A stretch of 64,000 bases of DNA from an uncultured Gaiellales bacterium (GTDB taxonomy: Bacteria; Actinomycetota; Thermoleophilia; RBG-16-64-13): positions 8,736 to 72,735 of the forward strand of contig CAYRES010000004.1 of the NCBI GenBank assembly GCA_964423425.1, read 5' to 3'. Positions 1-64,000 of this stretch are shown here, piece after piece. Each line of letters starts with the position of its first letter. Within the stretch, counting starts at the first letter, position 1. The position numbers and the translations under genes are program-made. The notes below the pieces were generated by a model that was not told the DNA's origin, made no database searches, and worked only from the letters and a program-made list of their open reading frames with translations.

Positions 1-579
1 ACTGTCTCCCCCTTCTCCGATGTTCCTACCACTCATCTCTTCTACGGGTCTATCTGCACCCTGCACGCTGAGGGGGTGATGACCGGCTTTGGCGACGGGC
101 TGTTTCGGCCGGACGACTTCGTGAGGCGGGCTCAGATGGCCAAGATACTGGTGCTTGCCCAAGGGAGCTCTCTGCGGGAGCTCGAGCCGCCCAGCCGGGC
201 CACCTTTTCCGACGTACCTCCCGGCGGGGGAGACTACCCCTTCATTTTCGTGGAGCAGGCGGCGGAGTGGGGTATTGTCGAGGGTCGCCCAGACGGCAGT
301 TTCGCTCCCTACGAGCACGTGACTCGGGCGCAACTCGCACTCATGGTGGTGCGTGCTGGTGGCTCCCATCTGGCCGCGCCGCCCACCGACTACCACCACG
401 GTCTTCTCGACGTCCCTCCCTTTGCGGCGGAGGCGGTGCGTATCGCCACCTACAACGGCCTGCTCTCGGGCACGACCGTCCACGCTTTCGACCCCTACAG
501 CTTCGCCACCCGGGGCCAAGTGGCCAAGGTGGTGTGGGCTCTCGTGGTGATTCTCGGCATGTCAGGTGCCTGGAATTGA
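1..579 (+). CDS. S-layer homology (SLH) domain protein, 5'-truncated by window edge (C-terminal part with 3 SLH repeats)
   Basis: The frame is open from nt 1. It holds three repeats of the SLH signature (FSDVP...GxxxGxxDGxFxP...VTRAQ): FSDVPTTHLFY..., FSDVPPGGGDYPFIFVEQAAEWGIVEGRPDGSFAP..VTRAQLA, and LLDVPPFAAEAV..YNGLL..FDPYSFATRGQVA. Confidence 0.8.
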   Translation, partial: TVSPFSDVPTTHLFYGSICTLHAEGVMTGFGDGLFRPDDFVRRAQMAKILVLAQGSSLRELEPPSRATFSDVPPGGGDYPFIFVEQAAEWGIVEGRPDGSFAPYEHVTRAQLALMVVRAGGSHLAAPPTDYHHGLLDVPPFAAEAVRIATYNGLLSGTTVHAFDPYSFATRGQVAKVVWALVVILGMSGAWN

Positions 580-691
580 CTGGGTGGACGCGGCCCCGTA
601 GCATCGGCCGTGACAAAGGGTCACGTGCGGTCTTGGTGGACGGACGGCGAACGGGGGCGTTTCCGGCGAGCGGGGCGAGGGGGCATGGGGC

Positions 692-2641
692 GTGAGTCAT
701 GGTTCGAGAGCAGGCCGACCCCACCCGACCGTGGGCGCGGCCACACGGCTGTCGGCCGATGATCTCTTCTACCTCAACGAGGGCACCCACCTGGAGTTGT
801 ACCGCCACTTGGGTGCACACCTGGGGGAGGTCGAGGGCGCGGCGGGTACGTACTTCGCCGTGTGGGCTCCCAATGCTCACAGCGTAGCGGTCGTCGGTGA
901 CTGGAACGGTTGGAATCCGGCGGCGCATCCACTCAAGGCCAGAAGCCTCTCTGGCGTCTGGGAGATGTTCGTGCCCGGCGTGGGCAAAGGCGCGCTCTAC
1001 AAGTACCACATCGTCTCGCGCCGCCACGGCTACTCGGTCAACAAAGCCGATCCTTTCGGAGTGTTCCATGAGAGCCCTCCCGGTACCGCCTCCATCGTGT
1101 GGGATCTCGACTACGTGTGGGGTGACGGCCCCTGGATGGCGGAGCGGAGCGAGCGCAACGGCCCCGAGGCACCGATCTCCATCTACGAGCTCCACCTGGG
1201 GAGTTGGATGCGGCAGGAGGAGGAAGGGGGTCGCTCGCTGTCCTATGCCGAAGCGGCCCCACGAGTGGCGGAACACGTGCGGAAGCTGGGTTTCACGCAC
1301 GTGGAGATCATGCCCATCATGGAGCACCCGTACGACGGTTCGTGGGGGTACCAGACCACCGGCTACTTCGCTCCCACCAGCCGCTACGGCACGCCGCAGG
1401 AGTTCATGGGCTTCATCGATACTCTCCACCGCGAGGGTATCGGGGTGATACTGGATTGGGTCCCTTCGCACTTCCCCTCCGACGAACACGGCCTCGCCTA
1501 CTTCGACGGGACACATCTCTACGAGCACGCCGACCCCAAGAAAGGATTCCACCCCGACTGGAAGAGTCTCATCTTCAACTACGGCCGGAACGAGGTCAGG
1601 AGTTTTCTACTGTCGAGTGCCCTGTTCTGGCTCGACGTGTATCACGCGGACGGGCTGCGAGTGGACGCGGTTGCGTCCATGCTGTACTTGGACTACTCGC
1701 GCGAGCCGGGAGAATGGATACCCAACAAACACGGCGGTCGGGAGAATCTGGAGGCCATCTCTTTCCTGCAGCGCATGAACGAGGAGGCCTACGGCCGCCA
1801 CCCCGACATCATGATGATCGCCGAGGAGTCCACCTCCTGGCCCATGGTCTCACGGCCGGTGTACCTGGGAGGGCTGGGCTTCGGCTTCAAGTGGGACATG
1901 GGGTGGATGCACGACACCCTCGACTACATGGCCTACGACCCTCTCTTCCGTAAGTATCATCACGAGAGGCTCACCTTCCGCTCGCTCTATCTCTCCACGG
2001 AGAACTTCGTTCTCCCGCTCTCCCACGATGAGGTGGTACATGAGAAATCCTCACTCATAGGGAAGATGCCGGGTGATGAGTGGCAGAAGTTCGCCAACCT
2101 GCGGCTTCTCTACGCCTACATGTGGATACAGCCGGGCAAGAAGCTGTTGTTCATGGGCGCGGAGATGGCCCAGTGGGAGGAATGGGACTACCGGGGGTGC
2201 CTCAGTTGGGATCTCCTCGCCTATCCCCGCCACCAAGGGGTGAGCCGCCTGCTCGCAGAACTGAATACCCTCTACCGACGGTATCCCGCTCTTCACCAGC
2301 TCGACCATTCACCCGCCGGCTTCGAGTGGATCGATGCGAACGACAGCGAGCAGAGCGTGATCACCGTCCTTCGGAAGGGTCATAGGGCCGAGGATACCGT
2401 CGTGGTGGTCCTCAACTTTACCCCGGTGCCCCGCTATGAGTACATGGTTGGAGTACCCCGACGGGGCCGCTGGGCCGAGATTCTGAACACCGATGAAAGA
2501 CACTTCGGTGGTAGTGGCCACTGCAACACGGCCGGTCTTGAGGCCCGGGATCGTCCCCACCACGCCCGGCCGTTCTCTGTGAGCCTCACCGTGCCTCCAC
2601 TGGGAGCGGTGTTCCTTCGCCCGGAGGGGGAGTCGGCGTAG
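692..2641 (+). CDS. glgB: 1,4-alpha-glucan (glycogen) branching enzyme
   Basis: 649-aa ORF with the GH13 GlgB hallmarks YFAVWAPNAHSVAVVGDWNGWN and YKYHI, plus HFPSDEHGLAYFDG and catalytic-region motifs GLRVDAVASMLY and GFGFKWDMGWMHD. Confidence 0.95.
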   Translation: MSHGSRAGRPHPTVGAATRLSADDLFYLNEGTHLELYRHLGAHLGEVEGAAGTYFAVWAPNAHSVAVVGDWNGWNPAAHPLKARSLSGVWEMFVPGVGKGALYKYHIVSRRHGYSVNKADPFGVFHESPPGTASIVWDLDYVWGDGPWMAERSERNGPEAPISIYELHLGSWMRQEEEGGRSLSYAEAAPRVAEHVRKLGFTHVEIMPIMEHPYDGSWGYQTTGYFAPTSRYGTPQEFMGFIDTLHREGIGVILDWVPSHFPSDEHGLAYFDGTHLYEHADPKKGFHPDWKSLIFNYGRNEVRSFLLSSALFWLDVYHADGLRVDAVASMLYLDYSREPGEWIPNKHGGRENLEAISFLQRMNEEAYGRHPDIMMIAEESTSWPMVSRPVYLGGLGFGFKWDMGWMHDTLDYMAYDPLFRKYHHERLTFRSLYLSTENFVLPLSHDEVVHEKSSLIGKMPGDEWQKFANLRLLYAYMWIQPGKKLLFMGAEMAQWEEWDYRGCLSWDLLAYPRHQGVSRLLAELNTLYRRYPALHQLDHSPAGFEWIDANDSEQSVITVLRKGHRAEDTVVVVLNFTPVPRYEYMVGVPRRGRWAEILNTDERHFGGSGHCNTAGLEARDRPHHARPFSVSLTVPPLGAVFLRPEGESA

Positions 2642-2645
2642 GTAG

Positions 2646-2697
2646 GAGGCCACCGGCTCAGTTCGAGGCCACCGGCTCAGTTCGAGGCCACCGGCTG
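2646..2697. repeat. 19-bp direct tandem repeat (2.7 copies) spanning the stop codon of the antiporter gene
   Basis: gaggccaccggctcagttc is repeated head-to-tail at 2646, 2665 and partially at 2684. The repeat unit is not a multiple of 3. Confidence 0.8.
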
Positions 2698-4848
2698 GAT
2701 GGCGCAGTCGAGCTGTTTCATGGTGTGCGCGTTGCCCGCGAGCAGCACCGTGTCTCCTTCCTTCAAGGTTTCATTGGGTGGCGGAGACACAATCACCCGT
2801 CCATCGCGTTCTACCTGGACGACAGTCACTCCGAGAACGCGGCGAAGGTCCAAAGAGGCGATGGTGTGGCCCACCCAGGGGTGATCCCCGGTGAGAAGGA
2901 GGCTTCCTGCCGAGAAGTCGTGCTTCCCTGTGTCCGAGCTCTCACTGCCTGGTGCGGGCTGCTCGAGGACCCACACGGCCCTCTCCAGCTGGTCATGTGC
3001 CGCAAGGAGGAGGAGGTGGTCGCCGGGGAAGAGACGGAATTCGGGCGGAGGAGCGAAGGTCATTCGACCCTTCCTGCTGACGGCGAGAATGCTGGTGCCG
3101 GTCTGTTCCCTGAGGGACAGCTCGCCAATTGTGAGGCCGGCGGCACCGGAGGAGGGCGGCAGGCGGAATTCGCGCAGTTGAGCCGCTCTCACCAGCCCCT
3201 CCGGAACCAGATCCATGGCGCCGGTGAGGATATCTGCAGCCTCGGCCGCTGCATCGCTGAAGGGGCGCAGGATGGCGTCTGCTCCCGCCGCCATGAATGC
3301 CGCCGCCTCATCTTCGTGGTGGGCGGTGAGGGCTGTTCTCCCCGTGAACTGCTGCTCTTGGAGCAGGCGAAGAGGTGCCAGATTGGACTCGAAGCCCGGG
3401 GTGGTGTTGACGACCCATCGTGCGCCTGTCAAAGGCAGTCGCTGGAAGATGTCGGGGTCGAGGGCGTCGCCGTAGACGACGGGCACCTCGTGTTGGGACC
3501 AGGTGGTGACCACTTCAGGGTCGAAGTCGACCCCGAGCAGCGTGCGGCCGCGGTTGAGCAGGTGGTTGGCGATTTCCCCGCCGTATCGGCCTAGGCCGAT
3601 GAGTATCACGTCGATGCCGGCCTCTAACGGCGCCTCCTTTCCCGCTTCCGCGTACGGTACCTTCCGCTGGAAGAGTTTGAGTGCCGGGGCAAGTCGTCTA
3701 TGGAGCGGCTCGGAGTAAAGGATCATGTAGGTGGAGAGTGTGATGGTGACCAGACCCACGAGCGTGACGAGCCCTAGAGTCTCGCCACCTATATGCCCGA
3801 GACTGACACCCAGTGCCACCAAGATGAGGGAGAACTCACTGATCTGAGCGACCGTCAGCCCGGCTAGGAAACTGGTCCTGCTGCGGTACCCCATGAGCCC
3901 CATGATGATCAAGACAATGAGGGGGTTCCCCACCAGAACGAACACCGAGAACACCAAGGCTTGAGGAACCTGAGCTCCGATGAGAGACAGGTCCAGCCTC
4001 ACACCCAAGTCGAGGAAGAAGAACAGCAGAAGAAAGTCGCGGACGACGGTGAGTCGCGAAGCGATGGCATCGCGGTACTCGGTGGTCGCGAGAGATACTC
4101 CACCCAGGAAGGCGCCCACCTCCCGGCTGAAGCCCAGCAGGTCGGCGGCCGCGGCCATGGCGACCGCCCAGGCAATGGCAAAGATCGCCAGCAACTCCTG
4201 CGAGCGCGCGATGCGGCCGAGTAGCCAGGGGAGAACGAACCGGGTCACCAGTGCCAGCCCAACGAGGAGCGCCGCGGCCTTCCCCGCTACTTCGAGCACC
4301 GTGAAGAGGGCGGAGCGGTCCTCGCCCGCCCCGGGCGCGAAGGCCGAGAGGGTGATCATAGCGATCACCACCACGATGTCCTGGACGATGAGAAAACCTA
4401 CCGCGATGCGGCCGTGAAGAGAGTCGATCTCGCGCTTGTCGGTGAGCAGCTTGACGATGATGACGGTGCTCGAGAAGGTGAGCGCAACCGCCACATACAC
4501 CGCTGTGACGGGAGAGAGGCCGAAGGCGAGTGCGATCAAGAATCCGAATACCGAGGTGAAGATCACCTGGCCCATACCTGTGGCCAAGGCTATTCGGCCC
4601 ATGGTCTTGATGGTGTGGAGGTCGAGCTTGAGCCCCACCACGAAGAGCAGTAGGGCGATGCCCATGCCGGCGAGCAGCTCGACCTCCTCGTGGCTCTCCA
4701 GGACACCGAGAACCGAGGGTCCGATGAGAATACCAGCGGCAAGGAAGGCGATGATCACCGGCTGCCTGAGGGCCAGTCCGAATGCGGCCAGCACCGCGGC
4801 CACCAGGAGGATGAAGGCGATCTCGTTGAAGACGTCTTCGAATTGCAC
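2677..4848 (-). CDS. Monovalent cation:proton antiporter (CPA2/Kef-type membrane domain) fused to TrkA-N (RCK) and TrkA-C regulatory domains
   Basis: The N-terminal ~400 aa is polytopic membrane sequence typical of Kef/CPA2. It is followed by a Rossmann RCK motif (VILIGLGRYGGEIANHL) and a C-terminal RCK_C region (ILAVSRKGRMTFAPPPEFRLFPGDHLLL). The likely start is GTG at 4848, with AGGAGAC 6 nt upstream. The ATG at 4929 gives a nonsense N-terminus. Confidence 0.85.
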   Translation of the reverse strand: MQFEDVFNEIAFILLVAAVLAAFGLALRQPVIIAFLAAGILIGPSVLGVLESHEEVELLAGMGIALLLFVVGLKLDLHTIKTMGRIALATGMGQVIFTSVFGFLIALAFGLSPVTAVYVAVALTFSSTVIIVKLLTDKREIDSLHGRIAVGFLIVQDIVVVIAMITLSAFAPGAGEDRSALFTVLEVAGKAAALLVGLALVTRFVLPWLLGRIARSQELLAIFAIAWAVAMAAAADLLGFSREVGAFLGGVSLATTEYRDAIASRLTVVRDFLLLFFFLDLGVRLDLSLIGAQVPQALVFSVFVLVGNPLIVLIIMGLMGYRSRTSFLAGLTVAQISEFSLILVALGVSLGHIGGETLGLVTLVGLVTITLSTYMILYSEPLHRRLAPALKLFQRKVPYAEAGKEAPLEAGIDVILIGLGRYGGEIANHLLNRGRTLLGVDFDPEVVTTWSQHEVPVVYGDALDPDIFQRLPLTGARWVVNTTPGFESNLAPLRLLQEQQFTGRTALTAHHEDEAAAFMAAGADAILRPFSDAAAEAADILTGAMDLVPEGLVRAAQLREFRLPPSSGAAGLTIGELSLREQTGTSILAVSRKGRMTFAPPPEFRLFPGDHLLLLAAHDQLERAVWVLEQPAPGSESSDTGKHDFSAGSLLLTGDHPWVGHTIASLDLRRVLGVTVVQVERDGRVIVSPPPNETLKEGDTVLLAGNAHTMKQLDCAIQPVASN

Positions 4849-4976
4849 CAACGGTCTCCTGCTTCGCTCGTGCGTCGTCGGAGGTCGGAGGGTACCTCGG
4901 GGAAGATGGTGAAGAGAAGCATAGCGCACGCGACAGGCTTGCGCGGGGTTCAGACTCTCCTCTATTGTGCGTGGGC

Positions 4977-5837
4977 ATGGAGTACGGCCAATACACGGTG
5001 CGTGTCAGTCAGAGGGCCCGCAAGGTCCACTTCGTCGTGTCGCGAAGGCATGGGCTCGAGGTGGTGGTGCCGGCGGGATTCGACCGCGGGCGCATTCCTG
5101 AACTGCTGGCGGACAAGAGGGACTGGCTCGCGCGTACGGCCGCCCGGCTGGGGGAGGAGGCTGCCCGTGTTCCCCGGGACGAAGCGGGCGATCTCCCGCA
5201 GGTGGTGCGATTGCGGGCCGTCGCTGAGGAGTGGCGCGTGGCGTACCGGGCCGGCTCAGAACCGGCTGGCCGGGGCCGGCCGAGGGTGAGAGAGTACCCT
5301 TCCGTGGAGCACGCCGGGCCCATTGAGTACGCCGGGCCCATTGGACAGGCCGGACCCATTGAAGGGCGCGACGGAAATGGGCCGGGAAGTCTCGAAGCGA
5401 TGAAGCCGGCGGGCTTCATCGCGGTCCCGGCGGAATCAGGGCGGGAAGCGCCGGTCCGCACCGCCCTTTCCCGCTGGCTGGAGAGCAGGGCTCGTCTGCA
5501 CCTCCCCGGCATGGTGGCCTCCACGGCGCGGGAACTCGGCTTGGACTACGCTGGTGTGAGCATAAGGGCGCAGAAGACCCGCTGGGGAAGCTGTTCGCGT
5601 GCGGGGGCGATAAGTCTCAACTGCACCCTTCTCTTCCTCCCGGCTCACCTGGTGGACTACGTGCTCGTGCATGAACTCTGCCACAGGAGAGAGCTGAACC
5701 ACTCAGATCGATTCTGGGCGATGGTGGGGGGGTTTCGACCGGACTGGAAGCTGAGGCGACGGGAGCTGAGGAAGGCGTCTGCGTACGTACCGCCGTGGGT
5801 GGAGCTGTGGATGGAGGAGCGCCGCCGGCAGGGCTGA
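4977..5837 (+). CDS. YgjP/DUF45-family metal-dependent hydrolase (M48-like HExxH motif)
   Basis: C-terminal signature YVLVHELCHRRELNHSDRFWAMV matches the YgjP family. N-terminal RVSQRARKVHFVV also matches. An internal in-frame triplicated hexapeptide is present (see repeat feature). Confidence 0.8.
   Translation: MEYGQYTVRVSQRARKVHFVVSRRHGLEVVVPAGFDRGRIPELLADKRDWLARTAARLGEEAARVPRDEAGDLPQVVRLRAVAEEWRVAYRAGSEPAGRGRPRVREYPSVEHAGPIEYAGPIGQAGPIEGRDGNGPGSLEAMKPAGFIAVPAESGREAPVRTALSRWLESRARLHLPGMVASTARELGLDYAGVSIRAQKTRWGSCSRAGAISLNCTLLFLPAHLVDYVLVHELCHRRELNHSDRFWAMVGGFRPDWKLRRRELRKASAYVPPWVELWMEERRRQG
5310..5363 (+). repeat. In-frame 18-bp tandem triplication inside the YgjP-like CDS
   Basis: Three head-to-tail units (cacgccgggcccattgag / tacgccgggcccattgga / caggccggacccattgaa) encode HAGPIE-YAGPIG-QAGPIE. 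Confidence 0.85.
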
Positions 5838-5985
5838 TGTCGAAGCGCACCAGGCGTAGGTACCGGACACGTGACGTGGGGGCCGCCGAACTGGCGTCCG
5901 GCGGCCCCCACGCTGTGCTTGCCAGAATGCGGGCGAACGGCTACTCCTACCCGCGCCGCCTTCTACCCCGACGCCTCATCGGCTC

Positions 5986-7185
5986 CTACGCGTAGCGCGC
6001 CACCACTTCCTGGATGTGCGGAATTGCCCCGTCCACTGTTTCCGGAGCAACGCAGTAGGCCAGACGAATGTGACCGGGGCCGAAGAAACCGCTTCCCGGC
6101 ACGACCAACACCAACTCCTCGGCCATTTCCTTGGCGAAGGCCACGTCGTCGTCGATGGGACAACGTGGGAAGAGGTAGAAGGCGCCTGCGGGTTCCGGCA
6201 CCTCGAGCCCCGCCTCCCGCAGCGCAGCGAGAAGCACGTCGCGGTTGCGTTTGTAGAGAGAGAGATCCACGGAGACACCCTGCAGGCGCTCGACTGCTCG
6301 CTGCATGAGTGCGGGAGCGTTGACGAAACCGAGTATGCGGACGGCGAGCACGCAGGCTCCCATCACCTGTTCGATCCCTTTGATGGCCGGGTTTGCGGCA
6401 ATATAGCCTATGCGCTCACCGGCAAGAGAGAGATTCTTCGAGTAGCTTGTCACCACCAACGAGTCGTCGTAGGTGGAGAGGACCGGGGGTACGACGGTAT
6501 CGTCGTACACGATGTCGCGGTAGGGTTCGTCGGAGACCAGGAAGATGCGGGTACCGAGTTCCTCCTCTTTCCGGGCGAGCATGGCGCCCAGGGCCTCGAG
6601 CGTCTCGCTCGGATAGATGACTCCGGTGGGGTTGTTGGGCGAGTTCACCAATACCACCCGGGTCTTCGGGTTGATAGCCGCTTCGAGGGAAGACAGGTCG
6701 AGGTTGAAGTCGGCGGCGGCGGGAACCATCTTGACCGTGCCGCCGTGGTTGTCGGTGTAGAAGCCGTATTCGACGAAGCAGGGATTGCTCACCAAGACCT
6801 CGTCGCCGGGATTGAGTAGGGCGCGTAACACCACATTGAGAGCTCCACCTGCACCCACCGTCATGACGATGTGCTCTGCCCCGACCTCCACCGCCTGTTG
6901 CTTCGACACCGTCGCTGCGATCGCGGCTCGGGTAGAGGGGTAGCCCGGGTTGGGCATGTAGCCGTGGGCTCCGGGAGTCTCCTCCGTGAGGAGGTTGGAG
7001 AGGCACAGCTTGAATTCCTTGGGCGGTTCGAGATTCGGATTACCGATGGAGAAGTCGAAGACGTTCTCGGCGCCGTGTTCGGCCTTCAGGCGGGTGCCTT
7101 CCTCGAACATCTTGCGAATCCAGGAGGAACGGGCCATATATCCGGCCATCTGCTCGGAAATCGGGAGCGGTGCGGTCATATCCAT
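5986..7185 (-). CDS. Class I/II PLP-dependent aminotransferase (aspartate/aromatic aminotransferase family)
   Basis: 399 aa with NVFDFSIGNPNLEPP, SYSKNLSLAGERIGY (PLP-lysine region) and LVNSPNNPTG. It is the last gene of the minus-strand ior-gdh operon. Confidence 0.9.
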   Translation of the reverse strand: MDMTAPLPISEQMAGYMARSSWIRKMFEEGTRLKAEHGAENVFDFSIGNPNLEPPKEFKLCLSNLLTEETPGAHGYMPNPGYPSTRAAIAATVSKQQAVEVGAEHIVMTVGAGGALNVVLRALLNPGDEVLVSNPCFVEYGFYTDNHGGTVKMVPAAADFNLDLSSLEAAINPKTRVVLVNSPNNPTGVIYPSETLEALGAMLARKEEELGTRIFLVSDEPYRDIVYDDTVVPPVLSTYDDSLVVTSYSKNLSLAGERIGYIAANPAIKGIEQVMGACVLAVRILGFVNAPALMQRAVERLQGVSVDLSLYKRNRDVLLAALREAGLEVPEPAGAFYLFPRCPIDDDVAFAKEMAEELVLVVPGSGFFGPGHIRLAYCVAPETVDGAIPHIQEVVARYA

Positions 7186-7258
7186 GAACCCCTTTGGTCG
7201 ATTCTAATCGAAGCCGCGCGTGTGCAGAATCGGGGAGGCCTCCTCGGCCCGGCTGGCA

Positions 7259-8542
7259 TCACGGGAACACCCCCCGCGACACCGCCGCCTGCGCCACCCG
7301 CTCCACCGCTAGGATGTAGGCGGCGGTGCGTAGGTCCACCTTGTGATCTTGCGCGATGGCGGCCACAGCGTGGAATGCCTGGGTGATGATCTGGTCCAGG
7401 CGGGCGTTGATGTCTTCCTCGTTCCAGAAGAGTTTCTGGGTGTTCTGCACCCACTCGAAGTAGCTGACGGTGACTCCCCCGGCGTTGGCCAAGATATCGG
7501 GCACCACGAGCACCCCTTGGTCGGCCAGAATGGCGTCGGCGTCGAAGGAGGTGGGGCCGTTGGCGCCCTCCACGATGATGCGGGCCTTGATGCGATCGGC
7601 GTTCTCCAGGGTGATCTGGCCCTCGATGGCGGCCGGCACCAGGATGTCGACGGGAAGCTCCAAGAGCTCGGCGTTGGTGACGGTGTCGCCCTGGGGGGCG
7701 GTGGAGACGGTGCCGTGTTCGGTCAAGTGAGTGCGGGCGGCGGGGATATCTAAGCCTGCTTCAGAGTAGATGCCTCCATCCACGTCGGAGACGGCCACCA
7801 CTTTCACCCCCATCTCGGAGAGGATGCGGGCGGTGTGGTAGCCTACATTGCCGAAGCCCTGCACGGCCACGCTCACCTGTTCCAAATCCAAGCCGCGGGC
7901 AATGGCGGCTTCGCGGAGAGCATAGACCGCGCCTTGAGCGGTGGCCGCTTCCCGGCCCAGAGAGCCTCCCACGCCCACCGGTTTGCCGGTCACCACCCCC
8001 AAGACCGTGTAGCCGGCCAGGATGGAGTAGGTGTCCATGATCCAGCTCATGGTCTGGGCGTTGGTGTTGATGTCGGGGGCGGGGATGTCGGAGTCGGGGC
8101 CGATAAAGGGGGTGATCTCCCAGGTGAAGCGGCGGGTGATGCGCTCAAGCTCTCCCAGGGAGAGCTCCCGGGGGTCGCACTGCACACCCCCCTTGGCCCC
8201 CCCGAAGGGGATGTCCACCACCGCGCACTTCCAGGTCATCAGGGCAGCTAAGGCTTTCACCTCGTCAAGGTCTACCGAGGGGTGGAAGCGGATGCCACCC
8301 TTGGCCGGGCCTCTATGGGTGGAGTGCTGCACCCGGTAGCCGGAGAACACCCGGACGGTGCCGTCGTCCATGCGCACGGGGAAGTCCACGCTCAAGGAAC
8401 GGCCGCCCCGCCACAGTACGTCGGCCAAGCCGGGGTCCAGATCCAGATGGGAGACGGCCTTGTGGTACTGCATGTAGGCGACGTCTAGGAGCTTGAAGCC
8501 TTCCGGTTGGCAGCTTATGGCGAAGCCGCTGTCTTGGTCCAT
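7259..8542 (-). CDS. gdhA: Glutamate dehydrogenase (Glu/Leu/Phe/Val dehydrogenase family)
   Basis: 427 aa. Carries the GDH signature IPFGGAKGGVQCDP, an NAD(P) Rossmann motif (VAVQGFGNVGYH) and the C-terminal dimerisation region. Confidence 0.95.
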   Translation of the reverse strand: MDQDSGFAISCQPEGFKLLDVAYMQYHKAVSHLDLDPGLADVLWRGGRSLSVDFPVRMDDGTVRVFSGYRVQHSTHRGPAKGGIRFHPSVDLDEVKALAALMTWKCAVVDIPFGGAKGGVQCDPRELSLGELERITRRFTWEITPFIGPDSDIPAPDINTNAQTMSWIMDTYSILAGYTVLGVVTGKPVGVGGSLGREAATAQGAVYALREAAIARGLDLEQVSVAVQGFGNVGYHTARILSEMGVKVVAVSDVDGGIYSEAGLDIPAARTHLTEHGTVSTAPQGDTVTNAELLELPVDILVPAAIEGQITLENADRIKARIIVEGANGPTSFDADAILADQGVLVVPDILANAGGVTVSYFEWVQNTQKLFWNEEDINARLDQIITQAFHAVAAIAQDHKVDLRTAAYILAVERVAQAAVSRGVFP

Positions 8543-8617
8543 TGCGTGCTCCTCAATTATGTTCTGTGTGCTACTGATGGTGCAGCGGCCGTCTCCGATG
8601 AGACGGCCGCACTGTTC

Positions 8618-9214
8618 CTACTGCTCCCAGTCCTTGGTCTGGGCCCGGCCCACGGCGAAGGCCCGCAAGTTGAGGTCAAGGATCTTGGCCGGTAGTTCCC
8701 GGTGTAGCACCGTGTCCCACACGCCTTCCTCGATGGGAAGGAGCGTGGAGAGGGCCCCGAGTAAGACCACGTTGGCGGAACGGGCCGAGCCCGCCTCCTC
8801 GGCCAAGGCGGTCGCGTCGATGGCCAGCGAACGCGGGGCGCAGGAGGCGATACGCTCCTCCACATCGTCGGGGTAGGTGAGTGCTCCGCTCGTCACCGTG
8901 CTGGGGTTGACGCGGGCGGTGTTGTAGAGGTGCAGACCGTCGGCTTTTAAGAAGTGGCAGTTGCGTACCGCCTCCAGCGGTTCGAAGGAGAGCATGACAT
9001 CCACCATGCCCTCAGAGAGCACGGGCGAAAAGACCTCTTCCCCTATGCGCAGGTGACTGGTGACACTACCGCCGCGCTGGGCCATGCCGTGCACTTCGCT
9101 CTGCTTGATGTCGTAGCCCGCCTCCACGGCGGCCTGCGAAAGCAGGAAGCTGGCCAGGATGACGCCTTGGCCTCCCACCCCGGCCATGAGGATGTTGGTG
9201 CTGTCGCTCTTCAC
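8618..9214 (-). CDS. iorB: Indolepyruvate:ferredoxin oxidoreductase beta subunit (2-oxoacid:Fd oxidoreductase gamma-like)
   Basis: 198 aa. N-terminus ILMAGVGGQGVILASFLLSQAAVEAGYD...GMAQRGGSVTSHLRIGE is typical of IorB/PorG. Its start overlaps the iorA stop. Confidence 0.9.
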   Translation of the reverse strand: MKSDSTNILMAGVGGQGVILASFLLSQAAVEAGYDIKQSEVHGMAQRGGSVTSHLRIGEEVFSPVLSEGMVDVMLSFEPLEAVRNCHFLKADGLHLYNTARVNPSTVTSGALTYPDDVEERIASCAPRSLAIDATALAEEAGSARSANVVLLGALSTLLPIEEGVWDTVLHRELPAKILDLNLRAFAVGRAQTKDWEQ

Positions 9215-11040
9215 TAGTTCTCACCTCCGGGAAGGATGGCCTCGAAGCGGCACATCTGGGCGCAGATGGAGCAGCCGGTGCAGAAGGCGGGATCGATGAC
9301 GACCACATCTTTGTCTTTACCCTCGGGCGGTGCGGTCAAAGACAGAGCCGTGCAGCCCACCCGCAGGCAGCGCTTGCAGCCGGTACAGGCCTCGGCGTCC
9401 ACCATATAGGGCACGCCCTTGATCTTGTACTCGAGCACGCAGGGGGCTTCGGCGATGATCACCGAGGCCTCCGGGGCGGCGATCTCCTCCTTCAATGCCT
9501 CCTCTACTTCCTTCAGGTTGTAGGGATCCACTTTGCGTACCCGGGGAACCTTGAGTGCCTTCACCACCTCGGCGATATCGATGTGGGGAGCCTCCTGGCC
9601 GCAGAGCACGCAGCCCTGTCCTGGAGTGACCTGCCCGCCGGTCATAGCCGTGGTGCGATTGTCCAGGACCACGAGCACGGAGGTACCGTTGTTCCACACA
9701 GTGTTCAAGACTTCGGGTATACAGGAGTGGAAGAAGGTGGAGTCGCCCACCACCCCCACCACCGGGGCCTGGGCCTTATCCGGCATCCTCTCGGCAAGGC
9801 CTTTGTCCATGCCGTGGGCCATGCTCACGCCCGCGCCCATGCAGATCACCGAATGGAGTGCCGAGAAGGGGGGGAGAGCCCCTAGGGTGTAGCAGCCGAT
9901 ATCCCCGGTCACGTAGGCTTTCAGGCGGTTGAGGGCCACGAACACCCCGCGGTGCCCGCAGCCGGGGCAGAGCGTGGGCGGCCGGGGAGGTACGCCTTGA
10001 GCCGGCGCCGGGGCTTCTGTCAACAGCATGTCGTTGACGGGGAGATTCGCCCGTGCAAGACCGGCGGCCACGATGCGGGGGTTGAGCTCGTTCTCCAAGG
10101 GGATGAGGTCCTTGCCGCCGGCAACCTCTATGCCCATGAGGCGGATCTGCTCCTCCAAGAAGGGGTCGAGCTCCTCCACCACGTAGAGCTTCTTCACCTG
10201 GGAAGCGAAGGAGGCGATGAGGTTGCGGGGCAGAGGGTAGGGCATGCCGATCTTCAAGGTGGAGGCCTCCGGCATGGCCTCGCGCACATACTGATAGGTG
10301 ACACCGCAGGTGATGATGCCCACCTCAGGGTCGCGCATCTCCAAGCGGTTGCCCGTCCAGGTCTCGGCCCACTCCCCGATCTTGCGGATGCGCTCCTCCA
10401 CCTCGGCGTGGCGGGTGCGGGTGAAGGCGGGGAGGATGCAGTAGGAGAGATCGCGGTTCACGGCGAAGGGCTCGGCCGATTCCACCCGATCTTCCAGTTC
10501 CACCAAGCTCTTCGAGTGGGAGATACGGGTTTCGGTGCGGTAGAGCACGGGGGTGCCGAAGGCTTCGGAGAGAGCCATGGCTTCAGCCACGAAGTCTTTG
10601 GCCTCTTGGCTGTCTGCGGGCTCCATGACCGGCAGGCGGGCGAAACGGGCGTAGTTTCTGTTGTCCTGCTCGGTCTGGGAGCTGTGCCGGGATGGATCGT
10701 CGGCTGTCAGTACCACCAAGCCGCCCTTGACGCCCGAATACACGGCGTTGAACAGAGGATCGGCGGCCACGTTCAGGCCCACCAACTTCATGGTGCAGAA
10801 GGCCCGGGCGCCCACCACGGTGGCCCCCAAGGCCACCTCCAGGGCCACCTTCTCATTCACCGACCACTCGCAGTAGAGGCCGTCATAGGTGGCCAGGTTC
10901 TCCAGGATCTCGGTGGAAGGAGTCCCAGGGTAACCCGAGGCCACATTCACCCCCGCCTCCCAGATACCCCGGGCAATGGCTTCGTTTCCGGATAGGAGCT
11001 TCTTCAAGATGCAGTCCTCCCCATGGGTTGGGTGTGACAA
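9214..11040 (-). CDS. iorA: Indolepyruvate:ferredoxin oxidoreductase alpha subunit (TPP- and 2x[4Fe-4S]-binding)
   Basis: 608 aa. N-terminus LLSGNEAIARGIWEAGVNVASGYPGTPSTEI. TPP region CPGCGHRG...GDIGCYTLG. C-terminal ferredoxin motifs CTGCKRCLRVGC and CTGCSICAQMC. Confidence 0.93.
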   Translation of the reverse strand: MSHPTHGEDCILKKLLSGNEAIARGIWEAGVNVASGYPGTPSTEILENLATYDGLYCEWSVNEKVALEVALGATVVGARAFCTMKLVGLNVAADPLFNAVYSGVKGGLVVLTADDPSRHSSQTEQDNRNYARFARLPVMEPADSQEAKDFVAEAMALSEAFGTPVLYRTETRISHSKSLVELEDRVESAEPFAVNRDLSYCILPAFTRTRHAEVEERIRKIGEWAETWTGNRLEMRDPEVGIITCGVTYQYVREAMPEASTLKIGMPYPLPRNLIASFASQVKKLYVVEELDPFLEEQIRLMGIEVAGGKDLIPLENELNPRIVAAGLARANLPVNDMLLTEAPAPAQGVPPRPPTLCPGCGHRGVFVALNRLKAYVTGDIGCYTLGALPPFSALHSVICMGAGVSMAHGMDKGLAERMPDKAQAPVVGVVGDSTFFHSCIPEVLNTVWNNGTSVLVVLDNRTTAMTGGQVTPGQGCVLCGQEAPHIDIAEVVKALKVPRVRKVDPYNLKEVEEALKEEIAAPEASVIIAEAPCVLEYKIKGVPYMVDAEACTGCKRCLRVGCTALSLTAPPEGKDKDVVVIDPAFCTGCSICAQMCRFEAILPGGEN

Positions 11041-11826
11041 CTACCGCTGTGCCGCTGCGCCTTGGGACGGCCTGAAGGGCACAAAGTCGGAGCCAAAGCG
11101 ACGCATCCTCACCGATTCGGCGAAAAGCTCGATGACTCCGACCAGGTCGAACACCGGAAGACCATAAGTCTTCAGTAGATCACGTCGAGCAACACTCAGA
11201 TTCGTGCACTCGAGCACCAACGCCTGCACGGTGGGTTCCTCCCGGAGCAGGCGGCCGGCTGCTTCTACCACCTCCTCTGATATCGCGGTCGCGTTGAGTA
11301 TCTCGCCCCCCTCGAGCACAGAACTCCTGAACTCCTTATAATCTTCCATGCCCATTATCGCAACTTTCGACGTGTCAATGGAGCACGCTTTGAGGTGGGC
11401 CGGACGCAGAAACGCGGCATGCCCGGTAATGATGCCGACCTTGTGCGAGGGCTTGAGCGTGGCCAAGATCAGCGGGACGCAGATGAGACTCGAGCTGATG
11501 AAGGGCACTCGGAGAATCGATGCGATCTCCGCCTGATAGAGAGAGAAGAGGCCGCAGTCCGTCGCGACGAAACTCACTCCCAGAGCCTCGAGGCGTGTGG
11601 CGGCGTCTGTGACCGGGGTGAGAAGAGAGGGCTCATAGTCGAGAAGGTGGTCTACCTTGAAGCCACGTGCGACCTCGTACCGTACGGGGAAGGGGAAGGT
11701 GGCGGCATGGCCGGGGTCTCCGGGCACACGCGGGGTGGTGGAGTCGAGCATGATGATGCCCGCCACCGAACCGTAGAAGGGAAGTCCGGCGTGAGCGGTA
11801 TTCTGCTCTGGGTCGAGATCACTCAT
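11041..11826 (-). CDS. Asp/Glu/hydantoin racemase superfamily protein (maleate-isomerase/arylmalonate-decarboxylase-like), first gene of the iorAB-gdh-aminotransferase operon
   Basis: Two Cys-containing motifs (VATDCGLFSLY and LVLECTNLS) sit in the positions of the paired catalytic Cys of this superfamily. Its stop abuts the iorA start. The start was chosen at MSDLDPE; the ORF extends to 11880. Confidence 0.6.
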   Translation of the reverse strand: MSDLDPEQNTAHAGLPFYGSVAGIIMLDSTTPRVPGDPGHAATFPFPVRYEVARGFKVDHLLDYEPSLLTPVTDAATRLEALGVSFVATDCGLFSLYQAEIASILRVPFISSSLICVPLILATLKPSHKVGIITGHAAFLRPAHLKACSIDTSKVAIMGMEDYKEFRSSVLEGGEILNATAISEEVVEAAGRLLREEPTVQALVLECTNLSVARRDLLKTYGLPVFDLVGVIELFAESVRMRRFGSDFVPFRPSQGAAAQR

Positions 11827-12083
11827 GGGGCGGCTCCGGGTGGAAGTGGGTGATGACGATATGACCGGGTTGGGGCGCAATCAAACCTCTCCGCCACCCC
11901 GGTCGCCCGGCATATGGTGTTCTTGCAGGCGTTTCTCCTGCGGCGGCGCGTCCCCGGGGAGTAATCAACAATACCTGAAGAAGAAGAGCTTTCGCGGTAA
12001 CATGATTGGACCGCATACTAACAACGGTAGTACTGCCGGTCAATGAGGCGGTGATGCCGGTCAAGGGGAGGGACGTCCTGATG

Positions 12084-13115
12084 CGCATCGTGGACCTTCG
12101 TAGCGATACCAAGACCAAGCCGACGCCTGAGATGCGGCGGGCCATGTTCGAGGCGGAGGTGGGCGACGACGTGTCGCGGGAAGACCCCACCGTCAACGAA
12201 CTCGAAGAGACGGCTGCTCGCATGCTGGGCAAGGAGGCCGGTCTCTTCCTGGCGAGCGGCACCATGGGGAATCTGGCCTGCCTGCTCACGCACTGCCGCC
12301 GGGGCCACGAGATCATCGTGGGCGAGATGTCCCATATCTACTGGGCGGAAGTGGCAAGTGCGGCGGCATTCGGAGGCATCGCCTATCACGCCGTGCCCAA
12401 CGAAGGCGATGGCACCCTCGATCCGGCAACGGTGCGAGAAGCCATACGGCCCGACAACATCCACTTTCCCGAGACCGGGCTCATCTGCCTGGAAAACACC
12501 CAGAACCGCCAAGGCGGAGTCGTTCTGCCCCTGTCGTATCTGGCCAAGATGCGTTCGCTGGCTGACGAGGCGGGCCTGCCCCTCCATCTGGACGGGGCGC
12601 GCATCTTCAACGCTGCGACGTATCTGGGCATCCCCGCTTCGGAGATCGCCCGCTACTTCGACTCGGTGCAGTTCTGCGTGTCGAAGGGCTTGGGAGCGCC
12701 GGTGGGGTCGTTGGTGGTGGGGACCGAGGACTTTGTCGACCGGGCGAGGAAGACGAGGAAGATGCTTGGTGGCGGCATGCGCCAGGCAGGAGTCATCGCC
12801 GCTGCGGGCCTGACCGCCCTTACCGAAATGGTCGATCGTCTCGCCGATGACCACTTGAACGCCCGTGTGTTGGCCGAGGGCCTGGCCGAGATGCCGGGGC
12901 TCGAGGTCGATCTGGGCCGGGTCCAGACCAATATCGTCAACGTGGTGGTCACCCACGACGAGTGGACGGCGCCTGCGTTCGAAGAGGCCATGGGTGAACG
13001 GGGAGTGCTGTTCCACGCCCTGGGGCCCACCATGGTGCGGATGGTCACTCATGCCGATGTTGACCGCAGTGATATCGTATATGCACTAGAATGCCTCGGG
13101 GGTCTGCTGAGGTAG
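12084..13115 (+). CDS. ltaE: Low-specificity L-threonine aldolase
   Basis: VDLRSDTKTKPTPEMRRAM...GDDV..EDPTVNELEE..A...GKEAGLFLASGTMGNL is the canonical LtaE N-terminus. The PLP-lysine region is CVSKGLGAPVGS. Confidence 0.9.
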   Translation, partial: RIVDLRSDTKTKPTPEMRRAMFEAEVGDDVSREDPTVNELEETAARMLGKEAGLFLASGTMGNLACLLTHCRRGHEIIVGEMSHIYWAEVASAAAFGGIAYHAVPNEGDGTLDPATVREAIRPDNIHFPETGLICLENTQNRQGGVVLPLSYLAKMRSLADEAGLPLHLDGARIFNAATYLGIPASEIARYFDSVQFCVSKGLGAPVGSLVVGTEDFVDRARKTRKMLGGGMRQAGVIAAAGLTALTEMVDRLADDHLNARVLAEGLAEMPGLEVDLGRVQTNIVNVVVTHDEWTAPAFEEAMGERGVLFHALGPTMVRMVTHADVDRSDIVYALECLGGLLR

Positions 13116-13146
13116 AGCCGGAGGCCGGAAGGAGGGGTCTTTCCAA

Positions 13147-13917
13147 GTGGCAGGCAGCGACAATGGCATCTTCTCGTCGGTAAGACCGCGGCGGCTCTCA
13201 GACAGCGCCGTCGATCAGATACTCAAGCTGGTACACGACGGCCAACTGCCGCCCGGGTCCAAGTTCCCCCCCGAGCGCGAACTCATAGTCAGCCTTTCGG
13301 TGAGCCGCACCTCTCTTCGCGAGGCCATACGTATCCTTGAGACGATGGGCGTGTTGCGGGTGGTGCCGGGCCGCGGCACCTGGGTGCGTGAAGACTACAC
13401 CCAACCCCGCTTGGGCACGAGTGTCGAGTGGCTGCCCCAGCACGTCGAAGATGTGCTACAACTCGTCGAGATGAAGGACCTGCTTGAGACCAAGGCGGCC
13501 GGGCTCGCGGCCGAACGGGCCACGCCTGATCAGCTCATCGAATTGAGTGTGCAGCTGCAGCGGTACCGGGACGCAGTGACCGAGGGCGACGCAGAAACGC
13601 TCATGGACGCCGACATGAAGTTCCACCAGACCATCGCGGCTGCCTCAGGCAATCGTTTCCTGGCTGATGCCATCGCGAATCTGGATCCGTTCGTATTGCG
13701 TACCCGCAGGGCGATCCTCTCCATACCTGGGCGGCCCGAGAGGGTCGTGGGTGAGCACCAAGCAGTGTTGGAGGCGATCCTTGCCCGTAATCCCCAGGCT
13801 GCGGCGAAGGCCATGCAGGTACACGACAGGCGGGCTGCCCAGGGAGTGAAGTCGGCCATCGAGGCCGGACGGATAATCTCCCGGGGGACTCCGGCGGATC
13901 GCACGGAAGACGCGTAA
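13147..13917 (+). CDS. GntR-family transcriptional regulator (FadR/FCD subfamily)
   Basis: N-terminal winged HTH (LPPGSKFPPERELIVSLSVSRTSLREAIRILETMGVL) followed by an all-helical FCD-like C-terminal domain. Confidence 0.85.
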   Translation: MAGSDNGIFSSVRPRRLSDSAVDQILKLVHDGQLPPGSKFPPERELIVSLSVSRTSLREAIRILETMGVLRVVPGRGTWVREDYTQPRLGTSVEWLPQHVEDVLQLVEMKDLLETKAAGLAAERATPDQLIELSVQLQRYRDAVTEGDAETLMDADMKFHQTIAAASGNRFLADAIANLDPFVLRTRRAILSIPGRPERVVGEHQAVLEAILARNPQAAAKAMQVHDRRAAQGVKSAIEAGRIISRGTPADRTEDA

Positions 13918-13972
13918 GAGCGACTTGGTCTGGGGCCGCCTGCGGGCGGCCCCAGACGGTACGACTACCCTG

Positions 13973-15172
13973 CTACCCGTGCTTCTTCGCCAAGGCCTGC
14001 TGCAGCCTGGCGAGTGCGGGTTCAATCTCCTCCCAGGGGGCGGCAAAGCCCAGCCTCAGACACCCCTCTCCCTGCGAGCCAAAGAAGCCCCCCGGCACCA
14101 CGGCGACGCCTTCACGCCACAGGTACTCGGTCATGCCGGCCGAGGAGGGGTCGAGGGCGGAGGTGTCCAGGAAAACGTAGAAGCCGCCCTGGGGCTCGGG
14201 GCAAGAGACACCGGGAACGGCTTTCAGCGATGCGATCATCTTCTGCATGTTGTCTCTGCACAGAGCCCGGGACCAGTCGAGATAGCCGTCGCTTGCGGCC
14301 AGGAACTCCGACATGGCCCACTGGCCGATTGAAAGACTACAGAGGGAGATGCTCTCCTTGTAGGCTCCCATCTGGTGAATGAGCCACGGATGGGCGATCA
14401 CATGCCCGAGCCGCCAGCCGGTGACGGCGAAGGTCTTCGAGAAGCTGTTGACCACGATAAGGTTCTCTAGTTCACCGTGCGACAGCGCCGACGAGTGACT
14501 GCCGTCGTAGACGAAGTTGTGGTAAACGTCATCGGAGAGGATGAAGACTCCCTTCTCGCGAGCGACGGCAGTGAGTCGGGGCCAGTCTTCCGCGCTGAGG
14601 ACGGCGCCGGTGGGATTGGAGGGGGAGTTGACGCACACGAGCTTGGTGCGGTCAGTCATCCGTTCCAGGATGGCGTCGACGTCATATGTCCACGTACCGG
14701 CTCGAGCGAGGGGGTAGTAGATGAGTCGGGCCCCGCGCCGTTCGGCGACCGTGCGCATCATGCCCCAACCGGGGTCCGGAAGGAGCACCTCATCGCCTTC
14801 TTCCACCACGATGCGGAAGGCGAGATGGATGGCTTCCATACCCCCCACGGTCATCAGTACGCTTGTCTCGGGGTCAACGTCCACGTCCCACCGGCGCTTG
14901 GCGAAGTCGGCGACAGCCTCGCGCATGGCGGGTATGCCGTTGGTGGACGTGTAGAGGTTCTTGCCTTCCTCAAGAGCTCTGGCGGCCGCCTCGATGAGCT
15001 CCTGGGGTGCGCCGAAGGTGGCCTCGCCCATAGCGAGGCTCAAGACATCCGCTCGCTCCTCCATGAGCCGTTTGAGGGCCCGGATGGGGGAGCCCTGGCT
15101 CTCCTTCACAACTGAGTGAACACGTTCCAGAGCTTTGCCGGACCTGCTGTTACCCCTGCTCATGCGGCGCAC
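13973..15172 (-). CDS. Class I/II PLP-dependent aminotransferase
   Basis: 399 aa with LSLAMGEATFGAP, NGIPAMREAVA, VNSPSNPTGAV and SFSKTFAVTGWRLG (PLP Lys). It overlaps the upstream FAH-family gene by 13 nt. Confidence 0.88.
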   Translation of the reverse strand: MRRMSRGNSRSGKALERVHSVVKESQGSPIRALKRLMEERADVLSLAMGEATFGAPQELIEAAARALEEGKNLYTSTNGIPAMREAVADFAKRRWDVDVDPETSVLMTVGGMEAIHLAFRIVVEEGDEVLLPDPGWGMMRTVAERRGARLIYYPLARAGTWTYDVDAILERMTDRTKLVCVNSPSNPTGAVLSAEDWPRLTAVAREKGVFILSDDVYHNFVYDGSHSSALSHGELENLIVVNSFSKTFAVTGWRLGHVIAHPWLIHQMGAYKESISLCSLSIGQWAMSEFLAASDGYLDWSRALCRDNMQKMIASLKAVPGVSCPEPQGGFYVFLDTSALDPSSAGMTEYLWREGVAVVPGGFFGSQGEGCLRLGFAAPWEEIEPALARLQQALAKKHG

Positions 15173-16194
15173 TCCCGGTTGTCGACCACGTTGTTCTTCA
15201 AGCTGCCTATCTTCTCTATCTCCACCTCGATGGTGTCGCCGGGACGCAGGAAGACCCCACCACCGCTTTCCAGGTTGTCTATGAGGGCGGCAAGAGAGTG
15301 CTCCCCTTTGAGTCCCTTGGCCCAGCCGGTACCCGATCCCGTACCGAGCGCAAGCACGTCACCGGGCTGGAGTGTCGAGCAGGAGGAGGCGAAGGCGAGG
15401 CAGCGCTCCACCCCCCACAGCATGTTGGCGGTGGTGGTGTCCTGCATCACCCGGCCGTTCACGAGGCAGCGGATGCGCAGGTGGCCGGGTTCGGGGACGA
15501 GATCGCGGGGCACCAAGTAGGGGCCCAGGGGGGCGAAGCTATCACGGGACTTGCCACCGAAGAAGTCCAGCCCTCCGTCCGGCTTCATCATCTTACGGCG
15601 GTCGGTCACGTCATTGTGACAGGTGAAACCGGCGACATACTCCATGGCCTCCTCGGGGGCCACGTTCCGGGCGGTCTTTCCTATGATGACGGCCAATTCC
15701 GCTTCCCAGTCGACGTACGGGGATGACACGCAGATGGGTTGGCAGGGTCCGATGATGCAGTTCCGGTCGCCCTTCAAGAAGAAGTTGGGGGCGAAGGTGT
15801 CTTCATTGATGATGAGGCCCATCTCAGCGGCGTGGTCGCGGTAGTTCAGGCCCACATTCACCATCTTGCCCGGTGAGGGCACGGGGGAGAGCAAGAGGGC
15901 ATCGTGGAGAGGCACGGGGGAGAGGTAACTCTTGTCCTCCTCGCAGAGGACCCGGGCGAGCGCGGCGAGCAAGGGGGATGCCGATTCCCAGCGGTCGAGG
16001 AGGGTCTGCACCTGTGCCACCCTGAGGTCGAGAAAGGAAGGCTCATTCTCCTCTGCCGCCACCCGGGAACTTGTGGTGGGAAGATCGTAGACACGGTCTT
16101 GAACGACAATCGCGGCTACAGGGTAACCTGAGCTCAAGGTCGTGGCGACGGCGAAACGGTGCGGCGGAACGGCCGTTGGTGCTGCGGCCATGGC
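15160..16194 (-). CDS. Fumarylacetoacetate hydrolase (FAH) family protein
   Basis: FAH-fold motifs: GPCQPICVSSPYVDWEAELAVIIGK, HNDVTDRR and FDTTANMLWGVERCLAFASSCSTLQPGDVLALGTGSG. The start was taken at MAAAPT. Confidence 0.85.
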   Translation of the reverse strand, partial: AMAAAPTAVPPHRFAVATTLSSGYPVAAIVVQDRVYDLPTTSSRVAAEENEPSFLDLRVAQVQTLLDRWESASPLLAALARVLCEEDKSYLSPVPLHDALLLSPVPSPGKMVNVGLNYRDHAAEMGLIINEDTFAPNFFLKGDRNCIIGPCQPICVSSPYVDWEAELAVIIGKTARNVAPEEAMEYVAGFTCHNDVTDRRKMMKPDGGLDFFGGKSRDSFAPLGPYLVPRDLVPEPGHLRIRCLVNGRVMQDTTTANMLWGVERCLAFASSCSTLQPGDVLALGTGSGTGWAKGLKGEHSLAALIDNLESGGGVFLRPGDTIEVEIEKIGSLKNNVVDNRECAA

Positions 16195-16611
16195 GACCCT
16201 CCTCCTTGATGGCAAGGACTTCGGCAGGGTCTGCGGCAACCGGAATTCCGCGGCACCCGGCACTCGTGGTCCTGCTTGTGGTCTAATCTGTAGTCCACAA
16301 TGCTATACTACAGCATACAGACGCGCAATCCATGCGGTGGAGGCAGGCATGTGCAGGGGTTGAGCGCCTGTGGTGCAGCAGGGGATCGGCGGGGGCTTGA
16401 GCATCAGCTCAGAGGTCGCCTGCTCGGAGGTCGTCTGTTCCAACATATTGTCATACGTTACATCTGGTTGACAGAGAATGGCCCCTCCACTAAGCTTAGG
16501 GAGGCTCCGAGGAGGATCAGTCCGTGTGGGGTGGTGTCGCCGCAGCGGTGGTGAGGTGTAGACCGCTCTTGGGCCCGCGTCCCCACCGCGAATGAGGGGA
16601 GAGTCAGGTTC

Positions 16612-17871
16612 ATGACCGGCGACATGGTAGTGACCGGTGGCCTGAGAGAACTCAGGCAGGCCGTGCTCGGGACCGAGGTCTGCTCCGCCTGTGGAGCCTG
16701 CGTAGGTCTTTGCCCGTACATCAAGTGTGTGGAAGACCGGGTGGCGGCCGTGGCCGAATGCCGCAAGAGTGAGGGCCGCTGCTTTCTTTTCTGTCCTCGA
16801 GCCCACGGCCCCGAACTCACGGAATTCGTTGGGCAGCCGGGCAAGCTCACGCATGGTCTTGGCTCCTACCGCCGCCTCCTGGAGGGTCGCTCTCTCTCCC
16901 CGTCTCTGCAGCGATACGCCCAGCATGGAGGGGTGGTGTCGGCGCTCTTGGTCCACGCGCTCCGCGAAGGATTGATCGAGGCGGCCGTGCTTACCCGCCG
17001 GGCGCAAGGGCGTCCGGAACCCTTCCTTGCCCGCAGCGAGGAAGAGGTGCTCTCGGCGGCAGGCTCCACCTTCGCGGCCGCCCCCACCGTCGCCGAAGTC
17101 AACCGGGTGATGGTGGACGAGGGTCTGGCGGGGGTGCCACTTGGTGTAGTGGCCCTTCCCTGCCAGGCGGCTGCCCTGGCCCGCATGCGCCGAGCCGGCG
17201 AGCTTCGTGACACTCTCACGGCCGCCTCCGGATCGAGCGCCGAGAAGCCGGGCTCTGAGGAAGCCGTGCCCCACGTCCCCGATTGGCTGGACCGCCCCTT
17301 CCCCTCGATCGCTCTCGTCATCGGCCTCTTCTGCACCTGGGCTCTGAGCCAGGCCGGCTGGCGCCGGCTGCTGCGGGAAGCGGGTGTCGGCACCGAGAGA
17401 GGCAGCGACACGGGCGCGGGCAGCGGTGACGTGCCCGGCGCATCCACTCTGGTGCGGGCGGAGATCCCCCCGCCACCGGCTAATGTGCTGGAGTTCACCC
17501 TGGCCGACGGCGTGGTGAGGACGGTACCGCTCGACGAGGTACGCCCCCACATTCGTCCCGGCTGCCTGCTCTGCGCCGACATGACCTCGGAAGCCGCCGA
17601 TGTATCGGTGGGTCTGGTGGAAGGGAGGGAGGGCTGGAACACCATAATCTCCCGCACGGAGGTGGGCGACTCCCTGGTGAGGGGGGCCGAAGAGGCGGCT
17701 CTCATCCGCATCGAACCTCTCCAGGGAGAGCGGGCGGAGCATTTGTCCGGCGCTTCCCAGGGGAAGAAGGCGCGGGCCCGCGACAGGGCGCGCGAACGGG
17801 GCCTCGAACTCCCATACCTGAGCGAAGATGCGGGCCGGCCCGCGGCGGAAGAGAGGAGGGAGCATGGGTGA
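16612..17871 (+). CDS. FrhB/FdhB/FpoF-family flavin-[4Fe-4S] protein (coenzyme F420 hydrogenase/dehydrogenase beta-subunit-like)
   Basis: N-terminal CSACGACVGLCP cluster motif. Then the FrhB_N-like block (GGVVSALLVHALREGLIEAAVL...LSAAGSTF) and the FrhB_C-like block (LFCTWALSQ...GCLLCADMTSEAADVSVGLVEGREGWNTIISRTEVGDSL). Its last codons overlap the start of the second iorA. Confidence 0.8.
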   Translation: MTGDMVVTGGLRELRQAVLGTEVCSACGACVGLCPYIKCVEDRVAAVAECRKSEGRCFLFCPRAHGPELTEFVGQPGKLTHGLGSYRRLLEGRSLSPSLQRYAQHGGVVSALLVHALREGLIEAAVLTRRAQGRPEPFLARSEEEVLSAAGSTFAAAPTVAEVNRVMVDEGLAGVPLGVVALPCQAAALARMRRAGELRDTLTAASGSSAEKPGSEEAVPHVPDWLDRPFPSIALVIGLFCTWALSQAGWRRLLREAGVGTERGSDTGAGSGDVPGASTLVRAEIPPPPANVLEFTLADGVVRTVPLDEVRPHIRPGCLLCADMTSEAADVSVGLVEGREGWNTIISRTEVGDSLVRGAEEAALIRIEPLQGERAEHLSGASQGKKARARDRARERGLELPYLSEDAGRPAAEERREHG

Positions 17872-19927
17872 GCGTATCCTGCTCATGGGCAACGAAGCCA
17901 TCGCCCGCGGGGCGCTTGAGGCGGGGGTCTCCTTCTGTGCCGGCTATCCCGGCAACCCTTCCTCGGAGATCATAGACACCCTGCTCAAACACAAGACCCT
18001 ATGGCCCGACACCGCCTGGCCCACGCACGTAGAGTGGTCGGTCAATGAGATCGTGGCCATGGAAGCCGCCGCCGCCGCTGCCTTCACCGGCCTTCGTGCG
18101 TTGGTGGCCATGAAGCAGAACGGCATCAACGTATGCGCCGATTTCCTCACCACCGTGAACCTGACCGGTCTGGCCGGAGGAGCGCTGGTGGTGGTGGTGT
18201 GTGATGATCCCGGCCCCCTCACCAGCTCCAATGAGGAGGACTCCCGCTACTACGCCCGGTTGGCCATGTTGCCCCTGCTCGAGCCCTCCACCGCGCAGGA
18301 GGCCAAGGACGCCACGGCCTACGCCCTCGATCTGTCCGAGAGCAGCGGGCTCCCCGTGATCGTTCGGTCGGTCTCTCGCCTTTCTCACGGCCGCGGCCCG
18401 GTGAGCCTCGGCGTTCCCTCGCCTCCATCGCGTACCCCTCGCTTCGACCCGGCCACCCGACTCCTGGGTCTGCCTCATGTGGTCACTCGCAACCATGAGC
18501 GGCTTCTCGGCCTGCAGGAGGAGCTTCGCCTGGAGATGGAAGCCTCACCGCTGAACGCTTTCGTGGCGAATGCCGCGGAGGTGGCCGGCGGAGTGGGTGT
18601 AGCCACTACGGCGGATGCAGTCCTCGCAGAGAAGAGCACCCGCCTCGTCGTGGTGGCGGCCGGCTTGGGGGCGCTCTACGCCGATGAAGCCGTCAAAGAG
18701 ATAGGCAGGCTGCACCCCGAGGCCACCACCGGCTTGGGCGTGCTCAAACTGAGCGCCGTGTGGCCCTTCCCCCGCAATCTGGTGGCCGGCCACCTCGCCG
18801 GGGCTGAAGCGGTACTCGTGGTGGAGCAGGTGGAGCCCTTCGTGGAAGAACAGGTGCTCATGCTCCTTGGCGACGCGGAGGCGGGCCTTCCGCCTCTCAA
18901 GGTGTACGGCAAGGCGAGCGGGCACATGCCCGCCGCCGGTGAGATCGACTCCCACGATGTACTGGTGGCTCTGCGACGCATCTTGGCGCTCTCCGAAGGG
19001 AATGTATCCGCCAAGGGTTCGTTCCTCTCTGCGGAAAGCGGCTCAGGTGCCGTCGATACCCACGCCGAGGCCGACGCCTTGCGCCGCACCCAGGTACTCG
19101 AGGGGCTCCCACCGCGGGATATCAGCTTCTGCTTCGGCTGCCCCCACCGGGCCTCGTTCTACGCCATCAAAGCGGCAATGGCCCTGGACGGCCGTGAGGG
19201 TGTCGTCACCGGAGACATCGGCTGCTACGGCTTGGCCGCCGGGCCCACCGGCTTCTCTCAGCTCGCCACTCTGCACTGCATGGGGGCGGGGTTGGGCGAG
19301 GCCTCCGGCCTGGGAGTGTTGGGTCAGCTGGGCTTCACGCAGCCGGTGGTTGCCGTGGCCGGTGACTCCACCTTCTTCCACGCCTGTCTCCCCGCCCTCG
19401 TCAACGCCCGTTGGCAGAAGGCGGATGTGGTGTTCGTCATCCTGGACAACTCCACCACGGCGATGACCGGCTTCCAGCCTCATCCCGGCACCCCCTGCAG
19501 TCCGCTCGACCCCGAGAAGACTGTTGTCCTCCCCGAAGAGGTGTGCCGGGGAATGGGCGTGGAGACGGTGGTGGTGGATCCGGTGGCCGACCCCCGTGAG
19601 ACCGTCCGGCTTCTCTACGAGAGCCTCCAAGCGGGTGGTGTGCACGTGGTCATCATGCGCCGGGCCTGCGCCCAATACGAGAAGAAGGCGGGCTCAGCCG
19701 GACGTCGGAAGGCCATGGTTGTGGTGGAGAAGTGCCGGGGTGAGGAGTGCGGGTGCGACCGCTTCTGTAGCCGTATCATCGCCTGTCCGGGCAATCGCTT
19801 CGACCAGGAGACCGGCCGCGCCTACGTGGACCCCGACTACTGCAACGGCTGCGGCCTCTGTGTGGAGCTGTGTCCCTCCGGAGCACTCGTGTTGGCCGAC
19901 CCCCACACGCTGAAGGAGGGACGATGA
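17864..19927 (+). CDS. iorA: Indolepyruvate:ferredoxin oxidoreductase alpha subunit, second paralog
   Basis: [37 protein letters not shown]. TPP region [10 protein letters not shown]...[9 protein letters not shown]. C-terminal cluster motifs [14 protein letters not shown] and [12 protein letters not shown]. Confidence 0.9.
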   Translation: [687 protein letters not shown]

Positions 19928-20601
19928 GTGAGGAGAGGGTGTCAACAAGAAATGGCGAGGAGGTCCCCGTCAACTTGGTCTTCACCGGGGTGGGGGGCCA
20001 GGGCAACGTGATTGCTGCCAAGCTGGCCGGCAGCGCCCTGCTCGCGGCCGGCTTCGAGGTGGCGGTGGGGGATGTCTTCGGCCTCTCCCAGCGGGGTGGC
20101 TCAGTGGCGAGTCACGTGCGCTTTCACCGTGGAGCTCCTCTTCCGCCCCTCATTCCTCCGGGCAGGGCCGACTTCGTGGTGGGTTTCGAACCCCTGGAGG
20201 CGCTTCGGGTGCTCTGCCAGTTGGGTGGCCCCCACACCGGGGTGCTCACATCCACCGGAGATGTTCCTCCCACCGGGGTGCTCATGGGCACCTCCACCTA
20301 CCCCGAGGTCCAACAGCTCCTCGACGAGATGGCGCGGCTGGCCACGTTCGTCGTGCCCTTCGACGGTCTGGATCTGGCCCGACGGGCGGGTAACGTGCAG
20401 GCGCTCAACATGGTGATGGTGGGGGCGGCGACCGGTCTTGGCCTCCTACCCCTGACTGTCGAGGATCTCGTGCGCGAAGCCGAGGCGACCTTTGCTCCCA
20501 AACTTCGCTCTGTCAATCAGTCCGCCCTCGAACTCGGCTTCGAGTTGGGGGTGTCGGAGAGAGCGGGCCTCGAGCGTGGCGACAAAGAAAGGAAGGTTTA
20601 G
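19924..20601 (+). CDS. iorB: Indolepyruvate:ferredoxin oxidoreductase beta subunit, second paralog
   Basis: VNLVFTGVGGQGNVIAAKLAGSALLAAGFEV...GLSQRGGSVASHVRF. ATGA overlap with the iorA stop. Confidence 0.88.
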   Translation: MSEERVSTRNGEEVPVNLVFTGVGGQGNVIAAKLAGSALLAAGFEVAVGDVFGLSQRGGSVASHVRFHRGAPLPPLIPPGRADFVVGFEPLEALRVLCQLGGPHTGVLTSTGDVPPTGVLMGTSTYPEVQQLLDEMARLATFVVPFDGLDLARRAGNVQALNMVMVGAATGLGLLPLTVEDLVREAEATFAPKLRSVNQSALELGFELGVSERAGLERGDKERKV

Positions 20602-21507
20602 GTGTACAGAGTCTTGCAGCCTTTTGAGTACCTCGAAGCAAAGAGCGTCGACCACGCCGTGGAGCTTCTCACCCGCCTGGGTCCTGACGCCCGGGTCATC
20701 GCCGGAGGCACGGATCTCATCATCTCCATGAAGAAACGTGACCTGGCTCCGAAAGCCCTTATCGCCATTGGAGGGCTCAGCGAATTGAGCTTTCTCGAAG
20801 CCACGACCGAAGGTGGGCTTCGCATCGGGCCTCTGGTGACGCATGCGGCGGTCGCCGCTTCAGAGGTCGTCCGGGAACGTTTCGAGATGCTGGCGGTGGC
20901 AGCGGGGGAAGTGGGTACGCCACAGGTGAGGAACATGGGCACCCTAGGCGGCAACGTGTGCAAGGCCGGCCCCTCGCAGGACACTCCCCCGGTACTCATC
21001 GCCCTCGAGGCCGTGCTCACACTGCGGGGCCCCCACGGGGAGAGAAGCGTGCCGATGGGAGAATTCTGCACCGGTCCCTTCTGCACCGTTGTTGCTCCCG
21101 AAGAAGTTCTCACCGAGATCACCATCCCTCCGCTGCCGGAAGGCAGCGCCGGTTGTTACAAGTGGTGCACCAAGATCACGAAGGTGGATGAGACGCTGGC
21201 CGGGGCCGGTGTCGTGCTGTCACTGGCTGATGACGGTACCTGCAAGGACGTGCGCATCGGACTGGGCTCGGTTGCGCCCACGGCGATCCGGGCGCGGCAG
21301 GCCGAAGGGATGCTTCTCGGTACGAAGCTCGAACCGGGTGAGGTGGAGGCGGCGGCTGAGACGGCCTTCACCGAGTGCATGCCTCGCTCCCGGCCCGGTT
21401 ATCGCCGCCACATGGTGAGGGTGATGGTGAAGGACGCGGTCATGGAGCTCAAGGAGAAGATCGTGGGAGACAGTACGTCGAGTGACCCGGGGGAGGCGCC
21501 CCGATGA
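20602..21507 (+). CDS. Xanthine-dehydrogenase-family FAD-binding (medium, CoxM-like) subunit
   Basis: FEYLEAKSVDHAVELL......ARVIAGGTDLI is the molybdopterin-dehydrogenase FAD-binding N-terminus. 301 aa. Confidence 0.9.
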   Translation: MYRVLQPFEYLEAKSVDHAVELLTRLGPDARVIAGGTDLIISMKKRDLAPKALIAIGGLSELSFLEATTEGGLRIGPLVTHAAVAASEVVRERFEMLAVAAGEVGTPQVRNMGTLGGNVCKAGPSQDTPPVLIALEAVLTLRGPHGERSVPMGEFCTGPFCTVVAPEEVLTEITIPPLPEGSAGCYKWCTKITKVDETLAGAGVVLSLADDGTCKDVRIGLGSVAPTAIRARQAEGMLLGTKLEPGEVEAAAETAFTECMPRSRPGYRRHMVRVMVKDAVMELKEKIVGDSTSSDPGEAPR

Positions 21508-21986
21508 AGACTCTGGCCAACTTCGTGGTGAACGGCGAACCGTATGAACTTGCCATCGAGCCGAATCTTCTTCTCATAGAGGTGCTCCGGGACGAACTCG
21601 GGCTGACGGGTACGAAGCACAGCTGTGGAGTCGGCAACTGCGGTGCCTGTACCGTTCTCGTCGAGGGGGAACCGGTGCTTGCCTGTCTCAGTCTGGCCAT
21701 GGCTGCGCGAGGAAAGGCCATCACCACCATCGAGGGCTTGGCCGAAGGCCCCACCCTACATCCGCTCCAAGAGGCCTTCATCGAGGTGGGGGCCATTCAG
21801 TGCGGCTATTGCACGCCGGGCATGATCCTCACCGCGAAGGCTCTGCTTGACAAGAAACCCGACCCCACCGAGGAGGATGTCCGTGAAGCCTTGGCGGGCA
21901 ACATCTGCCGCTGTACCGGTTACGTGAAGATTATTGAGGCGGTACTCGCTGCTGCCGAGGCCATGCGGAAGGGGGCGGCCCGATGA
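21504..21986 (+). CDS. (2Fe-2S)-binding small subunit of molybdenum hydroxylase (CoxS-like)
   Basis: Plant-type plus second 2Fe-2S motifs: CGVGNCGACTV....C and CGYCTPGM....CRCTGY. Confidence 0.92.
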   Translation: MKTLANFVVNGEPYELAIEPNLLLIEVLRDELGLTGTKHSCGVGNCGACTVLVEGEPVLACLSLAMAARGKAITTIEGLAEGPTLHPLQEAFIEVGAIQCGYCTPGMILTAKALLDKKPDPTEEDVREALAGNICRCTGYVKIIEAVLAAAEAMRKGAAR

Positions 21987-24286
21987 ACGAGGAGTTCAGC
22001 GTTGTAGGTAAGAGGATTCGCCAGCCCGATGGTCCGGCCAAGGCCACCGGGGAAGCCAAGTTCGTGGGTGACCTTCGCATGCCGGGCATGCTCATCGCCA
22101 AAGTGCTCCGCAGTCCCCACGCCCATGCCCGGGTGGCGGCCATAGACACGAGTAGGGCTGAGGCGCTTCCCGGTGTGGCTGCGGTACTCACGCCGGATGA
22201 CCTCGAGGACTGGAGCGGCTTCGACCGGGGCATGAAGGACATGCCGCTGGTGGCCGGGGGGTACCGCATCCCACCTGAAGAACAGGTGGTCAACCGCGTC
22301 GCCCGCCACTATGGGGATGCCGTGGCGGCTGTCGCCGCCGTCAACGAACACATCGCCGAAGAGGCCCTCTCGCTGCTCGAGGTGGAGTACGAGGTGCTGC
22401 CCTTCGTGCTGAACGCTGAGGAAGCCCTGCGTTCCGGGGCGCCGCAGGTGACGGAAGCCGCTCCCGGCAACATCGGCAAGCACCTGTCGTATCCCTACCC
22501 CGAGGGCGACGTCGATCAGGCTCTCGCCGAAGCCGATCTGGTGGTGGAGGGCGAGTTCCAGACCACGAAGCAGGATCACTGCACCCAGGAGACGGCGGCC
22601 TGCCTTGCCTATGTGGATGCGTCCGGGCGTCTCAACGTATGGTCGCAATGCCAGCTGGCCCACCTGGCCCGGCGCGAACTGGCGAATATCTTCAACCTGC
22701 CGGTCCACAAGGTGAAGATCATGACGCCGTTCGTGGGAGGCAGTTTCGGCCAGCGCGGCGCCCTCTGTGCGGAGCCGGTGGCGGTCGCCTTGGCGCTCAA
22801 GACCAACAAGCCGGTCAAGCTGGTCTTCTCCCGGGAGGACAACTTCTTGGGGCTCGAGAGCCGCACCGGTTTCGACAACATCCACGTGCGTCTGGGGTTC
22901 AAGAAGGACGGCACCCTCACGGCAATCAAGACGAATATGCTTGGCCATCTGGGTGGGTACATGGGCTGTGGCCCCATGGCGTCGGTCATCGGCATGACGC
23001 TCTCCATGGGCCATTACCGCTGTCCCAACCGGTACGGCGACGCCGACATGGTGATGACGAACATCCCGGTGTCCGGCGCCATGAGGGGTTTCGGCAACGA
23101 TGCCATGATGTTCTGCATCGAGCAGTTGGTGGACGAAGCGGCCGAGAAGTTGGGCCTCGATCCCATCGATATCCGGCTGAAGAACACCAAACAGCCGGGC
23201 GAAACGGCCTCCATGGGGCTCATGCTGGAGAGCAGTTACCTGGAGGACTGCATGCGGGCCGGCGCTGAGAGGTTCGGCTGGCAGGAGCTGCGCTCACAGC
23301 CCAAGGAGACCGAGGGACGCATCAGGCGCGGTTGCGGCATGGCCACCATGAGCCACTGCACCGGCGCCGCACCTCTGTATCTGGAACACTCCAACGCCAT
23401 GGTGAAGTTCAACGAGGACGGCTCGGTCAACCTCACCGTGTATCCCGCTCCCGTGGGCACGCATATCTGGGGTGCTCTTTCCCAGATCTGCGCCGAGGAA
23501 CTCGGTATCGGGGTCGAAGACGTGAGCATCGTTACAGGCGACACCGACATCACCCTGTTCGAGTACGGTTCCGACGCAAGCCGCTCCACCTACGCCATCG
23601 GAGGCGCCACACTGAGGGCGGCGCGGAAGGCCAAGGAACAGTTGCTGGCTCATGCGGCGGAGATGCTCGAAGTTCCTCCGGACCAGCTGGAGACGCGGGA
23701 CAGACGAGTGTTCTCCAAGGCCGACCCCAACAAGAGTATCGACGTGGGTGAGGTGTGCTACGACGCCATCTACAGCTTCGGGGGAGAGGCCACGAACTTC
23801 GCGGGCAAGCAGTCGTTCGAGCCGACGTGGAACTCACCCACCTTCGGCGCTTACTTCGCCGAGGTCGAGGTCGATACCGAGACCGGCCGCGTGTGCGTGA
23901 CCCGTTTCGTGACCGCCATCGACTGCGGCAAAGCCATCAATCCCATGGCGGTGGAGGGCCAGCTCGAGGGAGGCCTTCAGCAGGGCCTGGGTTACGCCTT
24001 GACGGAGAACTTCCTGGTGAACGAGACCACGGGCAAGGTGGAGACCACGAACTACGACAGCTATAAGGTGCCGGGCACGCTCGACATGCCGCACAGTGAA
24101 GTCATCATCGTCGACAAACCCGACCCCAAGGGCCCGTTCGGAGCCAAGGGGGTGGGAGAGCCGGGTATGGTGGGGATTCCCCCTGCCATAGCCAACGCCA
24201 TATACGACGCGATTGGAGTGAGGATCCATAGTCTGCCCATGACCCCTGAACGGATCCTGGCGGCACTGGCTGAGAAGGACGACTGA
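21983..24286 (+). CDS. Xanthine-dehydrogenase/aldehyde-oxidoreductase-family molybdopterin-binding large subunit
   Basis: 767 aa. Has the generic XDH-family GAMRGFG motif, not the CODH AYRCSFR motif. Also KVKIMTPFVGGSFGQRG and a C-terminal GVGEPGMVGIPPAIANAIYDA block. Confidence 0.9.
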   Translation: MNEEFSVVGKRIRQPDGPAKATGEAKFVGDLRMPGMLIAKVLRSPHAHARVAAIDTSRAEALPGVAAVLTPDDLEDWSGFDRGMKDMPLVAGGYRIPPEEQVVNRVARHYGDAVAAVAAVNEHIAEEALSLLEVEYEVLPFVLNAEEALRSGAPQVTEAAPGNIGKHLSYPYPEGDVDQALAEADLVVEGEFQTTKQDHCTQETAACLAYVDASGRLNVWSQCQLAHLARRELANIFNLPVHKVKIMTPFVGGSFGQRGALCAEPVAVALALKTNKPVKLVFSREDNFLGLESRTGFDNIHVRLGFKKDGTLTAIKTNMLGHLGGYMGCGPMASVIGMTLSMGHYRCPNRYGDADMVMTNIPVSGAMRGFGNDAMMFCIEQLVDEAAEKLGLDPIDIRLKNTKQPGETASMGLMLESSYLEDCMRAGAERFGWQELRSQPKETEGRIRRGCGMATMSHCTGAAPLYLEHSNAMVKFNEDGSVNLTVYPAPVGTHIWGALSQICAEELGIGVEDVSIVTGDTDITLFEYGSDASRSTYAIGGATLRAARKAKEQLLAHAAEMLEVPPDQLETRDRRVFSKADPNKSIDVGEVCYDAIYSFGGEATNFAGKQSFEPTWNSPTFGAYFAEVEVDTETGRVCVTRFVTAIDCGKAINPMAVEGQLEGGLQQGLGYALTENFLVNETTGKVETTNYDSYKVPGTLDMPHSEVIIVDKPDPKGPFGAKGVGEPGMVGIPPAIANAIYDAIGVRIHSLPMTPERILAALAEKDD

Positions 24287-24381
24287 GGAGCCGGTGCCGG
24301 GCGATGCCGAGGGAAGGAGCAAGAGGCACTGCCATGGGGAACGCGGACGGGTCACCGCCACCCGGGTCTGCCGGCCGGACC

Positions 24382-25584
24382 ATGGCGTACTTGGATAACG
24401 CGTGCCTGGGTAGGCTTGGCCCGGAGTCGGCGGCGTGGGCTCGGGATGTCGTGGGCCGTCTCGAACGACCCGCCGGCCCGCCCACGGAGCTGGTCGTGGA
24501 GCTCTATCAGACGTACCCGCGTGCCCGTGCGTTGGCTGCCGCACTCGTGGGGGTCGACGAACAGCGTATCGCTCTCGTGGAGAGCACGTCACACGGGCTG
24601 GGTATGGTGGCCGCGGCTCTCCCTCTTTCGTCAGGCGACAATGTCTTGGTATGCGACCTGGAGTTCTTCCCCTCGGCCCTCTGCTGGCGGGCCCGAGCAG
24701 AAGCAATTGACCTGGAGGTGCGGCCGGTCCGGACTGCCGGTGGACGTGTCGGCGCGGTGGATTTCGAGCGCCATCTCGACGAACGGACCAAGGCCATTGT
24801 GGTGAGTGCCGTACAGGAGATCAACGGCTTCCGGGCACCCCTCGCCGATCTCTGCCGGATGGCCCACGCGGCCGGCGTCATGGTGATCGTGGACGGCGTG
24901 CAGGAAGTCGGCTGTCTGAACATCGACCTCGGCGGCGCGTACGACGAGTGCCCCGATGTGTACTGTGCGGGTGGGCACAAGTGGCTATGCAACCCGTTCG
25001 GCGTAGGCTTCATGTGTGTGCATGCCCGTGCACTCGACCTGCTCAAGCCGGCCTTCTACGGCTACTTCAACGCGGCCGAGCCCGATGATGGCTGGGGCTC
25101 GTATCTGGCCTCGCCGGAGCGCACACCGTTCGACCCCCTGCCCCTTCTTCCCGGGGCGCAACGCTTCGAGAGCGGGGGAATGGGCAACTTCTTGGGAGCG
25201 GCGGTGCTCGGCGCCAATCTGGAAGCGCTTCTTGCCAGGGGCATGGACAGGGTGGAGGCAGAGGTGAAGTCCCTCGGAGAACGCCTGGTCGAGGGTATCG
25301 AGGGCTTGGGTCTCGAAGTGCGCTGCTCTCTGGTCGGGGCTGAACGTTCCGGCATCACCGTGTTCGGCTTGCCCGGAGGCTTTCAGGCCGAGCTGGAGCT
25401 GAACGACTACCTGGCTTCCCACGGGGTGTATGTGTCGGTGCGCTATACGTCGGGAGTGGGTGGCGTTCGTGTTTCCCCCCACGTGCACAACGATTCTGTT
25501 GATGTCGACAGGCTGCTGGAAGCGACGGAGACGTGGCTCGGTTTCGCGAAATACTCGAGGCAGGAGTCTCGCGAAGGTTTATGA
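24382..25584 (+). CDS. Class V aminotransferase-fold PLP enzyme (NifS/cysteine-desulfurase-like)
   Basis: PLP-lysine motif GGHKWLCNPFGVGFM and fold-type-I class V N-terminal region. The start could be as early as 24304. It follows the Mo-subunit gene directly. Confidence 0.75.
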   Translation: MAYLDNACLGRLGPESAAWARDVVGRLERPAGPPTELVVELYQTYPRARALAAALVGVDEQRIALVESTSHGLGMVAAALPLSSGDNVLVCDLEFFPSALCWRARAEAIDLEVRPVRTAGGRVGAVDFERHLDERTKAIVVSAVQEINGFRAPLADLCRMAHAAGVMVIVDGVQEVGCLNIDLGGAYDECPDVYCAGGHKWLCNPFGVGFMCVHARALDLLKPAFYGYFNAAEPDDGWGSYLASPERTPFDPLPLLPGAQRFESGGMGNFLGAAVLGANLEALLARGMDRVEAEVKSLGERLVEGIEGLGLEVRCSLVGAERSGITVFGLPGGFQAELELNDYLASHGVYVSVRYTSGVGGVRVSPHVHNDSVDVDRLLEATETWLGFAKYSRQESREGL

Positions 25585-25979
25585 TGAAAGATGGGGGATA
25601 TGGGTCGGCCCGAGGGTGCCAAGGTCTTGACAAGAAGGGTATCCGTGGTCTAATAGGTAAACCGCACATCCTACCGCGTGAGCGGTTCCAGCAAGGCATC
25701 CCGACGCCCGCTGGATGTGCGAGGACGGAATTGATGGGGAACCGAACGGGAACTATTCAGTCTTGGCGTCTATCTGTACGATCAACACGTCTTGTTCGCG
25801 GGTGTGCGATAGGAAGGAGGTAAAGGGGTAGTACCAGCGCAAGAGGTGCCGGGGCATATCTCGACGTGTCCAGGTGGCCTGCGTCGTGAGGCTGATGTTT
25901 CGTCTCCCAGGCGCGTTGTTGTGCAAAAGCACTTCTGAAGCAAGGTTCACTCTCCAGAACCCAAGAAGGGGGTTGCTCT

Positions 25980-27212
25980 GTGAGAATTCGTTCAACAGTT
26001 CTTGTGGTCATTCTTATGTTGATTGCGGCGCTCTCGGTTGTTGTCGCCGGCTGCGGCGGAACCGAAGAGACAACTACTACCACTGCTGCCGGAGGCGACG
26101 AGACCACAACCACCGCGCCTTCCACAGGCGAAGTCATCGAGGTCAAGATCGCTGCTCAAGGTCCGTTCAGCGGGCAGCTTTCCAAGATCGGTCTCGACGC
26201 TCTTCAGGCCGTTGAGTTGGCGGTAGAAGAATTCAACGAGTCGCAGGACCAGATCAGGGTCACGGTTGAGGTGGGCGACGACGTGGCCGACCCGGCGAAA
26301 TCAGCGTTGTTGGCTGAGAAGTTCGTCTCCGACGCGTTGGTGATGGGTGTCATCGGCCCCATGAACAGCTCCGCCGGCCAATCGGCGCTCCCGGTGTTGG
26401 AGCCCGCCGGCCTGGCGCTGATCACCCAGTCGATGACGGCCGTCGAGCTCTCTCAGCAGGGCTACGCCGTGTTTCACCGGATCTGCCCGCGTGACGACGC
26501 CCAGGGTGCCGGCATCGCCGGGATCATGGCCGTCGATGTGGGGGCCGAGAAGGTCTACATGATCGACGACAAGAGCACCTACGGCCAGGGCCTGGCCGAC
26601 GAGGTGGAAGGCCTGCTGCGCGACAAGTACGGCATCACCGAGATCCAGCGTGACCAGATCGGGCCCGACGACAAGGAGTTCTCGACGCTGATCACCAAGA
26701 TCCGGGCCTTCGATCCGGATGTGTTCTTAGCCTGCATCCCCAGCCCGGCCCAGTATGCCGCCATCGCCAAGCAGATGCAGGCGGTGGGTTACCAGGTGCA
26801 GCTGGTCGGAGCCGATGCTGCAAACGACAAGGGTGAGTTCGTCGATGCCGCTGGCGATGCCACCGAGGGCACCCTCTTTACGTCGCTGGGGCCCATCGTG
26901 ACGGCCTCCACCAACCCGGCCACCGTGGCTTTCGTGGAGAAGTACCTCGATCGTTTCGGTGAGCTTTCAATGTTCTCCGCGCAGAGCTATGAAGCGGCCA
27001 ACGTGCTGCTCGACGCCATTGTGCGCGCCTACGAGGCCAATGGCGAAGTGACCCGTGAAGGTGTGCTCGAAGCGCTGAAGGCCACCAGCTACGACGGCGT
27101 TCTCGGCTTCACCATCGAGTTCACCGATCAGGGCGACCTTGCCTCCTCCGGTGTGTTCATCGGGCAAGTCAAGGACGGCGACTTCGTCTTGGTCAAAGAG
27201 GCGAACTTCTAG
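25980..27212 (+). CDS. ABC transporter substrate-binding lipoprotein, branched-chain/hydrophobic amino-acid (LivJ/LivK) family
   Basis: Lipoprotein signal peptide (LIAALSVVVAGCGG), a Thr/Glu-rich linker, then a type-I periplasmic binding fold (IKIAAQGPFSG...VMGVIGPMNSSAG). Confidence 0.85.
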   Translation: MRIRSTVLVVILMLIAALSVVVAGCGGTEETTTTTAAGGDETTTTAPSTGEVIEVKIAAQGPFSGQLSKIGLDALQAVELAVEEFNESQDQIRVTVEVGDDVADPAKSALLAEKFVSDALVMGVIGPMNSSAGQSALPVLEPAGLALITQSMTAVELSQQGYAVFHRICPRDDAQGAGIAGIMAVDVGAEKVYMIDDKSTYGQGLADEVEGLLRDKYGITEIQRDQIGPDDKEFSTLITKIRAFDPDVFLACIPSPAQYAAIAKQMQAVGYQVQLVGADAANDKGEFVDAAGDATEGTLFTSLGPIVTASTNPATVAFVEKYLDRFGELSMFSAQSYEAANVLLDAIVRAYEANGEVTREGVLEALKATSYDGVLGFTIEFTDQGDLASSGVFIGQVKDGDFVLVKEANF

Positions 27213-27303
27213 ACAGCAGCGCAGCAGGACTGTCGGCAAATCTACCGCGGGAGGAGGGGCTTCGCCGCTCCTCCCGCCCGAACCCTCGAACGGGGACGTG
27301 TAG

Positions 27304-28230
27304 ATGGGACAACTCATAACGCAGCAAGTGATCAATGGGCTGGCCCTGGGTTGCGTGTACGGTCTCGTGACCCTGGGCTATTCCATGGTATATGGCATCT
27401 TGGAGATGCTGAACTTCGCTCACGGTGAAGTGTTCATGATCGGGGGCATGATCGGGTTCTATATCCTGCAGGTCTTCCTCGGCCCGGCCGGCCTCAACGC
27501 TCCCGCAGCCTTGGTGCTTCTGCTGATGATGATCGGAGCCATGGCCGGCTGTTCGCTCTTGGGTATGGGCATTGAGTTCATCGCCTACCGCCCCCTGCGC
27601 AAAGGGGGCGCCTCTCGACTGGCCGTGCTCATCACCGCCTTGGCCATGTCCATACTCCTACAGAATCTCACCGCTCTCTTCCTGGGCACGCGGGCCAAGG
27701 ACTACAGCACCTATCTGCTCATTCCCTCCGATTGGATCATCCGTCTGGGTACCATCACCATTACCGGCACCCAGGTCTTGATTATCTCCGTGACGATCAT
27801 TTCCATGTTGGCAGTCGACCTTTTCGTGCGCCGCACCCGCTTCGGCAAGGCCATGCGGGCCACCAACAATGACCGCGACGCCGCTCCCTTCATGGGCATC
27901 AGCGTGAATTTCATCGTCACCCTCACCTTCTTGGTGGGCTCGGCTCTTGCGGGTATAGGTGGAGTCCTCGTGGGTCTGTACTGGACTCAGGTGGACTTTT
28001 TCATGGGTTTTGCCGCCGGATTCAAGGCCTTCACGGCCGCAGTGCTCGGTGGTATCGGCAATCTGCGCGGGGCCATGCTGGGCGGGCTGCTTCTGGGTCT
28101 GGCCGAGAGCTTGGCCATCGCGTTTATCTCACCCACCTACAAGGATGCCATCGCCTTGGTCATTCTGGTGTTGGTGCTCTTGGTGAGGCCACAGGGTCTC
28201 TTGGGCGAGCAACTCCCGGTGAAAGTGTAG
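27304..28230 (+). CDS. Branched-chain amino-acid ABC transporter permease (LivH-like)
   Basis: 308-aa polytopic membrane protein. LivH-type N-terminus MGQLITQQVINGLALGCVYGLVTLGYSMVYGIL. Confidence 0.88.
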   Translation: MGQLITQQVINGLALGCVYGLVTLGYSMVYGILEMLNFAHGEVFMIGGMIGFYILQVFLGPAGLNAPAALVLLLMMIGAMAGCSLLGMGIEFIAYRPLRKGGASRLAVLITALAMSILLQNLTALFLGTRAKDYSTYLLIPSDWIIRLGTITITGTQVLIISVTIISMLAVDLFVRRTRFGKAMRATNNDRDAAPFMGISVNFIVTLTFLVGSALAGIGGVLVGLYWTQVDFFMGFAAGFKAFTAAVLGGIGNLRGAMLGGLLLGLAESLAIAFISPTYKDAIALVILVLVLLVRPQGLLGEQLPVKV

Positions 28231-28237
28231 GTGTGAC

Positions 28238-31039
28238 ATGACTGAGAACAGCACACCTCGCCTCGATCCCTCCGGCTTGGGGGAAACCACCGAGGAGTTC
28301 ATGGACAAGAAGACGTGGGGCCAACGTCTCTTGGAGACCACTCCCGCCCAAGGAGTGGCGACGGCTGCCGGCAAGGTGCCCCAGTGGGTATGGGCCCTCA
28401 TATTCGCCGGGCTGGTGTTGGGCTATCCCCTTATGGTGGGCAACGCCTACTGGGTCCGCATCGGCGGCACGGTGGCTCTCTACGTCATCTTGGGTGTGGG
28501 GTTGAATATTGTAGCCGGTTACAGCGGTATGCTGGACATGGGATACACAGCCTTCTACGGCATGGGTGCCTACACCTATGCCATCCTGGCCTCACCCCAC
28601 TTCGACATCCACCTCAACTTCTGGCTGATCCTGCCCATCTCCATGGCTGCCGCCATCGGCTTGGGAGTACTGATCGGTTCGCCTACCTTGCGGGTGCGGG
28701 GAGACTATTTGGCCATCGTCACCCTGTCACTGGGCAACATCTTCCAGATTCTGCTCAAGAATCTCGACCGTCCCGTCAACATCACCAATGGTCCCAACGG
28801 CATTGTCCGGGTGGATCCCCCTACCCTTTTCGGTTTCACCTTCACCACGGCCACCCAGTACTTCTACCTGGTGCTGTTCTTTGCCGTGGTGGTGGTGGTG
28901 GCCATCTCGCGCCTGCGATTCTCTCGCACCGGCCGTGCCTGGGCCGGCATCCGTGACGACGAGATCACCGCCTCCTGCATGGGTGTCTGGCGCCCCTACT
29001 ACAAAGTGCTTGCTTACATCTCCGGGGCGGCGTTGGCCGGTCTGGCCGGAGGCGTGTTCGCCAGTTGGCAGAAGGGTGTGTTCCCGGAGAACTTCGGTAT
29101 GGCCGAACTCATCGCCATCTACTGCATGGTGGTGATCGGTGGCGCCGGCAGTCCCAAAGGCGTCATTCTGGGTTCCATATCTCTGGTGTTCCTCGGTGAG
29201 GTGCTCCGACCCTACGGTGTCTACCGCATGGTCATCTATGCCCTCATCCTGCTGCTCATGATGCGGTTCCGTCCCGCGGGCATTCTGAAAGAGAAGCCGC
29301 GCAAGAGCAAGAGTACAGTGGAAGAGGCCCTCGCCCAAGGAGGTCTGGCCGTCGCCACGGCCACGACGGGCGGCGGCGGGTCAGGCAGACCATCGCAGAT
29401 GGTCCAGGCCACCGCTGTGTCGGAGAGGAAGAGAAGCATCAAGGAGTCGGCGGGCAAAGAGGCCTCGTCTGCTTCTGCGCCGGCCCCGCCTGCCGCAGCG
29501 AAGGACGGTGAGGTGCTGCTCAAGATCGAGGATCTCTCCAAGGCCTTCGGCGGTGTGGTGGCCGTCGCCGACGTCTCCTTCGACGTGAAGCAGGGCGAGA
29601 TCCTGGGTGTCATCGGTCCCAATGGAGCGGGCAAGACCACCGTGTTCAATCTCATCACCGGTATCTACAAGCCCGACGCCGGCAAGGTGACCTTCCAGGG
29701 GCAGGACATCACCGGTCTGCGTTCAGACAAGGTGGCCAGGGTGGGCTTGGGCCGCACCTTCCAGAACATCCGTACCTTCAACCTGCTGTCCGTGCTGGAC
29801 AACGTGATGGCCGGTGCCCATCCGCAGCTGAAGGGCGGGGTGTGGGCCGGCATCGTCAGGCCTCCGGGCATACGCCGGGCGGAGAAGCAGGCCGAGCTGC
29901 GTGCCATTCGTAACCTGGCCTTTTTCAACCGGCCATTGGCCGAGAGAAAAGACGAGTTTGTGACCTCACTCAACTACGCCGACCGCCGTCGGGTGGAGAT
30001 CTCCCGGGCCATGATGCTGGCGCCGAAGATCCTGCTGCTGGACGAGCCGGCCGCCGGCATGAACCCAACCGAAGTGGAGGAAATCACCGCCCAGATACAG
30101 CATCTGCGCGATGAGGGCTTCACCATCATCTTGGTGGAGCACCAGATGCCGGTGGTCATGGGTGTGTCTGACCGCATCGTGGTTATGAACAAGGGCGAGG
30201 TTCTCACCGAAGGTACACCGGCAGAGATACAGGCCAACGAAGAGGTCATCAAAGCCTACTTGGGAGTCCAGCACGAGGTGTGTGCAGATACCGGTCCCAA
30301 GCGGGAGTCGTTGGTCAAGGGTGAACCTCTGTTGTCCTTGAAGGGTGTGGGTGCCAGCTACGGAGCCGTGCGGGTGCTCTCCGGGGTGGATTTGGACGTG
30401 TACCGAGGTGAGATTGTCTGCCTCTTGGGGGCAAATGCCGCCGGCAAGAGCACCACGATAAAGACCATCTTGGGCAACGTGCGGGCCAATGCAGGCACCA
30501 TCACCTTCCAGGATGAGCCCATCCAGAAGGCCTCCACGGTCAACATCATCAAGAACGGCATCGGTGTGGTGCCGGAAGGCCGGCGCATCTTCTGGCGGCT
30601 TAGCGTGGAGGAGAACTTGGAGATGGGAGCCTTCAGCTCCTCGCGAGACGCAGCCAAGATCAAGCGCGGCAAGGAACGGGCCTTCGAGCAGTTCCCCATC
30701 CTTTATGAGCGCCGCAACCAGAAGGGCGGCACGCTCTCCGGCGGTGAGCAGCAGATGCTGGCCATCGCCCGGGCGCTCATGAACGAGCCCACACTCCTGC
30801 TGCTGGACGAGCCCTCCATGGGTCTGTCCCCCGTCCTGGTGCAGCAGATCATGGACATCGTGGTGCAGATCAACGAGGAGTGGGGCACCACTATCTTCAT
30901 GGTTGAGCAGAACGCCAACGAAGCTCTCAAGATTGCCGATCGGGGCTACGTGCTCCAGAACGGCCGCATCGTGATCACCGACTTGGCCTGCAACCTCTTG
31001 GCCGACGACGCCATGAAGGAAGCGTACCTGGGTGGTTGA
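28238..31039 (+). CDS. Triple-fusion LivM-LivG-LivF: permease domain plus two ABC ATPase domains in one 933-aa polypeptide
   Basis: Residues ~1–345 are a LivM-like permease. After a Gly/Ser/Ala-rich linker comes a LivG-like ATPase (Walker A GPNGAGKTT, signature LNYADRRRVEISRA, Walker B LLLDEPAAGMN). After a second linker comes a LivF-like ATPase (GANAAGKSTT, LSGGEQQMLAIARAL, LLLDEPSMGLSP). The frame is uninterrupted from 28238 to 31039. Confidence 0.85.
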   Translation: MTENSTPRLDPSGLGETTEEFMDKKTWGQRLLETTPAQGVATAAGKVPQWVWALIFAGLVLGYPLMVGNAYWVRIGGTVALYVILGVGLNIVAGYSGMLDMGYTAFYGMGAYTYAILASPHFDIHLNFWLILPISMAAAIGLGVLIGSPTLRVRGDYLAIVTLSLGNIFQILLKNLDRPVNITNGPNGIVRVDPPTLFGFTFTTATQYFYLVLFFAVVVVVAISRLRFSRTGRAWAGIRDDEITASCMGVWRPYYKVLAYISGAALAGLAGGVFASWQKGVFPENFGMAELIAIYCMVVIGGAGSPKGVILGSISLVFLGEVLRPYGVYRMVIYALILLLMMRFRPAGILKEKPRKSKSTVEEALAQGGLAVATATTGGGGSGRPSQMVQATAVSERKRSIKESAGKEASSASAPAPPAAAKDGEVLLKIEDLSKAFGGVVAVADVSFDVKQGEILGVIGPNGAGKTTVFNLITGIYKPDAGKVTFQGQDITGLRSDKVARVGLGRTFQNIRTFNLLSVLDNVMAGAHPQLKGGVWAGIVRPPGIRRAEKQAELRAIRNLAFFNRPLAERKDEFVTSLNYADRRRVEISRAMMLAPKILLLDEPAAGMNPTEVEEITAQIQHLRDEGFTIILVEHQMPVVMGVSDRIVVMNKGEVLTEGTPAEIQANEEVIKAYLGVQHEVCADTGPKRESLVKGEPLLSLKGVGASYGAVRVLSGVDLDVYRGEIVCLLGANAAGKSTTIKTILGNVRANAGTITFQDEPIQKASTVNIIKNGIGVVPEGRRIFWRLSVEENLEMGAFSSSRDAAKIKRGKERAFEQFPILYERRNQKGGTLSGGEQQMLAIARALMNEPTLLLLDEPSMGLSPVLVQQIMDIVVQINEEWGTTIFMVEQNANEALKIADRGYVLQNGRIVITDLACNLLADDAMKEAYLGG

Positions 31040-31062
31040 TGTGTAGGTATCCACAGGAACGG

Positions 31063-31100
31063 GGTGAGGCGGTGGCGGCACTCGGCACCACCGCCTCACC
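31063..31100 (+). terminator. GC-rich hairpin (13-bp stem) 24 nt after the livMGF stop; putative intrinsic terminator without U-tract
   Basis: ggtgaggcggtgg-N12-ccaccgcctcacc is a perfect inverted repeat. Confidence 0.5.
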
Positions 31101-31201
31101 GCTCTGTATCGGTTGTGGGTTGTCCATGCCCTCCGGCGGCGGAACCTGGCCCGGTCTCAGGGGCCTGTGCGAGCCGCCCCCGTCCTCCAGACCACACGTG
31201 T

Positions 31202-31235
31202 GACACAGTCACGGCCGGCGCCGGCCGTGACTGTG
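31202..31235. promoter_or_regulatory. Perfect 34-bp palindrome ~80 bp upstream of the tryptophanase-family gene; candidate operator
   Basis: acacagtcacggccggc|gccggccgtgactgtgt has 17-bp arms with no spacer and zero mismatches. Confidence 0.5.
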
Positions 31236-31311
31236 TGCACCTCGATGCCGGTCGCGAGCGGAGCGCGCGGGAATCGCGCGCCGCGATGATCCAAGACAAG
31301 AGGAGACCGCC

Positions 31312-32691
31312 GTGGCGGACTATCCCTTTGAGCCATTTCGCATCAAGGTCGTTGAACCCATCCGGCCGAACACCGCGGAAGAGCGCACGCGTATCTTGCG
31401 GGAGGCCGGCTACAATCTGTTCGCGGTGCGGGCGGAAGACATACTCATCGACCTGTTCACGGATTCCGGCACCACCGCCATGAGTGACGGCCAATGGGCG
31501 GGAATGATGCAGGGGGATGAGGCCTACGCGGGCTGTCGTAACTACTATCATCTCGAGGAGGTGCAACGCAGCATCTTCGGTATGCCCTACTTTGTCCCCA
31601 CTCATCAGGGGAGGCCGGCCGAGACCATGCTCATGGATCTCACCATCAGTGAGGGCGATGTGATTCCCAACAACATGCACTTCGACTCCACCGAAGCGAA
31701 TGTCGTGGTACGTGGTGGCAAAGCGATGAACCTGGCCATCGACGAGGCCTGGGATCCCCAAGCTCACCATCCCTTCAAGGGGAACATGGATATCGCGAAA
31801 CTCCGCCGGTGTATCGAGGAGACAGGAGTGGAGAGCATACCCTTCGTCATGATCACGGTCACGAACAACACCGGGGCGGGCCAGCCGGTGTCGATGGAGA
31901 ACATTCGAGCCGTCAAGGAGGTGGCGGAGGAATTCGGGCTTCCCCTCTGGTTTGATGCCGCCCGCTACGCGGAGAATGCCTACTTCGTCAAGGTACGGGA
32001 GCCTGGCTACGAGCACAAGAGTCCGGTTGAGATCGCCCAGGAGATGTTCGCGCTTGCCGATGGGTTTGTGATGAGCTGCAAGAAGGACGGCCTGGTGAAC
32101 ATCGGAGGTCTGTTCGGTACGAGAGACGCAGAACTGTTCGAGCGGGCCAAGGTTCTCATGATCCTGAGAGAAGGCTTTCTCACCTACGGAGGACTTGCCG
32201 GGCGAGACTTGGAGGCATTGGCGCGGGGCCTCATGGAAGGCGTGGACGAGAGCTACCTCGCCTACCGCATCGAACAGACGAAGTATCTGGGCGACCGGCT
32301 GAGCGAGGCGGGAGTGCCTATCTTCGAGCCGGTGGGCGGCCATGCCGTCTATCTCGATATGAAGCGCTTTCTGCCCCACATACCCCAGAACCTGTTCCCC
32401 GGCGTGGCGTTCACGGCTAGGCTTTACGTTGAGGCCGGCGTGCGCGCAGTCGAACTCGGTTCGCTCGCCTTCGCCCACCCCGACCCGACGACCGGCGAGA
32501 TGAGGTATCCCGCGCTGGAACTGGTGCGGTTGGCTCTGCCGCGGCGCGTCTACACGCAGAAGCACGTGGACTATGTCGCCGACGCCATCGTGAAGATCTA
32601 CGAGGAGAGAGAGAAGCTGGAGGGGCTGGAGCTCCTGTGGGAGGCTCCGTTGATGAGGCACTTCACCGCGAAGCTGGCGCCGGTCTCGTAG
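31312..32691 (+). CDS. Beta-eliminating lyase: tryptophanase / tyrosine phenol-lyase family
   Basis: 459 aa. Near-canonical TnaA/TPL N-terminus YPFEPFRIKVVEP..R...EER.RIL.EAGYN.F...ED...IDL.TDSGT.AMSD.QWA.MM.GDEAYAG. PLP-Lys region SCKKDGLVNIGG. C-terminus RHFTAKL. GTG start with AAGAGGAG RBS. The C-terminal FTARLYVEAGVRAVELGS block resembles tryptophanase slightly more than tyrosine phenol-lyase. Confidence 0.9.
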   Translation: MADYPFEPFRIKVVEPIRPNTAEERTRILREAGYNLFAVRAEDILIDLFTDSGTTAMSDGQWAGMMQGDEAYAGCRNYYHLEEVQRSIFGMPYFVPTHQGRPAETMLMDLTISEGDVIPNNMHFDSTEANVVVRGGKAMNLAIDEAWDPQAHHPFKGNMDIAKLRRCIEETGVESIPFVMITVTNNTGAGQPVSMENIRAVKEVAEEFGLPLWFDAARYAENAYFVKVREPGYEHKSPVEIAQEMFALADGFVMSCKKDGLVNIGGLFGTRDAELFERAKVLMILREGFLTYGGLAGRDLEALARGLMEGVDESYLAYRIEQTKYLGDRLSEAGVPIFEPVGGHAVYLDMKRFLPHIPQNLFPGVAFTARLYVEAGVRAVELGSLAFAHPDPTTGEMRYPALELVRLALPRRVYTQKHVDYVADAIVKIYEEREKLEGLELLWEAPLMRHFTAKLAPVS

Positions 32692-32705
32692 GGAGCGGGG
32701 TTCTC

Positions 32706-33959
32706 GTGTTCAACCACAGAGTTCGTACACGTACGCGAAGACTGGGACGGGGCGACGGGGAAGGGAGGCGCTGGCCTCCCTTCCCCGTCGCCGCCGATCG
32801 CTTCGATCAGAAGAACGAGATGTTCAAGCGCGGTCTGTGGGATCCAGAGGCGGTCACCCTGACCGACCGTTTCCAGGAACTTGTCTACCAGGAACGGCCG
32901 GGGTATGACAAGTTGGCCTACTCACTGCAGTCGGCCGCGTGGAACACCGAGGATGCCTTTGGATACGAAGAAGCGACAGGCAGTCCGCTTGCCCTTTACT
33001 CCTGGACACCCCAGGAAGGTCGGCCGCGGCAGTGCGCCGTGACCGGCCGCCCCGTGCGGGAAGATCCGGAAAGAATGAGCCGGGTGGTGAAGAAGGCCGC
33101 CCGTTTGTACGGGGCCGACTTGGTGGGCATCACTCGTGTTCATGAGAGCTGGGTATATTCACACAGCTACAACAAGTTCTCCAGAAGGCATGAACCGCTC
33201 GAACTCCCCGAGGGCTGCACCACGGCCGTGGTCATGGCGTGGGCCATGGATTTTGATGCGATACGCACGTCACCCACCGCCGTGGCCGGTGCCGGGACCG
33301 GAGTGGGGTACAGCAGAATGGCTTTCTCGGCCAACCTGCTGGCGACATTCATCCGCGCACTCGGGTACACGGCTGTACCGTGCGGCAACGACACTGCTCT
33401 TAGCATACCGCTCGCCATGGCGGCCGGGCTTGGGGAGACAAGCCGCATGGGTCTTCTCATCACCGAGAAGTACGGCCCGCGGGTGCGGCTGGCCAAGGTG
33501 TTCACCGACCTCCCTCTCCTCTCCGACTCGTACAGGCCCTTTGGGGTGACCGAGTTCTGCCGTGTGTGCATGACCTGTGCCCGGCACTGCCCATCGCAGG
33601 CGATCAGCGAGGGAGAGATGACCACCGAAGGGCCCAACCTGTCGAGCCACCATGGTCCCTTGAAGTGGTATGTGGACGGATTCAAGTGTTACTCGTATTG
33701 GGCGCGTAATCGCATGGACTGCTCCGTGTGTATTCGCGTGTGCCCCTTCAACAAGAAGGAGGGCCGGCTCCACGATGCGGTGAGGGCCGCCATCAGGTAC
33801 GCTCCGGCGTTCAATCCCCTCATTGTGCGGGGAGACCAGGCTCTTGGTTATGAGAAGGCTCTGCGGGTGCGCGAGTTCTTCGAGGACTCCCCCGTTACCC
33901 GGTCGAACGGTGCCACCATGGTGCCGGCAAAGAACCAGATTACCTCTCACCCGCGATGA
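32706..33959 (+). CDS. Reductive-dehalogenase-family (RdhA/QueG superfamily) corrinoid/2x[4Fe-4S] protein without signal peptide
   Basis: Two C-terminal cluster motifs with RdhA-like spacing: CRVCMTCARHCP (Cx2Cx2Cx3CP) and CYSYWARNRMDCSVCIRVCPFNKK. Upstream RdhA-type blocks RFDQKNEMFKRGLWDPE and AARLYGADLVGITRVHE. ~130 residues precede the GADLVGI block, which is too long for epoxyqueuosine reductase (QueG). No hydrophobic Tat/Sec signal. The ORF (from 32637) overlaps the tnaA-like 3' end; the first usable start after the tnaA stop is GTG at 32706. Confidence 0.65.
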   Translation: MFNHRVRTRTRRLGRGDGEGRRWPPFPVAADRFDQKNEMFKRGLWDPEAVTLTDRFQELVYQERPGYDKLAYSLQSAAWNTEDAFGYEEATGSPLALYSWTPQEGRPRQCAVTGRPVREDPERMSRVVKKAARLYGADLVGITRVHESWVYSHSYNKFSRRHEPLELPEGCTTAVVMAWAMDFDAIRTSPTAVAGAGTGVGYSRMAFSANLLATFIRALGYTAVPCGNDTALSIPLAMAAGLGETSRMGLLITEKYGPRVRLAKVFTDLPLLSDSYRPFGVTEFCRVCMTCARHCPSQAISEGEMTTEGPNLSSHHGPLKWYVDGFKCYSYWARNRMDCSVCIRVCPFNKKEGRLHDAVRAAIRYAPAFNPLIVRGDQALGYEKALRVREFFEDSPVTRSNGATMVPAKNQITSHPR

Positions 33960-34029
33960 GCGAATGATCCGAGGAAGCCGCACAGAGGGCCGAAGGTCGG
34001 TTTCACCGTCGGACGGCGGAGGCTTGGGT

Positions 34030-35223
34030 ATGAGCCTGGTGCTCATGCTGAGCTTCTTTGCGGTCGCCGTCATGCAAATGGCCGTTCCGGTGACGGCGTC
34101 TCTTCTGCGCGACGTGAACGGTCTCACCGCAGGCCAGGTAGGTCTGCTCATGTCGGCGTACCTTCTCTCGTACGGCCCGGGGCAGATGCTCTCGGGTTGG
34201 TTGCCTGTGAGAGTGGGGGGTAGGGTGGTCGTCTGGGGCCTGCTCATTGTCGCGGCGGCGGCCGTACCGTTCATCCTGGGTTGGCCGTTCGGGGCTCTGC
34301 TCGGTGCGCGCTTCCTGCAGGGTATCGGCGCGGGTGCGACCTTCCCGGCGGCCGGCTATCTCATGAACGTATACCTACCCCCCGAAAAGCTCAGCCGGGG
34401 CTGGTCATCGTATGCTGCCGGAGCGGCCATGGGCAACCTGTTCGCCCTCTTGGGTCTGGCCCGTGTGGGGCAACTGGGGGGTCTTGCGGGTGCATTCCTC
34501 GTGGGTGGCGGAGTCGTCCTTCTCTCCGCCGCGGCGGCCTGGGCGCAGCCGGCGGTAAGGGCCCGTCCGAATGACTCTCCGCACGAGGAGCTCCCCCTGG
34601 GCATGTGGGCTGCGGTGCGCTTCCTGTTCGCCAAGCCCGAAGTCAGGCTTCTCGCGGTGGTCAACATCAGCGTGGTCACCCTCTCGGTGGTCACACTGAC
34701 GTGGACGGCTGAGTTCTTGCGCGAGTATCATGGAGCTTCGGTGGCGCTGGCCACCGCTATCACTGCGGGCTATGCGGCGGCCCAGCTCATTGGAGCCCCC
34801 ACCTCTGCTCTGCTGCTGAGGCGTCTGGGGCGGCTGACGTTGCTTCTTGTCATGCTGATCGGGATGGTGCTGGCAGGAACAGCTCTTGCTCTCTCGCGCA
34901 GTTCGGTGGGCGCCTTCGTGAGTGTCTTTCTCATGGGCTTCTTCATGCTGGGGTCGTTCACGCCCAGCTTCGCGCTCATCCCGGAGTACGTACCGGCCCG
35001 GCTGGCCGGGATGGCCAGCGGGGTGTTGAACGGCATTGCCTTCGTGGGAGCCCTGGCGGGCCCCTGGGTGTTCGGGCTCATATTGGACGTGGGGTGGGGT
35101 TACCGGGTCGGATACGGAGCGTTCACGCTGTTGTCGGGGAGCGGTGTTCTGGCCGTCCTCAGTCTCGTCCGGAGGGCCCGGCATGGCACCATACCGGCGC
35201 TCCAAGAGCAGGGAACGGTCTAG
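34030..35223 (+). CDS. MFS transporter
   Basis: 12-TM pattern with MFS-typical loops (GLLMSAYLLSYGPGQMLSGWL, RFLQGIGAGATFPA). Confidence 0.85.
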   Translation: MSLVLMLSFFAVAVMQMAVPVTASLLRDVNGLTAGQVGLLMSAYLLSYGPGQMLSGWLPVRVGGRVVVWGLLIVAAAAVPFILGWPFGALLGARFLQGIGAGATFPAAGYLMNVYLPPEKLSRGWSSYAAGAAMGNLFALLGLARVGQLGGLAGAFLVGGGVVLLSAAAAWAQPAVRARPNDSPHEELPLGMWAAVRFLFAKPEVRLLAVVNISVVTLSVVTLTWTAEFLREYHGASVALATAITAGYAAAQLIGAPTSALLLRRLGRLTLLLVMLIGMVLAGTALALSRSSVGAFVSVFLMGFFMLGSFTPSFALIPEYVPARLAGMASGVLNGIAFVGALAGPWVFGLILDVGWGYRVGYGAFTLLSGSGVLAVLSLVRRARHGTIPALQEQGTV

Positions 35224-35241
35224 TCACGAGGAGGGGATATC

Positions 35242-36252
35242 TTGACCAGTTTTGGAATACGATTCATTGACCACTTGGCTCCGGCGTCCACCATTCTGGA
35301 CTGGGTGGAGTTCGCCGACGACAAGGGCTTCGAGTACGTCTGGTTTCCACACGACACCTTCTGTAAGAGTACGTGGGCGATGACCTGCGCAGCGGCACAG
35401 CGCACCCGCCGCATGAAGATCGGTTCGATCGGTACGAATCCCTACACCTTCGATCCATGCGAGATCGCTACCTATGCGGCCACGTTGGACGAACTCTCAG
35501 AAGGGCGGGCGGTCCTCGGTCTCGGGCTGCACACGAGCGACATGTTGGCTTGGGTGGGCATAGAGGCAACCGATGTGATAGGCGCCACCAGTGAGGCGGT
35601 GGAGTTGATTCGCGGTCTCCTGAGGGGCGAGGTGATGGAGTACCGCGGCAAGCAGTTCCAGTGGACCGACCAGGCATACCTGCGCTTCAAGCCCTTTCGC
35701 GAGAGGATACCGATATATGGGTGTGCCTTCGGTGCGGACTACCTGGCGATGACGGGAGAGGTGTGCGAAGGCAGCCTGCCCATGATCACCCCTCCGGAGT
35801 CGGCTCCCCGCATGGTGGCGCACATACAGCGGGGTATCGAGCGCGCGGGCCGGCGGCCCCAGGAAGTTGACATCGCCGGCTGTGCCTGGCTTTCGCTCTC
35901 CGACGATGGTGCCACGGCCGATGCTGTCATGCGCAAGATGGTCTCGTACTTCGGGGCCTACCTGGAGGAGGAGGCGCTCCGCACGGTGGGCTTGAGCGTC
36001 TCTTCTTTTGATGAGATCAAGTCCCTCATCGACTCGGGTCGCTACCACGATGCGGCCGAGGCGGTGACGCCTGAGATGCTGCGGTTGGGCATCTCCGGCA
36101 CCCCGCACCAGGTGATCGAGCGAATCGAGGAGTTGGAGGAGGCCGGTATCACCCAGGTTTGCCTGGGAGGGCCCCTCGGACCCGATCCCCGAAAGGCCAT
36201 AGAGCTTCTCGGAGCCAAGGTGCTGCCGCACTTCGCCGCCCGCACGGGCTGA
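35242..36252 (+). CDS. Luciferase-like monooxygenase (LLM) class flavin/F420-dependent oxidoreductase
   Basis: TIM-barrel LLM motifs (GFEYVWFPHD, RMKIGSIGTNPYTFDP, GRAVLGLGLH); resembles the methylene-H4MPT-reductase-like subgroup. TTG start with GAGGAGGGG RBS. Confidence 0.8.
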   Translation: MTSFGIRFIDHLAPASTILDWVEFADDKGFEYVWFPHDTFCKSTWAMTCAAAQRTRRMKIGSIGTNPYTFDPCEIATYAATLDELSEGRAVLGLGLHTSDMLAWVGIEATDVIGATSEAVELIRGLLRGEVMEYRGKQFQWTDQAYLRFKPFRERIPIYGCAFGADYLAMTGEVCEGSLPMITPPESAPRMVAHIQRGIERAGRRPQEVDIAGCAWLSLSDDGATADAVMRKMVSYFGAYLEEEALRTVGLSVSSFDEIKSLIDSGRYHDAAEAVTPEMLRLGISGTPHQVIERIEELEEAGITQVCLGGPLGPDPRKAIELLGAKVLPHFAARTG

Positions 36253-36258
36253 GCTGGG

Positions 36259-37290
36259 ATGGACCATTCACCTCCTGGAGCCCGTACGGCGGGCGCCGTC
36301 GCGGTCACCCTGCTTTTCTGGGGGTCTGCGTTCGCTGCCATCAAGGCAGGTTTGGACTCGTTTGGACCCGGCCAGGTTGCGTTGGGGCGCTTTCTGGTGG
36401 CTTCCGCCGCCCTCGGTTTCTACGCCTTTTCCGGACGGGTGCGTGTTCCCGCCTTGCGCGATGTGCCTGCGCTCGTCCTGATCGGGTTCCTCGGGGTGAC
36501 TGTCTACCATGTGGGCATCAGCTTCGGCCAGGTATCGGTATCTGCCGGAGCCACGAGCATCATCGTGTCGACAAACCCCATCTTCACGGCGCTCTTGGCC
36601 ACGTTCTTCCTGAAGGAGAGGCTACGGGTGTGGGGCTGGGTGGGAGTGGGCTTGAGCTTCTTCGGCTCGACGCTCGTGGCTTTCGGGGAGGGTGGAGGCA
36701 CGGGATTCAACCCGTATGCACTCTTCATCGTGATGGCTGCCGTGGCCACGGCCATCTCTTTCGTCATCCAGAAGCCCTACCTGCGTAGGTACAGGGCCAT
36801 CGAGATGACCACCTACACCATCTGGGTGGGCACCGCCTTCATGCTGGTGTTCCTCCCGGGCTTGGTGCGGCAGGTGCCGCAGGCCTCAATGGAATCACTT
36901 CTCGCGCTGGTGTACCTGGGCCTCTTCCCGGCCGCGCTTGCGTACATCACCTGGACGTATGCTCTCGCCCGTACGCCGGCGTCGGTGTTGACCACATATC
37001 TTTACGTGATTCCCCTGCTCGGCATCTTCTTCGCCTGGTTGTGGCGGGGAGAGGTACCGGTGCTGTTGTCGATTGGAGGCGGGGTACTGGCGCTTGCCGG
37101 AGTGGCTCTCGTGAACACCAAGGGCAGGGACAGGCCTGCCCTCGTACCCCCCGAGGCCGTGCCCGGGGCGGTGGTCAACGGGGCGGTGGACGACGGAGAG
37201 AACGGGAAGCCGTTCAATGAACGGGTCGACCGCAGAGGCGAGAGAGGAGACTTCGAAAGTCCTCGAGAGGACGAGCTCCGCTCACCTTGA
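36259..37290 (+). CDS. DMT superfamily (EamA-type) transporter
   Basis: Two EamA repeats (LLFWGSAFAAIKAG... and ALVYLGLFPAALAYITWTYALAR), ~10 TM segments, and a long charged C-terminal tail. Confidence 0.8.
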   Translation: MDHSPPGARTAGAVAVTLLFWGSAFAAIKAGLDSFGPGQVALGRFLVASAALGFYAFSGRVRVPALRDVPALVLIGFLGVTVYHVGISFGQVSVSAGATSIIVSTNPIFTALLATFFLKERLRVWGWVGVGLSFFGSTLVAFGEGGGTGFNPYALFIVMAAVATAISFVIQKPYLRRYRAIEMTTYTIWVGTAFMLVFLPGLVRQVPQASMESLLALVYLGLFPAALAYITWTYALARTPASVLTTYLYVIPLLGIFFAWLWRGEVPVLLSIGGGVLALAGVALVNTKGRDRPALVPPEAVPGAVVNGAVDDGENGKPFNERVDRRGERGDFESPREDELRSP

Positions 37291-37840
37291 GGGGCTGGGA
37301 GTGATCCGGAGGCATGAAGAGGAACAAGGGTATGCCCGTGAGCCCCAGCAGGCGTGCTTCCTCCCGGGCCTGCTGCAACCGGGGGTGGTAGCGGCCGGAC
37401 GTCACGGCCTCGGTCATGCCTTCTGGTTCGAGTCCCGCTTGGGCGGCAAGCGTGCGCAGGACATCGAGATCGCCTATATCGGCCGAGTCGGAGAAGTATG
37501 CGTTGAAGAGCAGGGAGTGGAGCTCTTCGAACCGCCCATGGTCACGGGCGTACTCGGCGGCGTAGAGGGCGGCCCGCGTATTCGGCATGCGGGGCGCCGG
37601 CTTGATCACGAAGCCGAACTCCTGAGCCCGGGCGGCTATGGCGTCGTACATGCGCGATACGTCGACTCCGGGCAGGTGATCGGGCAGCGACATGCCTTCC
37701 GGAGGCGTCTCCGGGTGAAGCTCGAAGCCCACCCATTCGACTTCCAGTGGAAACTCGGTTGCCAGACGGTCGGCAAGACCCTTGCCGATGAGGCAGAAGG
37801 GTCACATGTAGTCGGAGAATATGCGCACCTCGATGGCCAC
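37214..37840 (-). CDS. DsbA/FrnE-like thiol-disulfide oxidoreductase, predicted selenoprotein (UxxC; in-frame TGA at 37802-37804 read as Sec)
   Basis: The tabulated ORF (37214..37732) starts at a GTG mid-domain. Extending the same frame upstream gives VAIEVRIFSDYM-[TGA]-PFCLIGKGLADRLATEF. This aligns with the FrnE/DsbA-family N-terminus IxIxxWSDxxCPWCYIGK, and the TGA falls exactly at the first Cys of CxxC. GTG start at 37840 with GGGGAGG RBS. A stem-loop lies 14 nt downstream of the TGA. Confidence 0.65.
37770..37788 (-). promoter_or_regulatory. Candidate bacterial SECIS hairpin downstream of the in-frame UGA
   Basis: mRNA UCGGCAAG-GGU-CUUGCCGA: an 8-bp stem with a G/U-containing apical loop. 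The stem starts 14 nt 3' of the UGA. Confidence 0.45.
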
Positions 37841-37923
37841 AGTTGTGCCTCCCCACTTCGAGTACTATGGGGCTGAGTGTTCCCAGGAGTCCGCTGCCGA
37901 AAACAACCAGGATGAGGTGAGAA

Positions 37924-38292
37924 TTGGCTACTCCGAGCGCCTATGCCGCTCACGGTCGGGGAGCACTGAGCTGTGTCCTGTGCGCCCGGCTGGCTCAAGG
38001 TGAGGAGCTACTGGGGAACGAGGCTGCCGCGGTTCTCGCGGATGCGCCTGCGCGTGGAGGTATCCAGCGTCTCATGGTGGTTCCCCGCAGGCACGTCGAC
38101 CTGCTCGTTGCCCTCTCGAGCGAGGAGGCCTGTTCGCTATACGGACTCGTGGACGAACTGCGGTCGGCACCTGGTTATGAGAGCCGCCCTCTCGCCTATG
38201 ACATGACTGCGCTTGAAGGCAGCGGCACCGATGGCTCATGCGGCCACGCCTGCGTCGAGCTTCGGGCTCGCTTCCACACCCAGACCCGATGA
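37924..38292 (+). CDS. HIT-like domain protein (degenerate histidine triad)
   Basis: CVLCARLAQGE...NEAAAVLAD...RLMVVPRRHV resembles the HIT fold N-half (C.FC.I..GE..........D.......P..HV). The classic HxHxH is not intact (GHACVEL). Confidence 0.45.
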   Translation: MATPSAYAAHGRGALSCVLCARLAQGEELLGNEAAAVLADAPARGGIQRLMVVPRRHVDLLVALSSEEACSLYGLVDELRSAPGYESRPLAYDMTALEGSGTDGSCGHACVELRARFHTQTR

Positions 38293-38379
38293 CGTTTTCC
38301 GTCCCCACTCTTGCCTACAATTCTCTGCGGGCCGCCCATACACCATGGCGGCGGTTGGTCTCGAAGAGGAGGCAGGAAG

Positions 38380-38655
38380 ATGACGCTCAGGCACCGGATA
38401 GGCTGGTCCGCACTGGCTGCGGTGATTGTGGTGGCGATGCTCTCACTGGCGAGCACGCTCTCCGTCGAGGAGTCCGCTGAGGAACGGCCGGGCCCGTACG
38501 TAGCCTACCTGTCTCGCACATACGTTGCACCGTGGTTGGGGCAGGAGGCGGAGTCGGTCGCGTCCGTATGGTGGTTGCCGGGCCGACTCAACGATGTCGC
38601 CGTCGGCGGACAGCTGTTCAGCTGTTCCGTGCCACCGCCCGTTGGTATATGGTAG
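38380..38655 (+). CDS. Small secreted/membrane-anchored hypothetical protein
   Basis: Signal-peptide-like N-terminus MTLRHRIGWSALAAVIVVAMLSLAST. No recognisable domain. Confidence 0.4.
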   Translation: MTLRHRIGWSALAAVIVVAMLSLASTLSVEESAEERPGPYVAYLSRTYVAPWLGQEAESVASVWWLPGRLNDVAVGGQLFSCSVPPPVGIW

Positions 38656-38700
38656 TAGACGAGCGGAGCCGGGTTCTCTCGTGCGGAGGTCCGATCGGAG

Positions 38701-39495
38701 ATGGCGGAGTGGTTCGAAGTGGTGAGCCTTGAGGTCGGGCTGTGGGCTCTTGTCGAACCGCATGCCGATTCGGTCACATCCTATCTTGTCGAGGGCAGCG
38801 AAAGGGCGGTGCTCGTCGACACCGGTCTGGGTATCGGAGATATGAGGGCCGCGGTCGAGGAACTCACCGACCGCCCGATCCTCGTGGTCAATACGCACGC
38901 CCACTACGATCACATCGGGGGCAATCGCCTGTTTGAAGAGGTGGGTACTCATCCCGATGCAGCACCCATGGTGGAAAGAGGTGTCCCGGCCGACCGGCTC
39001 TCCTGGCTGGTCGATCCGGGGTCCTTTCTAGCGGAGCTACCCCCAGGTTTCGTGAGCGAGGCCTTCAACATACCGCCTGGGTCGGTGACTCATCTGTACG
39101 ACGAAGGCGACGAGATCGGACTGGGCGATCGATCGCTCCGGGTGCTCCATACTCCGGGCCATGCAGCGGGCTGCATCTCGCTCTTCGACTCCTCTCGGCG
39201 CGTGCTCTTCTCCGGCGACGTGGTGTATCCGGGCAATCTCTTCGTCTGTTTTCCGGATTCGGATTTCGACGAGTACTGCGCAAGTATTCAGCGGATGGCC
39301 GCGCTTTCGTCGCAGGTGAGGCTTCTGTTACCGGGCCATGGACCATTCCCGCTCCCGTTGGATCTCGTACGGAGGCTCAACGACTGGCTCCATGCGGTTG
39401 TTGCCGGGCAGGTCTCCTCGAGCGTCTCCTCTTCTCCCTGGGGCACCGTACGGGTGTACGAAGGCCCGGATTTCAACCTACTGCTTCACCTCTGA
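38701..39495 (+). CDS. MBL-fold metallo-hydrolase
   Basis: Metallo-beta-lactamase motif VVNTHAHYDHIGGN, with downstream His/Asp ligands (HTPGHAAGC, GDVVYPGN). Confidence 0.9.
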   Translation: MAEWFEVVSLEVGLWALVEPHADSVTSYLVEGSERAVLVDTGLGIGDMRAAVEELTDRPILVVNTHAHYDHIGGNRLFEEVGTHPDAAPMVERGVPADRLSWLVDPGSFLAELPPGFVSEAFNIPPGSVTHLYDEGDEIGLGDRSLRVLHTPGHAAGCISLFDSSRRVLFSGDVVYPGNLFVCFPDSDFDEYCASIQRMAALSSQVRLLLPGHGPFPLPLDLVRRLNDWLHAVVAGQVSSSVSSSPWGTVRVYEGPDFNLLLHL

Positions 39496-39696
39496 GCGAG
39501 AAGCGATTCGCCCGGACGGCGTGGGGGTGAGTGACCATGTACCCGCAGCCTTGAAGACACCATGGGCATGAGATGCTGGGGCCCCGCCGTGTGCCTTCAA
39601 AGAGGCCCGGCTCACGTGTAGTATGGCGGAGCAAGGGCCGACGGGCCCGCACGGGGCTTCGATGTCCGCCGTTCACCTTCGCAAGGAGGCGCTACG

Positions 39697-39900
39697 ATGG
39701 AATGCAAACGCGAAGAGAATCTCGAAACCTGCGCCTGTTCCTATGGTTCGTGCAGCAGGAGGGGTATCTGCTGTGAATGCATAGCCTACCATCTGAAGAG
39801 CAGGCAGCTTCCGGGTTGCTGTTTCAGCCCCGAAGCCGAGCTCACCTACGACCGGTCTTTCGAGCACTTCGCGCGACTGGTTCGGGAGGGTAAGGTCTAG
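39697..39900 (+). CDS. Small cysteine-rich protein (8 Cys in 67 aa), probable metal-binding; resembles a Clostridia-type DUF
   Basis: ETCACSYGSCSRRGICCECIAYH....LPGCCF Cys pattern. Strong RBS (AAGGAGG) 7 nt upstream of the ATG. Confidence 0.6.
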   Translation: MECKREENLETCACSYGSCSRRGICCECIAYHLKSRQLPGCCFSPEAELTYDRSFEHFARLVREGKV

Positions 39901-39923
39901 GGGGCTACCTTGGCACATGGCCT

Positions 39924-41279
39924 TTGTGCCACTCGATGCAGGAGGGTGTGGTGGTCGAGTCCTTGCTCGTCGCGGTGCTGGTGCTTCTTGCGGTGGTGGC
40001 CGTACTGGTAGCCACTTTGCTCTATCGTCAGAGAGGCGGTGGAGTAGGGGCGATGGTTGCGCCCCACGTCAAAGCAGTGGCGGATGGGCAGCGACGGCTG
40101 GAGGAACTGCTGCGGGAGGATGCGGTCCGCCGTCGCGAAGGAGAGGCGCGGGAGGCGGCGAGGCTCCGGCACGATACGGCCGAATCCGTGCGAGGTATGG
40201 GCGACTCCGTGGTGAATGTCATGGCGCGGCTCGGCGAGCAGCAGCAGGCCCAGATCTCCGCCATCGACGCTCGTCTCGCTTCCCTCACCCGCGTGAACGA
40301 TGCCAGGCTGGAAGCGCTCCGTGGGGTGGTCGATACCAGGCTGCGTGAGCTGCAGGAGGAGAACGGCATGCGCCTCGACGAGATGAGGCGTACGGTGGAC
40401 GAACGCCTGGAATCGAGTCTGGAACGCCGCCTGGGTGATTCGTTCCAGCAGGTCAGCGAGCGCCTCGAAGCCGTACACAAAGGTCTTGGGGAGATGCAGG
40501 CTCTCGCCCAAGGAGTGGGCGATCTCAAGCGCGTACTGACCAATGTGAAGACCAGAGGCACGTGGGGCGAGGTTCAGCTCGGGGGACTACTTGAACAAGT
40601 ACTTGCACCCGAGCAATATGTGGCCAACGCCTGCTGTGTGCCACACAGTTCGGAACGGGTGGAATACGCGGTTCGTCTTCCCGGGAGGGGCAATGGGCAG
40701 GCTGAGTGTGTGCTCCTCCCCATCGACGCGAAGTTCCCTCTCGAGGACTACGAGCGGCTGGTGGAAGCGCGTTCCGCCGATGATCGCTCCACTGCCGAGC
40801 AGGCAGCGAGGCAGCTGGAGTCCCGGGTGAGGAAGGCGGCGAAGGACATCAGATCCAAGTACGTGAATCCTCCCCACACGACCGACTTCGCGATTATGTT
40901 TCTGCCCACGGAGGGGCTCTTCGCCGAAGTATTGGGGCGGCCCGGTCTCTCCGATGCCCTCCAGCACGACCACAGGGTGGTGGTGGCCGGTCCCACCACG
41001 TTGGCGGCTCTTCTCAACAGCCTGCACGTGGGTTTCCGGAGCGTGGCCATCGAGCGTCGCTCCAGCGAGGTATGGGAATTGTTGGGTGCGGTCAAGACTG
41101 AGTTTGCCCGATTCGGAGAGATGCTGGCGAAGGTCCAGCAGAGGCTGCACCAAGCTACCGAGAGCGTCGACCGGGCCACCAAGGCCACACGGTCGATCGA
41201 GCGTAGGCTGAGGGATGTAGAGGAGTCACCGGTGAGGGTGGACGGAGTGCACGTGCTCGACGATGATGGAGCACAGTGA
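39924..41279 (+). CDS. rmuC: DNA recombination protein RmuC
   Basis: N-terminal TM helix, long coiled-coil region, and the RmuC C-terminal block GTWGEVQLGGLLEQVL...YVNPPHTTDFAIMFLPTEGLF...VVVAGPTTLAALLNSL. Confidence 0.9.
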   Translation: MCHSMQEGVVVESLLVAVLVLLAVVAVLVATLLYRQRGGGVGAMVAPHVKAVADGQRRLEELLREDAVRRREGEAREAARLRHDTAESVRGMGDSVVNVMARLGEQQQAQISAIDARLASLTRVNDARLEALRGVVDTRLRELQEENGMRLDEMRRTVDERLESSLERRLGDSFQQVSERLEAVHKGLGEMQALAQGVGDLKRVLTNVKTRGTWGEVQLGGLLEQVLAPEQYVANACCVPHSSERVEYAVRLPGRGNGQAECVLLPIDAKFPLEDYERLVEARSADDRSTAEQAARQLESRVRKAAKDIRSKYVNPPHTTDFAIMFLPTEGLFAEVLGRPGLSDALQHDHRVVVAGPTTLAALLNSLHVGFRSVAIERRSSEVWELLGAVKTEFARFGEMLAKVQQRLHQATESVDRATKATRSIERRLRDVEESPVRVDGVHVLDDDGAQ

Positions 41280-41490
41280 CGGGGCAGAGAGTCGGGTTAC
41301 CGGTAATGATGAAGTCGGCCTCCTCTTGCAGCCGCGAGGCCGGAGTTCTTCCGCTGATGAGTCCTTCGGCCCGGTTCGGACGGATGGAGGGAGGGTAGAA
41401 GGACAGGAGAGGCAGAGCACGGTTGGCCGCGTGCGGTTGTGGCCGGCGTAGGGTTGTGTCTCGTGAAGCAGCACGACTCAAGGAGGGATT

Positions 41491-41724
41491 GTGAAGCTGG
41501 AGAGTCTCAAGAACAAGCGCTGGGAGGACTTCACCGGCACCCAGAAGATTCTGCTCATGGTGGGTGTCTCTCTGCAGGTGAGCCTCTTGGTCTCGGCCTT
41601 ATGGGATATCGCTCGCCGGCCGAAGGAGAAGGTGAGAGGCAGCAAGGTCATGTGGACGGGGCTGGCTTTTGTCAACTACGTCGGTCCGGCGGCCTACTTT
41701 ATTATCGGCCGGCGACGCGACTGA
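41491..41724 (+). CDS. PLD-nuclease N-terminal domain (PLDc_N) small membrane protein
   Basis: ILLMVG....VS..LWDIARRP...V.G.K..W.....FVN.VGP.AYF..GRR matches the PLDc_N family. 77 aa, GTG start. Confidence 0.7.
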   Translation: MKLESLKNKRWEDFTGTQKILLMVGVSLQVSLLVSALWDIARRPKEKVRGSKVMWTGLAFVNYVGPAAYFIIGRRRD

Positions 41725-41768
41725 GATGGTGAGGACGGCGTACATACTCGACGCACGAGGAGGGCGAC

Positions 41769-42224
41769 ATGAACAAGGACGACAAAGGTCTGCCGGAAGT
41801 GAAGCTCGGTGCCACGGTGGAGCATGCCAAGGACAAGGTGCAGGACCAGCTTCATCACGCTCTCGACCAGGCCAAGTCAACGGCCGCTCAGGTGACTGCC
41901 GGTGAGGCGCAGGCGAAGGTGCGCGAAGAGCTGAAGAAGCGTGCCCAGAAGGCCAGTGGTCCGGTGGGCGAGGCGGCTGACAGTCTGCGGGGAGTTGCCG
42001 ATACCTTGCGCGGCAAAGAGGTGGAGGAAGCAGCCAAGATCGTGGATCAGGCGGCGGACCGCCTCATGGGCATCGGTGAGTACTTGAGCTCACTCGGTCT
42101 CGACAAGACTGCACAGCCACCGAGAAAGACGGCGGTATCGTGGTGGCCTTTCGCACTCGTGGGAGCGGTCATCGGCGTGGTATTCGCCCTGCGGTGGCTC
42201 AAGCCTTCAGGCGAGGACCACTAG
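41769..42224 (+). CDS. Hypothetical protein, helical with C-terminal TM anchor
   Basis: Lys/Ala/Glu-rich helical repeats. C-terminal TM segment WWPFALVGAVIGVVFALRWL. No recognisable domain. Confidence 0.5.
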   Translation: MNKDDKGLPEVKLGATVEHAKDKVQDQLHHALDQAKSTAAQVTAGEAQAKVREELKKRAQKASGPVGEAADSLRGVADTLRGKEVEEAAKIVDQAADRLMGIGEYLSSLGLDKTAQPPRKTAVSWWPFALVGAVIGVVFALRWLKPSGEDH

Positions 42225-42249
42225 GTTTCTCCAGAGGAGACATGGGCCC

Positions 42250-42279
42250 CTGACGGCGGGGCGGCAGCCCCGCCGTCAG
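42250..42279. terminator. Hairpin terminator between convergent genes (13-bp stem)
   Basis: ctgacggcggggc-ggca-gccccgccgtcag, directly after the stop at 42224. Confidence 0.6.
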
Positions 42280-42285
42280 AAATGT

Positions 42286-42323
42286 GGTGTGCTCCCCGCG
42301 GCGCAGGCTGCGGGGAGCACACC
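42286..42323. terminator. Second hairpin terminator serving the convergent ferritin gene (14-bp stem)
   Basis: ggtgtgctccccgc-N10-gcggggagcacacc. Confidence 0.6.
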
Positions 42324-42334
42324 AACAGCGAGCG

Positions 42335-42847
42335 CTATTCAGCGGCAGCCGGAGGTGTGAACACTCTGGCGGCGAGTTCTTGGTCGAGCATGAAGAGCCC
42401 GCCGGGTGCGTCCTTCATCAGTTTCACCTTCTGCAGGAGGGTGTCGGCCGAGGCCTCCTCTTCAACCTGCTCGGCGATGAACCACTGCAGCATGTTGGCG
42501 GTGGCGTGATCTTTCAGCTCAATGGCCAAGTCCATCAGGCTGTTGATGCGGCCGGTCACGAATTGCTCATGGGCCAGCACGTTCTCAAAGACGGCCTGCG
42601 GCCCCTCCCACTCCGAGGGAGGCTCTTCGATGGCGCCGAGATGTACGCGCCCCCCTCGCTCCACGAGATAGCCGAAGAGCTTCATGGCGTGGGAGGACTC
42701 CTCCAGGGTCTGCACCTGCATCCAGTTCGCGAAACCCGGCAGTCCCGCGTCCTCGAAGTAGGCTTTCATCGAGAGGTACAGGTAGGCAGAGTACAGTTCT
42801 GCATTGACCTGTTCGTTTATGGCCTTCTGCATCGCGTCGACGATCAT
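42335..42847 (-). CDS. Ferritin (non-haem, Ftn-type)
   Basis: Ferroxidase-centre helices ([22 protein letters not shown].., [13 protein letters not shown]...). Start chosen at [13 protein letters not shown]. Confidence 0.85.
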
Positions 42848-42938
42848 GGTGATGCACCTCATGGTCGGTTTCCACGGCCAACAACTGGTCCGGCCGGCAT
42901 GCCGACGGAGCACGCCGCGACCGGTCTGGAGGTGAGGG

Positions 42939-43118
42939 CTATTTCGCCTTCAGAGCCTTTTCAATGAGCCTCACTTTCTCGGCGCCGAAGTAACCGCAGC
43001 GGCCCTTTGTCTCATCCGGTTCGATGCTTTGGTCTCTGATGTACTTCGACACTTTACCCTGCGATACGCCGATTGCTTCGGCAATCTTGCCTGCGGTTAA
43101 CAGCTTCTCTTCTGACAC
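42939..43118 (-). CDS. Small helix-turn-helix DNA-binding protein (excisionase/MerR-like HTH)
   Basis: [32 protein letters not shown]... is an HTH. GTG start with AGGAAAGGA RBS. The longer 142-aa ORF upstream is low-complexity. Confidence 0.5.
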
Positions 43119-43629
43119 GTGTGCGGATCCTTTCCTGTTGCCTGCCTGCAAATGCTGAATGACAGCGGGGTTGCGGGGCCAGGGCGGACGGACTCGACTC
43201 GGCTGTTGAGGCGCCCGTCTCATCCCGGGCAGCTCAGTTCGACCGGAGGTGCTCATGTCTTGCGGAGGCTGCCGTCTCCTCCTGCCCGGCTCTGCCGCAC
43301 CATTACCCAGGGAGGTTGATTTCGTAACCCTGAAGACGATGGCGTCCAGGTGCGATAATCTAAACATGGAAGGGAGGTGGGCTTGTGAGACGGTTGTGTG
43401 CGTGCATCGGCGGAGTGGTCACTGCGTGCGTGGGTATAGCGGTCGCCGCCGTGGTGATTGCGGCGGTTTCGCCGCCCGCACCTGGTGGCGGCGTAGGCGG
43501 TCTGCTGCTCTTTCTTCTCGTCGGTGCCGTCGCGGCCTATCTGCTCTTCGCGCTGGCATACACGCTGCTCAGGCGGGGTTGCTTCCGTCGGGGGGGGTGC
43601 AGCGGCAAAGACAGAGGTGAAGTGAGCGC

Positions 43630-44328
43630 ATGATCCTGTGGGGCAAGATATCTGAGTTCTCCATCTTTGCCGTGCTGCAGTTCTTGGCCCAGTACCGCAT
43701 GACGGGAGTTCTCGAGATCCAGGACTTCGAGGAGTTCGGCTCCATCTATTTGAGTGAGGGCCGGGTCGACGCTATCTCACTACCACTCTCCGACGATCTC
43801 CTGGGCAAGCGCATGGTCGCCGCCGGAGTGATCAACGAGGAGCAGCTCAAGGAGTGCCTGCTCTCCGCCACCGACGAAGAGAGCCCCACCCCCTTGGGGG
43901 TAGCGCTTCTGCAGAAGGGCTACACAGACAGAAAGACACTTCAGGAGATTGTGAATCGCCAGATTCACGATCAAGCCCTCGAACTTGCCGATTGGAAGTC
44001 CGGCACCTTCCGTTTCGTGCTACCCGATCAGCCGTTCCACTTCTCCATCACACCCTCCATCGACGTGCAGAGTCTCTTGCTTGAGGCATCCCGACGGCTG
44101 GATGAAGGAGAGAGACCGCGTCGGGAGAAGATCGAGGTGGAGGACGAAGTCTGTCTCACCTGCACTCTGCCCTGCTCCGAGGAGATCAAGGCCCGCTTCT
44201 TGAAAAGCGACATCTGTCTGTGGCGGAGCATGCCCACCATCGCCCGTGACCATACCTTTCTTGCGCCCAAACGCCGGCGGAGGAGAGACGAGGTCGATGA
44301 GCACGATCCCGAGCTCCCCTTCCTCTAA
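43630..44328 (+). CDS. DUF4388 domain protein
   Basis: N-terminal block LWGKISEFSIFAVLQFLAQYRMTGVLEIQDFEEFGSIYLSEGRVDAI fits the DUF4388 consensus (L.G.L......dlLQ.l.....tG.L.......G.i.f..G.iv.A). Confidence 0.7.
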   Translation: MILWGKISEFSIFAVLQFLAQYRMTGVLEIQDFEEFGSIYLSEGRVDAISLPLSDDLLGKRMVAAGVINEEQLKECLLSATDEESPTPLGVALLQKGYTDRKTLQEIVNRQIHDQALELADWKSGTFRFVLPDQPFHFSITPSIDVQSLLLEASRRLDEGERPRREKIEVEDEVCLTCTLPCSEEIKARFLKSDICLWRSMPTIARDHTFLAPKRRRRRDEVDEHDPELPFL

Positions 44329-44346
44329 CGTGAGGATCCTGTATCT

Positions 44347-44808
44347 GTGCGCATTGAGCTAGTCTGTGTCGGCCGCCTGAACGCAGAGACCTCCCCACTG
44401 TTCGCTCACTACGCGAGACTGCTGCGGCCCTACGCCACGCTGGATGTGCGAGAGGTTCCCTCGGTGCCGGTGTCCCGGGGACACAAGGTGGTGATGGCGG
44501 CCGAAGGCGACCACATCCTTGACCGTCTTCGGCAGGGGGCCTTTGTCGTGGTGCTCGATCGTGCAGGAAGGGCATTCAGCTCAACCGAGCTCAGTGCGTA
44601 TCTCTCCGATCGCAAGGTGGGAGGTGCGAGCCATTTCCAGTTCGTCATCGGGGGAACGTTGGGTCTGGATCCCCGAGTGGGGGCACAGGCGAATCTTCAC
44701 TGGTCTCTGTCGCCGCTCACCTTTCCCCATCAACTCGCGCGGTGTATCGTGGCCGAGCAGCTCTATCGGGCGTTTCGCATCGAGCGGGGCGAACCGTACC
44801 ACTACTGA
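44347..44808 (+). CDS. rlmH: 23S rRNA (pseudouridine1915-N3)-methyltransferase
   Basis: SPOUT-fold RlmH motifs (VVLDRAGRAFSSTELSAYL, FVIGGTLGLDPRV, LSLSPLTFPHQLARCIVAEQLYRA). Confidence 0.9.
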   Translation: MRIELVCVGRLNAETSPLFAHYARLLRPYATLDVREVPSVPVSRGHKVVMAAEGDHILDRLRQGAFVVVLDRAGRAFSSTELSAYLSDRKVGGASHFQFVIGGTLGLDPRVGAQANLHWSLSPLTFPHQLARCIVAEQLYRAFRIERGEPYHY

Positions 44809-44825
44809 GTGAGAGGAAGACGGGA

Positions 44826-46502
44826 GTGCTTCACGACAGGCTGGGCAGGATAATCGACGAATGGCTGGCCGAGAAAGAGCTTCAAGGGGCCCCCACCTTC
44901 GTGCTGGAGAGGCCCGCTGACGAAGCTCACGGCGACTACGCCACACCCTTCTGTATGCAGCTGGCCAGAACGGCCCGCCGCCCGCCGCGAGAACTGGCTG
45001 CCGAGCTGCGTGAGCGTATCCTGGCCGACAAAGACATGGCCGAGCTCGTGGCGCAGGTGGATATCGCGGGGCCCGGCTTTCTCAATCTGACTCTTTCCGC
45101 GCGGGCCCTCATCACCGCGGCGCGGGAACTTCTCGCCGAGGGAGAGGAAGTGGGGAGGGGGTCCCGGCGAGAGGCTTTGTACATCAATCTGGAGTATGTG
45201 AGTGTCAATCCGAACGGGCCGCTCCATGTGGGGCACGGGCGCTATGCGGCGTACGGCGACGCTCTCGCCCGGCTGCTGGCATACAGCGGGCACCAAGTGG
45301 TGCCGGAGTTCTACATCAACGACTACGGTCGGCAGATGGAGATGTTCGGCCGTTCGGTGGCGGCACGCTACGCCCAGTCGTTCGGACTTGACGTTTCCGT
45401 CCCGGAGGACGGGTATCAGGGCGAGTACGTCAAGGACGTCGCCACGCACATCAGGGAAGAGGTGGGAGACCGGTGGGTCGAAGCACTCGGTGATCCGTCG
45501 GCGTTTCTTGATCCCGACTCTCCGCTTCTCCTGTTCTTCCGCGAGCGCGGGTATCGGCTCATGCTTGAGTCGATGAAGCACGAACTGGAGCGCTTCCGGG
45601 TGACCTTCGCCGTGTGGTTCAGCGAGACGATTCTTCACGAGGAAGGCAGGGTGCAGGCCTGTATCGATCGTTTTCTGGAGCGCGGCGACGCCTATGTGCA
45701 GGAGGATGCAGTGTGGCTGCGCACCAGCGAATACGGCGACGACAAGGATCGCGTGCTCATCCGCAGTAACGAGCGTCCCACGTACTTCGCCGCAGACATC
45801 GCCTACCATGAGGACAAGCTCTCCCGCGGCTTCGATCACATGATCAACATCTGGGGGGCCGACCATCACGGCTACGTCGCCCGGATGAAAGCGGCCGTGG
45901 GCCTGTTGTCAGGCGATCCCGACAGGCTGGAAGTGATCATCGGGCAATTGGTGAATCTGCAGGAGGAGGGCGAGGCCAGGCAGATGTCGACCCGCAAGGG
46001 TGAGATGGTGACCCTGGAAGAGCTGATCGAGGCCATCGGCGTGGATGCAGCCCGGTTCTTCTTGGTCATGCGATCCCACGACCAGGCCCTGGATCTCGAC
46101 ATTGCTCTGGCCAGACGTCGTTCGCAGGACAACCCGGTCTATTACGTCCAGTACGCACACGCCCGCATCTGCAGCATCATCCGCAATCTTCCCGAGGGTA
46201 TCGAAGTCGGCATCGGGGAGTCGGAGGCGATCTTCGCAACCACGCAGGAACGTGCCTTGATCAAGCGTCTTGATGAGTTTCCGGGAGTGGTCATGGATGC
46301 CGCCGACCGCCGGGCGCCCCACCGCATTGCTTCCTATGCACAGGAGCTGGCGGCGGATTTCCATGTGTTCTACAAGAACTGCCGGGTGATCGGGTCGGAG
46401 CCGGTCGTGGCGTCTTCACGGCTCGCTCTCTGCATGATCACAAGGCGGGTGATCGCCCGCTGTCTCGACCTGCTCGGTGTGGCGGCACCGGAGTCCATGT
46501 AG
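44826..46502 (+). CDS. argS: Arginine--tRNA ligase
   Basis: HIGH-type PNGPLHVGHGR. The FYINDYGRQMEMFG (DxGxQ) motif. C-terminal DALR anticodon-binding region. GTG start at 44826 with GAGGAAG RBS. Confidence 0.93.
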   Translation: MLHDRLGRIIDEWLAEKELQGAPTFVLERPADEAHGDYATPFCMQLARTARRPPRELAAELRERILADKDMAELVAQVDIAGPGFLNLTLSARALITAARELLAEGEEVGRGSRREALYINLEYVSVNPNGPLHVGHGRYAAYGDALARLLAYSGHQVVPEFYINDYGRQMEMFGRSVAARYAQSFGLDVSVPEDGYQGEYVKDVATHIREEVGDRWVEALGDPSAFLDPDSPLLLFFRERGYRLMLESMKHELERFRVTFAVWFSETILHEEGRVQACIDRFLERGDAYVQEDAVWLRTSEYGDDKDRVLIRSNERPTYFAADIAYHEDKLSRGFDHMINIWGADHHGYVARMKAAVGLLSGDPDRLEVIIGQLVNLQEEGEARQMSTRKGEMVTLEELIEAIGVDAARFFLVMRSHDQALDLDIALARRRSQDNPVYYVQYAHARICSIIRNLPEGIEVGIGESEAIFATTQERALIKRLDEFPGVVMDAADRRAPHRIASYAQELAADFHVFYKNCRVIGSEPVVASSRLALCMITRRVIARCLDLLGVAAPESM

Positions 46503-46515
46503 GAACTCTGTCTCG

Positions 46516-47424
46516 ATGCCCGAACTCCCCGAGGTTGAGACGGTACGGCGGCAACTTGCGCGCTCTCTGGTCGGATGCATTATCACCGGAGTCGAGAGAG
46601 TTGAGCCGTCCATGCTGTTGGGTGTCACCCCGGCAACTCTTGCGGAGGAGCTTGCCGGTGCGCGGGTTCTCGGCGTGTGTCGCAGAGGTAAGTTCCTCCT
46701 GGTGAAGCTGCATGATGAAGCATATCTCACCCTGCACCTAGGGATGACCGGACAGATTCTGTTGACGGCCACGTGCACCGGGTGGGGGCCCCATGACCGT
46801 TTCGTGCTCACACTTTCATCGGAGGCTGAACCTCAGCCGGACGGCGGGCCACAAGACGATGAGGACCACTCGGAGCCGTGTGCGCACCCCGGGCGCGAGG
46901 AGCACAAGGAGGCGCCTGCGGTTCTGGTGTTTCGCGACATCAGGAAGTTCGGACGGGTTGAGTTCGGTCGGGGCGCGCCGCCTGCGCGCGTCACCCGCTT
47001 GGGTCGTGACGCCTGGGTGGGTGAGTGGGGTCCAGAGTATGTGGCGGCGTGCCTTCATGGCCGCAGAGCTCCCATCAAGGCTGTTCTTCTCGACCAGAGG
47101 CACCTCGCGGGTATCGGCAACATCTACGCCGATGAAATCCTCTTCGCTGCTTCGCTGTCGCCGCTTCGTGAGGCGGGGGGACTGAACGAAGAAGAAGTGG
47201 AGCGCCTGGCGGTCGCGATACGGGAACGTCTCACAGAAGGCGTGCGCGCACGCGGGTGCTCGATATCCGACTTCGTTGACACGCAGGAGAGGCCGGGAAC
47301 GTATCAGGAGGTGCTGCAAGCATACGGCCGGGGCGGTGAGCCCTGCGCGCGCTGCAACGGGACGCTGCAGCGGACCGTGGTGGCCGGCCGGGGCACATCG
47401 TACTGCCCCGCCTGCCAGCGATAG
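46516..47424 (+). CDS. mutM: Formamidopyrimidine-DNA glycosylase (Fpg/MutM) with ~30-aa acidic insertion
   Basis: MPELPEVETVRR N-terminus (catalytic Pro2/Glu3), H2TH region, and C-terminal zinc finger CARCNGTLQRTVVAGRGTSYCPAC. Confidence 0.92.
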   Translation: MPELPEVETVRRQLARSLVGCIITGVERVEPSMLLGVTPATLAEELAGARVLGVCRRGKFLLVKLHDEAYLTLHLGMTGQILLTATCTGWGPHDRFVLTLSSEAEPQPDGGPQDDEDHSEPCAHPGREEHKEAPAVLVFRDIRKFGRVEFGRGAPPARVTRLGRDAWVGEWGPEYVAACLHGRRAPIKAVLLDQRHLAGIGNIYADEILFAASLSPLREAGGLNEEEVERLAVAIRERLTEGVRARGCSISDFVDTQERPGTYQEVLQAYGRGGEPCARCNGTLQRTVVAGRGTSYCPACQR

Positions 47425-47920
47425 GCCGGGAGAGGTTGAATGGCCCGGCCAGGATGACTGCGGGGAGGAGTGGCGGCGCAAAAAAGCGAGCCCCGAGTGG
47501 CTTCGCTTTCCAACCTTCATCGACTTGCCACTTCTTTGGTTGTTTCATCGTACTCCGCAGGCATTTACCTCTGCGTTTCCTCCACAACCCTTCTTGTGGC
47601 GAGTCTCCGGTTGATTCGTCTAACCTCTCGGGACTCTACCTGTATTCTACACTCGTCTTGCGGTCTGTCAAGGCGTCGAGCGAGGGTAAACACAAACATT
47701 ACCCTCGCATTTTGCTCATGTCAACAGCGGAAGCCGGTCTCTCACAGCGGACGTCAGCAGACTGGTGCCCACAGACACCCGAGGTGGGGACGGCTCTGGG
47801 AGGGGTCGCGGGGAACTCCCCGCGACGGGGATTCACTGTGCGTCACCGGCCACGGTGCTCATTCCCCTCATGGCTACGACGCCATACCCTCATGCTACAA
47901 TGAACCCTGGCAGTCGGTGG

Positions 47921-47996
47921 GCGGAGTTAACTCAGTTGGTAGAGTGCCAGCTTCCCAAGCTGGATGTCGCGGGTTCGAGCCCCGTACTCCGCTCCA
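47921..47996 (+). tRNA. tRNA-Gly (anticodon CCC)
   Basis: Manual fold: acceptor GCGGAGU/ACUCCGC, D-arm ACUC-AGUUGGUA-GAGU, anticodon arm CCAGC-UUCCCAA-GCUGG (anticodon CCC at 34-36), variable AUGUC, T-arm GCGGG-UUCGAGC-CCCGU, discriminator U, encoded CCA. 76 nt. Confidence 0.85.
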
Positions 47997-48163
47997 TCCC
48001 ACTTCTCGTGTCCCCCTCTTGTCGTTGCCTCGCCTTGCGTCCGTTGCTCCGATAGCTTGTGTGGCGGCGACGTGCGTCACTTGTTTCGGGCGCGGCGTTC
48101 TGCCGGCGCGGGGTCCGCGGAATGTCCGGGTGTACCGCTCGAGGTTTCGCGGTTGTGCGCTTC

Positions 48164-48181
48164 GTACCCCCACGGGTATAC
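48164..48181. promoter_or_regulatory. CsoR-type operator-like GC-rich inverted repeat overlapping a -10-like TATACT, 19 bp upstream of the csoR-family start
   Basis: gTACCCccacgGGTAtac: TACCC-N5-GGGTA dyad. Confidence 0.5.
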
Positions 48182-48199
48182 TCAGGGAGATTGCGTGGT

Positions 48200-48601
48200 A
48201 TGGGAACGTGGAGGAAGGCCTTGAATCGAGGAGAGAAGCCGATTCTGTCGATGGAAGCGGAGCCGGGGGGAGAACCGCTCTCGCCGACTGCGGACCAGGT
48301 TGCGGAGATGGAAGCTCTCGTCAATCGGCTACGCCGAATCGAGGGCCAGGTGCGGGGTCTGCAGAAGATGATTCAAGAGGGCAAGGACTGTGGTGCCGTC
48401 CTCACGCAGCTCGCGGCGGCCAAGGCTGCGCTTGATCGAGTGGGCATGCATGTCATCAGCCACCGCATGAAAGAGTGCATCGAGGAGACGAGTGGAGTGA
48501 GTCTCGACCGTCAAGCTCTTGAGCAAGCCTTCCAAGTATTCATGAAGTACGCGCCCTATCCTATCGCGCAGAACAACGCAGAGGAGGACGAAGAATCATG
48601 A
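48200..48601 (+). CDS. CsoR/RcnR/FrmR-family (DUF156) metal- or redox-sensing transcriptional repressor
   Basis: Core LVNRLRRIEGQVRGLQKMIQEGKDCGAVLTQLAAAKAAL..VGMHVISHRMKEC carries the family fingerprint positions (Cys in helix 2, His/His/Cys in helix 3). Long N-terminal extension. The stop overlaps the trxB start (ATGA). Confidence 0.8.
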   Translation: MGTWRKALNRGEKPILSMEAEPGGEPLSPTADQVAEMEALVNRLRRIEGQVRGLQKMIQEGKDCGAVLTQLAAAKAALDRVGMHVISHRMKECIEETSGVSLDRQALEQAFQVFMKYAPYPIAQNNAEEDEES

Positions 48602-49581
48602 GCGGAACGCCGAGTGCACCATCCTCCGACGTTCCTTATGACGTCGTCATCGTGGGAGCCGGTCCTGCCGGTCTCACCGCGGCCATATATGCTTCCAGGG
48701 CCGGGCTCTCCACTCTTGTGCTCGAAAGGGGGGTTGCCGGCGGGCAGATCGCTACCACCGACCTCATAGAGAACTATCCGGGCTTCGCGGAGGGAATCAA
48801 CGGAGCCGAACTCATGCAGCGCACCAGGGAGCAGGCCTTGAATGTGGGCGCGCAGATCCGGGAGATCGAGGAAGCCGGCGGTTTGACTCCTGGCGATCCC
48901 GTTGCGCGAATCCCTTTCCGGGTGCACACGGGCGATGGGGCCTTGGCGGCTCTGGCAAGGACTGTGATCGTGTGTACCGGCCTCGATCCCAGCAACCTGG
49001 GTTGCGCGGGTGAGGATCGTTTCCTGGGGCGGGGCGTCTCCTACTGTGCCACCTGCGACGGTGCGTTTTTTCGGGACAAGGTGGTGGCCGTTGTGGGAGG
49101 AGGCAACTCGGCGGTAGAAGAAGCGCTCTTCCTCACACGTTTTGCCCGCAAAGTGTACATCGTGCATCGCCGCGATCGACTGCGAGCCGACCACGTGGTT
49201 GAAGCGAGGGCCCGCGCAAATCCCAAAGTCGAGTTCCTGTGGACGAGCCAGGTGCGGGAGGTCAGAGGCTCCGACAAGGTGGAGTCCATGTACCTGGAGT
49301 CACCGGACACCGGCGAGTTTCGTGATATTGAAGTCGACGGCCTGTTTCTTTACGTGGGCCAGCATCCGAATACCTTGTGGCTCAAGGGTGTCGTGGAGCT
49401 CGACGAGAGGGGATTCATCCCCACCGACGTCGCCTTGGCCACCAATCTCGCGGGCGTCTACGCCGCAGGTGATTGCCGTGTCAACCAGATGAAGCAGGTG
49501 GTATGGGCGGCGGCCGAGGGTGCGCTCGCCGGCCGCAACGTGGCCGAGTTCCTCGACGGTATAGACGCGATGGGGTCATAG
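48598..49581 (+). CDS. trxB: Thioredoxin-disulfide reductase
   Basis: FAD motif VVIVGAGPAGLTAAIYASRAG. Redox-active CATCDG. NADPH motif VVAVVGGGNSAVEEALFLT. Confidence 0.95.
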   Translation: MSGTPSAPSSDVPYDVVIVGAGPAGLTAAIYASRAGLSTLVLERGVAGGQIATTDLIENYPGFAEGINGAELMQRTREQALNVGAQIREIEEAGGLTPGDPVARIPFRVHTGDGALAALARTVIVCTGLDPSNLGCAGEDRFLGRGVSYCATCDGAFFRDKVVAVVGGGNSAVEEALFLTRFARKVYIVHRRDRLRADHVVEARARANPKVEFLWTSQVREVRGSDKVESMYLESPDTGEFRDIEVDGLFLYVGQHPNTLWLKGVVELDERGFIPTDVALATNLAGVYAAGDCRVNQMKQVVWAAAEGALAGRNVAEFLDGIDAMGS

Positions 49582-49753
49582 GGCAACTATGCTGCGGGCG
49601 GTCCCTCGTCGGCGCGGGAAGTGCCGTGCGGTTTCGCGTTGCGGAGGCCGGTGCATGTGGGGTGCATGTCGGGTGGTGCAGGTCAGGTGCCCGTCGAAGA
49701 GGGAGAGAGGCTGCCACCTTCTCTTTGCGTGAGTCGGAACCGGGCTATGTGAG

Positions 49754-50587
49754 TCAGTGCTGAGGTTCTGCCGGCGGAAGGCCGATTCTCGAGGCGAGCC
49801 ACTCTACCACGCGGCGATGTAGGGCGGGAGAACTCTGCGCAGTGCTGTGGTCGCCCCCGGCAAGGAGGACGACCTCGGTGTCGCCGCTCATGTGAGCAGC
49901 GAGGTCAAGTGAGTGACGGAAGGGTACCTTCTCGTCTCCGCGGGCATGCACGAGCAGGCAGGGAGAGTCGATGTGCGGCGCAGTATCCAGCGTGTCGTGG
50001 CACGAGAGGTACCGGCGCAGGCGGCTCTCATCGAGGCGGGCTTCCAAGCCGTCACGTGAACGGACGGTCCATTCGGCTTGGCGATCGAGGGCCGCCAGGA
50101 GGATCTCTTCGTTGGCCGGGCACAGCAGAGCCAAGGCGGCGAAGGTGGCTTCAGGGGCGGAACGGATGCCGTAGTATCCTCCCATGCTCGAGCCCCGGTA
50201 GCACACGCGGGTGGGGTCGACGAGCGGATGGCTGCGCAGAAGAGAGGCGGCCGCCCATACATCTTCCTCCAGCGGACCGTCGACGAGGCCGCCACTCTCG
50301 CCGTGGCCGCGGAAGTCGAGCGCCATCACAATGAAGCCGCGCCGGCAGGCCTCAAGGCAGAACGACCTGTGGCGTACCTTGTTGCTGCCCGCGCCGTGGG
50401 CCACCACCAAGCCTGGTCGCAGTCGGTTGCCGGGTGCAGCGGCTGCGGGTAGGAAGAGGGCGGCGGCAATGACGGGGCCGTCTTTCGTACCACGCTGACG
50501 CAGGCGAGGAGGACCGCTTCTCAGGCGTAGGTCTTCCATATGGATGTCGGAGGGAATGGGGACGGGATGGATGTGCGGGGACTCGGC
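49754..50587 (-). CDS. Alpha/beta-fold hydrolase (dienelactone-hydrolase / S9-like)
   Basis: LVVAHGAGSNKVRHRSF......GFIVMALDFRGHGESGG...YRGSSMGG (nucleophile elbow GSSMGG). The start is uncertain; the ORF extends to 50665 and would overlap hpt. Confidence 0.7.
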   Translation of the reverse strand, partial: AESPHIHPVPIPSDIHMEDLRLRSGPPRLRQRGTKDGPVIAAALFLPAAAAPGNRLRPGLVVAHGAGSNKVRHRSFCLEACRRGFIVMALDFRGHGESGGLVDGPLEEDVWAAASLLRSHPLVDPTRVCYRGSSMGGYYGIRSAPEATFAALALLCPANEEILLAALDRQAEWTVRSRDGLEARLDESRLRRYLSCHDTLDTAPHIDSPCLLVHARGDEKVPFRHSLDLAAHMSGDTEVVLLAGGDHSTAQSSPALHRRVVEWLASRIGLPPAEPQH

Positions 50588-50603
50588 CATGAGTGGTGCA
50601 GGG

Positions 50604-51161
50604 CTAGATGTTGAGTCTGGCCAGGTGGGGGAGGTTGCGATGGAGTTGGTGGTAGTCGAAACCATAACCCACGAAGAAGCAGTCGGGCACGGTGAAGCCG
50701 GTGTACTTCACCGGGACTTCCACCAGGCGCCGGTGCGGCCTGTCGAGTAATGTGCAGACATTGAGAGACCGTAGTTCGCGGGACTCCAGGAAGCGGGTGA
50801 TGTAGTAGAGCGTGAGGCCGGTGTCGATGATGTCTTCGACGATGATCACATCTTTCCCGGTGAGCGGCTGCTCCGTATCCTTGGTGATGCGGATGGTGGG
50901 GCGATCGGCTCGTTTGTGATCTTGCTGGTACGAGGTGATCGCCATGTACTCCATCTCCAGAGGAAGGTGTATAGCCCGGGCCAAGTCGGCGATGAAGAAC
51001 ACGGCCCCTTTGAGAATGGAGAGAAGGACGAGTTCCTTGCCTTCGTAATCGGCTGTGATCTCAGCACCCAACTCATGGATTCGTGCCTTGAGGGTGCCTT
51101 GGTCGAGAAACGATTCTCCAATGACGGGGTCGTGACGAAGGGTCTCGTCTCGCGCCATCAT
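50604..51161 (-). CDS. hpt: Hypoxanthine phosphoribosyltransferase
   Basis: PRPP-binding VIIVEDIIDTGLTL and LSILKGAVFFIADL, typical of HPRT. 185 aa. Confidence 0.92.
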   Translation of the reverse strand: MMARDETLRHDPVIGESFLDQGTLKARIHELGAEITADYEGKELVLLSILKGAVFFIADLARAIHLPLEMEYMAITSYQQDHKRADRPTIRITKDTEQPLTGKDVIIVEDIIDTGLTLYYITRFLESRELRSLNVCTLLDRPHRRLVEVPVKYTGFTVPDCFFVGYGFDYHQLHRNLPHLARLNI

Positions 51162-51541
51162 TGCGGGTGCTCGAGGTCGAACTTCTTGGCCAACTGCACG
51201 AAGTCGCGCTTGTAGAGGAGCTTGATGCGAGTACCCGGATACTTCTCCTTCAGCTTGCGCACCTTTCGGTTCTTCTCGGTGACGAGTGACTGCTTCATCT
51301 GGGTGACCTCGATGTACAGGTCAAGCTCGGGCAGGTAGAAGTCGGGAGTGAAGGCCTCGAGGATGTTACCTTGCTCGTCTTGTTCAAGAATGAAGGTGCG
51401 CGGTTCGTATTGCCAGGGAATGGCATAATAGTCGAGTATTCGCGCCGCCTGAAGCTCGGTGTGAGTGGCGAAGCGGGGGGGCTTGTCGCCCCTGAAGTGA
51501 TTGAAAACCGGCGTATTGACGGTCGGGGTTTCCTCGCTCAT
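51158..51541 (-). CDS. Conserved hypothetical protein (possible PD-(D/E)xK-like fold)
   Basis: 127 aa with FTPDFYLPELDLYIEVTQMK (a D...E.K-like arrangement). Translationally coupled to hpt (ATGA overlap). Confidence 0.45.
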   Translation of the reverse strand: MSEETPTVNTPVFNHFRGDKPPRFATHTELQAARILDYYAIPWQYEPRTFILEQDEQGNILEAFTPDFYLPELDLYIEVTQMKQSLVTEKNRKVRKLKEKYPGTRIKLLYKRDFVQLAKKFDLEHPQ

Positions 51542-51658
51542 CCTAAGTGGTAATTCTATCAGAACGAGTTCCCGGCACCCCGGTGAGTGTCATCGTTGCT
51601 TTGCCATGTGATACCGTACCGGCGACTCGGTCCCTCCCTCATGCGTGCTGGAGAAACC

Positions 51659-52978
51659 ATGACTCACACCCTCATCTATCCGGCGTACTCCGCCCACAAT
51701 GAGCGCGGACATCTCACTCTCGACGGCTGCGACCTGGTCGATTTGGTCGACGAGTTCGGTTCTCCCTTGGCCGTGTACGAGGAGGAGACCATTCGTGATC
51801 AGTGCCGTAGGCTCCTGGAGGCCTTCGGCAGCCGTACCGATGATTTCGAGGTGATCTACGCGTCAAAAGCGTTCCCCTGTGTGGCGGCGCTGCAGCTGGT
51901 GGCCGAGGAAGGTCTCTCCCTCGACGTCTCGTCGGGGGGTGAGTATCATATGGCTGTCTGTGCCGGCTTTCCGCTGGACCGTGTCTTCTTCCATGGCAAC
52001 AATAAGACGGCCAATGAACTCGCCTATGCGCTCGACCACGGTGTCGGGGTCGTGGTGGTCGACAGTTTCAGCGAACTCAGCATGCTCGAACGGATGGCGG
52101 AAGAGCGATCATTGCGCCAGAAGGTGCTCCTCAGGCTTACCCCGGGGGTGGAGGCTCATACGCACCACTACATCCAGACCGGTCAGGAAGACTCGAAGTT
52201 CGGCTTCGGTCTGGCCGAGAATATCGGGCTCGAGGCCATTCACGCAGCCATGAAGGCTTCTCACCTCGATCTACTCGGCCTTCATGCGCACATAGGCAGC
52301 CAGATCTTTGAGCTGGCGGCCTTCAGAGCTGAGATTGCCGTGCTCGTCGACGTGATCCGCCAGGCCCATGAGCGATATGGATTCGAGTGCCGTTACCTCA
52401 ATGTCGGTGGGGGTTTGGGTATCCGCTACACAGAAGAAGACGAGCCTTCCTCCATCGACGAGTATGCTGAGATAAAGGTGAAGGGTGTGCAGGAGGAAAT
52501 GAACTCGTTGGGCCTTCCTGTGCCCCGGGTACTTGTGGAACCTGGAAGGCTGTTGGTGGGCAAAGCCGGCGTCACCGCCTATCGGATCGGGGCGATCAAA
52601 GAAGTGCCCGGCATTCGCACCTATGTGAGTGTCGACGGGGGTATGAGTGACAACATCCGGCCCATGCTGTACGGTGCCAAGTACGAGGCCATGCTCGCCA
52701 ATCGCGCCGAGGAGGCGGCCGACACTGTCGTCACCATCGCCGGCAAGCACTGCGAGAGCAGCGATATCCTGGTGAAGGATGTGCGACTGCCCAAGCCTCG
52801 CATGGGCGATACGGTTGTCATTCCGGCCACCGGGGCGTACTGCTTTGCGATGGCCTCCAACTACAACGGCAGTCCACGTCCGGCCGTGGTGTTTGTGCGC
52901 AATGGTGAGGCTCGCGTCGTGGTCGAGCGCGAGACCTACGACGACCTGGTTGCCAAGCACAGGCCTCTTCGGGGGTGA
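51659..52978 (+). CDS. lysA: Diaminopimelate decarboxylase
   Basis: Fold-III PLP decarboxylase: YASKAFPCVAALQL (PLP Lys), GGGLGIRY, and C-terminal EPGRLLVG...CESSD. Confidence 0.92.
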   Translation: MTHTLIYPAYSAHNERGHLTLDGCDLVDLVDEFGSPLAVYEEETIRDQCRRLLEAFGSRTDDFEVIYASKAFPCVAALQLVAEEGLSLDVSSGGEYHMAVCAGFPLDRVFFHGNNKTANELAYALDHGVGVVVVDSFSELSMLERMAEERSLRQKVLLRLTPGVEAHTHHYIQTGQEDSKFGFGLAENIGLEAIHAAMKASHLDLLGLHAHIGSQIFELAAFRAEIAVLVDVIRQAHERYGFECRYLNVGGGLGIRYTEEDEPSSIDEYAEIKVKGVQEEMNSLGLPVPRVLVEPGRLLVGKAGVTAYRIGAIKEVPGIRTYVSVDGGMSDNIRPMLYGAKYEAMLANRAEEAADTVVTIAGKHCESSDILVKDVRLPKPRMGDTVVIPATGAYCFAMASNYNGSPRPAVVFVRNGEARVVVERETYDDLVAKHRPLRG

Positions 52979-52982
52979 GGTG

Positions 52983-54251
52983 ATGGAAAGAGCTCGCATA
53001 GGTCTCCTGGGCTACGGCACAGTCGGTTCGAACGTGTACCGGCTTCTCGAGCGGGAGAGGAGCCAGATTCTGGAGGCGACCGGCGTCGACCTGGAAGTGG
53101 TGGGGATTGCCGAGCTCAATACCTCCAAGCACGGTGTGGGGGCCCCGCGGGAGCTCTTCTCCACCGATGCCGGGGCCGTCATCGCCCGCCCCGACGTAGA
53201 TATTGTGGTTGAGCTTGTGGGAGGGGTGGAGACGGCCTTCATGTTGGTGCATACGGCGTTGTCCTCGGGTAAGAGCGTGGTCACCGCCAACAAGCAGCTC
53301 TTGGCGAACAGGGGCGGTCCGCTGTTCGAGCTGGCCAAGGAGAAGGGCCGGCAGATACGGTTCGAGGCTTCGGTTGCCGGCGCCGTACCCATTATCAAGG
53401 TCATGCGCGAGAGCATGATCGCGGCCGACCTGCACACTGTGTATGGAATCGTGAACGGCACCACCAACTACATCCTCACTGCCATGTACGCCGGGGAGGG
53501 GGACTACGCGAGTACCCTGGCGCAGGCCCAGCGCCTCGGTTATGCGGAGGCCGATCCCACCGACGACGTGAGTGGTGGTGACGCGGCCGCCAAGATGGCC
53601 ATCTTGGCCTCCATTGCGTTCAAGTCACGGGTCACCCTGGCCGACGTCCGCTACGAGGGCATCGACAGGATCACGCCGGCCGATGTGCAATACGCGAAGG
53701 ATTTTGGCTACGTTATCAAGCTGGTTGGAGCGGCACGGCTCGTCGAGGGGAGAGTGAATGTACACGTGAGCCCGGCGCTTGTTCCCGAGGGGCACCCGCT
53801 GGCAGCGATCTCTGGCTCATACAACGCAGTGCTCATGCAGGGTCACTCCATCGACGAGATCATGCTCTCGGGACCGGGCGCCGGGGGCGTGCAGACGTCT
53901 TCTGCGGTTATCAGCGACATCGTCTCCATCGTAAGCACGAAGACTGCGGGCTTTCTTCAGAACTGCTCCTGCTATCGCCATCTGGACTTCTGTCCCGACG
54001 ACGAATTGGAGTCGGCGTTCTTCATACGGGCGCAAGTGGAAGACCGGGCGGGTGTGCTCTCTCAGATCTCCTCGGTGTTCGGGGAGCACGATGTGTCTAT
54101 CGAGAGCATGATCCAGAAGGGCCACGGGGAGCAGGCCGAGTTGGTGTTTGTCACCCACCCCACGAAGGAGCATAACGCCACGGCGGCTCTCCGGGCAGTG
54201 GAGTCTTTGGCCTGTGTACGCGGAAGCACGATGGCCATTCGCGTTCTTTGA
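52983..54251 (+). CDS. hom: Homoserine dehydrogenase
   Basis: RIGLLGYGTVGSNVYRLL Rossmann motif, catalytic domain, and C-terminal ACT domain (FFIRAQVEDRAGVLSQISSVFGEHDVSI). Confidence 0.92.
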   Translation: MERARIGLLGYGTVGSNVYRLLERERSQILEATGVDLEVVGIAELNTSKHGVGAPRELFSTDAGAVIARPDVDIVVELVGGVETAFMLVHTALSSGKSVVTANKQLLANRGGPLFELAKEKGRQIRFEASVAGAVPIIKVMRESMIAADLHTVYGIVNGTTNYILTAMYAGEGDYASTLAQAQRLGYAEADPTDDVSGGDAAAKMAILASIAFKSRVTLADVRYEGIDRITPADVQYAKDFGYVIKLVGAARLVEGRVNVHVSPALVPEGHPLAAISGSYNAVLMQGHSIDEIMLSGPGAGGVQTSSAVISDIVSIVSTKTAGFLQNCSCYRHLDFCPDDELESAFFIRAQVEDRAGVLSQISSVFGEHDVSIESMIQKGHGEQAELVFVTHPTKEHNATAALRAVESLACVRGSTMAIRVL

Positions 54252-54315
54252 GTGGTGGTGCGTTCACGGAGCGGTGACTGAAGCTCAAGCGAGGCAAGAG
54301 AGGAAGAAGGCTATC

Positions 54316-55116
54316 GTGGCTCCAAGAAGGGCGCAGGCACGCATAGTGCATCTGTCGGATATCCATGCCGGGTCCCAGTACTTCGTCCCCAATCTGCTTG
54401 AACGGGCCCTGGTGGAGATCAACGACATGTCGGCGGACATCGTGGTGGTGACGGGCGATCTCACCAACATGGGCTATCGCCAAGAGTTTCGAGAAGCCTC
54501 GGAGTATCTCACCCGCCTGCACTGCGACGACGTGCTCGTGGTACCCGGCAATCATGACAGCAGGAATGTGGGCTATACGCACTTCGAGCGCATCTTTGGC
54601 CACGAACGCACCATTCGCAAGAGCGGTGTCACCATTGTCGGAATCGATTCCACCGAGCCCGATCTCGACAACGGAAGGGTGGGGCGGGGCAGCTACGATC
54701 GCGTGCGGGAGACTTTCCTGGAGGCGCCGGAGGACTTCAAGATCTTCGCACTCCATCACCACCTTCTCCCGATTCCAGGCACCGGCCGGGAAAGGAACGT
54801 GGTCCACGATGCCGGGGATGTGCTCGAGCTCCTGCTCGAGGTGGGAGTCAATCTGGTGCTTTCCGGACACAAGCACGTTCCCTATGTCTGGCGGCTGGAA
54901 GGCATGTTTGTCGTGAACACCGGTACCGTCTCCACGCTGCGCCTGCGCGGCGACACCAAGCCCTGCTATGTCGTCATCGATATCGACGGCAGTCAAGTGG
55001 TCATCACCCGCAGGTACCCATTCCATGGGGGTGAGGTCGTGGTTGAATTCGATGCCTGCACGGCCACATATACCCGGCATGAGTCCCACATGGACCGCAT
55101 TCTGGCGGAATCCTGA
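54316..55116 (+). CDS. Metallophosphoesterase (calcineurin-like)
   Basis: RIVHLSDIHAG, VVTGDLTN and VVPGNHD motifs. GTG start at 54316 with AGGAAGAAGG RBS. The ORF runs from 54148 and overlaps hom. Confidence 0.85.
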   Translation: MAPRRAQARIVHLSDIHAGSQYFVPNLLERALVEINDMSADIVVVTGDLTNMGYRQEFREASEYLTRLHCDDVLVVPGNHDSRNVGYTHFERIFGHERTIRKSGVTIVGIDSTEPDLDNGRVGRGSYDRVRETFLEAPEDFKIFALHHHLLPIPGTGRERNVVHDAGDVLELLLEVGVNLVLSGHKHVPYVWRLEGMFVVNTGTVSTLRLRGDTKPCYVVIDIDGSQVVITRRYPFHGGEVVVEFDACTATYTRHESHMDRILAES

Positions 55117-56498
55117 TGCCGCGGGCCGTCGTCCTTATCGACGGTGAGCACTATCCGCCCGTGGTGGCCGAGGCACTTGTATCGCTCGGGCGGGAGTACG
55201 AGGTGGTTGCCGCCGTCTTCCTGGGCGGAACAGAGAAGATCAAGGGAGACGATCTGCAGGAAGAAGCAGAGCGCCTGTACGGAGTGCCGGTGGTGTTCGG
55301 CCCTTCTCCGACCGTCTCGTTGCTGGAGGCCATTGAGCGTTTTGCCCCCGCGGTGATCGTTGACGTGAGCGACGAACCGGTGGTAGGATACGCGGAGAGG
55401 TTCCGCCTCATCAGTCATGCGTTGTCGCGGAGCGTCTCGTACGCCGGCTCTGACTTTCGCTTCGAACCCCCAGAACTGCCACGTATCGCGTGTGCTCCAT
55501 CGCTGTCCATCATCGGTACCGCGAAGAGGGTGGGCAAGACGGCTCTGTCGGGCTTCGTTGCTCGAACCCTCCAAAGCCAAAGGCGTGGTCGGCAGCAGGC
55601 GGCGCGCGTGGTGATCGTAGCTATGGGCAGGGGGGGGCCATCGGAGCCTGAGGTGATTGATGGCCTGGGTGTTGAGCTCGGGGCGAGCGAGCTTCTGCAA
55701 TGGAGCCGGCAGGGCAGGCACGCGGCCTCCGATCATTTCGAGGATGCTGCACTGAGTCGGGTCACGACGGTGGGCTGCCGCCGCTGTGGGGGTGGGTTGG
55801 CGGGCCGGCCTTTCGTCTCCAACGTAGCCGCAGGGGCGGAGGTAGCCAACTCGCTGAAGCCTGATCTCATCGTATTCGAGGGGAGCGGAGCGGCGATACC
55901 GCCGGTCGCCACTGACAGCCGTGTCTGCGTGGCCGGGGCCCATCAGCCCCTCGACTACGTGACGGGCTATTTGGGTTCGTATCGGGCGCTCATCAGTGAT
56001 GCGGTAGTGCTGACGATGGCGGAGGAGCCCCTCGCTGGGTCGGGCAACGTCAAGGAGGCCATGCGGGGACTGGCGGAGCTCGTGCCGGAGGTGCCGGTAC
56101 TGCCTGTGGTGTTCAGACCCCGGCCCATGGATGAGGTGTCGGGGAAGAAGGTGGCTTTCTTCTGCACGGCACCCCGGGCGTTGGAGGAGGTGCTCACGTC
56201 CCATCTCGAGGCGGAGCATGGTTGTCGAGTGAAGCTGTTCTCGCCGAATCTATCGAACCGGCGTGTGTTGCGGGAGGACTTCGGCCGACCGGAGATGGCA
56301 GAGGTGGAACTCGTTCTCACCGAGATAAAAGCGGCGGCGATCGACGTGGTCGCCGAGGAAGCGGAGAGGCGCGGCATACCTGTGAGCTTTGTCGATAATG
56401 ATCCTGTCGAAGTGGCGCCGGCTAAGGCGGGCGATCTCGAGGCTCTGAGTGCGTACCTGGCCGATGTAGCCCGCGAACGCTTCACGGAGAGCCGGTAG
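55116..56498 (+). CDS. cpgS: Cyclic 2,3-diphosphoglycerate synthetase (archaeal-type)
   Basis: 460 aa. N-terminus MPRAVVLIDGEHYPPVV and P-loop-like SIIGTAKRVGKTALSGF match the methanogen cyclic 2,3-diphosphoglycerate synthetase family. Size matches (~460 aa). ATGA overlap with the upstream gene. Confidence 0.75.
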   Translation: MPRAVVLIDGEHYPPVVAEALVSLGREYEVVAAVFLGGTEKIKGDDLQEEAERLYGVPVVFGPSPTVSLLEAIERFAPAVIVDVSDEPVVGYAERFRLISHALSRSVSYAGSDFRFEPPELPRIACAPSLSIIGTAKRVGKTALSGFVARTLQSQRRGRQQAARVVIVAMGRGGPSEPEVIDGLGVELGASELLQWSRQGRHAASDHFEDAALSRVTTVGCRRCGGGLAGRPFVSNVAAGAEVANSLKPDLIVFEGSGAAIPPVATDSRVCVAGAHQPLDYVTGYLGSYRALISDAVVLTMAEEPLAGSGNVKEAMRGLAELVPEVPVLPVVFRPRPMDEVSGKKVAFFCTAPRALEEVLTSHLEAEHGCRVKLFSPNLSNRRVLREDFGRPEMAEVELVLTEIKAAAIDVVAEEAERRGIPVSFVDNDPVEVAPAKAGDLEALSAYLADVARERFTESR

Positions 56499-56503
56499 TT
56501 GCC

Positions 56504-57457
56504 ATGGTGACGAGGCGCATTCGCCGGCAGATGGGAGAGCGCGAGCCAATCCTTGTGGTCTCCGACGGGCATTCGGTGCCCTTCTCCAAAGGGCTTCTCG
56601 GTCAGTCGCTCACTGCCACCGGCCTCGATCCCGAGAAGGCCTACCGGGTGGGCATGCAGGTGGAGGCACGCCTGCGGCAACTGGGCATGCTCAGGGTGCC
56701 CGTGTCCATGCTTCCGGACCTCGTGTCGCAGGTGGTGGAGGAGCAGGCCGGTTCTCTCTACTACGACCGCTATCTCACCTGGCATGAACTCTCCTACTCG
56801 CAGAGACCGGTCATCATCCTGGTGGGTGGAGGAACGGGTGTGGGCAAGAGCACGCTCGCCTCGCAGCTCGCCAACCGGCTGGGGCTCGTGCGCATCATTT
56901 CCACCGATACCATCCGCCAAGTGATGAGAGCCTTCTTCTCGCCCACCCTCATGCCGGCCATCCATTACTCCTCCTTCGAATCCGACCTAGCCATGCAGAT
57001 GCCTCTCCAGGAAGAGGCCGACCCCGTACTGCTGGGTTTCGCAGAGCAGGTGAAACTGCTGAACGTGGGTGCACAAGCGGTGGTCGACCGGGCAGTGCAG
57101 GAGGGCCAGCGCATGGTACTCGAGGGGGTGCACCTGGTGCCGGGGTTCATCCCTTCCTGCGCCGATGCGCGCGCCTTGATCCTCCCGCTCGTGGTCGCTG
57201 TTCGCGACGAAGGCCTACACCGCGGCCACTTCGTGGTGCGGGAGCGCGAGACCGATGGACGCCGGCCGGTGGAGCGCTATCTCGAGAATTTCGGCAACAT
57301 CCGCAAGATCCAGGACTTCATTCTGGAGCGGTCCCAGAGTGAGGGAACGTTGGTGATCGAGAACCACGATATCGATGAGGCGGTGGGCCTGGCCGTCGAC
57401 GCACTCTATGAACTCATCGAAGAGAAGCAAGAGGGGGACGAAGGCCGTGGCGCCTGA
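56504..57457 (+). CDS. 2-phosphoglycerate kinase
   Basis: P-loop ILVGGGTGVGKSTLASQLANRLG preceded by the 2-phosphoglycerate kinase N-domain (ILVVSDGHSVPFSKGLL). Adjacent to cpgS, as in methanogens. Confidence 0.78.
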   Translation: MVTRRIRRQMGEREPILVVSDGHSVPFSKGLLGQSLTATGLDPEKAYRVGMQVEARLRQLGMLRVPVSMLPDLVSQVVEEQAGSLYYDRYLTWHELSYSQRPVIILVGGGTGVGKSTLASQLANRLGLVRIISTDTIRQVMRAFFSPTLMPAIHYSSFESDLAMQMPLQEEADPVLLGFAEQVKLLNVGAQAVVDRAVQEGQRMVLEGVHLVPGFIPSCADARALILPLVVAVRDEGLHRGHFVVRERETDGRRPVERYLENFGNIRKIQDFILERSQSEGTLVIENHDIDEAVGLAVDALYELIEEKQEGDEGRGA

Positions 57458-58457
57458 AGTGCGGACCAATGAGCACGGGCCCGGCGAGCGGGGGGATTCG
57501 CACTGCACATGCACCGATTTCGTTCGGGTCACGAAGGCCGCTGCGATCGCGGCGGGCCGCTGGATGGGGCAGGGCAAACAGGCGGAGGCACGTGAAGCTG
57601 CCTCCAAGGCCCTTCGAGCCGCCATGGCCGAGCTGCCGGTGAGTGCCGAGGTGGTGGTTGCGCCGGGGGGGAGCGAAGAAGCAGGCAGCTTCTCAGTGGG
57701 GCAAGTGCTGGGCAGCGGCGGCCGGCGCTGTTCGGTGGCGGTTGATGCCTTGGAAGGGTCAGGCATCCTGGCCAAAGGGCAGGGAGGAGCGATCTCCGTG
57801 CTGGCGGTCGGCGAGCCGGGGAGCATCACGCCGGTGCCACACATGTACATGCAGAAGTTGGCGGTGGGGGCAAGTGCCGCAGGTAACATCGACATCGACG
57901 CTCCTATCGAGGATAACTTGAAGGCCATTGCCCGGGCTTACGGGCGCGAGGTGGGCGAGCTCGCCGTGATTGTGCTTGACCGTCCCCGCCACGAAGATCT
58001 GGTCGAGGACATTCGCAAGGCGGGTGCCCGCATCAAGCTCATCCCCGACGGTGACATCATGGCTAGCATTGCGGCTGCCGTGAGCGGTACCGGCGACCAC
58101 GCCTACATCGGTATCGGTGGCTCCACGGAGGGAGTGATGACGGCTGCTGCCATGCGCTGTCTGGGCGGCGAGATACAGGGCAAGTTCTGGCCCCTGTCGC
58201 GTCGGGAGATCGAAAGGGCTCGTGAGTACGGCATAGACGACATAGAGCACACGTTTCGGACCGGCGATCTGGTGAAGGGAGACATGATCTTCTCCGCCAC
58301 CGGTGTGAGCACCGGCGACGTGTTGCGGGGAGTCGACTACTTCCACGAGGGCGCCCGCAGCCATACGCTCCTCATGTGTACGAGGTGCAGAATGGTGTGC
58401 TTCGTCGACACCATTCATCTGTTCAGTGAAGACAGAAGTGAGATCAAGTTGCTGTAG
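57447..58457 (+). CDS. glpX: Fructose-1,6-bisphosphatase class II
   Basis: DFVRVTKAAAIAAGRWMGQGKQ N-terminus. Downstream GlpX metal-site blocks (AVDALEGSG, DGDIMASIAA). GTG start at 57447 or 57459, overlapping/abutting the 2-phosphoglycerate kinase stop. Confidence 0.88.
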   Translation: MAPEVRTNEHGPGERGDSHCTCTDFVRVTKAAAIAAGRWMGQGKQAEAREAASKALRAAMAELPVSAEVVVAPGGSEEAGSFSVGQVLGSGGRRCSVAVDALEGSGILAKGQGGAISVLAVGEPGSITPVPHMYMQKLAVGASAAGNIDIDAPIEDNLKAIARAYGREVGELAVIVLDRPRHEDLVEDIRKAGARIKLIPDGDIMASIAAAVSGTGDHAYIGIGGSTEGVMTAAAMRCLGGEIQGKFWPLSRREIERAREYGIDDIEHTFRTGDLVKGDMIFSATGVSTGDVLRGVDYFHEGARSHTLLMCTRCRMVCFVDTIHLFSEDRSEIKLL

Positions 58458-58561
58458 CCGCATTCGTGTACCGCTCAGTGTATCGATGCGAGAGCCAAGT
58501 AGGAGAACGTAGGCGTTGAGGGACCACCAGCGTTGAGGGACGCGATGGACACTAGAGGGAT

Positions 58562-59818
58562 GTGATGGAGATAACCGAGCTTGAGCCGAGGCTCCTCTCC
58601 GACCTTCACACGGTCGCAGGTGATATCGGCATAAAGAACTTCCGTAAGTATTCCAAAGCGGAACTGATCATGAGGATGCTTTCCGAGCAGGCCTCCGGCG
58701 ACCGGGGCTTGAATACGCGCACAGGACTCCTTGATGTGCTGCCCGACGGCTTCGGCTTCCTCCGCACCCAGGGCTACACGCAGTCCGATTCGGACATCTA
58801 CGTGTCGCTGTCGCAAATCCGCCGCTTCAAGCTGAGGCGCGGAGATGAGATTTCCGGTCAAGTGCGGACACCCAAGGACAATGAGAAGTATCACGCGCTG
58901 CTCAAGATCAACACCGTGAATGGCCTCGATCCCGAGCAGGCCCGCAATCGTCCCAACTTCGACTCCCTCACGCCTCTCTTCCCGGAAGACCGCCTGCGAC
59001 TCGAGACCGGTTCCGACCGGCTGGCTCCCCGGGTCATGGATCTCATCTGTCCCATCGGCAAGGGTCAACGCGGCCTCATAGTGTCGCCCCCCAAGGCGGG
59101 TAAGACGACCATCCTCAAGGAGATCGCCAACTCCATCTCGGTGAACAACCCCGAGGTCCACCTGCTCGTCCTCTTGGTCGACGAACGGCCGGAGGAAGTC
59201 ACCGACATGGAACGCTCGGTCAACGGCGAGGTGGTGAGCTCCACCTTCGATCAGCCTTCGGAGAATCACCTCCAGGTCACGGAACTGGTGCTCGAGAGGG
59301 TGAAGCGGCTGGTCGAGGTGGGCAGGGATGTGGTGGTGCTGCTCGACTCCATCACGCGGTTGGCGCGCGCCTACAACCTGGCCGCACCGGCGAGCGGCCG
59401 CATTCTCTCCGGCGGGGTCGACTCCACCGCCCTCTATCCGCCGAAGAAGTTCTTCGGTGCGGCCCGTAACATCGAGGAGGGGGGCTCGCTCACCATCCTC
59501 GCCACGGCACTCGTGGACACCGGCTCCCGTATGGACGAGGTCATCTTCGAGGAGTTCAAGGGAACTGGCAACTGGGAGGTCCACCTGAGCAGGCAGCTCG
59601 CCAACAAGCGGATCTTCCCGGCCATCGACATCGAGAAGTCCGGCACCCGCAAGGAGGAGTTGCTCATGGCGCCCGCCGAGGCCAAGATGGTGTGGAAGCT
59701 CCGCAGCGTCCTCCATGCCCTCGATCCGAACGCGGCCATCGAGCTCCTCATCGACAAGCTCCGGGAGACTCGGTCGAACACCGAATTCCTCGAGCAGATG
59801 CGCAAGAACTCCCGCTAG
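58562..59818 (+). CDS. rho: Transcription termination factor Rho
   Basis: OB/RNA-binding region (GFGFLR..GY..S..DIYVS), Walker A GQRGLIVSPPKAGKTTIL and Walker B VVLLDSITRLARA. 418 aa. Confidence 0.95.
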   Translation: MMEITELEPRLLSDLHTVAGDIGIKNFRKYSKAELIMRMLSEQASGDRGLNTRTGLLDVLPDGFGFLRTQGYTQSDSDIYVSLSQIRRFKLRRGDEISGQVRTPKDNEKYHALLKINTVNGLDPEQARNRPNFDSLTPLFPEDRLRLETGSDRLAPRVMDLICPIGKGQRGLIVSPPKAGKTTILKEIANSISVNNPEVHLLVLLVDERPEEVTDMERSVNGEVVSSTFDQPSENHLQVTELVLERVKRLVEVGRDVVVLLDSITRLARAYNLAAPASGRILSGGVDSTALYPPKKFFGAARNIEEGGSLTILATALVDTGSRMDEVIFEEFKGTGNWEVHLSRQLANKRIFPAIDIEKSGTRKEELLMAPAEAKMVWKLRSVLHALDPNAAIELLIDKLRETRSNTEFLEQMRKNSR

Positions 59819-59851
59819 CCCTCGCAACCGGCACATTACCTAACTCATGTC

Positions 59852-60850
59852 ATGACTGTTGACATAGGCATAGACGGTGTGTTCATCGGCCATCACACCG
59901 ACGTGGTGGCCTGCACTGGGTGCACCATCATACTCTCGCCCGGGGGAGCCGTCGCCTCCGTCGATGTGCGCGGTGGAGCTCCCGGCACGCGGGAGACCGA
60001 TCTGCTCTCGCCGCTCTCCTCACCGCCGCTGGTCCACGGCATTCTGCTTACGGGCGGCTCGGCCTTCGGCCTCGCCGCCGCCGACGGGGTGGTCCAGTAC
60101 CTCGAGGAGAACGGCTACGGTTTCGATACCGGCTACGCCCGCGTGCCGCTCGTGCCCGCGGCCGTCGTCTACGATCTGGCGTTGGGCCGACCCGATGTGC
60201 GCCCCCGACCGGAGCATGGCTACACGGCGGCCGCTGCGGCGGCGCGGGAAGTTGAGGAAGGGTCGGTGGGAGCCGGCACCGGTGCCACTGTGGGTAAGGT
60301 GCGCCGGGAGAGGAGCTGGATGAAGGCCGGCCTTGGTATCGCTAAGGTCGAACTGCCGGGCGGGGCCACCGTAGTGGGCGTGTCGGTGGTGAACGCCTTC
60401 GGTGATGTGCTGGGGTCCGACGGCAATGTCCTGGCGGGAGCCCTTGCCGACGACGGGTCTTTCCTCGATACGCGGCGCCACCTTCTCACTCTCGACGATC
60501 ACCCGCACTTCGACCGCATGCAGAACACTACGCTGTGCTGTGTGGTCACCGACGCGGTACTCACCAAGACCCAGGCCGCCTCTGTGGCACGTATGGCTCA
60601 CGACGGCATGGCTCGGGCGGTCTCCCCGGTGCACACGCCCGTGGACGGCGATGTGATCTTCGTGCTGTCGTGTGGCAGCAAGCGCTCCAACGTGTTCCAG
60701 ATGGGGAGCGCCGCAGCCCGGGTGGTAGCTCAGAGTATACGCCGGGGGGTGCGACAGGCGACCGGGGTCGGGGGAGTGCGGGCGCTGTGCGACCTTGAGT
60801 CGGCGAAAGCACAGAGTGCGATGGACGAGCCGTCGGGGACGTGCACCTGA
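59852..60850 (+). CDS. P1/S58 family peptidase (DmpA/L-aminopeptidase D-Ala-esterase/amidase-like)
   Basis: IGHHTD....TGCT.I, GGAPGTRETDLL and GG.SAFGLAAADGV motifs of the DmpA/ArgJ fold. Confidence 0.85.
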   Translation: MTVDIGIDGVFIGHHTDVVACTGCTIILSPGGAVASVDVRGGAPGTRETDLLSPLSSPPLVHGILLTGGSAFGLAAADGVVQYLEENGYGFDTGYARVPLVPAAVVYDLALGRPDVRPRPEHGYTAAAAAAREVEEGSVGAGTGATVGKVRRERSWMKAGLGIAKVELPGGATVVGVSVVNAFGDVLGSDGNVLAGALADDGSFLDTRRHLLTLDDHPHFDRMQNTTLCCVVTDAVLTKTQAASVARMAHDGMARAVSPVHTPVDGDVIFVLSCGSKRSNVFQMGSAAARVVAQSIRRGVRQATGVGGVRALCDLESAKAQSAMDEPSGTCT

Positions 60851-61701
60851 TGGAGGTCGTGGTCACGAAGCCCGCCGCGCGGGCGGCGGTGGAAGCGGCC
60901 CGGTTCGCCACCAAGACGGTGGGCATCGTGCCCACCATGGGATACCTGCACGAAGGGCACTTGTCTCTGGCACGGCAGGCACGCACCGAGGACGACTTCG
61001 TGGTGCTCACCATCTTCGTCAACCCCACCCAGTTCGGCCCATCGGAAGACCTCGCCCGTTATCCGCGCGACTTGGAGCGCGACCTGACTCTGTGCCGGGA
61101 GGCCGGCGTGGACCTCGTCTTCTCGCCCTCGAACGAGGAGATGTATGGGCCCGATTTCGCCACCTGGGTCACGGTGGAGGGGCTTACGGAGGGATTGTGC
61201 GGGCAGGCCCGCCCCACGCATTTCCGGGGGGTCACCACGGTGGTGAGCAAGCTGTTCGGCATCTGCCGGGCGCACCGAGCCTACTTCGGGCAGAAGGACG
61301 CCCAACAGGCCTTCGTCATCCGGCGTATGACCGAGGATCTCGACCTGGGTGTCGAGATTGTCGTCTGTCCGACAGTGCGGGAGCCCGACGGGCTGGCCAT
61401 GAGTTCGCGCAACGTCAATCTCTCGCCGGAGGCTCGGGTCCAAGCGCCTGCTCTGTACAGGGCTCTCCAGGTGGCGGAGCAGATGGTGCGTGCTGGAGAA
61501 CGAGATGCCGCCCGCGTCAGGGCAGCGGTGGAGGAGTTCATTTCGATTCAAGCCCCTCTCGGCCGCATCGATTACGTGGAGATCGCCGATACGCGGCTCA
61601 TCAGGCCCATCGCGCGGCTCGAGGGCCAGGTGTTGGTTGCCCTGGCGGTGTTCTTTGGTGACACGCGGCTGATCGACAACGTGATCCTGCAGGTGTCTTA
61701 G
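60850..61701 (+). CDS. panC: Pantoate--beta-alanine ligase
   Basis: VGIVPTMGYLHEGHLSL (HIGH-like), GQKDAQQ and MSSRN motifs. Confidence 0.93.
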   Translation: MEVVVTKPAARAAVEAARFATKTVGIVPTMGYLHEGHLSLARQARTEDDFVVLTIFVNPTQFGPSEDLARYPRDLERDLTLCREAGVDLVFSPSNEEMYGPDFATWVTVEGLTEGLCGQARPTHFRGVTTVVSKLFGICRAHRAYFGQKDAQQAFVIRRMTEDLDLGVEIVVCPTVREPDGLAMSSRNVNLSPEARVQAPALYRALQVAEQMVRAGERDAARVRAAVEEFISIQAPLGRIDYVEIADTRLIRPIARLEGQVLVALAVFFGDTRLIDNVILQVS

Positions 61702-61832
61702 CAGGCAGGCGTAGCGCTTCTCGGGCGTAGAGTGTCTGGGTTCGTGCCTTCGTGGCGGGAAGCGGCAAAGAGAAGGCTGGCCTTGCGAAGTAGTGCGCTG
61801 CGGAACGATGCACCACCGGCTTGTGGAATACT

Positions 61833-62933
61833 TCAGATGGTGTCGGCGGTTCCCTTGAGGGCCTGCGCCTTGGCCAGGAGTTCTCCTCGCGACCCGACCT
61901 GGAATGTCTGGAACAGTCGCTTCATGTGGTACTTGACCGTGTTAGCGGAGACGAACATGCGGCGTGCGATCTCCTTGTTGGTCATGCCTTGAGCGACAAG
62001 TTCGAGAACCTCCAGCTCCCGAGGAGTGAGTAGGCTGGCCAGGTAGGTGAAGTCCGGGGCATGTTCGAGTTGCTCGTAGAGGAAGGTTGCAACGGTGCCT
62101 TCGAGCGTCGGGACCCGGACCGAGCGCAAGAGCAGCGATGCGCCAACTTGCTCGGCATAGCGCCCGAGTCTTACCACACTGACGGCGGTCGGCTCACCGC
62201 CCTCGGTGATGCGAGCCAGGTTGTCGTTGAGGGCGGCAAGCAGTTCGGTGCTCTTCGGGCTGGCCGCGGTACAGTAGTTCATTATTGCCTCGGCATGGCG
62301 ATTGGCGAATTTGATCGAACCTCGTTCATCGCTCAGCACAAGTGCTGCTCCCACGATCTGCAGTGCTCCTTCCGCGAGGGCACGGCTCTCTCGCGCCCTC
62401 TGCAGTTCGAGAGCATTACCGACTGCAGCGCGCATGTGGGCGGACACGAAGCGTAGTACCCCCATGTCCTGTTCCGAGAAGGGCGGCTCGTCCGGCCCGC
62501 GGGTGAAGCACAGGCTACCCACCGGACGCCCTTCCCAGGTGAGCGGTGCCTCCAGCATTCTCACCAGACGGCGCATGGTCAGACTCTTCCTGAGGGGCTG
62601 ACGCTGCCACTCGCTCATGGAGAACAACTGGGCGTCATGTACAGGCTCCAGTGTGTGGGCGGTGTAGCTCAGAAGCGGGTCTTTCGCGTAGCCCTCTTGC
62701 TCCCAGCGCGTGACGAAACGCTCTACTCCGCCCTGTACCGCCACCCGCTGAGGGCGGCCCGTCTCCGGTTGAACGAGATAGAAGCCATAAGCGCTCGCGC
62801 GGACGAGCTTTGAGATGTGGGCCATGTAGGAGGTGCCCAGATCTTCGAACTCGAGGCTCTCGTGGACGGAAGTCGCCAGAGAAAGAAGTGACGCCTGTGC
62901 GTCGTCACTCGGTGGGAGCTCAACCTGATTCAT
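61833..62933 (-). CDS. LuxR-family transcriptional regulator with N-terminal GAF-like sensor region
   Basis: C-terminal LTPRELEVLELVAQGMTNKEIARRMFVSANTVKYHMKRLF is a LuxR/FixJ-type HTH. ~290-aa N-terminal sensory region. Confidence 0.85.
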   Translation of the reverse strand: MNQVELPPSDDAQASLLSLATSVHESLEFEDLGTSYMAHISKLVRASAYGFYLVQPETGRPQRVAVQGGVERFVTRWEQEGYAKDPLLSYTAHTLEPVHDAQLFSMSEWQRQPLRKSLTMRRLVRMLEAPLTWEGRPVGSLCFTRGPDEPPFSEQDMGVLRFVSAHMRAAVGNALELQRARESRALAEGALQIVGAALVLSDERGSIKFANRHAEAIMNYCTAASPKSTELLAALNDNLARITEGGEPTAVSVVRLGRYAEQVGASLLLRSVRVPTLEGTVATFLYEQLEHAPDFTYLASLLTPRELEVLELVAQGMTNKEIARRMFVSANTVKYHMKRLFQTFQVGSRGELLAKAQALKGTADTI

Positions 62934-63265
62934 GCCTCATCCCGCTTCGTTGGCCGCTGAGCCCATGCCGTCTACAGTGCCTGCGCTCTGCCGGTAGGGG
63001 GTGCGGCGTCGCTACACCTCGAGTGTATCACAGGCCACCGGCCGCTCCCTGGGGCGCGACTACCCACTTAGGTAGGTGACCGGCGGTAGGGTTCACTCAT
63101 ATACTCGAGTCGAAATCGAGTTGGACGGTGAGGTCGCGGGGGAACGAGACCTCTCGTCCCGACGCAAAGGAGGAGCCACTTCGCCATCAAGAAGCCCATC
63201 CGGGCACAACCGAGCGGGTTGAACTGCGGCCACATGACAGTGCGGAGCGAGGGAGGAAGCGCACT

Positions 63266-64000
63266 ATGAAGTACGTTGTTGGAGTGGATACGGGGGGAAC
63301 GTTCACCGACCTCATCGCCGTTGACGAGAACGGCGACTACATCGTGATCAAGACCCCCTCGACCCCTGAAGACCCGTCATTGGCGGTGATCGAGGGGTTG
63401 CAGCAGGCGGGGGAGGAGGTCGGGAAAGACTTGGGTGGCTTCTTGGCCGACGTGACTCGTATCTGTCACGGGACCACGGTAAGCACCAATACCGTCTTGA
63501 CGTGGACCGGGGCGAAAGTCGGTCTCATCTGCACCCAAGGTTTCCGGGATACCTTGGGCATTCGTTTCGGCGTGAGAGAGAATCCCTATGACTACACGGT
63601 GCCCCAGCCCAAGGCACTGGCACCTCGTTACCTGCGGGTTCCAGTGAAGGAGAGGATCAAGTGGGACGGCACGGTCGTCACTCCTCTTGACGAAGAGCAG
63701 GTGCGAGAAGCCTGCCGCTACCTGCTTGGCCACGGCGTCGAAGCCGTGGTCGTGGGCTTCATCTGGTCGTTCCGGAATCCAGAGCACGAGAAGCGGGCCA
63801 TTGACATCTGTCGGGAGGAGATGCCGGGAGTATATGTGATCGGGTCGTGCGATATTCAGCCGGAGATCAGGGAGTACTGGCGCATCAGTACCGCCGTGCT
63901 CTCCGCCTATGTGGGCCCGGCCCTCTCTCACTATCTCACCCACATGGTACAGACGCTGGAAGAGTACGGTTTCGGCGGCCAGTTGCTCATCACTCAATCC
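63266..64000 (+). CDS. Hydantoinase/oxoprolinase A (HyuA) family protein, 3'-truncated by window edge
   Basis: MKYVVGVDTGGTFTDLIAVDENG....IKTPSTPEDPS..V is the HyuA N-terminus. RBS GGGAGGAAG upstream. No stop before nt 64000. Confidence 0.85.
   Translation, partial: MKYVVGVDTGGTFTDLIAVDENGDYIVIKTPSTPEDPSLAVIEGLQQAGEEVGKDLGGFLADVTRICHGTTVSTNTVLTWTGAKVGLICTQGFRDTLGIRFGVRENPYDYTVPQPKALAPRYLRVPVKERIKWDGTVVTPLDEEQVREACRYLLGHGVEAVVVGFIWSFRNPEHEKRAIDICREEMPGVYVIGSCDIQPEIREYWRISTAVLSAYVGPALSHYLTHMVQTLEEYGFGGQLLITQS

Follow-up and report, generated by a model that had tools for sequence, protein, structure and literature searches.

OFORs with a built-in pyridine-nucleotide reductase include phenylglyoxylate:NAD+ oxidoreductase (PadEFGHI) and the pyruvate:NADP+ oxidoreductase of Euglena and Cryptosporidium. 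In the FrhB family, the zeta subunit docks at ferredoxin's place and turns CODH and Fwd into F420 reducers (Lemaire, Wegener & Wagner 2024, PMC11493965); for CODH with this protein (FrhB7/zeta), biochemical and structural proof of F420 reduction was given in 2024 (PMC11493965). ANME-1 'FrhB6' paralogues are clustered with pyruvate:ferredoxin oxidoreductase, and F420 reduction has been proposed for them (Chadwick et al. 2022, PMC9012536). Hence, the pairing of FrhB with a 2-oxoacid oxidoreductase already has a genomic precedent, and the statement in the first-pass annotation of the locus described here, that no FrhB-like gene had been described with a 2-oxoacid:ferredoxin oxidoreductase, does not hold (PMC9012536).

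We analysed a 64,000-nt stretch of DNA from an uncultured Gaiellales bacterium (the window), in which an FrhB-like gene, iorA and iorB head a seven-gene block. Judging from genome comparison, the noteworthy part is this three-gene unit (the triad), which is conserved in hundreds of anaerobes, bacterial as well as archaeal.

Gene content and signals of the block

Gene reading and Pfam/NCBIfam searches bore out all seven annotated plus-strand ORFs and their domain content at 16612–25584:

16612–17871, plus strand: FrhB-like iron-sulfur flavoprotein, 419 aa (Pfam, profile versus PDB, AF2)
17864–19927, plus strand: iorA2, IorA-type TPP/Fe-S subunit of the FrhB-linked subfamily, 687 aa (TIGR03336, motif alignment)
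19924–20601, plus strand: IorB-type subunit (POR gamma-like domain), 225 aa (Pfam POR 7.6e-29)
20602–21507, plus strand: FAD subunit, CoxM/CutM type, no extra Fe-S loop (FAD_binding_5 and CO_deh_flav_C)
21504–21986, plus strand: 2x[2Fe-2S] small subunit (Fer2_2 4.5e-34 and Fer2; NCBIfam)
21983–24286, plus strand: molybdopterin-binding large subunit (Ald_Xan_dh_C, MoCoBD_1, MoCoBD_2)
24304 (or 24334)–25584, plus strand: class-V-fold PLP enzyme, 416–426 aa (Aminotran_5 5e-30)

The genes had been described as packed with 1–4-nt overlaps. Read from the sequence, the junctions are, in order, an 8-nt overlap, a 4-nt overlap, a 0-nt gap (TAG then GTG), two more 4-nt overlaps and a spacer of 17 nt (47 nt if the start of the public gene call is used for the PLP gene); the description comes close but is not exact. 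This tight packing, including the TAG-GTG adjacency of iorB and the FAD-subunit gene, suggests co-transcription. A sequence scan revealed no convincing plus-strand terminator or promoter consensus inside the block, and terminator-like hairpins lie downstream of it (25875–25913). A Shine-Dalgarno-like GGAAGG is found within iorB, and independent assemblies of the window's organism (L001–L006) carry the identical seven-gene order.

The surroundings of the block contain the following features:

5986–7185, minus strand: aminotransferase, beside the iorB1/iorA1 group (Pfam)
7259–8542, minus strand: Glu/Leu/Phe/Val dehydrogenase, beside iorB1/iorA1 (Pfam)
8618–9214 and 9214–11007, minus strand: iorB1 and iorA1, canonical IOR pair (Pfam, gene table)
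13147–13917, plus strand: GntR/FCD regulator (Pfam)
13973–15172, minus strand: class I/II aminotransferase, divergent from the operon (Pfam)
15160–16263, minus strand: FAA-hydrolase-family protein, divergent from the operon (Pfam)
16264–16611, plus strand: upstream intergenic region, common to the divergent FAA-hydrolase/aminotransferase pair
25980–31039, plus strand: Liv-type amino-acid ABC transporter, with binding protein, permease and a permease-ATPase-ATPase fusion ORF (Pfam)

The upstream intergenic region may serve as promoter/operator. It contains a candidate –35 element (TTGACA, 16467–16472) and AT-rich repeats such as TGGTCTAATCTGTAGTCCACA, possible operators of the GntR/FCD regulator encoded nearby. 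A consensus scan of 16264–16611 found no strong sigma-70 site, and the region matched no Rfam family. The canonical IOR group (5986–11040) has no FrhB-like gene according to Pfam and the gene table. In a Syntrophomonadaceae MAG, too, the triad is flanked by an aminotransferase and an FAA-hydrolase.

The FrhB-like protein is of the zeta type

The first ORF encodes a genuine FrhB-family flavo-FeS protein, as had been proposed, with both Pfam domains above the gathering threshold (FrhB_FdhB_N, PF04422, 1.9e-17, 63.6 bits versus cut-off 22; FrhB_FdhB_C, PF04432, 2.3e-24, 86.4 bits versus 23.3). An N-terminal 2x[4Fe-4S] ferredoxin domain (C24, C27, C30, C34, C50, C57, C61; CxxCxxCxxxCP plus Cx6Cx3CP in residues 24–62) precedes a core with the FAD motifs Q104-x-G106-G107 and G151-S152 and the cluster motif PC-Xn-C-Xn-C-X2-C (C184, C241, C318, C321). 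Q104, G106, G107, G151, S152, P183 and the four core cysteines are invariant or nearly so in 22 homologues, and in a profile alignment the FAD motifs (QxGG pyrophosphate loop, GS/TKY..P loop and PCQ loop) and the Cys motifs align with those of FrhB and zeta. They correspond to the QDGG motif and Cys134 loop of FrhB (PMC3930138) and to the PCXnCXnCX2C motif described for Fsr (Fsr preprint). Two lineage-specific loops (about residues 197–228 and 262–280) have low model confidence.

A profile built from the 22 homologues and compared with the PDB gave zeta as the top match (8RIU_B, 370 aa; E 2.5e-80, residues 7–354), followed by FrhB, FwdI (8RJA_E) and Fsr. These four score 177–273 bits, and HCAR, a non-F420 relative, only 53 bits. 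The AF2 model (pLDDT 81.7, pTM 0.86) has 8RIU_B and 8RJA_E as its best Foldseek matches (target-normalised TM 0.81 and 0.84). With a ferredoxin domain fused to an FrhB core and an end-to-end match, the protein falls in the zeta/FwdI type. Models for bona fide FrhB/FpoF (TIGR03289, NF006807, NF040616) were rejected (114–135 bits versus 269–331; 72 versus 475). These equivalog cut-offs are missed widely; the protein is no subunit of a hydrogenase or of Fpo, and the gene annotation shows no frhA/G genes nearby.

The FrhB-like gene and iorAB form a conserved unit

IOR models are the top matches for both partner subunits, but the equivalog cut-offs are not reached. IorA (POR_N, TPP_enzyme_C and 2x4Fe-4S domains) matches TIGR03336 with E 2e-153 (511.7 bits versus 650.9), and IorB matches TIGR03334 with E 2e-44 (152–155 bits for the IOR beta models versus 206–238). 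The iorA2 product has an 'ALDGR' insertion at 439–444, and its first ferredoxin motif reads C624-x4-C629-x-C631-x3-C635-x5-C641-P instead of CxxCxxCxxxC. This 5-Cys motif (Cx4CxCx3Cx5C) is present in 69/69 intact FrhB-linked IorAs and in 0/2 unlinked ones, and the window's iorA1 has the canonical CxxCxxC. FrhB-linked IorAs are also longer (median 634 versus about 595 aa) and group with iorA2, apart from iorA1 (mean identity of the iorA2 product 47% to FrhB-linked IorAs versus 37% to iorA1). By these features, they form a subfamily of their own.

FrhB-like relatives were found in 478 species-representative genomes. Among the 80 best related loci, iorA directly follows the FrhB-like gene in 75 (75 of the 78 not cut by a contig end), far beyond chance; the linkage is neither fortuitous nor unique to this genome. 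Triad hosts in this set belong to Chloroflexota, Thermodesulfobacteriota, Bacillota, Spirochaetota, Bathyarchaeia and Hadarchaeales, and in the archaeal triads FrhB-like and IorA share one bacterial nearest neighbour. Pairwise identities of FrhB-like and IorA proteins correlate with r = 0.92 (0.74 for pairs below 60% identity), partly due to shared phylogeny; the values for IorA and IorB are 0.96 and 0.82. Taken together, the two-domain synteny, the distinct linked IorA subfamily and the divergence of the proteins in step argue that the linkage is functional.

The FrhB-like protein might instead be a soluble ferredoxin:F420 (or ferredoxin:acceptor) oxidoreductase that re-oxidises the ferredoxin of IOR rather than a stable subunit, a role reported for free FpoF in Methanosarcina. 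Gene order alone does not separate a subunit from a co-expressed partner; the FrhB-like gene stands without adjacent iorAB in three loci, and its spacing to iorA has a median of 33 nt, with gaps of 30–100 nt common (iorA to iorB: median –4 nt in 65 loci). We nevertheless consider this explanation unlikely. The electron-exit ferredoxin motif of the linked IorAs is remodelled in a form found only with the FrhB-like gene, co-divergence of FrhB-like and IorA is as tight as that of IorA and IorB, the two reading frames overlap by 8–17 nt in the closest relatives, and the proteins nearest in structure are subunits held tightly in their complexes. We therefore favour a three-subunit enzyme.

The molybdenum hydroxylase and the PLP enzyme are local additions

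The three genes behind iorB encode a member of the xanthine oxidase/aerobic CODH family, with all Pfam domains and, in the translated large subunit, GAMRGFG and a C-terminal KGVGE catalytic-Glu motif. The FAD / 2x[2Fe-2S] / Mo-pterin layout is that of HcrABC (1RM6), XdhABC and CutMSL/CoxMSL. HcrA is closest to the large subunit among solved structures (4-hydroxybenzoyl-CoA reductase alpha, 1RM6_A, 371 bits), and the best NCBIfam models, XdhA (622 bits, <780) and HcrA (530 bits, <995), stay below their equivalog cut-offs. The FAD subunit is colinear with CutM (1FFU_C), whereas HcrB and PaoB, whose sequences contain a 4Fe-4S insertion, align with no more than its first ~120 residues. An HcrABC identity was rejected (530 versus 995 and 107 versus 405 bits; HcrB aligns over residues 26–121 only, and its [4Fe-4S] loop is missing here). 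So was a Mo-Cu CODH (CoxL form I), as the loop is GAMRGFG and not VAYRCSFR and TIGR02416 gives 347 versus 991 bits, in agreement with the first-pass annotation.

The class-V enzyme had been labelled NifS-like. It has the class-V fold and the PLP-lysine motif (GGHKW) in common with SufS, CsdA and NifS, but the catalytic cysteine of cysteine desulfurases is absent: the C-terminal loop region, VSVRYTSGVGGVRVSPH, holds no Cys, and the SufS alignment stops before the Cys364 loop. Because the persulfide-forming cysteine is lacking and the SufS model reaches 88.7 bits versus a cut-off of 475, a cysteine desulfurase (NifS/IscS/SufS/CsdA) was rejected; the protein is probably an aminotransferase or lyase and not a sulfur-mobilising NifS.

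It had also been proposed that the products of the block make up a single electron-transfer unit of seven proteins, with the FrhB-like subunit as the route by which both IOR and the Mo hydroxylase would feed or draw electrons. The tight packing, the TAG-GTG adjacency, the GGAAGG within iorB and the gene order, constant on all assemblies of the window's organism, are in line with it. However, a survey of the neighbourhood recovered the triad but not the larger arrangement: the Mo trio and the PLP gene occur in 0/80 related loci and are also absent from the closest relatives (57% and 46% identity). Moreover, homologues of the trio at 68–77% identity stand alone in unrelated neighbourhoods, and the trio owns a complete CutM-type FAD subunit. 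These comparative data largely refute the seven-product unit, which we regard as highly improbable. By the same comparison, the Mo trio is a separate, self-sufficient cassette with its own FAD exit, a local add-on that would have been inserted behind iorB in the window's lineage and is probably co-transcribed.

Identity of the acceptor

The three-subunit architecture could also hold with an FrhB-like FAD that reduces another acceptor or a pathway intermediate, such as NAD(P)+, free flavin, another deazaflavin such as Fo, or quinone. The FrhB fold can take other substrates, as HCAR shows; HCAR and BciB, both of this fold, reduce chlorophyll intermediates. Near the proposed substrate channel, the family has an invariant IPPPPA lid where FrhB and zeta have DIG-KGKF, which counts against F420; F420-contacting residues have never been seen in FrhB-type structures (PMC3930138, Fsr preprint). 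We found no F420 biosynthesis genes in the window plus about 9 kb past its right end, and F420 genes are not enriched among 140 genes flanking triads. The window does contain a Mer-like LLM (35242–36252), which is not assignable as F420-dependent because its homologues, from Pseudomonadales and Sphingomonadales, bear generic names. Many triads are hosted by Deltaproteobacteria/Desulfobacterota, Dehalococcoidia and Spirochaetes; the part of the 2021 F420 review available to us makes no mention of the first two and does not name Spirochaetes (PMC8498797). Since F420 production is not known from many of the host phyla, F420 as acceptor is kept tentative.

On the other side, the close characterised relatives zeta, FwdI, FrhB and Fsr all use F420 and far outscore HCAR. 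We know of no FrhB-family member that binds NAD(P), which speaks against NAD(P)+. Among the hosts, Bathyarchaeia and Chloroflexi are predicted or shown to make F420, and the same part of the review lists Chloroflexi, Firmicutes and Bathyarchaeota (PMC8498797). A different acceptor is thus conceivable but doubtful, and F420 is the one we prefer.

Proposed mechanism

Overall, we suggest, with a probability of about 0.55, that the block is a mosaic operon of amino-acid/2-oxoacid catabolism whose core is a three-subunit IorAB/FrhB-like enzyme, most probably reducing F420. The best reading of the triad is an "all-in-one" arylpyruvate/2-oxoacid:F420 (or other acceptor) oxidoreductase. IorA and IorB would convert arylpyruvate or a related 2-oxoacid to acyl-CoA by oxidative decarboxylation, and electrons from the TPP site would exit via the iron-sulfur clusters of IorA. 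They would next enter the N-terminal 2x[4Fe-4S] domain of the FrhB-like protein, docked, as we infer, on IorA in place of free ferredoxin, and pass through its core [4Fe-4S] cluster to FAD. The FAD would then reduce a two-electron acceptor by hydride transfer, with coenzyme F420 as the most probable candidate. The reaction would be irreversible and would produce a hydride carrier, not reduced ferredoxin.

Reverse operation for reductive carboxylation had been raised as well; here F420H2, entering at the FrhB-like subunit, would drive the carboxylation of arylacetyl-CoA for aromatic amino-acid synthesis. IOR is anabolic in methanogens, and in Fsr and Fpo the FrhB-type module works in both directions. 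Yet this direction would be about 150 mV uphill (F420 about –340/–350 mV versus about –500 mV for the 2-oxoacid couple; PMC9012536, bioRxiv 10.1101/2022.04.07.487323; the argument for PFOR is in PMC9012536) and is thermodynamically implausible. Gene neighbourhoods also point the other way: around triads we found aminotransferases, amino-acid dehydrogenases, 2-hydroxyacid enzymes, CoA-transferases and Liv uptake transporters, by which the setting is catabolic. We give reverse operation very little credence and retain the oxidative direction.

More broadly, and tentatively, the triads may represent a large unrecognised class of ferredoxin-bypassing 2-oxoacid oxidoreductases with a zeta-type FrhB flavoprotein, in bacteria (Dehalococcoidia, Thermodesulfobacteriota, Syntrophomonadaceae, Spirochaetota) and archaea (Bathyarchaeia, Hadarchaeales). 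If so, either F420 or another deazaflavin would be a mainstream catabolic electron carrier in bacterial phyla where such use is not known, or the FrhB fold would have been adapted to a new physiological acceptor; either way, 'frhB' counts from MAG surveys would be no indicator of hydrogenases.

Comparison with known systems

Like PadEFGHI and the pyruvate:NADP+ oxidoreductase, the proposed enzyme would combine an OFOR core with a flavoprotein that diverts electrons from ferredoxin to a hydride carrier; the flavoproteins of those systems are of the ferredoxin-NADP reductase or P450-reductase type, unrelated to the FrhB fold. Canonical IorAB (TIGR03336/TIGR03334) is the best family match of both subunits and has the same domain order, but the FrhB-linked pair differs in about 40 extra residues, the 5-Cys motif, sub-equivalog scores and an obligately associated third gene.

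Among solved structures, zeta of Ca. Ethanoperedens thermophilum (8RIU, 8RJA; PMC11493965) is nearest to the FrhB-like protein in sequence and fold, end to end: both consist of the ferredoxin domain, the FrhB-type FAD/[4Fe-4S] domain and a helical extension at the C-terminus, and both share an operon with an oxidoreductase that normally depends on ferredoxin. The partner is CODH or Fwd there and an IOR-type 2-oxoacid oxidoreductase here, identity is only about 22–26%, and the lids differ. Zeta coupling was reported as specific to ethanotrophic archaea (PMC11493965), whereas the FrhB-like/IorAB family is widespread in bacteria. ANME-1 FrhB6, compared here by linkage and proposed role, is likewise an FrhB paralogue that clusters genetically with a 2-oxoacid:ferredoxin oxidoreductase, and oxidative F420 reduction has been proposed for it along the same lines (PMC9012536). 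It is archaeal, lineage-restricted and paired with PFOR, whereas the triad has a two-subunit IorAB-type partner with its own signature and extends over several bacterial phyla and two archaeal lineages.

The seven-gene block and its surroundings

Seven successive plus-strand ORFs occupy positions 16612-25584 of the window, which has ~63% G+C. Pfam and NCBIfam bore out the domain assignments that the first-pass annotation had made for all seven products.

Genes of the block (assignments from Pfam and NCBIfam)
16612-17871, +, protein with FrhB_FdhB_N and FrhB_FdhB_C domains
17864-19927, +, IorA-like protein
19924-20601, +, IorB-like protein
20602-21507, +, Mo hydroxylase FAD subunit
21504-21986, +, Mo hydroxylase 2Fe-2S subunit
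21983-24286, +, Mo hydroxylase Mo subunit
24304/24334-25584, +, class-V PLP enzyme

In the DNA sequence the junctions are, in order, an 8-nt overlap, a 4-nt overlap, a zero gap (TAG followed by GTG), two 4-nt overlaps and a 17-47 nt spacer. The packing with 1-4-nt overlaps described earlier thus holds at three junctions, and the first overlap, the direct adjacency and the spacer depart from it. A consensus scan found no convincing promoter or terminator inside the block, and hairpin-plus-T terminator-like sites (two hairpins) lie 3' of it at 25875-25913. Several independent metagenome assemblies of this organism share the seven-gene order, and the existence of the block as first described is confirmed.

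Amino-acid catabolism genes lie on both sides of the block according to Pfam and the gene tables. On the upstream side, the minus strand carries two class I/II aminotransferases, a Glu/Leu/Phe/Val dehydrogenase and a second, canonical iorA1B1 pair; a racemase, a threonine-aldolase-like enzyme and a GntR/FCD regulator lie on this side too. An FAA-hydrolase-family gene is divergent from the operon on its upstream side, and a Liv-type amino-acid ABC transporter lies downstream. Within the latter region, an uninterrupted 933-aa ORF (28238-31039, +) joins a LivM-type permease domain to two ABC ATPase domains (LivG- and LivF-like); unless it is a sequencing artefact, it would be an unusual three-in-one Liv fusion. 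The operon is flanked by two long non-coding gaps (16264-16611 and 25585-25979), neither of which matches any Rfam family; the Rfam scan found no regulatory RNA near the operon. In the upstream gap there is a TTGACA at 16467, and its repeats, of the type TGGTCTA...GTAGTCCACA / ATACTACAG, are possible operators for a GntR/FCD regulator. The downstream gap includes the two hairpins named above.

An FrhB-family protein outside hydrogenases

The first ORF was recognized by both FrhB_FdhB_N and FrhB_FdhB_C profiles, in agreement with its first-pass assignment to the FrhB family. However, its scores fell far short of the FrhB and FpoF equivalog cut-offs of NCBIfam, and no hydrogenase genes were found in its neighborhood in the window; hence, the protein is not a hydrogenase subunit. 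The best match in a profile search of the PDB was the zeta subunit of an F420-reducing CO dehydrogenase.

PDB profile matches of the FrhB-like protein
8RIU_B, zeta subunit of F420-reducing CODH, 273 bits (E 2.5e-80, residues 7-354 of 370)
3ZFS_C, FrhB (core only), 195 bits
8RJA_E, FwdI, 192 bits
7NP8_A, Fsr, 177 bits
7BKB_E, FdhB, 62 bits
5DQR_A, HCAR, 53 bits

An AlphaFold2 model (pLDDT 81.7, pTM 0.86) likewise has 8RIU_B and 8RJA_E as its best fold matches. Both come from Ca. Ethanoperedens thermophilum, the second being FwdI of its F420-reducing formylmethanofuran dehydrogenase, and both dock at the site of ferredoxin and enable their partner enzymes to reduce F420 (Lemaire et al., PMC11493965).

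In an alignment of 22 homologs, invariant or nearly invariant residues mark the N-terminal 2x[4Fe-4S] ferredoxin domain (CxxCxxCxxxCP and Cx6Cx3CP), the FAD loops QxGG, GSKY..P and PCQ known from FrhB (PMC3930138), and the PC-Xn-C-Xn-C-X2-C cluster motif described for Fsr (bioRxiv 10.1101/2022.04.07.487323). In the lid region, the IOR-linked family has an invariant IPPPPA, in contrast to DIG-KGKF of FrhB and zeta. Two Ala/Gly/Ser/Glu-rich insertions (residues ~197-228 and ~262-280), where model confidence is low, are present only in the window protein and its 57%-identity relative among the homologs aligned.

A conserved FrhB-like/iorA/iorB triad

The FrhB-like protein has hundreds of homologs at 35-57% identity. 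Using the 22-homolog alignment to scan one genome per GTDB species, we found relatives encoded in 478 genomes; the synteny counts below rest on the best 80 loci from these. The 80 loci come from Chloroflexota (including Dehalococcoidia), Thermodesulfobacteriota (Desulfobacteraceae, Syntrophales, Desulfarculaceae), Syntrophomonadaceae, Spirochaetota, Bathyarchaeia and Hadarchaeales. As located by tblastn with the window proteins, iorA lies directly 3' of the FrhB-like gene in 75/80 loci (median distance 33 nt), and iorB comes next, with a median spacing of -4 nt over the 65 loci that could be scored. The neighborhood is therefore conserved as far as FrhB-like plus iorAB are concerned. Two of the five exceptions are at contig ends and three truly have no adjacent iorAB; at these three (L059, L071 and L079) the neighbors are an altronate-dehydratase-like gene, an M48 peptidase, and an HD-domain protein with a sigma-54 regulator.

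In the closest relatives (57% and 46% identity) the triad genes overlap, and beyond them come class I/II aminotransferases, a GntR/FCD regulator and a Liv transporter. A Pfam census of the 140 genes immediately flanking the triads revealed no conserved fourth partner. These flanks are variable sets of 2-oxo/2-hydroxy-acid and amino-acid genes, including aminotransferases, D-lactate-dehydrogenase-like FAD oxidases, LarA/LUD proteins, 2-hydroxyacid dehydrogenases and CoA-transferases.

Two loci have unusual architectures. At L096:586-2478, a single ORF (protein P0017) joins a class I/II aminotransferase fragment to an FrhB-like protein, followed by an apparently split iorA (35 + 603 aa) and iorB. 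This is either a Rosetta-stone fusion tying the triad to transamination or a frameshifted assembly; being a single case with a possible frameshift, it was excluded as evidence. A 'Proteobacteria' MAG (L074:2-7149) carries iorA-iorB, an FrhB-like gene and a second iorA-iorB, with the linked-type five-Cys motif described below in both IorAs, which suggests that a single FrhB-like subunit may work with two paralogous IOR cores.

The FrhB-linked IorA is specialized

FrhB-linked IorAs are longer (median 634 aa) than the two unlinked ones compared, IorA1 of the window and the IorA of locus L093 (590-597 aa). Linked proteins are on average 47% identical to iorA2, the triad IorA of the window, versus ~38% to iorA1; the unlinked two share 54% identity with each other. 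In 69/69 intact linked IorAs the first ferredoxin motif, CxxCxxCxxxC, is changed to C-x-G-E-x-C-G-C-x3-C-x5-C-P (C624, C629, C631, C635 and C641 in the window protein), and an 'ALDGR' insertion beside the TPP-proximal cluster motif is common to them. Both unlinked IorAs (2/2) keep the canonical motif. The five-Cys motif of IorA, together with GLFCTWAL, CxxCxDMT[AS]E and IPPPPA in the FrhB-like protein, can serve as recognition signatures for the triad.

Across 60 intact triads, pairwise identities of FrhB-like proteins and IorAs are correlated with r = 0.92 (0.74 in pairs below 60% identity), almost as closely as those of the genuine partners IorA and IorB, with r = 0.96 (0.82); shared ancestry inflates such values. 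For archaeal triads the nearest neighbor is the same Chloroflexota triad for FrhB-like and IorA proteins alike. Overall, synteny, the remodeled electron-exit domain of IorA and the identity correlations indicate that the triad is a co-inherited functional unit.

The Mo hydroxylase and the PLP enzyme stand outside the triad

Neither a Mo hydroxylase nor a class-V PLP gene was found at any of the best 80 loci (0/80) or beside the 57% and 46% relatives. In turn, the FAD-FeS-Mo trio occurs at 68-77% identity in unrelated neighborhoods, with heme biosynthesis, chemotaxis or proline racemase genes. The first-pass proposal of a seven-gene redox complex is therefore not sustained. Since its homologs travel in this way, the trio is best described, from gene context, as a self-contained cassette that in this lineage sits after iorB. 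Co-transcription with the triad is probable, and the trio may be functionally related to it.

The closest solved structure to the Mo subunit is the alpha subunit of 4-hydroxybenzoyl-CoA reductase (371 bits) and its nearest NCBIfam model is E. coli-type XdhA, with no equivalog cut-off reached. The FAD subunit is colinear with CutM, and the Fe-S loop of HcrB/PaoB is absent from it. We rejected 4-hydroxybenzoyl-CoA reductase as the identity of the Mo enzyme, given the failed equivalog scores and the missing HcrB loop; a plausible activity is hydroxylation of aryl-aldehydes or heteroaromatics.

In the class-V PLP protein the PLP lysine is retained, and the loop that bears the persulfide-forming Cys of SufS/NifS has no Cys; the NifS function assigned to it at first is not upheld. 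We also discarded the idea that it serves the Mo enzyme as a Moco-sulfurase or NifS, as the catalytic Cys is missing and the gene is not conserved beside the trio. In the closest relatives, the corresponding place in the operon is taken by class I/II aminotransferases.

Proposed mechanism and electron acceptor

The coupling of FrhB to IOR suggested at first is upheld by synteny, fold, cofactor motifs and IorA specialization. The FrhB-like protein is likely the dedicated electron-exit flavoprotein of the IOR. By analogy with the zeta and FwdI systems, we infer that the triad proteins form a complex acting as an all-in-one 2-oxoacid oxidoreductase. A 2-oxoacid (arylpyruvate or related) would be decarboxylated at TPP, and electrons would pass via the IorA clusters to the ferredoxin domain of the FrhB-like protein, then through its core cluster to FAD, from which a hydride would be transferred to F420. 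The 2-oxoacid couple lies at ~-500 mV and F420 at ~-340/-350 mV (PMC9012536; bioRxiv 10.1101/2022.04.07.487323); therefore, the reaction would be irreversible and run in the oxidative direction only, contrary to the reductive carboxylation that had also been envisaged.

We put F420 as the acceptor at roughly even odds, because of several considerations. No F420 biosynthesis genes were found in the window and ~9 kb past its right end, an absence that is uninformative because these ~73 kb are only part of the genome. Nothing F420-specific occurs among the 140 triad-flanking genes. A 2021 review of F420 distribution names Chloroflexi, Firmicutes and Bathyarchaeota; Deltaproteobacteria/Desulfobacterota and Dehalococcoidia are not mentioned in it, nor are Spirochaetes named in its relevant passages (PMC8498797). 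F420 is not resolved in the FrhB or Fsr structures (PMC3930138; bioRxiv 10.1101/2022.04.07.487323), and the IPPPPA lid segment of the family differs from the DIG-KGKF of FrhB and zeta.

The window also encodes a luciferase-like oxidoreductase (35242-36252, +) for which every top NCBIfam match is to an F420-dependent LLM family (Mer-like, 218 bits, short of the cut-off). Its homologs at 56-63% identity carry generic names and come from Pseudomonadales, Sphingomonadales and Thermoleophilia, so we dropped it as a sign of F420 use by the host.

Other clusters in and beside the window

At 55116-57457 (+), a 460-aa gene with the Pfam domain CpgS_N (cyclic 2,3-diphosphoglycerate synthetase N-terminal domain) directly precedes a 2-phosphoglycerate kinase (NCBIfam 285-300 bits). 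Both belong to the cDPG pathway, and the pair is familiar from hyperthermophilic methanogens; here it stands in a bacterial-looking 63% G+C contig. Just past the right end of the window (L097:428-9668), a hydantoinase A/B pair, acyl-CoA ligase, carboxyltransferase, biotin carboxylase and biotin carrier together resemble a catabolic cluster of acetone/acetophenone-carboxylase-like or oxoprolinase-like type.

Significance and comparison with known systems

Oxidation of amino acids and 2-oxoacids in anoxic sediments is usually modeled as ferredoxin-reducing. A built-in hydride-carrier exit, if true, would alter what is predicted for energy conservation and redox balance in abundant uncultured groups, among them Dehalococcoidia, Desulfobacterota and Bathyarchaeia, and would extend the 2024 "all-in-one" F420-reducing CODH/Fwd discovery past a narrow archaeal specialization. 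With three genes and a simple spectrophotometric assay, the system is a biochemically testable target, of interest to specialists in anaerobic metabolism. Genes of the IOR-linked family routinely receive the label 'coenzyme F420 hydrogenase subunit beta', and MAG surveys have taken them as markers of hydrogenases (e.g. PMC10116835), a reading that is very likely mistaken.

Full-text literature searches found no paper linking an FrhB-like gene with IOR. However, the initial statement that no FrhB-like subunit had been described with a 2-oxoacid:ferredoxin oxidoreductase does not hold: in ANME-1, 'FrhB6' paralogs lie beside pyruvate:ferredoxin oxidoreductase and 'FrhB7' beside CODH alpha/epsilon, and oxidative F420 reduction was proposed for both systems (Chadwick et al. 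2022, PMC9012536). The zeta subunit encoded in the ACDS operon has been validated in an ethanotroph, by authors who view the coupling as ethanotroph-specific and their system as the first known case of an added reductase subunit (PMC11493965); in our reading, and assuming orthology, this would confirm the FrhB7-type prediction. Given these precedents, the IOR-linked family is a variation on a known theme rather than categorically new. It differs from the ANME-1 and ethanotroph systems in that its partner is a two-subunit IOR with a distinctive five-Cys motif, and in its much wider, mostly bacterial distribution.

Follow-up and report, generated by a model that had tools for sequence, protein, structure and literature searches.

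A leaderless reductive dehalogenase homolog coupled to a tryptophanase-type lyase gene, with a possible role in halotryptophan and haloindole catabolism

The locus studied here encodes a reductive dehalogenase (RdhA) homolog that directly follows a gene for a tryptophanase-type beta-eliminating lyase within a series of co-directional genes (Table 1). By "window" we mean the whole stretch of DNA that was analysed, 64,000 nucleotides in length. Upstream of the pair, the genes for an indolepyruvate:ferredoxin oxidoreductase (IorA/IorB), a molybdenum hydroxylase, a class-V PLP enzyme and an amino-acid ABC transporter are all co-directional, and their order is repeated in the related loci L003 and L171; the FrhB/FdhB-like gene also precedes IorA in L003. 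A homolog of the class-V PLP enzyme occupies the matching position in L171, L172 and L173, and the fusion of a LivM-type permease with its ATPase domains (899–933 aa) recurs in L001, L171 and the P0008 contig. The true start of the IorB-like gene is probably later than the called position. Downstream of the pair, the MFS transporter that the first-pass annotation had placed there was recovered; the P0003 cluster (L083) holds an MFS protein 49% identical to it, and a Bac_luciferase gene is present also in L173, a cluster that lacks RdhA. The genes downstream of the pair vary: MFS, luciferase-like and EamA genes follow it in this order here, and other members have AKR, OCD/mu-crystallin and PALP genes. 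Judged from gene content, the context of the cluster is aromatic amino-acid catabolism. No mobile-element genes flank the pair, and the 64-kb window yielded no halogenase, no gene for cobalamin synthesis or uptake and no cobalamin riboswitch.

Table 1 Features of the gene cluster around the lyase–RdhA pair (positions refer to the window)
Feature	Position	Strand	Basis
FrhB/FdhB-like (F420-dependent oxidoreductase beta-type), first co-directional gene	16612..17871	+	PF04432, PF04422
IorA-like indolepyruvate:ferredoxin oxidoreductase alpha	17828..19927	+	TIGR03336 511.6 bits, below equivalog cutoff 650.9
IorB-like indolepyruvate:ferredoxin oxidoreductase beta	19870..20601	+	TIGR03334 151.7 bits, residues 35–224
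FAD-binding subunit, xanthine-dehydrogenase-family Mo-hydroxylase	20602..21507	+	XdhB-like, glyceraldehyde dehydrogenase beta ~200 bits; all model scores under their equivalog cutoffs
[2Fe-2S] subunit of Mo-hydroxylase	21504..21986	+	PF01799 4.5e-34, PF00111
Molybdopterin-binding large subunit of Mo-hydroxylase	21983..24286	+	Pfam Ald_Xan_dh_C, MoCoBD_1/2; neither XdhA-like (622 bits) nor 4-hydroxybenzoyl-CoA reductase alpha (530 bits) reaches its cutoff
Class-V PLP enzyme (aminotransferase or desulfurase fold)	24304..25584	+	PF00266; weak SufS-type scores only
Liv/HAAT-type periplasmic substrate-binding protein	25980..27212	+	PF13458, PF13433; PRK15404 123 bits
ABC permease (LivH-type)	27304..28230	+	PF02653
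Fused LivM-type permease and two ABC ATPase domains, 933 aa	28238..31039	+	PF02653+PF00005+PF12399+PF00005
Tryptophanase-type beta-eliminating lyase, 459 aa	31312..32691	+	PF01212 6.9e-74; PRK13238 673 bits (cutoff 285)
GGGAG Shine-Dalgarno of RdhA gene	32691..32695	+	Read from sequence; overlaps lyase stop
Leaderless RdhA homolog, 417 aa	32706..33959	+	TIGR02486, PceA matches, predicted fold, invariant motifs
MFS transporter, 397 aa as called	34030..35223	+	PF07690 4.4e-35
Luciferase-like (Mer-like, probably F420-dependent) oxidoreductase	35242..36252	+	PF00296 2.2e-54; TIGR03555 218 bits, below cutoff
EamA-family transporter, last co-directional gene	36259..37290	+	PF00892 3.2e-41

Profile score, homology to solved structures, predicted fold and catalytic residues together identify the open reading frame as RdhA and not as epoxyqueuosine reductase (QueG). 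In profile searches it scores 214.8 bits against the NCBIfam model TIGR02486 "reductive dehalogenase" (cutoff 160.35); against Pfam PF13486 "Dehalogenase" it reaches 17.1 bits, below the threshold of 24.3, as do many members of its family. The architecture described in the first-pass annotation is borne out throughout (417-aa numbering from GTG 32706): the FDQKNEMFKRGLWDPE block spans residues 33–48, the GADLVGI block spans residues 136–142 with 135 residues ahead of it (about 130 had been stated), the first Fe–S motif, CRVCMTCARHCP, places its cysteines at C285/288/291/295 followed by P (CxxCxxCxxxCP), and the second reads C328...C339-x2-C342-x3-C346-P. Across 49 homologs, none of the eight cysteines varies. 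In the phmmer alignment to the PceA structure 4uqu, the residues Tyr246, Asn272 and Arg305 of PceA correspond to Tyr202, Asn228 and Arg261, all three of which are invariant in the family. The AlphaFold2 model (pLDDT 81.9, pTM 0.84) is predicted to hold the corrinoid-binding fold of RdhA, including its N-terminal region, and Foldseek matches it to PceA with TM 0.66–0.72 over 380–484 columns, the PDB entries 5m8u and 5ma1 being among the fold matches. QueG belongs to the same superfamily and likewise uses a corrinoid and two [4Fe-4S] clusters; as an identity for the open reading frame it was rejected, with 40 bits against TIGR00276 (cutoff 200), 2e-6 against QueG in the PDB and TM 0.27–0.38 for the fold. 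Some JGI records name members of the family "epoxyqueuosine reductase", a label that the profile, PDB and fold results contradict.

The first 70 residues of the protein contain neither a Tat consensus nor a hydrophobic h-region, and the same holds for 48 homologs, in agreement with the earlier description of the protein as leaderless. No rdhB lies near the gene, its neighbours being the lyase and the MFS gene, with no small three-helix membrane protein. Since the Tat motif, the h-region and a nearby rdhB are all absent, the protein is predicted to be cytoplasmic and lacks both marks of the respiratory, membrane-associated RdhAs, the Tat signal peptide and the adjacent rdhB. Nor does it carry the fused reductase module of the self-sufficient catabolic RdhAs, as no further domain was detected. 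The closest solved relatives are PceA of S. multivorans (PDB 4uqu, 1e-63 by phmmer) and, within the RDH complex, PceA of the Desulfitobacterium type (PDB 8q4h, 1e-64), with ~30% identity over almost the whole length and a shared corrinoid-binding core, two [4Fe-4S] motifs and equivalents of the catalytic Tyr/Asn/Arg. PceA, however, is part of a respiratory, periplasm-facing complex, whereas the present protein has no Tat leader or RdhB anchor and is encoded inside an amino-acid catabolic operon. With the cytoplasmic enzymes NpRdhA and BhbA (PDB 4ras, 6zxu) it has in common the predicted location, a presumably non-respiratory role and the RdhA core fold (TM 0.65 to NpRdhA). The similarity to NpRdhA is far weaker (4e-26) and covers only residues 321–616 of the 704-residue chain 4ras, so that the protein is no relative of the NpRdhA/BhbA class of "catabolic" RdhAs to which the first-pass annotation had likened it. 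Because the additional reductase/ferredoxin-type module of NpRdhA is missing, a separate electron donor would be needed.

The partner lyase had been described as a tryptophanase or tyrosine phenol-lyase; the beta-eliminating lyase fold and the tryptophanase side of this description stand, the tyrosine phenol-lyase side does not. Its residues D125, V380, L382, H450 and F451 correspond to D137, V394, I396, H463 and F464 of the E. coli tryptophanase sequence used for comparison, the numbering of which agreed with published residue numbers. This residue set of tryptophanase specificity is found also in the PDB tryptophanase 8sbg and in all 120 closest lyase homologs. Tyrosine phenol-lyase was rejected, as Asp, Leu and His-Phe replace Thr124, Arg381 and Phe448-Phe449 (C. 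freundii numbering) and the score of 574.8 bits against TIGR02618 is below the equivalog cutoff of 720.7. The lyase also falls below the equivalog cutoffs for TnaA (NF053783, 584 vs 750 bits; TIGR02617, 500 vs 825.8 bits), and by its residues and scores it is a divergent member of the tryptophanases. The presence of tryptophanase residues weakens the idea of a halotyrosine or halophenol substrate and strengthens that of halotryptophan or haloindole. TnaA, with which the partner lyase shares its specificity residues, and AetE both accept halogenated tryptophans: 7-Cl- and 7-Br-tryptophan are substrates of tryptophanases, and AetE, the tryptophanase homolog responsible for bromotryptophan cleavage in aetokthonotoxin biosynthesis, cleaves 5-Br-tryptophan, the product being the haloindole in each case (PMC9315010). 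The AetE system, however, pairs the lyase with a halogenase in a biosynthetic context, whereas the coupled partner of the lyase described here is a dehalogenase and the setting is catabolic.

The lyase stop codon TAG at 32689–32691 is separated by a 14-nt gap from the RdhA start GTG at 32706. The overlap between the two genes reported in the first-pass annotation does not exist for that start, which it had itself adopted; it arises only with the alternative GTG at 32637 picked by the gene caller, which would create a 55-nt overlap with the lyase gene. We judge this upstream start unlikely, since the 23 extra residues lie within the lyase coding region and have a counterpart in no homolog. Orthologous pairs overlap by 4 nt in L087, L171 and L003 and by 1 nt in the P0008 contig, and the two genes are 20 nt apart in L001. 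As the orthologous pairs overlap or adjoin, the tight coupling is, on comparative grounds, real despite the gap. The lyase directly precedes RdhA in L001/L002, L087/L088, the P0008 contig, L171, L172 and L003 (partial lyase), that is, in at least six distinct contigs in which the RdhAs are 62–81% identical and the overlaps mostly 1–4 nt. The lyase-linked RdhAs form one clade and the RdhA-linked lyases form one clade. With the pairing kept in a monophyletic subclade, the two genes are almost certainly co-expressed, as the first-pass annotation had proposed.

The pair-bearing RdhAs make up a single subclade within a large Tat-less family of ~383-aa proteins that occurs in Thermodesulfobacteriota, Thermoleophilia, Anaerolineae, Gemmatimonadota and other groups. 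Linkage throughout this family was rejected: tblastn searches covering up to 10 kb of 79 GTDB loci and of 78 more distant loci from metagenomes detected no lyase near RdhA. The subclade is also set apart by N-terminal replacements, namely Asp83 (Trp in others), Ala96 (Gly in others) and Ser154 (Glu in others). Comparable proteins are encoded by orphan, Tat-less rdhA homologs of anoxic sediments and subsurface environments (for example cluster Smkt1, Kawai et al. 2014, PMC3939436), which like the present gene product are TIGR02486-positive and have two Fe–S motifs, no Tat motif and no adjacent rdhB (PMC3939436). Unlike the rest of the Tat-less family examined, the subclade has a translationally coupled tryptophanase-type gene upstream. 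Orthologous clusters without a dehalogenase also exist: in L173 and the P0143 contig the gene after the lyase encodes a GntR regulator, and no dehalogenase equivalent follows the orthologous lyase in L175. The core function of the cluster therefore does not need dehalogenation.

One contig, L174, carries a gene of the iodothyronine deiodinase family (PF00837, 7.9e-36) directly after the orthologous lyase, which is 70% identical. Like RdhA, this is a reductive dehalogenase family; it is non-homologous to RdhA, with a thioredoxin fold and selenocysteine in place of the fold and cofactor of RdhA, and is absent from the window. An in-frame TGA in the L174 gene falls precisely on the active-site position of the motif FGSxT-U-PPF. 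Because of this motif position, and because homology runs on across the TGA, we predict a selenocysteine at this site. A SECIS-like hairpin seen by eye after the TGA (GUCGCC-GGGUC-GGCGAC) is not predicted to fold more stably than shuffled sequence (z = −0.11). No second deiodinase-like neighbour occurs in the 177 loci examined, in the window or next to P0147, the nearest lyase available. The L174 neighbour gives an independent hint in favour of a link between lyase and dehalogenation.

Taken together, these results suggest that the gene may encode a functional cytoplasmic dehalogenase with a corrinoid and two [4Fe-4S] clusters that is made with the tryptophanase-type lyase and is an accessory part of a catabolic cluster for tryptophan/indole, a reading that we hold tentatively and place slightly short of an even chance. 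The best reading of the role of the cluster would be the catabolism of halotryptophan or haloindole. The sequence itself singles out no halogenated ligand. The corresponding route is drawn from gene identities and synteny, and we infer every one of its steps. Halogenated tryptophan, or halotryptophan derived from peptides, would be imported via the Liv-type ABC transporter, and the lyase would split it into haloindole, pyruvate and ammonia. RdhA would then remove the halogen reductively, yielding indole and halide, with electrons possibly supplied by ferredoxin reduced by the indolepyruvate:ferredoxin oxidoreductase, a donor suggested only by gene proximity. The Mo-hydroxylase could attack the indole ring, and export of indole or of products free of halide could fall to the MFS or EamA transporter. 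Alternatively, halotryptophan might be dehalogenated first and cleaved second.

Several other readings compete with halotryptophan or haloindole catabolism. RdhA could act as a general electron sink that reduces any available organohalides and so re-oxidises ferredoxin from amino-acid fermentation (IOR and others), in which case no chemical link of substrates would join it to the lyase and the two would be neighbours only through co-regulation. The ferredoxin-producing IOR encoded in the cluster is consistent with this, as are the occurrence of the wider Tat-less family (44–62% identical) in many anaerobic lineages with no lyase nearby and its varied neighbours (Liv-type ABC ATPases at 28 loci, TRAP DctM at 17, urocanase at 7). 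The conserved 1–4-nt overlaps at 62–81% RdhA identity and the matching clades nevertheless fit a specific partnership better, and the different dehalogenase-type gene that follows the orthologous lyase in L174 points the same way; we regard the electron sink as unlikely. Insertion of RdhA beside the lyase at random or as a mobile cassette, followed by co-inheritance, is the least probable of the readings and in our estimate very remote. The RdhA-less orthologous clusters (L173, the P0143 contig, L175) do mark the gene as accessory, but the pair has stayed together, its stop and start codons overlapping, among RdhAs as little as 62% identical, whereas the downstream genes are reshuffled, and it has no mobile-element genes at its flanks.

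Two further readings keep RdhA as a partner of the lyase and change the chemistry. If the lyase were a broad-range beta-eliminating enzyme acting on tyrosine analogues, RdhA might dehalogenate phenolics such as halotyrosine or halophenols: characterised RdhAs such as PceA bind halophenols, with 5m8u and 5ma1 among the fold matches, and the animal deiodinases of the family found in L174 act on iodinated phenolic rings (PMC1088965). The lyase, however, has tryptophanase residues in place of Thr124, Arg381 and Phe448, as do its 120 closest homologs, it falls below the cutoff for tyrosine phenol-lyase (574.8 vs 720.7 bits), and its partner in the cluster is an indolepyruvate-type oxidoreductase, which makes the phenolic reading improbable to the point of being remote. 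It is also conceivable, though quite improbable, that the RdhA/QueG corrinoid scaffold carries out chemistry other than dehalogenation and reduces a metabolite derived from tryptophan or indole, much as QueG acts on an epoxide. The superfamily already holds one non-dehalogenase in QueG, the cluster in the window has no accompanying halogen-related gene, and the replacements at Asp83, Ala96 and Ser154 are specific to the subclade. Against such a change of reaction stand the full conservation of the catalytic Tyr/Asn/Arg of PceA, the much closer similarity to true dehalogenases (1e-64) than to QueG (2e-6) and the halogen chemistry to which the deiodinase-like gene of L174 points.

Marine invertebrates, algae and bacteria naturally produce haloindoles and halotryptophans. 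Literature searches returned no work pairing reductive dehalogenases with tyrosine phenol-lyase, bromotyrosine, bromoindole or halotryptophan, and for reductive dehalogenases and tryptophanase they returned incidental mentions only. Leaderless rdhA homologs number in the thousands in anoxic sediments, soils and the subsurface, and the literature retrieved assigns them a substrate or role nowhere. With the conserved, coupled tryptophanase partner and the indole and aromatic amino-acid context, the field of candidate substrates narrows to haloindoles and halotryptophans. If confirmed, halotryptophan or haloindole catabolism would tie amino-acid fermentation to the natural cycling of organohalogens and add a ferredoxin-dependent cytoplasmic type of dehalogenase for biocatalysis.

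A broader proposition is that of a dedicated pathway for halogenated tryptophan and indole, in which the tryptophanase is coupled to RdhA here and to a selenocysteine-containing deiodinase-like enzyme in a sister lineage; we consider this doubtful, though worth weighing. If true, the proposition would assign the Tat-less cytoplasmic RdhAs, a large orphan family, their first class of physiological substrates. Bacterial deiodinase-like proteins are without known function (PMC1088965), and the proposition, if it is true, would also give the first functional clue to these selenoproteins and suggest a dehalogenating role for them. A nitroreductase-family gene in L173 was considered as an iodotyrosine deiodinase, which would have made a third type of dehalogenase, and rejected, the match to IYD reaching only 7e-4; its best PDB matches are a generic nitroreductase and albonoursin synthase.

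Only two in-frame starts, GTG 32637 and GTG 32706, lie upstream of the conserved N-terminus of the reductive dehalogenase homolog (RdhA), and a start at the next candidate ATG would cost the protein its invariant FDQKNE block. Because GGGAG at 32691-32695 precedes GTG 32706, overlapping the stop codon of the upstream lyase gene (TAG 32689-32691), and because the 23 residues added from 32637 lie within the lyase coding region and find no match in any homolog, we take 32706 as the start, which predicts a protein of 417 aa. The first-pass annotation had let the two genes overlap; its own boundaries leave a gap of 14 nt between the lyase stop and GTG 32706, but the tight coupling is real. The sequence blocks it quoted, FDQKNEMFKRGLWDPE, GADLVGI (with 135 residues ahead of it), CRVCMTCARHCP and a C-terminal C...CSVCIRVCP motif, are all present in the ORF, and the MFS transporter gene indeed comes next.

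Profile searches assign the protein to the reductive dehalogenases (NCBIfam TIGR02486, 214.8 bits, cutoff 160.35) and not to the epoxyqueuosine reductase QueG (TIGR00276, 40 bits against a cutoff of 200). Its best sequence matches in the PDB are two PceA enzymes (8q4h, 1e-64; 4uqu, 1e-63), followed by NpRdhA (4e-26) and QueG (2e-6). The catalytic PceA residues Tyr246, Asn272 and Arg305 align (4uqu) to Tyr, Asn and Arg, which are invariant in alignments of 19 and of 49 homologs, as are all eight Fe-S cysteines. An AlphaFold2 model derived from the 49-sequence alignment (pLDDT 81.9, pTM 0.84) matches PceA with a TM score of 0.66-0.72 over 380-484 columns, a span that therefore includes the N-terminal part, and NpRdhA with 0.65; for QueG the values are 0.27-0.38. 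Since profiles, PDB matches and predicted fold all favour RdhA, both the placement outside QueG and the presence of the N-terminal RdhA fold are upheld, and the catalytic domain is, as judged from sequence and model, bona fide. Neither a Tat consensus nor a hydrophobic h-region occurs in the first 70 residues of this protein and 48 homologs, and no rdhB-like gene adjoins it in the window; from the missing export signal, the enzyme is predicted to be cytoplasmic. The proposed likeness to cytoplasmic catabolic RdhAs holds for the absent leader but not for the architecture: the protein aligns to core residues 321-616 only of the 704-residue NpRdhA chain and has no further domain, so that the self-sufficient NpRdhA/BhbA type is rejected.

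On the tryptophanase subfamily model the lyase scores 673 bits (cutoff 285; profile search), and it falls below the equivalog cutoffs of TnaA and of tyrosine phenol-lyase (TPL) alike. In an alignment to Citrobacter freundii TPL (2ez1), from which we read the specificity positions, TPL Thr124, Arg381 and Phe448 correspond to Asp125 (motif HFDST), Leu382 (RAVELG) and His450 (MRHFTAKL). The PDB tryptophanase 8sbg has the same three-position pattern, and the tryptophanase signature is common to the 120 closest lyase homologs (120/120), of which the closest named ones are from Thermoleophilia MAGs; the window itself probably derives from this group. In an alignment to E. coli TnaA, in which the residue numbers agree with the published ones, the specificity residues fall on Asp137, Val394, Ile396, His463 and Phe464. 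Because these residues match tryptophanases and not TPL, the lyase is classed by its sequence as tryptophanase-type; TPL identity is ruled out by Asp125, Leu382 and His450 together with the score below the equivalog cutoff. The first-pass annotation had named either enzyme: the tryptophanase part stands, and with the TPL residues absent its halotyrosine/halophenol half loses its support.

All genes of the cluster lie on one strand, in the order FrhB-like gene, IorA and IorB (indolepyruvate:ferredoxin oxidoreductase), a three-subunit Mo-hydroxylase of the xanthine-dehydrogenase family (FAD, 2Fe-2S and Mo subunits), a class-V PLP enzyme, a Liv-type binding protein, permease and fused permease-ATPase-ATPase, lyase, RdhA, MFS transporter, a Mer-like luciferase-family oxidoreductase and an EamA transporter. 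The pair is thus embedded in a setting of genes for aromatic amino-acid catabolism and amino-acid import. The 933-aa fusion joins a LivM-type permease to two ABC ATPase domains and is kept (899-933 aa) in the homologous loci L001 and L171 and the metagenome contig P0008. Upstream, the window (G+C 63%) is dense in amino-acid catabolic genes. The - strand there encodes two aminotransferases, a glutamate/leucine-type (Glu/Leu/Phe-type) dehydrogenase and a second TPP-dependent 2-oxoacid oxidoreductase, together with an FAA hydrolase and a member of the Asp/Glu racemase family; the + strand adds an aldolase of GntG type and a regulator of the GntR/FCD family. All of these may share a regulon with the cluster. 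Downstream follow housekeeping genes (RmuC, ArgS, Fpg, LysA, Hom, GlpX, Rho). The DsbA-like gene is convergent with the EamA gene, their 3′ ends overlapping by ~77 nt (37214-37290), likewise in L001. Neither cobalamin genes nor a cobalamin riboswitch were found in the 64-kb window, and its sole Rfam match at gathering threshold is one tRNA gene. Long antisense ORFs opposite real genes are of the spurious kind that G+C-rich DNA typically shows; the one examined, 16303-17901 (-), has no family match.

Positions of features in the window and in homologous loci
Feature	Sequence	Positions	Strand
Amino-acid catabolic genes	window	5986-16263	both
Cluster	window	16612-37290	+
Permease-ATPase-ATPase fusion	window	28238-31039	+
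Lyase, PF01212, 459 aa	window	31312-32691	+
RdhA	window	32706-33959	+
DsbA-like gene	window	37214-37732	-
tRNA gene	window	47921-47993	+
Antisense ORF	window	16303-17901	-
Antisense ORF	window	31096-32661	-
Antisense ORF	window	33270-34274	-
DMSO-reductase-family oxidoreductase	L171	7853-9829	
DMSO-reductase-family oxidoreductase	L172	7778-9824	
DMSO-reductase-family oxidoreductase	P0008 contig	3289-5349	
Aldo-keto reductase/OCD/PALP block	L083	1415-5716	
Aldo-keto reductase/OCD/PALP block	L171	18500-21380	
Aldo-keto reductase/OCD/PALP block (RdhA-less locus)	L173	12211-15184	
Mo-hydroxylase-lyase fusion ORF	L003	5284-7122	
Split RdhA	L172	11380-12503	
Deiodinase-family ORF	L174 (GCA_975199785.1, contig CDHKQA010000320.1)	2481-3209	
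Urocanase	L025	1304-3007	
HisF-like gene	L098	1700-2464	

Translational coupling of lyase and RdhA is conserved, in one subclade only. The genes are separated by 20 nt in L001/L002 (RdhA 81% identical, whole cluster syntenic) and overlap by 4 nt in L087/L088 (69%), 1 nt in the P0008 contig (64%) and 4 nt in L171, which, like L172, was found via its lyase; the intact upstream lyases have 459 aa. In L171, Mo-hydroxylase, class-V enzyme, ABC transporter, lyase and RdhA follow one another, and L003 (RdhA 62% identical, 4-nt overlap) has the identical FrhB-IorA-IorB-FAD-FeS-Mo order ahead of RdhA. No lyase lies near RdhA in 79 GTDB loci (44-62% identical) or in 78 further metagenome loci, within sequence of up to 10 kb; the P0003 contigs start at the RdhA gene, and their upstream side is therefore outside the sequence. 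Lyase-linked RdhAs and RdhA-linked lyases each form one clade in neighbour-joining trees. Because sister lyases, 69-72% identical, occupy similar clusters without RdhA, the latter is, by sequence comparison, an accessory gene, which an existing lyase cluster acquired and has since kept. In the Thermoleophilia MAG locus L173 and in the P0143 contig, the lyase is followed by a GntR/FCD regulator; in L175 nothing equivalent comes after it.

Several relatives differ in detail. The lyase of L003 is reduced to its C-terminal 205 residues (78% identical), preceded within the same called ORF by an N-terminal stretch of the Mo-hydroxylase large subunit (Ald_Xan_dh_C, MoCoBD_1). This ORF lies directly 5′ of RdhA and looks like either the result of a deletion that took out aminotransferase, ABC transporter and half the lyase or an assembly chimera. 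After a lyase 75% identical to that of the window, the RdhA of L172 is broken by frameshifts into two pieces (151 and 111 aa); the adjoining molybdopterin oxidoreductase and LivMGF genes are split too, so that frameshifts introduced by the assembly seem likelier than a pseudogene. Three RdhA-containing relatives carry a DMSO-reductase-family molybdopterin oxidoreductase (658-686 aa) between ABC transporter and lyase, a gene absent from the window and L001. In most relatives, lyase or RdhA is followed by a gene block that encodes an aldo-keto reductase, an OCD/mu-crystallin protein and one or two PALP (tryptophan-synthase-beta-fold) proteins; the window has MFS, LLM and EamA genes in its place.

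A tentative reading, to which we give slightly less than even weight, assigns the module to halotryptophan/haloindole catabolism. Halogenated tryptophan would be imported and cleaved by the lyase to haloindole, pyruvate and ammonia; cleavage of 7-Cl/Br-Trp by tryptophanases and of 5-Br-Trp by AetE is known (PMC9315010). RdhA would dehalogenate the haloindole or, alternatively, halotryptophan before cleavage, drawing its electrons from ferredoxin that IorAB would reduce. Hydroxylation of indole by the Mo-hydroxylase may come next, a step familiar from anaerobic N-heterocycle degradation. Compared with the rest of the family, the lyase-linked RdhA subclade has Asp83 for Trp, Ala96 for Gly and Ser154 for Glu, replacements that may reflect a changed pocket.

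A further neighbour offers an independent hint on the substrate. In L174, a deiodinase-family ORF lies directly downstream of an orthologous lyase (70% identical), with a 4-nt overlap between its start and the lyase stop. One TGA interrupts the single frame, in LVLIFGSYT-TGA-PPFRRR, exactly at the FGSxT-U-PPF active-site position of iodothyronine deiodinases, and with TGA read as Cys the protein matches PF00837 across this site (7.9e-36, 124 bits). The product is probably a bacterial selenoprotein whose gene was called as two separate ORFs; deiodinase-like proteins with selenocysteine have been described from bacteria, without known function (PMC1088965). On this one contig, the same kind of lyase is thus followed by a member of another reductive-dehalogenase family, unrelated to RdhA, as would be expected if the lyase substrate or product is halogenated. 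No second deiodinase-like neighbour occurs in 177 loci and the window, nor beside the lyase P0147.

The RdhA protein itself belongs to the already known Tat-less RdhAs: homologs without Tat and rdhB, and with no assigned function, have been reported from subseafloor metagenomes (PMC3939436). New here is the conserved tryptophanase-RdhA module inside a tryptophan-type catabolic cluster, from which a concrete hypothesis on the substrate, open to testing, follows for an orphan family of enzymes; in the literature searched, no paper linked reductive dehalogenases to tryptophanase, to tyrosine phenol-lyase or to the catabolism of halogenated tryptophan or indole. A protein search gave 3219 significant matches among 8000 candidates scored, most of ~383 aa and 55-62% identical, labelled inconsistently as 'reductive dehalogenase' or 'epoxyqueuosine reductase'; GTDB MAGs with members include Thermodesulfobacteriota, Thermoleophilia, Anaerolineae, Dehalococcoidia, Gemmatimonadota, Aminicenantes and others. 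Clustering the neighbour genes of 160 loci, we found (i) Liv-type ABC ATPases in 28, binding proteins in 19 and permeases in 18, (ii) the TRAP components DctM in 17, DctP in 12 and DctQ in 9, and (iii) aldo-keto reductases in 9 and molybdopterin oxidoreductases in 7. The family as a whole thus adjoins uptake systems for charged organic solutes, which fits a cytoplasmic RdhA acting on imported substrates. More distant Tat-less RdhAs neighbour urocanase in 7 loci (5 directly adjacent) and a HisF-like gene in 7; such differing neighbours (urocanase, HisF-like, TRAP) suggest that the imported substrate differs from subclade to subclade.

Follow-up and report, generated by a model that had tools for sequence, protein, structure and literature searches.

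A DsbA/FrnE-like gene with a probable selenocysteine codon in an uncultured Gaiellales bacterium

The window (the whole stretch of 64,000 nt that was analysed, from an uncultured Gaiellales bacterium) contains, on its minus strand, a gene of the DsbA/FrnE type with an in-frame TGA at the position where homologs have the first cysteine of their CxxC redox motif. Is this TGA read as selenocysteine (Sec), or is the gene disrupted, shorter than it seems, or decoded in yet another way? We assign a probability of about 0.9 to the reading that the locus codes for a 208-aa cytoplasmic DsbA/FrnE (COG2761) thiol-disulfide oxidoreductase in which the first Cys of CxxC is replaced by Sec (U13-P-F-C16). 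Four observations carry this prediction at the level of sequence: the reading frame, the pairing of Cys and Sec in one alignment column, a TGA that has persisted for long under purifying selection, and a conserved hairpin that fits the model of a bSECIS element.

Reading frame and domain content

The features of the locus are as follows.

37848..37854, minus strand: Shine-Dalgarno-like GGGGAGG, 7 nt 5' of the GTG start
37838..37840, minus strand: GTG start codon; no other start lies between it and the in-frame TAG on its 5' side
37214..37840, minus strand: CDS of the predicted DsbA/FrnE-like selenoprotein (208 aa, Sec as residue 13, stop codon included)
37802..37804, minus strand: in-frame TGA, codon 13, predicted to encode Sec (U13 of the U-P-F-C redox motif)
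37793..37795, minus strand: TGC for the resolving cysteine C16 of UxxC, a column that is invariant in the family alignment
37770..37788, minus strand: bSECIS-type hairpin UCGGCAAG-GGU-CUUGCCGA, inside the codons for I-G-K-G-L-A-D
37730..37732, minus strand: internal GTG, used as start in the public gene calls (P0001, 172 aa) and very probably not the true start
37328..37330, minus strand: codon for Pro171 of the T-G-I-P motif, where the thioredoxin fold has its cis-proline loop (predicted to be in cis conformation)

The minus-strand frame reads ...P*YSKWGGTT-VAIEVRIFSDYM-TGA-PFCLIGKGLADRL..., with the codons TAG-...-GTG(37840) GCC ATC GAG GTG CGC ATA TTC TCC GAC TAC ATG TGA(37804-37802) CCC TTC TGC. 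Twelve codons precede the TGA and 195 follow it, the frame then being open to the stop at 37214, and the recoded frame is devoid of further stops and of frameshifts. The GTG start and the GGGGAGG ribosome-binding site that the first-pass annotation had reported 12 codons ahead of the TGA are indeed present (37840-37838 and 37854-37848, respectively). The TGA is not an assembly artefact, as the identical sequence, including the TGA, is found in three independent ENA assemblies (L001-L003).

When the TGA is read through, the 208-aa protein matches the Pfam domain DSBA (PF01323) with residues 5-199, covering profile positions 2-190/191 (E 1.4e-25; 90.6 bits, the gathering cutoff being 25.6). Because the recoded protein fills the profile in this way, the 172-aa ORF (GTG 37732), which is both the tabulated and the publicly called one, must start mid-domain, as had been claimed from the sequence: it begins 23 codons past the TGA and is devoid of the CxxC part of the domain. 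The public annotation of the gene thus omits the first 36 codons.

The best homolog of solved structure is FrnE from Deinococcus radiodurans (PDB 5cnw, 5cp1; E 2.4e-18, residues 3-175). In the alignment with the Cys-containing FrnE (5cnw), which had been proposed as a check of the column, the TGA coincides with the first Cys of CPWC, so that the earlier assignment of the TGA to the first Cys of CxxC stands (IEVRIFSDYM-U-PFCLIGK versus IRVDIWSDIA-C-PWCYIGK; GLTGIPLF versus GITGVPFF). The two proteins share the N-terminal beta-1/CxxC layout (IxVxIxSDxxCPWCYIGK), the T-G-[IV]-P loop and the lack of a signal peptide. They differ in the redox motif, which is Cys-Pro-Trp-Cys in FrnE and would be Sec-Pro-Phe-Cys in the window protein, and their sequence identity is modest. 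A further difference concerns the C-terminus. FrnE ends in a tail that bears an additional pair of Cys, whereas the window protein has one C-terminal Cys only (RLCGRPVH), which is not conserved even in the orthologue from L004 (see below).

The protein is assigned to the FrnE/COG2761 subfamily and not to periplasmic DsbA. The top PDB matches are FrnE and SCO1869, JGI homologs carry COG2761 titles, and the recoded protein has no signal peptide but starts directly at beta-1, 12 residues before U. The putative Sec stands where a FrnE-type thioredoxin fold has the nucleophilic residue of CxxC, with the resolving Cys three residues on and the T-G-I-P loop conserved; Pro171 is invariant in the family alignment (A1) and is aligned to GITGVPFF of FrnE. 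The gene appears to be monocistronic. Its neighbors are a divergent 122-aa ORF that has no Pfam match, a convergent EamA transporter, an LLM oxidoreductase and an MBL-fold protein, and they provide no functional hint.

Retention of the TGA among relatives

The GC content of the window is 63%, and the closest matches of its ArgRS are proteins named "Thermoleophilia bacterium" (63-69% identity). Two syntenic relatives were analyzed. One is L004, a Logan contig that is identical to JGI Ga0351900_1168. It shares with the window RmuC, an MBL-fold gene, two small ORFs, the DsbA-like gene and EamA, as well as an LLM oxidoreductase, an MFS protein, a Fer4 protein, a beta-eliminating lyase and an ABC transporter. 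The other, L023, is labelled as a Gaiellales MAG (GC 65%). It is syntenic with the window at 42.3-51.1 kb (the ArgRS segment is 77% identical), which agrees with the placement of the host in Thermoleophilia, and it carries the Cys form (TGC) in the same neighborhood.

The L004 orthologue (60% aa identity) has kept the TGA, reading VTFVIRVFSDYI-TGA-PWCLIGKG, and has a GAGAGG that is spaced from its GTG just as the GGGGAGG is in the window. When both genes are compared over the 36 codons 5' of the called start, pN/pS is 0.34 at a dS of ~1.2, and 18 of the 31 differences are at third positions; pN/pS is 0.40 for the next 110 codons. The 60 nt 5' of the GTG are 32% identical, which is the random level. 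Purifying selection on the upstream codons, combined with a 5' flank at random identity, argues that the region across the TGA has long been translated in both lineages.

This comparison bears on the possibility that an ordinary Cys-type FrnE gene was inactivated by a nonsense mutation from TGC or TGT to TGA. Only a single base separates these codons, public gene callers handle the gene as interrupted, and the Sec machinery is not seen in the accessible sequence (see below), all of which a pseudogene would explain. Yet the TGA is kept in L004 at a dS of ~1.2, with both of its flanks under purifying selection, frameshifts and extra stops are absent, and the downstream hairpin is under synonymous-site constraint. 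The first-pass annotation had named a sense codon together with frameshifts in relatives as the pattern of a genuine pseudogene; this pattern is not seen, the TGA or a Cys codon being intact and in frame. Its view that recoding keeps the gene intact agrees with the retained TGA in L004 and with the conserved coding sequence that flanks the TGA on either side in relatives. A pseudogene is therefore strongly disfavoured, the more so as the TGA recurs in 74 of 79 species-level loci of the family (best 80 of 237 relatives).

It has likewise to be considered that translation really begins at GTG 37732 and yields the 172-aa protein, a DsbA fold devoid of the redox motif, with the upstream similarity being a relic. 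This would match the public gene call P0001, but the protein would begin mid-domain, lacking beta-1 and the active-site helix, and the 36 upstream codons evolve as coding sequence (pN/pS and third-position differences as above) up to a 5' flank at random identity. Moreover, the internal GTG has no conserved counterpart: the L004 orthologue is called from a different ATG, and the called starts of the Syntrophales genes are at several differing positions. We give this alternative very little credence and retain the full-length Sec reading.

The species-level count given above stems from a scan of species representatives (one genome per GTDB species; the set holds genomes other than that of the window), which returned 237 relatives; nearly all of the top 80 are from Smithella, Syntrophaceae or other Syntrophales MAGs. 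Among the 79 of these loci with the motif, the Sec column is TGA in 74 and TGC or TGT in five (L013, L014, L023, L047, L067). A genuine TGT at this column is also found in a JGI metagenome contig (P0005/L008). With these six cases, the claimed interchange of Cys and Sec at the TGA column is borne out. In the homologs compared, the Sec column pairs with Cys only, never with Trp, and the homologs start 10-12 codons ahead of the Sec/Cys column. A metagenome scan returned duplicates of L004 and L023 and distant Cys forms, and nothing else. Some of the MAGs of Syntrophales and of the Gaiellales-like group come from the same study.

Among the 120 homologs listed for the recoded protein, the majority are called as N-terminally shortened proteins of 162-181 aa that cover only the last 80-87% of the query, as is usual for selenoproteins in databases. 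Several of the listed homologs that are "full-length" have W at the Sec column. For P0004, the one that was checked at the DNA level, the codon is TGA, and the gene caller had applied code 4 to short contigs; the W thus reflects the code used, not biology. NCBIfam has no model for the U-P-F/W-C FrnE selenoprotein family.

That the UGA is decoded otherwise than as Sec, by near-cognate insertion of Trp or Cys or by a lineage-specific reassignment of TGA, finds an echo in these W calls from short contigs (the caller's choice of code), but it is highly improbable: TGA is the stop of 11 of 22 neighboring genes, so that the genetic code is standard and not reassigned, the column holds Cys and never Trp in homologs, and the conserved SECIS-type hairpin has just the position that SelB would require.

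The hairpin and the selenocysteine machinery

The first-pass annotation had described an 8-bp hairpin with a GGU loop 14 nt past the TGA and had considered it SECIS-like in character and spacing. The hairpin is located at 37788-37770, its first paired base being the 14th nucleotide, so that 13 nt separate the UGA from the stem and 21 nt separate it from the loop. Its 8 bp and GGU loop have a predicted energy of -11.3 kcal/mol. The bSECIS model, in the form quoted by a 2026 review (PMC13188914), has a loop of 3-9 nt, a stem of 4-16 bp, a G in the first two loop positions, a UGA-to-loop distance of 16-37 nt and an MFE of at most -7.5 kcal/mol. The window hairpin satisfies each of the constraints given there. 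Its SECIS-like character thus holds with respect to the published model, and the hairpin is conserved across the family.

The hairpin is found at this position in all 76 distinct TGA forms (76/76) and is absent from the distant Cys-only relatives L067 and L093-L095, which served as negative control. RNAalifold, applied to 82 distinct sequences, independently predicted the same stem (7 bp, loop GGGCA). For the family consensus, the hairpin core has -7.4 kcal/mol, which is borderline with respect to the -7.5 of the model, and -10.6 kcal/mol when the lower stem is included.

The informative signal is synonymous constraint. Third-position entropy in the stem codons (Val 0.10, Ile 0.11, Gly 0.17) is the lowest among the conserved degenerate codons of the gene; other four-fold sites mostly have 1.1-1.9, and the Gly codon in the loop has 1.06. 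Covariation is near absent, since the hairpin sequence hardly varies: the 82 sequences contain one compensatory pair, and 88% of the cells are paired, compared to 87.4% in shuffles. Structural support for the predicted element is therefore one of conservation, not of covariation.

From the window alone, the hairpin is not statistically remarkable; its significance comes from the relatives. A fold of a 71-nt segment favors an alternative structure (z = -1.56 versus shuffles), and the global MFE of a longer segment contains a competing fold that includes the UGA and is not conserved in L004. The approaching ribosome would be expected to melt this competing fold. No Rfam model matches the hairpin.

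The proposed course of decoding is as follows. Translation would start at the GTG at 37840. The hairpin that begins 14 nt past the UGA (37804-37802) would, with its GGU loop, recruit SelB-GTP-Sec-tRNA(Sec), and Sec would be inserted at the UGA in place of termination. The product may then cycle between the selenolate/thiol and the selenenylsulfide form at the N-terminus of helix alpha-1, a placement of the active site that is based on the sequence alignment with FrnE. Like FrnE, it would act on disulfides, presumably those of substrate proteins or of small molecules.

This course would call for selA, selB, selC and selD elsewhere in the same genome. A search for Sec-incorporation genes had been suggested along with the initial observation. 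The 64-kb window, L096 (a right extension of ~9 kb), L004 and L023 contain none of selA, selB, selD and tRNA-Sec. With the SelA, SelB and SelD proteins of E. coli as queries, tblastn gave no match in the window and ~1.3 Mb of related loci, and ARAGORN and Rfam detected only a tRNA-Gly in the window. One tRNA-Sec candidate was rejected, a 95-nt ARAGORN "tRNA-Val(cac)" in L004 (3066-3160), which has the wrong anticodon and no Rfam match to tRNA or tRNA-Sec at E <=1. A crude GC3-based scan of the window returned no other convincing gene with an in-frame TGA. L096, which reaches 9 kb past the right end of the window, contains hydantoinase and carboxylase genes.

A precedent for Sec decoding in the lineage is provided by cultured Thermoleophilia. 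SelD, SelA and SelB are recorded in Solirubrobacter soli, Solirubrobacter sp. URHD0082, Patulibacter americanus and Conexibacter woesei Iso977N (Peng et al. 2016 Table S1), and Solirubrobacter belongs to the class Thermoleophilia.

Relation to known selenoproteins and wider meaning

A DsbA-like selenoprotein (COG2761, UxxC) was described in 2005 from the Sargasso Sea marine metagenome by Zhang et al. (PMC1088965). A 2006 survey has it in four bacterial genomes and names Deltaproteobacteria and Firmicutes/Clostridia genomes as hosts (PMC1794560). A survey from 2016 counts 45 proteins in 41 organisms (PMC5029168), and the 2026 review has the entry "DsbA-like protein form 1, PF01323, UxxC" and includes Asgard archaea among the hosts (PMC13188914). 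The window protein resembles this form 1 in having the PF01323 domain with UxxC at the same position and a bSECIS-fitting element directly downstream within the ORF; its JGI homologs are titled "predicted DsbA family dithiol-disulfide isomerase", which is the COG2761 title. It differs in its host, an uncultured Thermoleophilia (Gaiellales-like) actinobacterium, from the hosts just named. The gene has every sequence-level hallmark of the form 1 family, and we infer from COG, Pfam and motif that it belongs to the same subfamily as the published examples.

Among the relatives, the U-P-F-C proteins of the DsbA family from Syntrophales (Smithella/Syntrophaceae) have 44-49% aa identity to the window protein and the same Sec column. 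Their hairpin is nearly the same (AUCGGCAAGGG(C/U)(A/C)UUG(U/C)CGA), but it mostly consists of 7 bp and a 5-nt loop, compared to 8 bp and GGU in the window. They belong to another phylum, and their GC content is 42-58%, compared to 63% for the window. A recent horizontal transfer from Syntrophales was considered and is rejected because the GC content of the gene is that of its host, the L004 locus is syntenic, and a neighbor-joining tree groups the actinobacterial members, namely the window, L004 and L023, in a clade of their own.

A further candidate was NCBIfam NF041057 (Rcas_1661 thioredoxin-like (seleno)lipoprotein), which is similar in having a thioredoxin-like fold with Sec-containing members and gives a weak local match (E 3e-4). 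Membership was rejected, as the score of 20.4 bits is below the cutoff of 190, the match is confined to the C-terminal part, and a lipoprotein signal is lacking.

Both the observation and the interpretation of the first-pass annotation are right, and the gene is a genuine, unsurprising addition to a known selenoprotein family. Only three things are new: the host lineage, the very high frequency of TGA within the Syntrophales branch, and the clear footprint that the SECIS leaves as synonymous constraint. The general knowledge of selenoproteins is unchanged, as both the DsbA-like UxxC family and the way in which it is decoded have been in the literature since 2005.

For annotation, the result is a correction: the public P0001 is a 172-aa fragment devoid of the active site, and most of the 120 listed homolog clusters are likewise shortened. 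The family is, in addition, a clean example of a bacterial SECIS placed in conserved codons, where it shows itself by a sharp local drop in synonymous variation. For the organism, the prediction implies that an uncultured lineage of Thermoleophilia decodes UGA as Sec.

It is tempting to join these results in a wider scenario, which we offer as a tentative one that is rather doubtful as a whole. The U-P-F/W-C branch of FrnE proteins, centered on Syntrophales, may be almost obligately Sec-containing (~94% TGA across species), with the SECIS in the codons for I-G-K-G-[IL]-V-D. The gene and its SECIS may form a module that is common to anaerobic Syntrophales and Gaiellales-like Thermoleophilia, and one of the three actinobacterial members may since have switched to Cys while keeping the hairpin. 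If true, this would suggest that a selenoprotein gene and its SelB-compatible SECIS moved together from one phylum to another long ago, and it would mark a previously unnoticed clade of Sec-using anaerobic Thermoleophilia.

Sec and Cys forms of the FrnE-like gene

The TGA form of the FrnE-like gene is found in about 94% of Syntrophales species representatives (loci L011-L090, the best 80 of 237 relatives). With this frequency the family ranks among the more consistently Sec-containing thiol-oxidoreductase families of this order. No locus of this set has selA, selB or selD at a distance of 10 kb or less. A Gaiellales MAG locus (L023) carries the Cys form (TGC) and retains a hairpin at the SECIS position (L023 10034-10099, -8.5 kcal/mol). 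This hairpin contains the sole double (compensatory) change in the family, a C-G pair that is replaced by G-C; behind it, the Gly codon has gone from GGC to GGG and the Val/Ala codon has become Leu CTC. The retention of the hairpin and its compensatory pair in a Cys form suggests either that the switch from Sec to Cys is fairly recent or that base pairing had been preserved before Cys replaced Sec.

A fold competing with the SECIS hairpin

An alternative fold was predicted for the region that includes the UGA (window 37754-37804, minus strand). It has -21.6 kcal/mol over 51 nt and is stronger than the SECIS hairpin, with which it competes because the GA of the UGA and CCCU are paired with AGGGUC. 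It is restricted to the window, being conserved neither in the syntenic relative contig L004 nor in the Syntrophales consensus.

Neighbouring features

Two genes flank the selenoprotein gene in the window:
36259-37290, plus strand, EamA transporter gene, convergent with the selenoprotein gene
37924-38292, plus strand, 122-aa ORF, divergent, 83 nt 5' of the start of the selenoprotein gene

The 3' ends of the selenoprotein gene (minus strand) and the EamA gene overlap by 77 nt (37214-37290), while the equivalent overlap in L004 is just 4 nt. Judged from this difference, the C-terminus of the selenoprotein, of the EamA protein or of both is extended in the window. The divergent ORF has a positional counterpart of 119 aa in L004. 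It lacks a Pfam match; judged by eye, it looks like a degenerate HIT-like protein that has a CxxC close to its N-terminus.

ARAGORN called a 95-nt "tRNA-Val (cac)" in L004 (3066-3160, minus strand), a length typical of tRNA-Sec. We rejected it as tRNA-Sec because the anticodon is wrong, Rfam has no match to tRNA or tRNA-Sec with E ≤ 1, and the equivalent region of the window is free of ARAGORN tRNA calls. The call is probably a false positive.

The Sec column in public protein databases

Among the matches listed, database proteins from short contigs have Trp at the Sec position (clusters P0002, P0004, P0008, P0009 and P0014), and the remaining family clusters are mostly truncated N-terminally. 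At least for P0004 (DNA locus L005, 101-691), the gene caller had moved to a code with TGA as Trp. Trp at the Sec position and N-terminal truncation across the family clusters are a systematic annotation artefact, which could be used as a selenoprotein detector.
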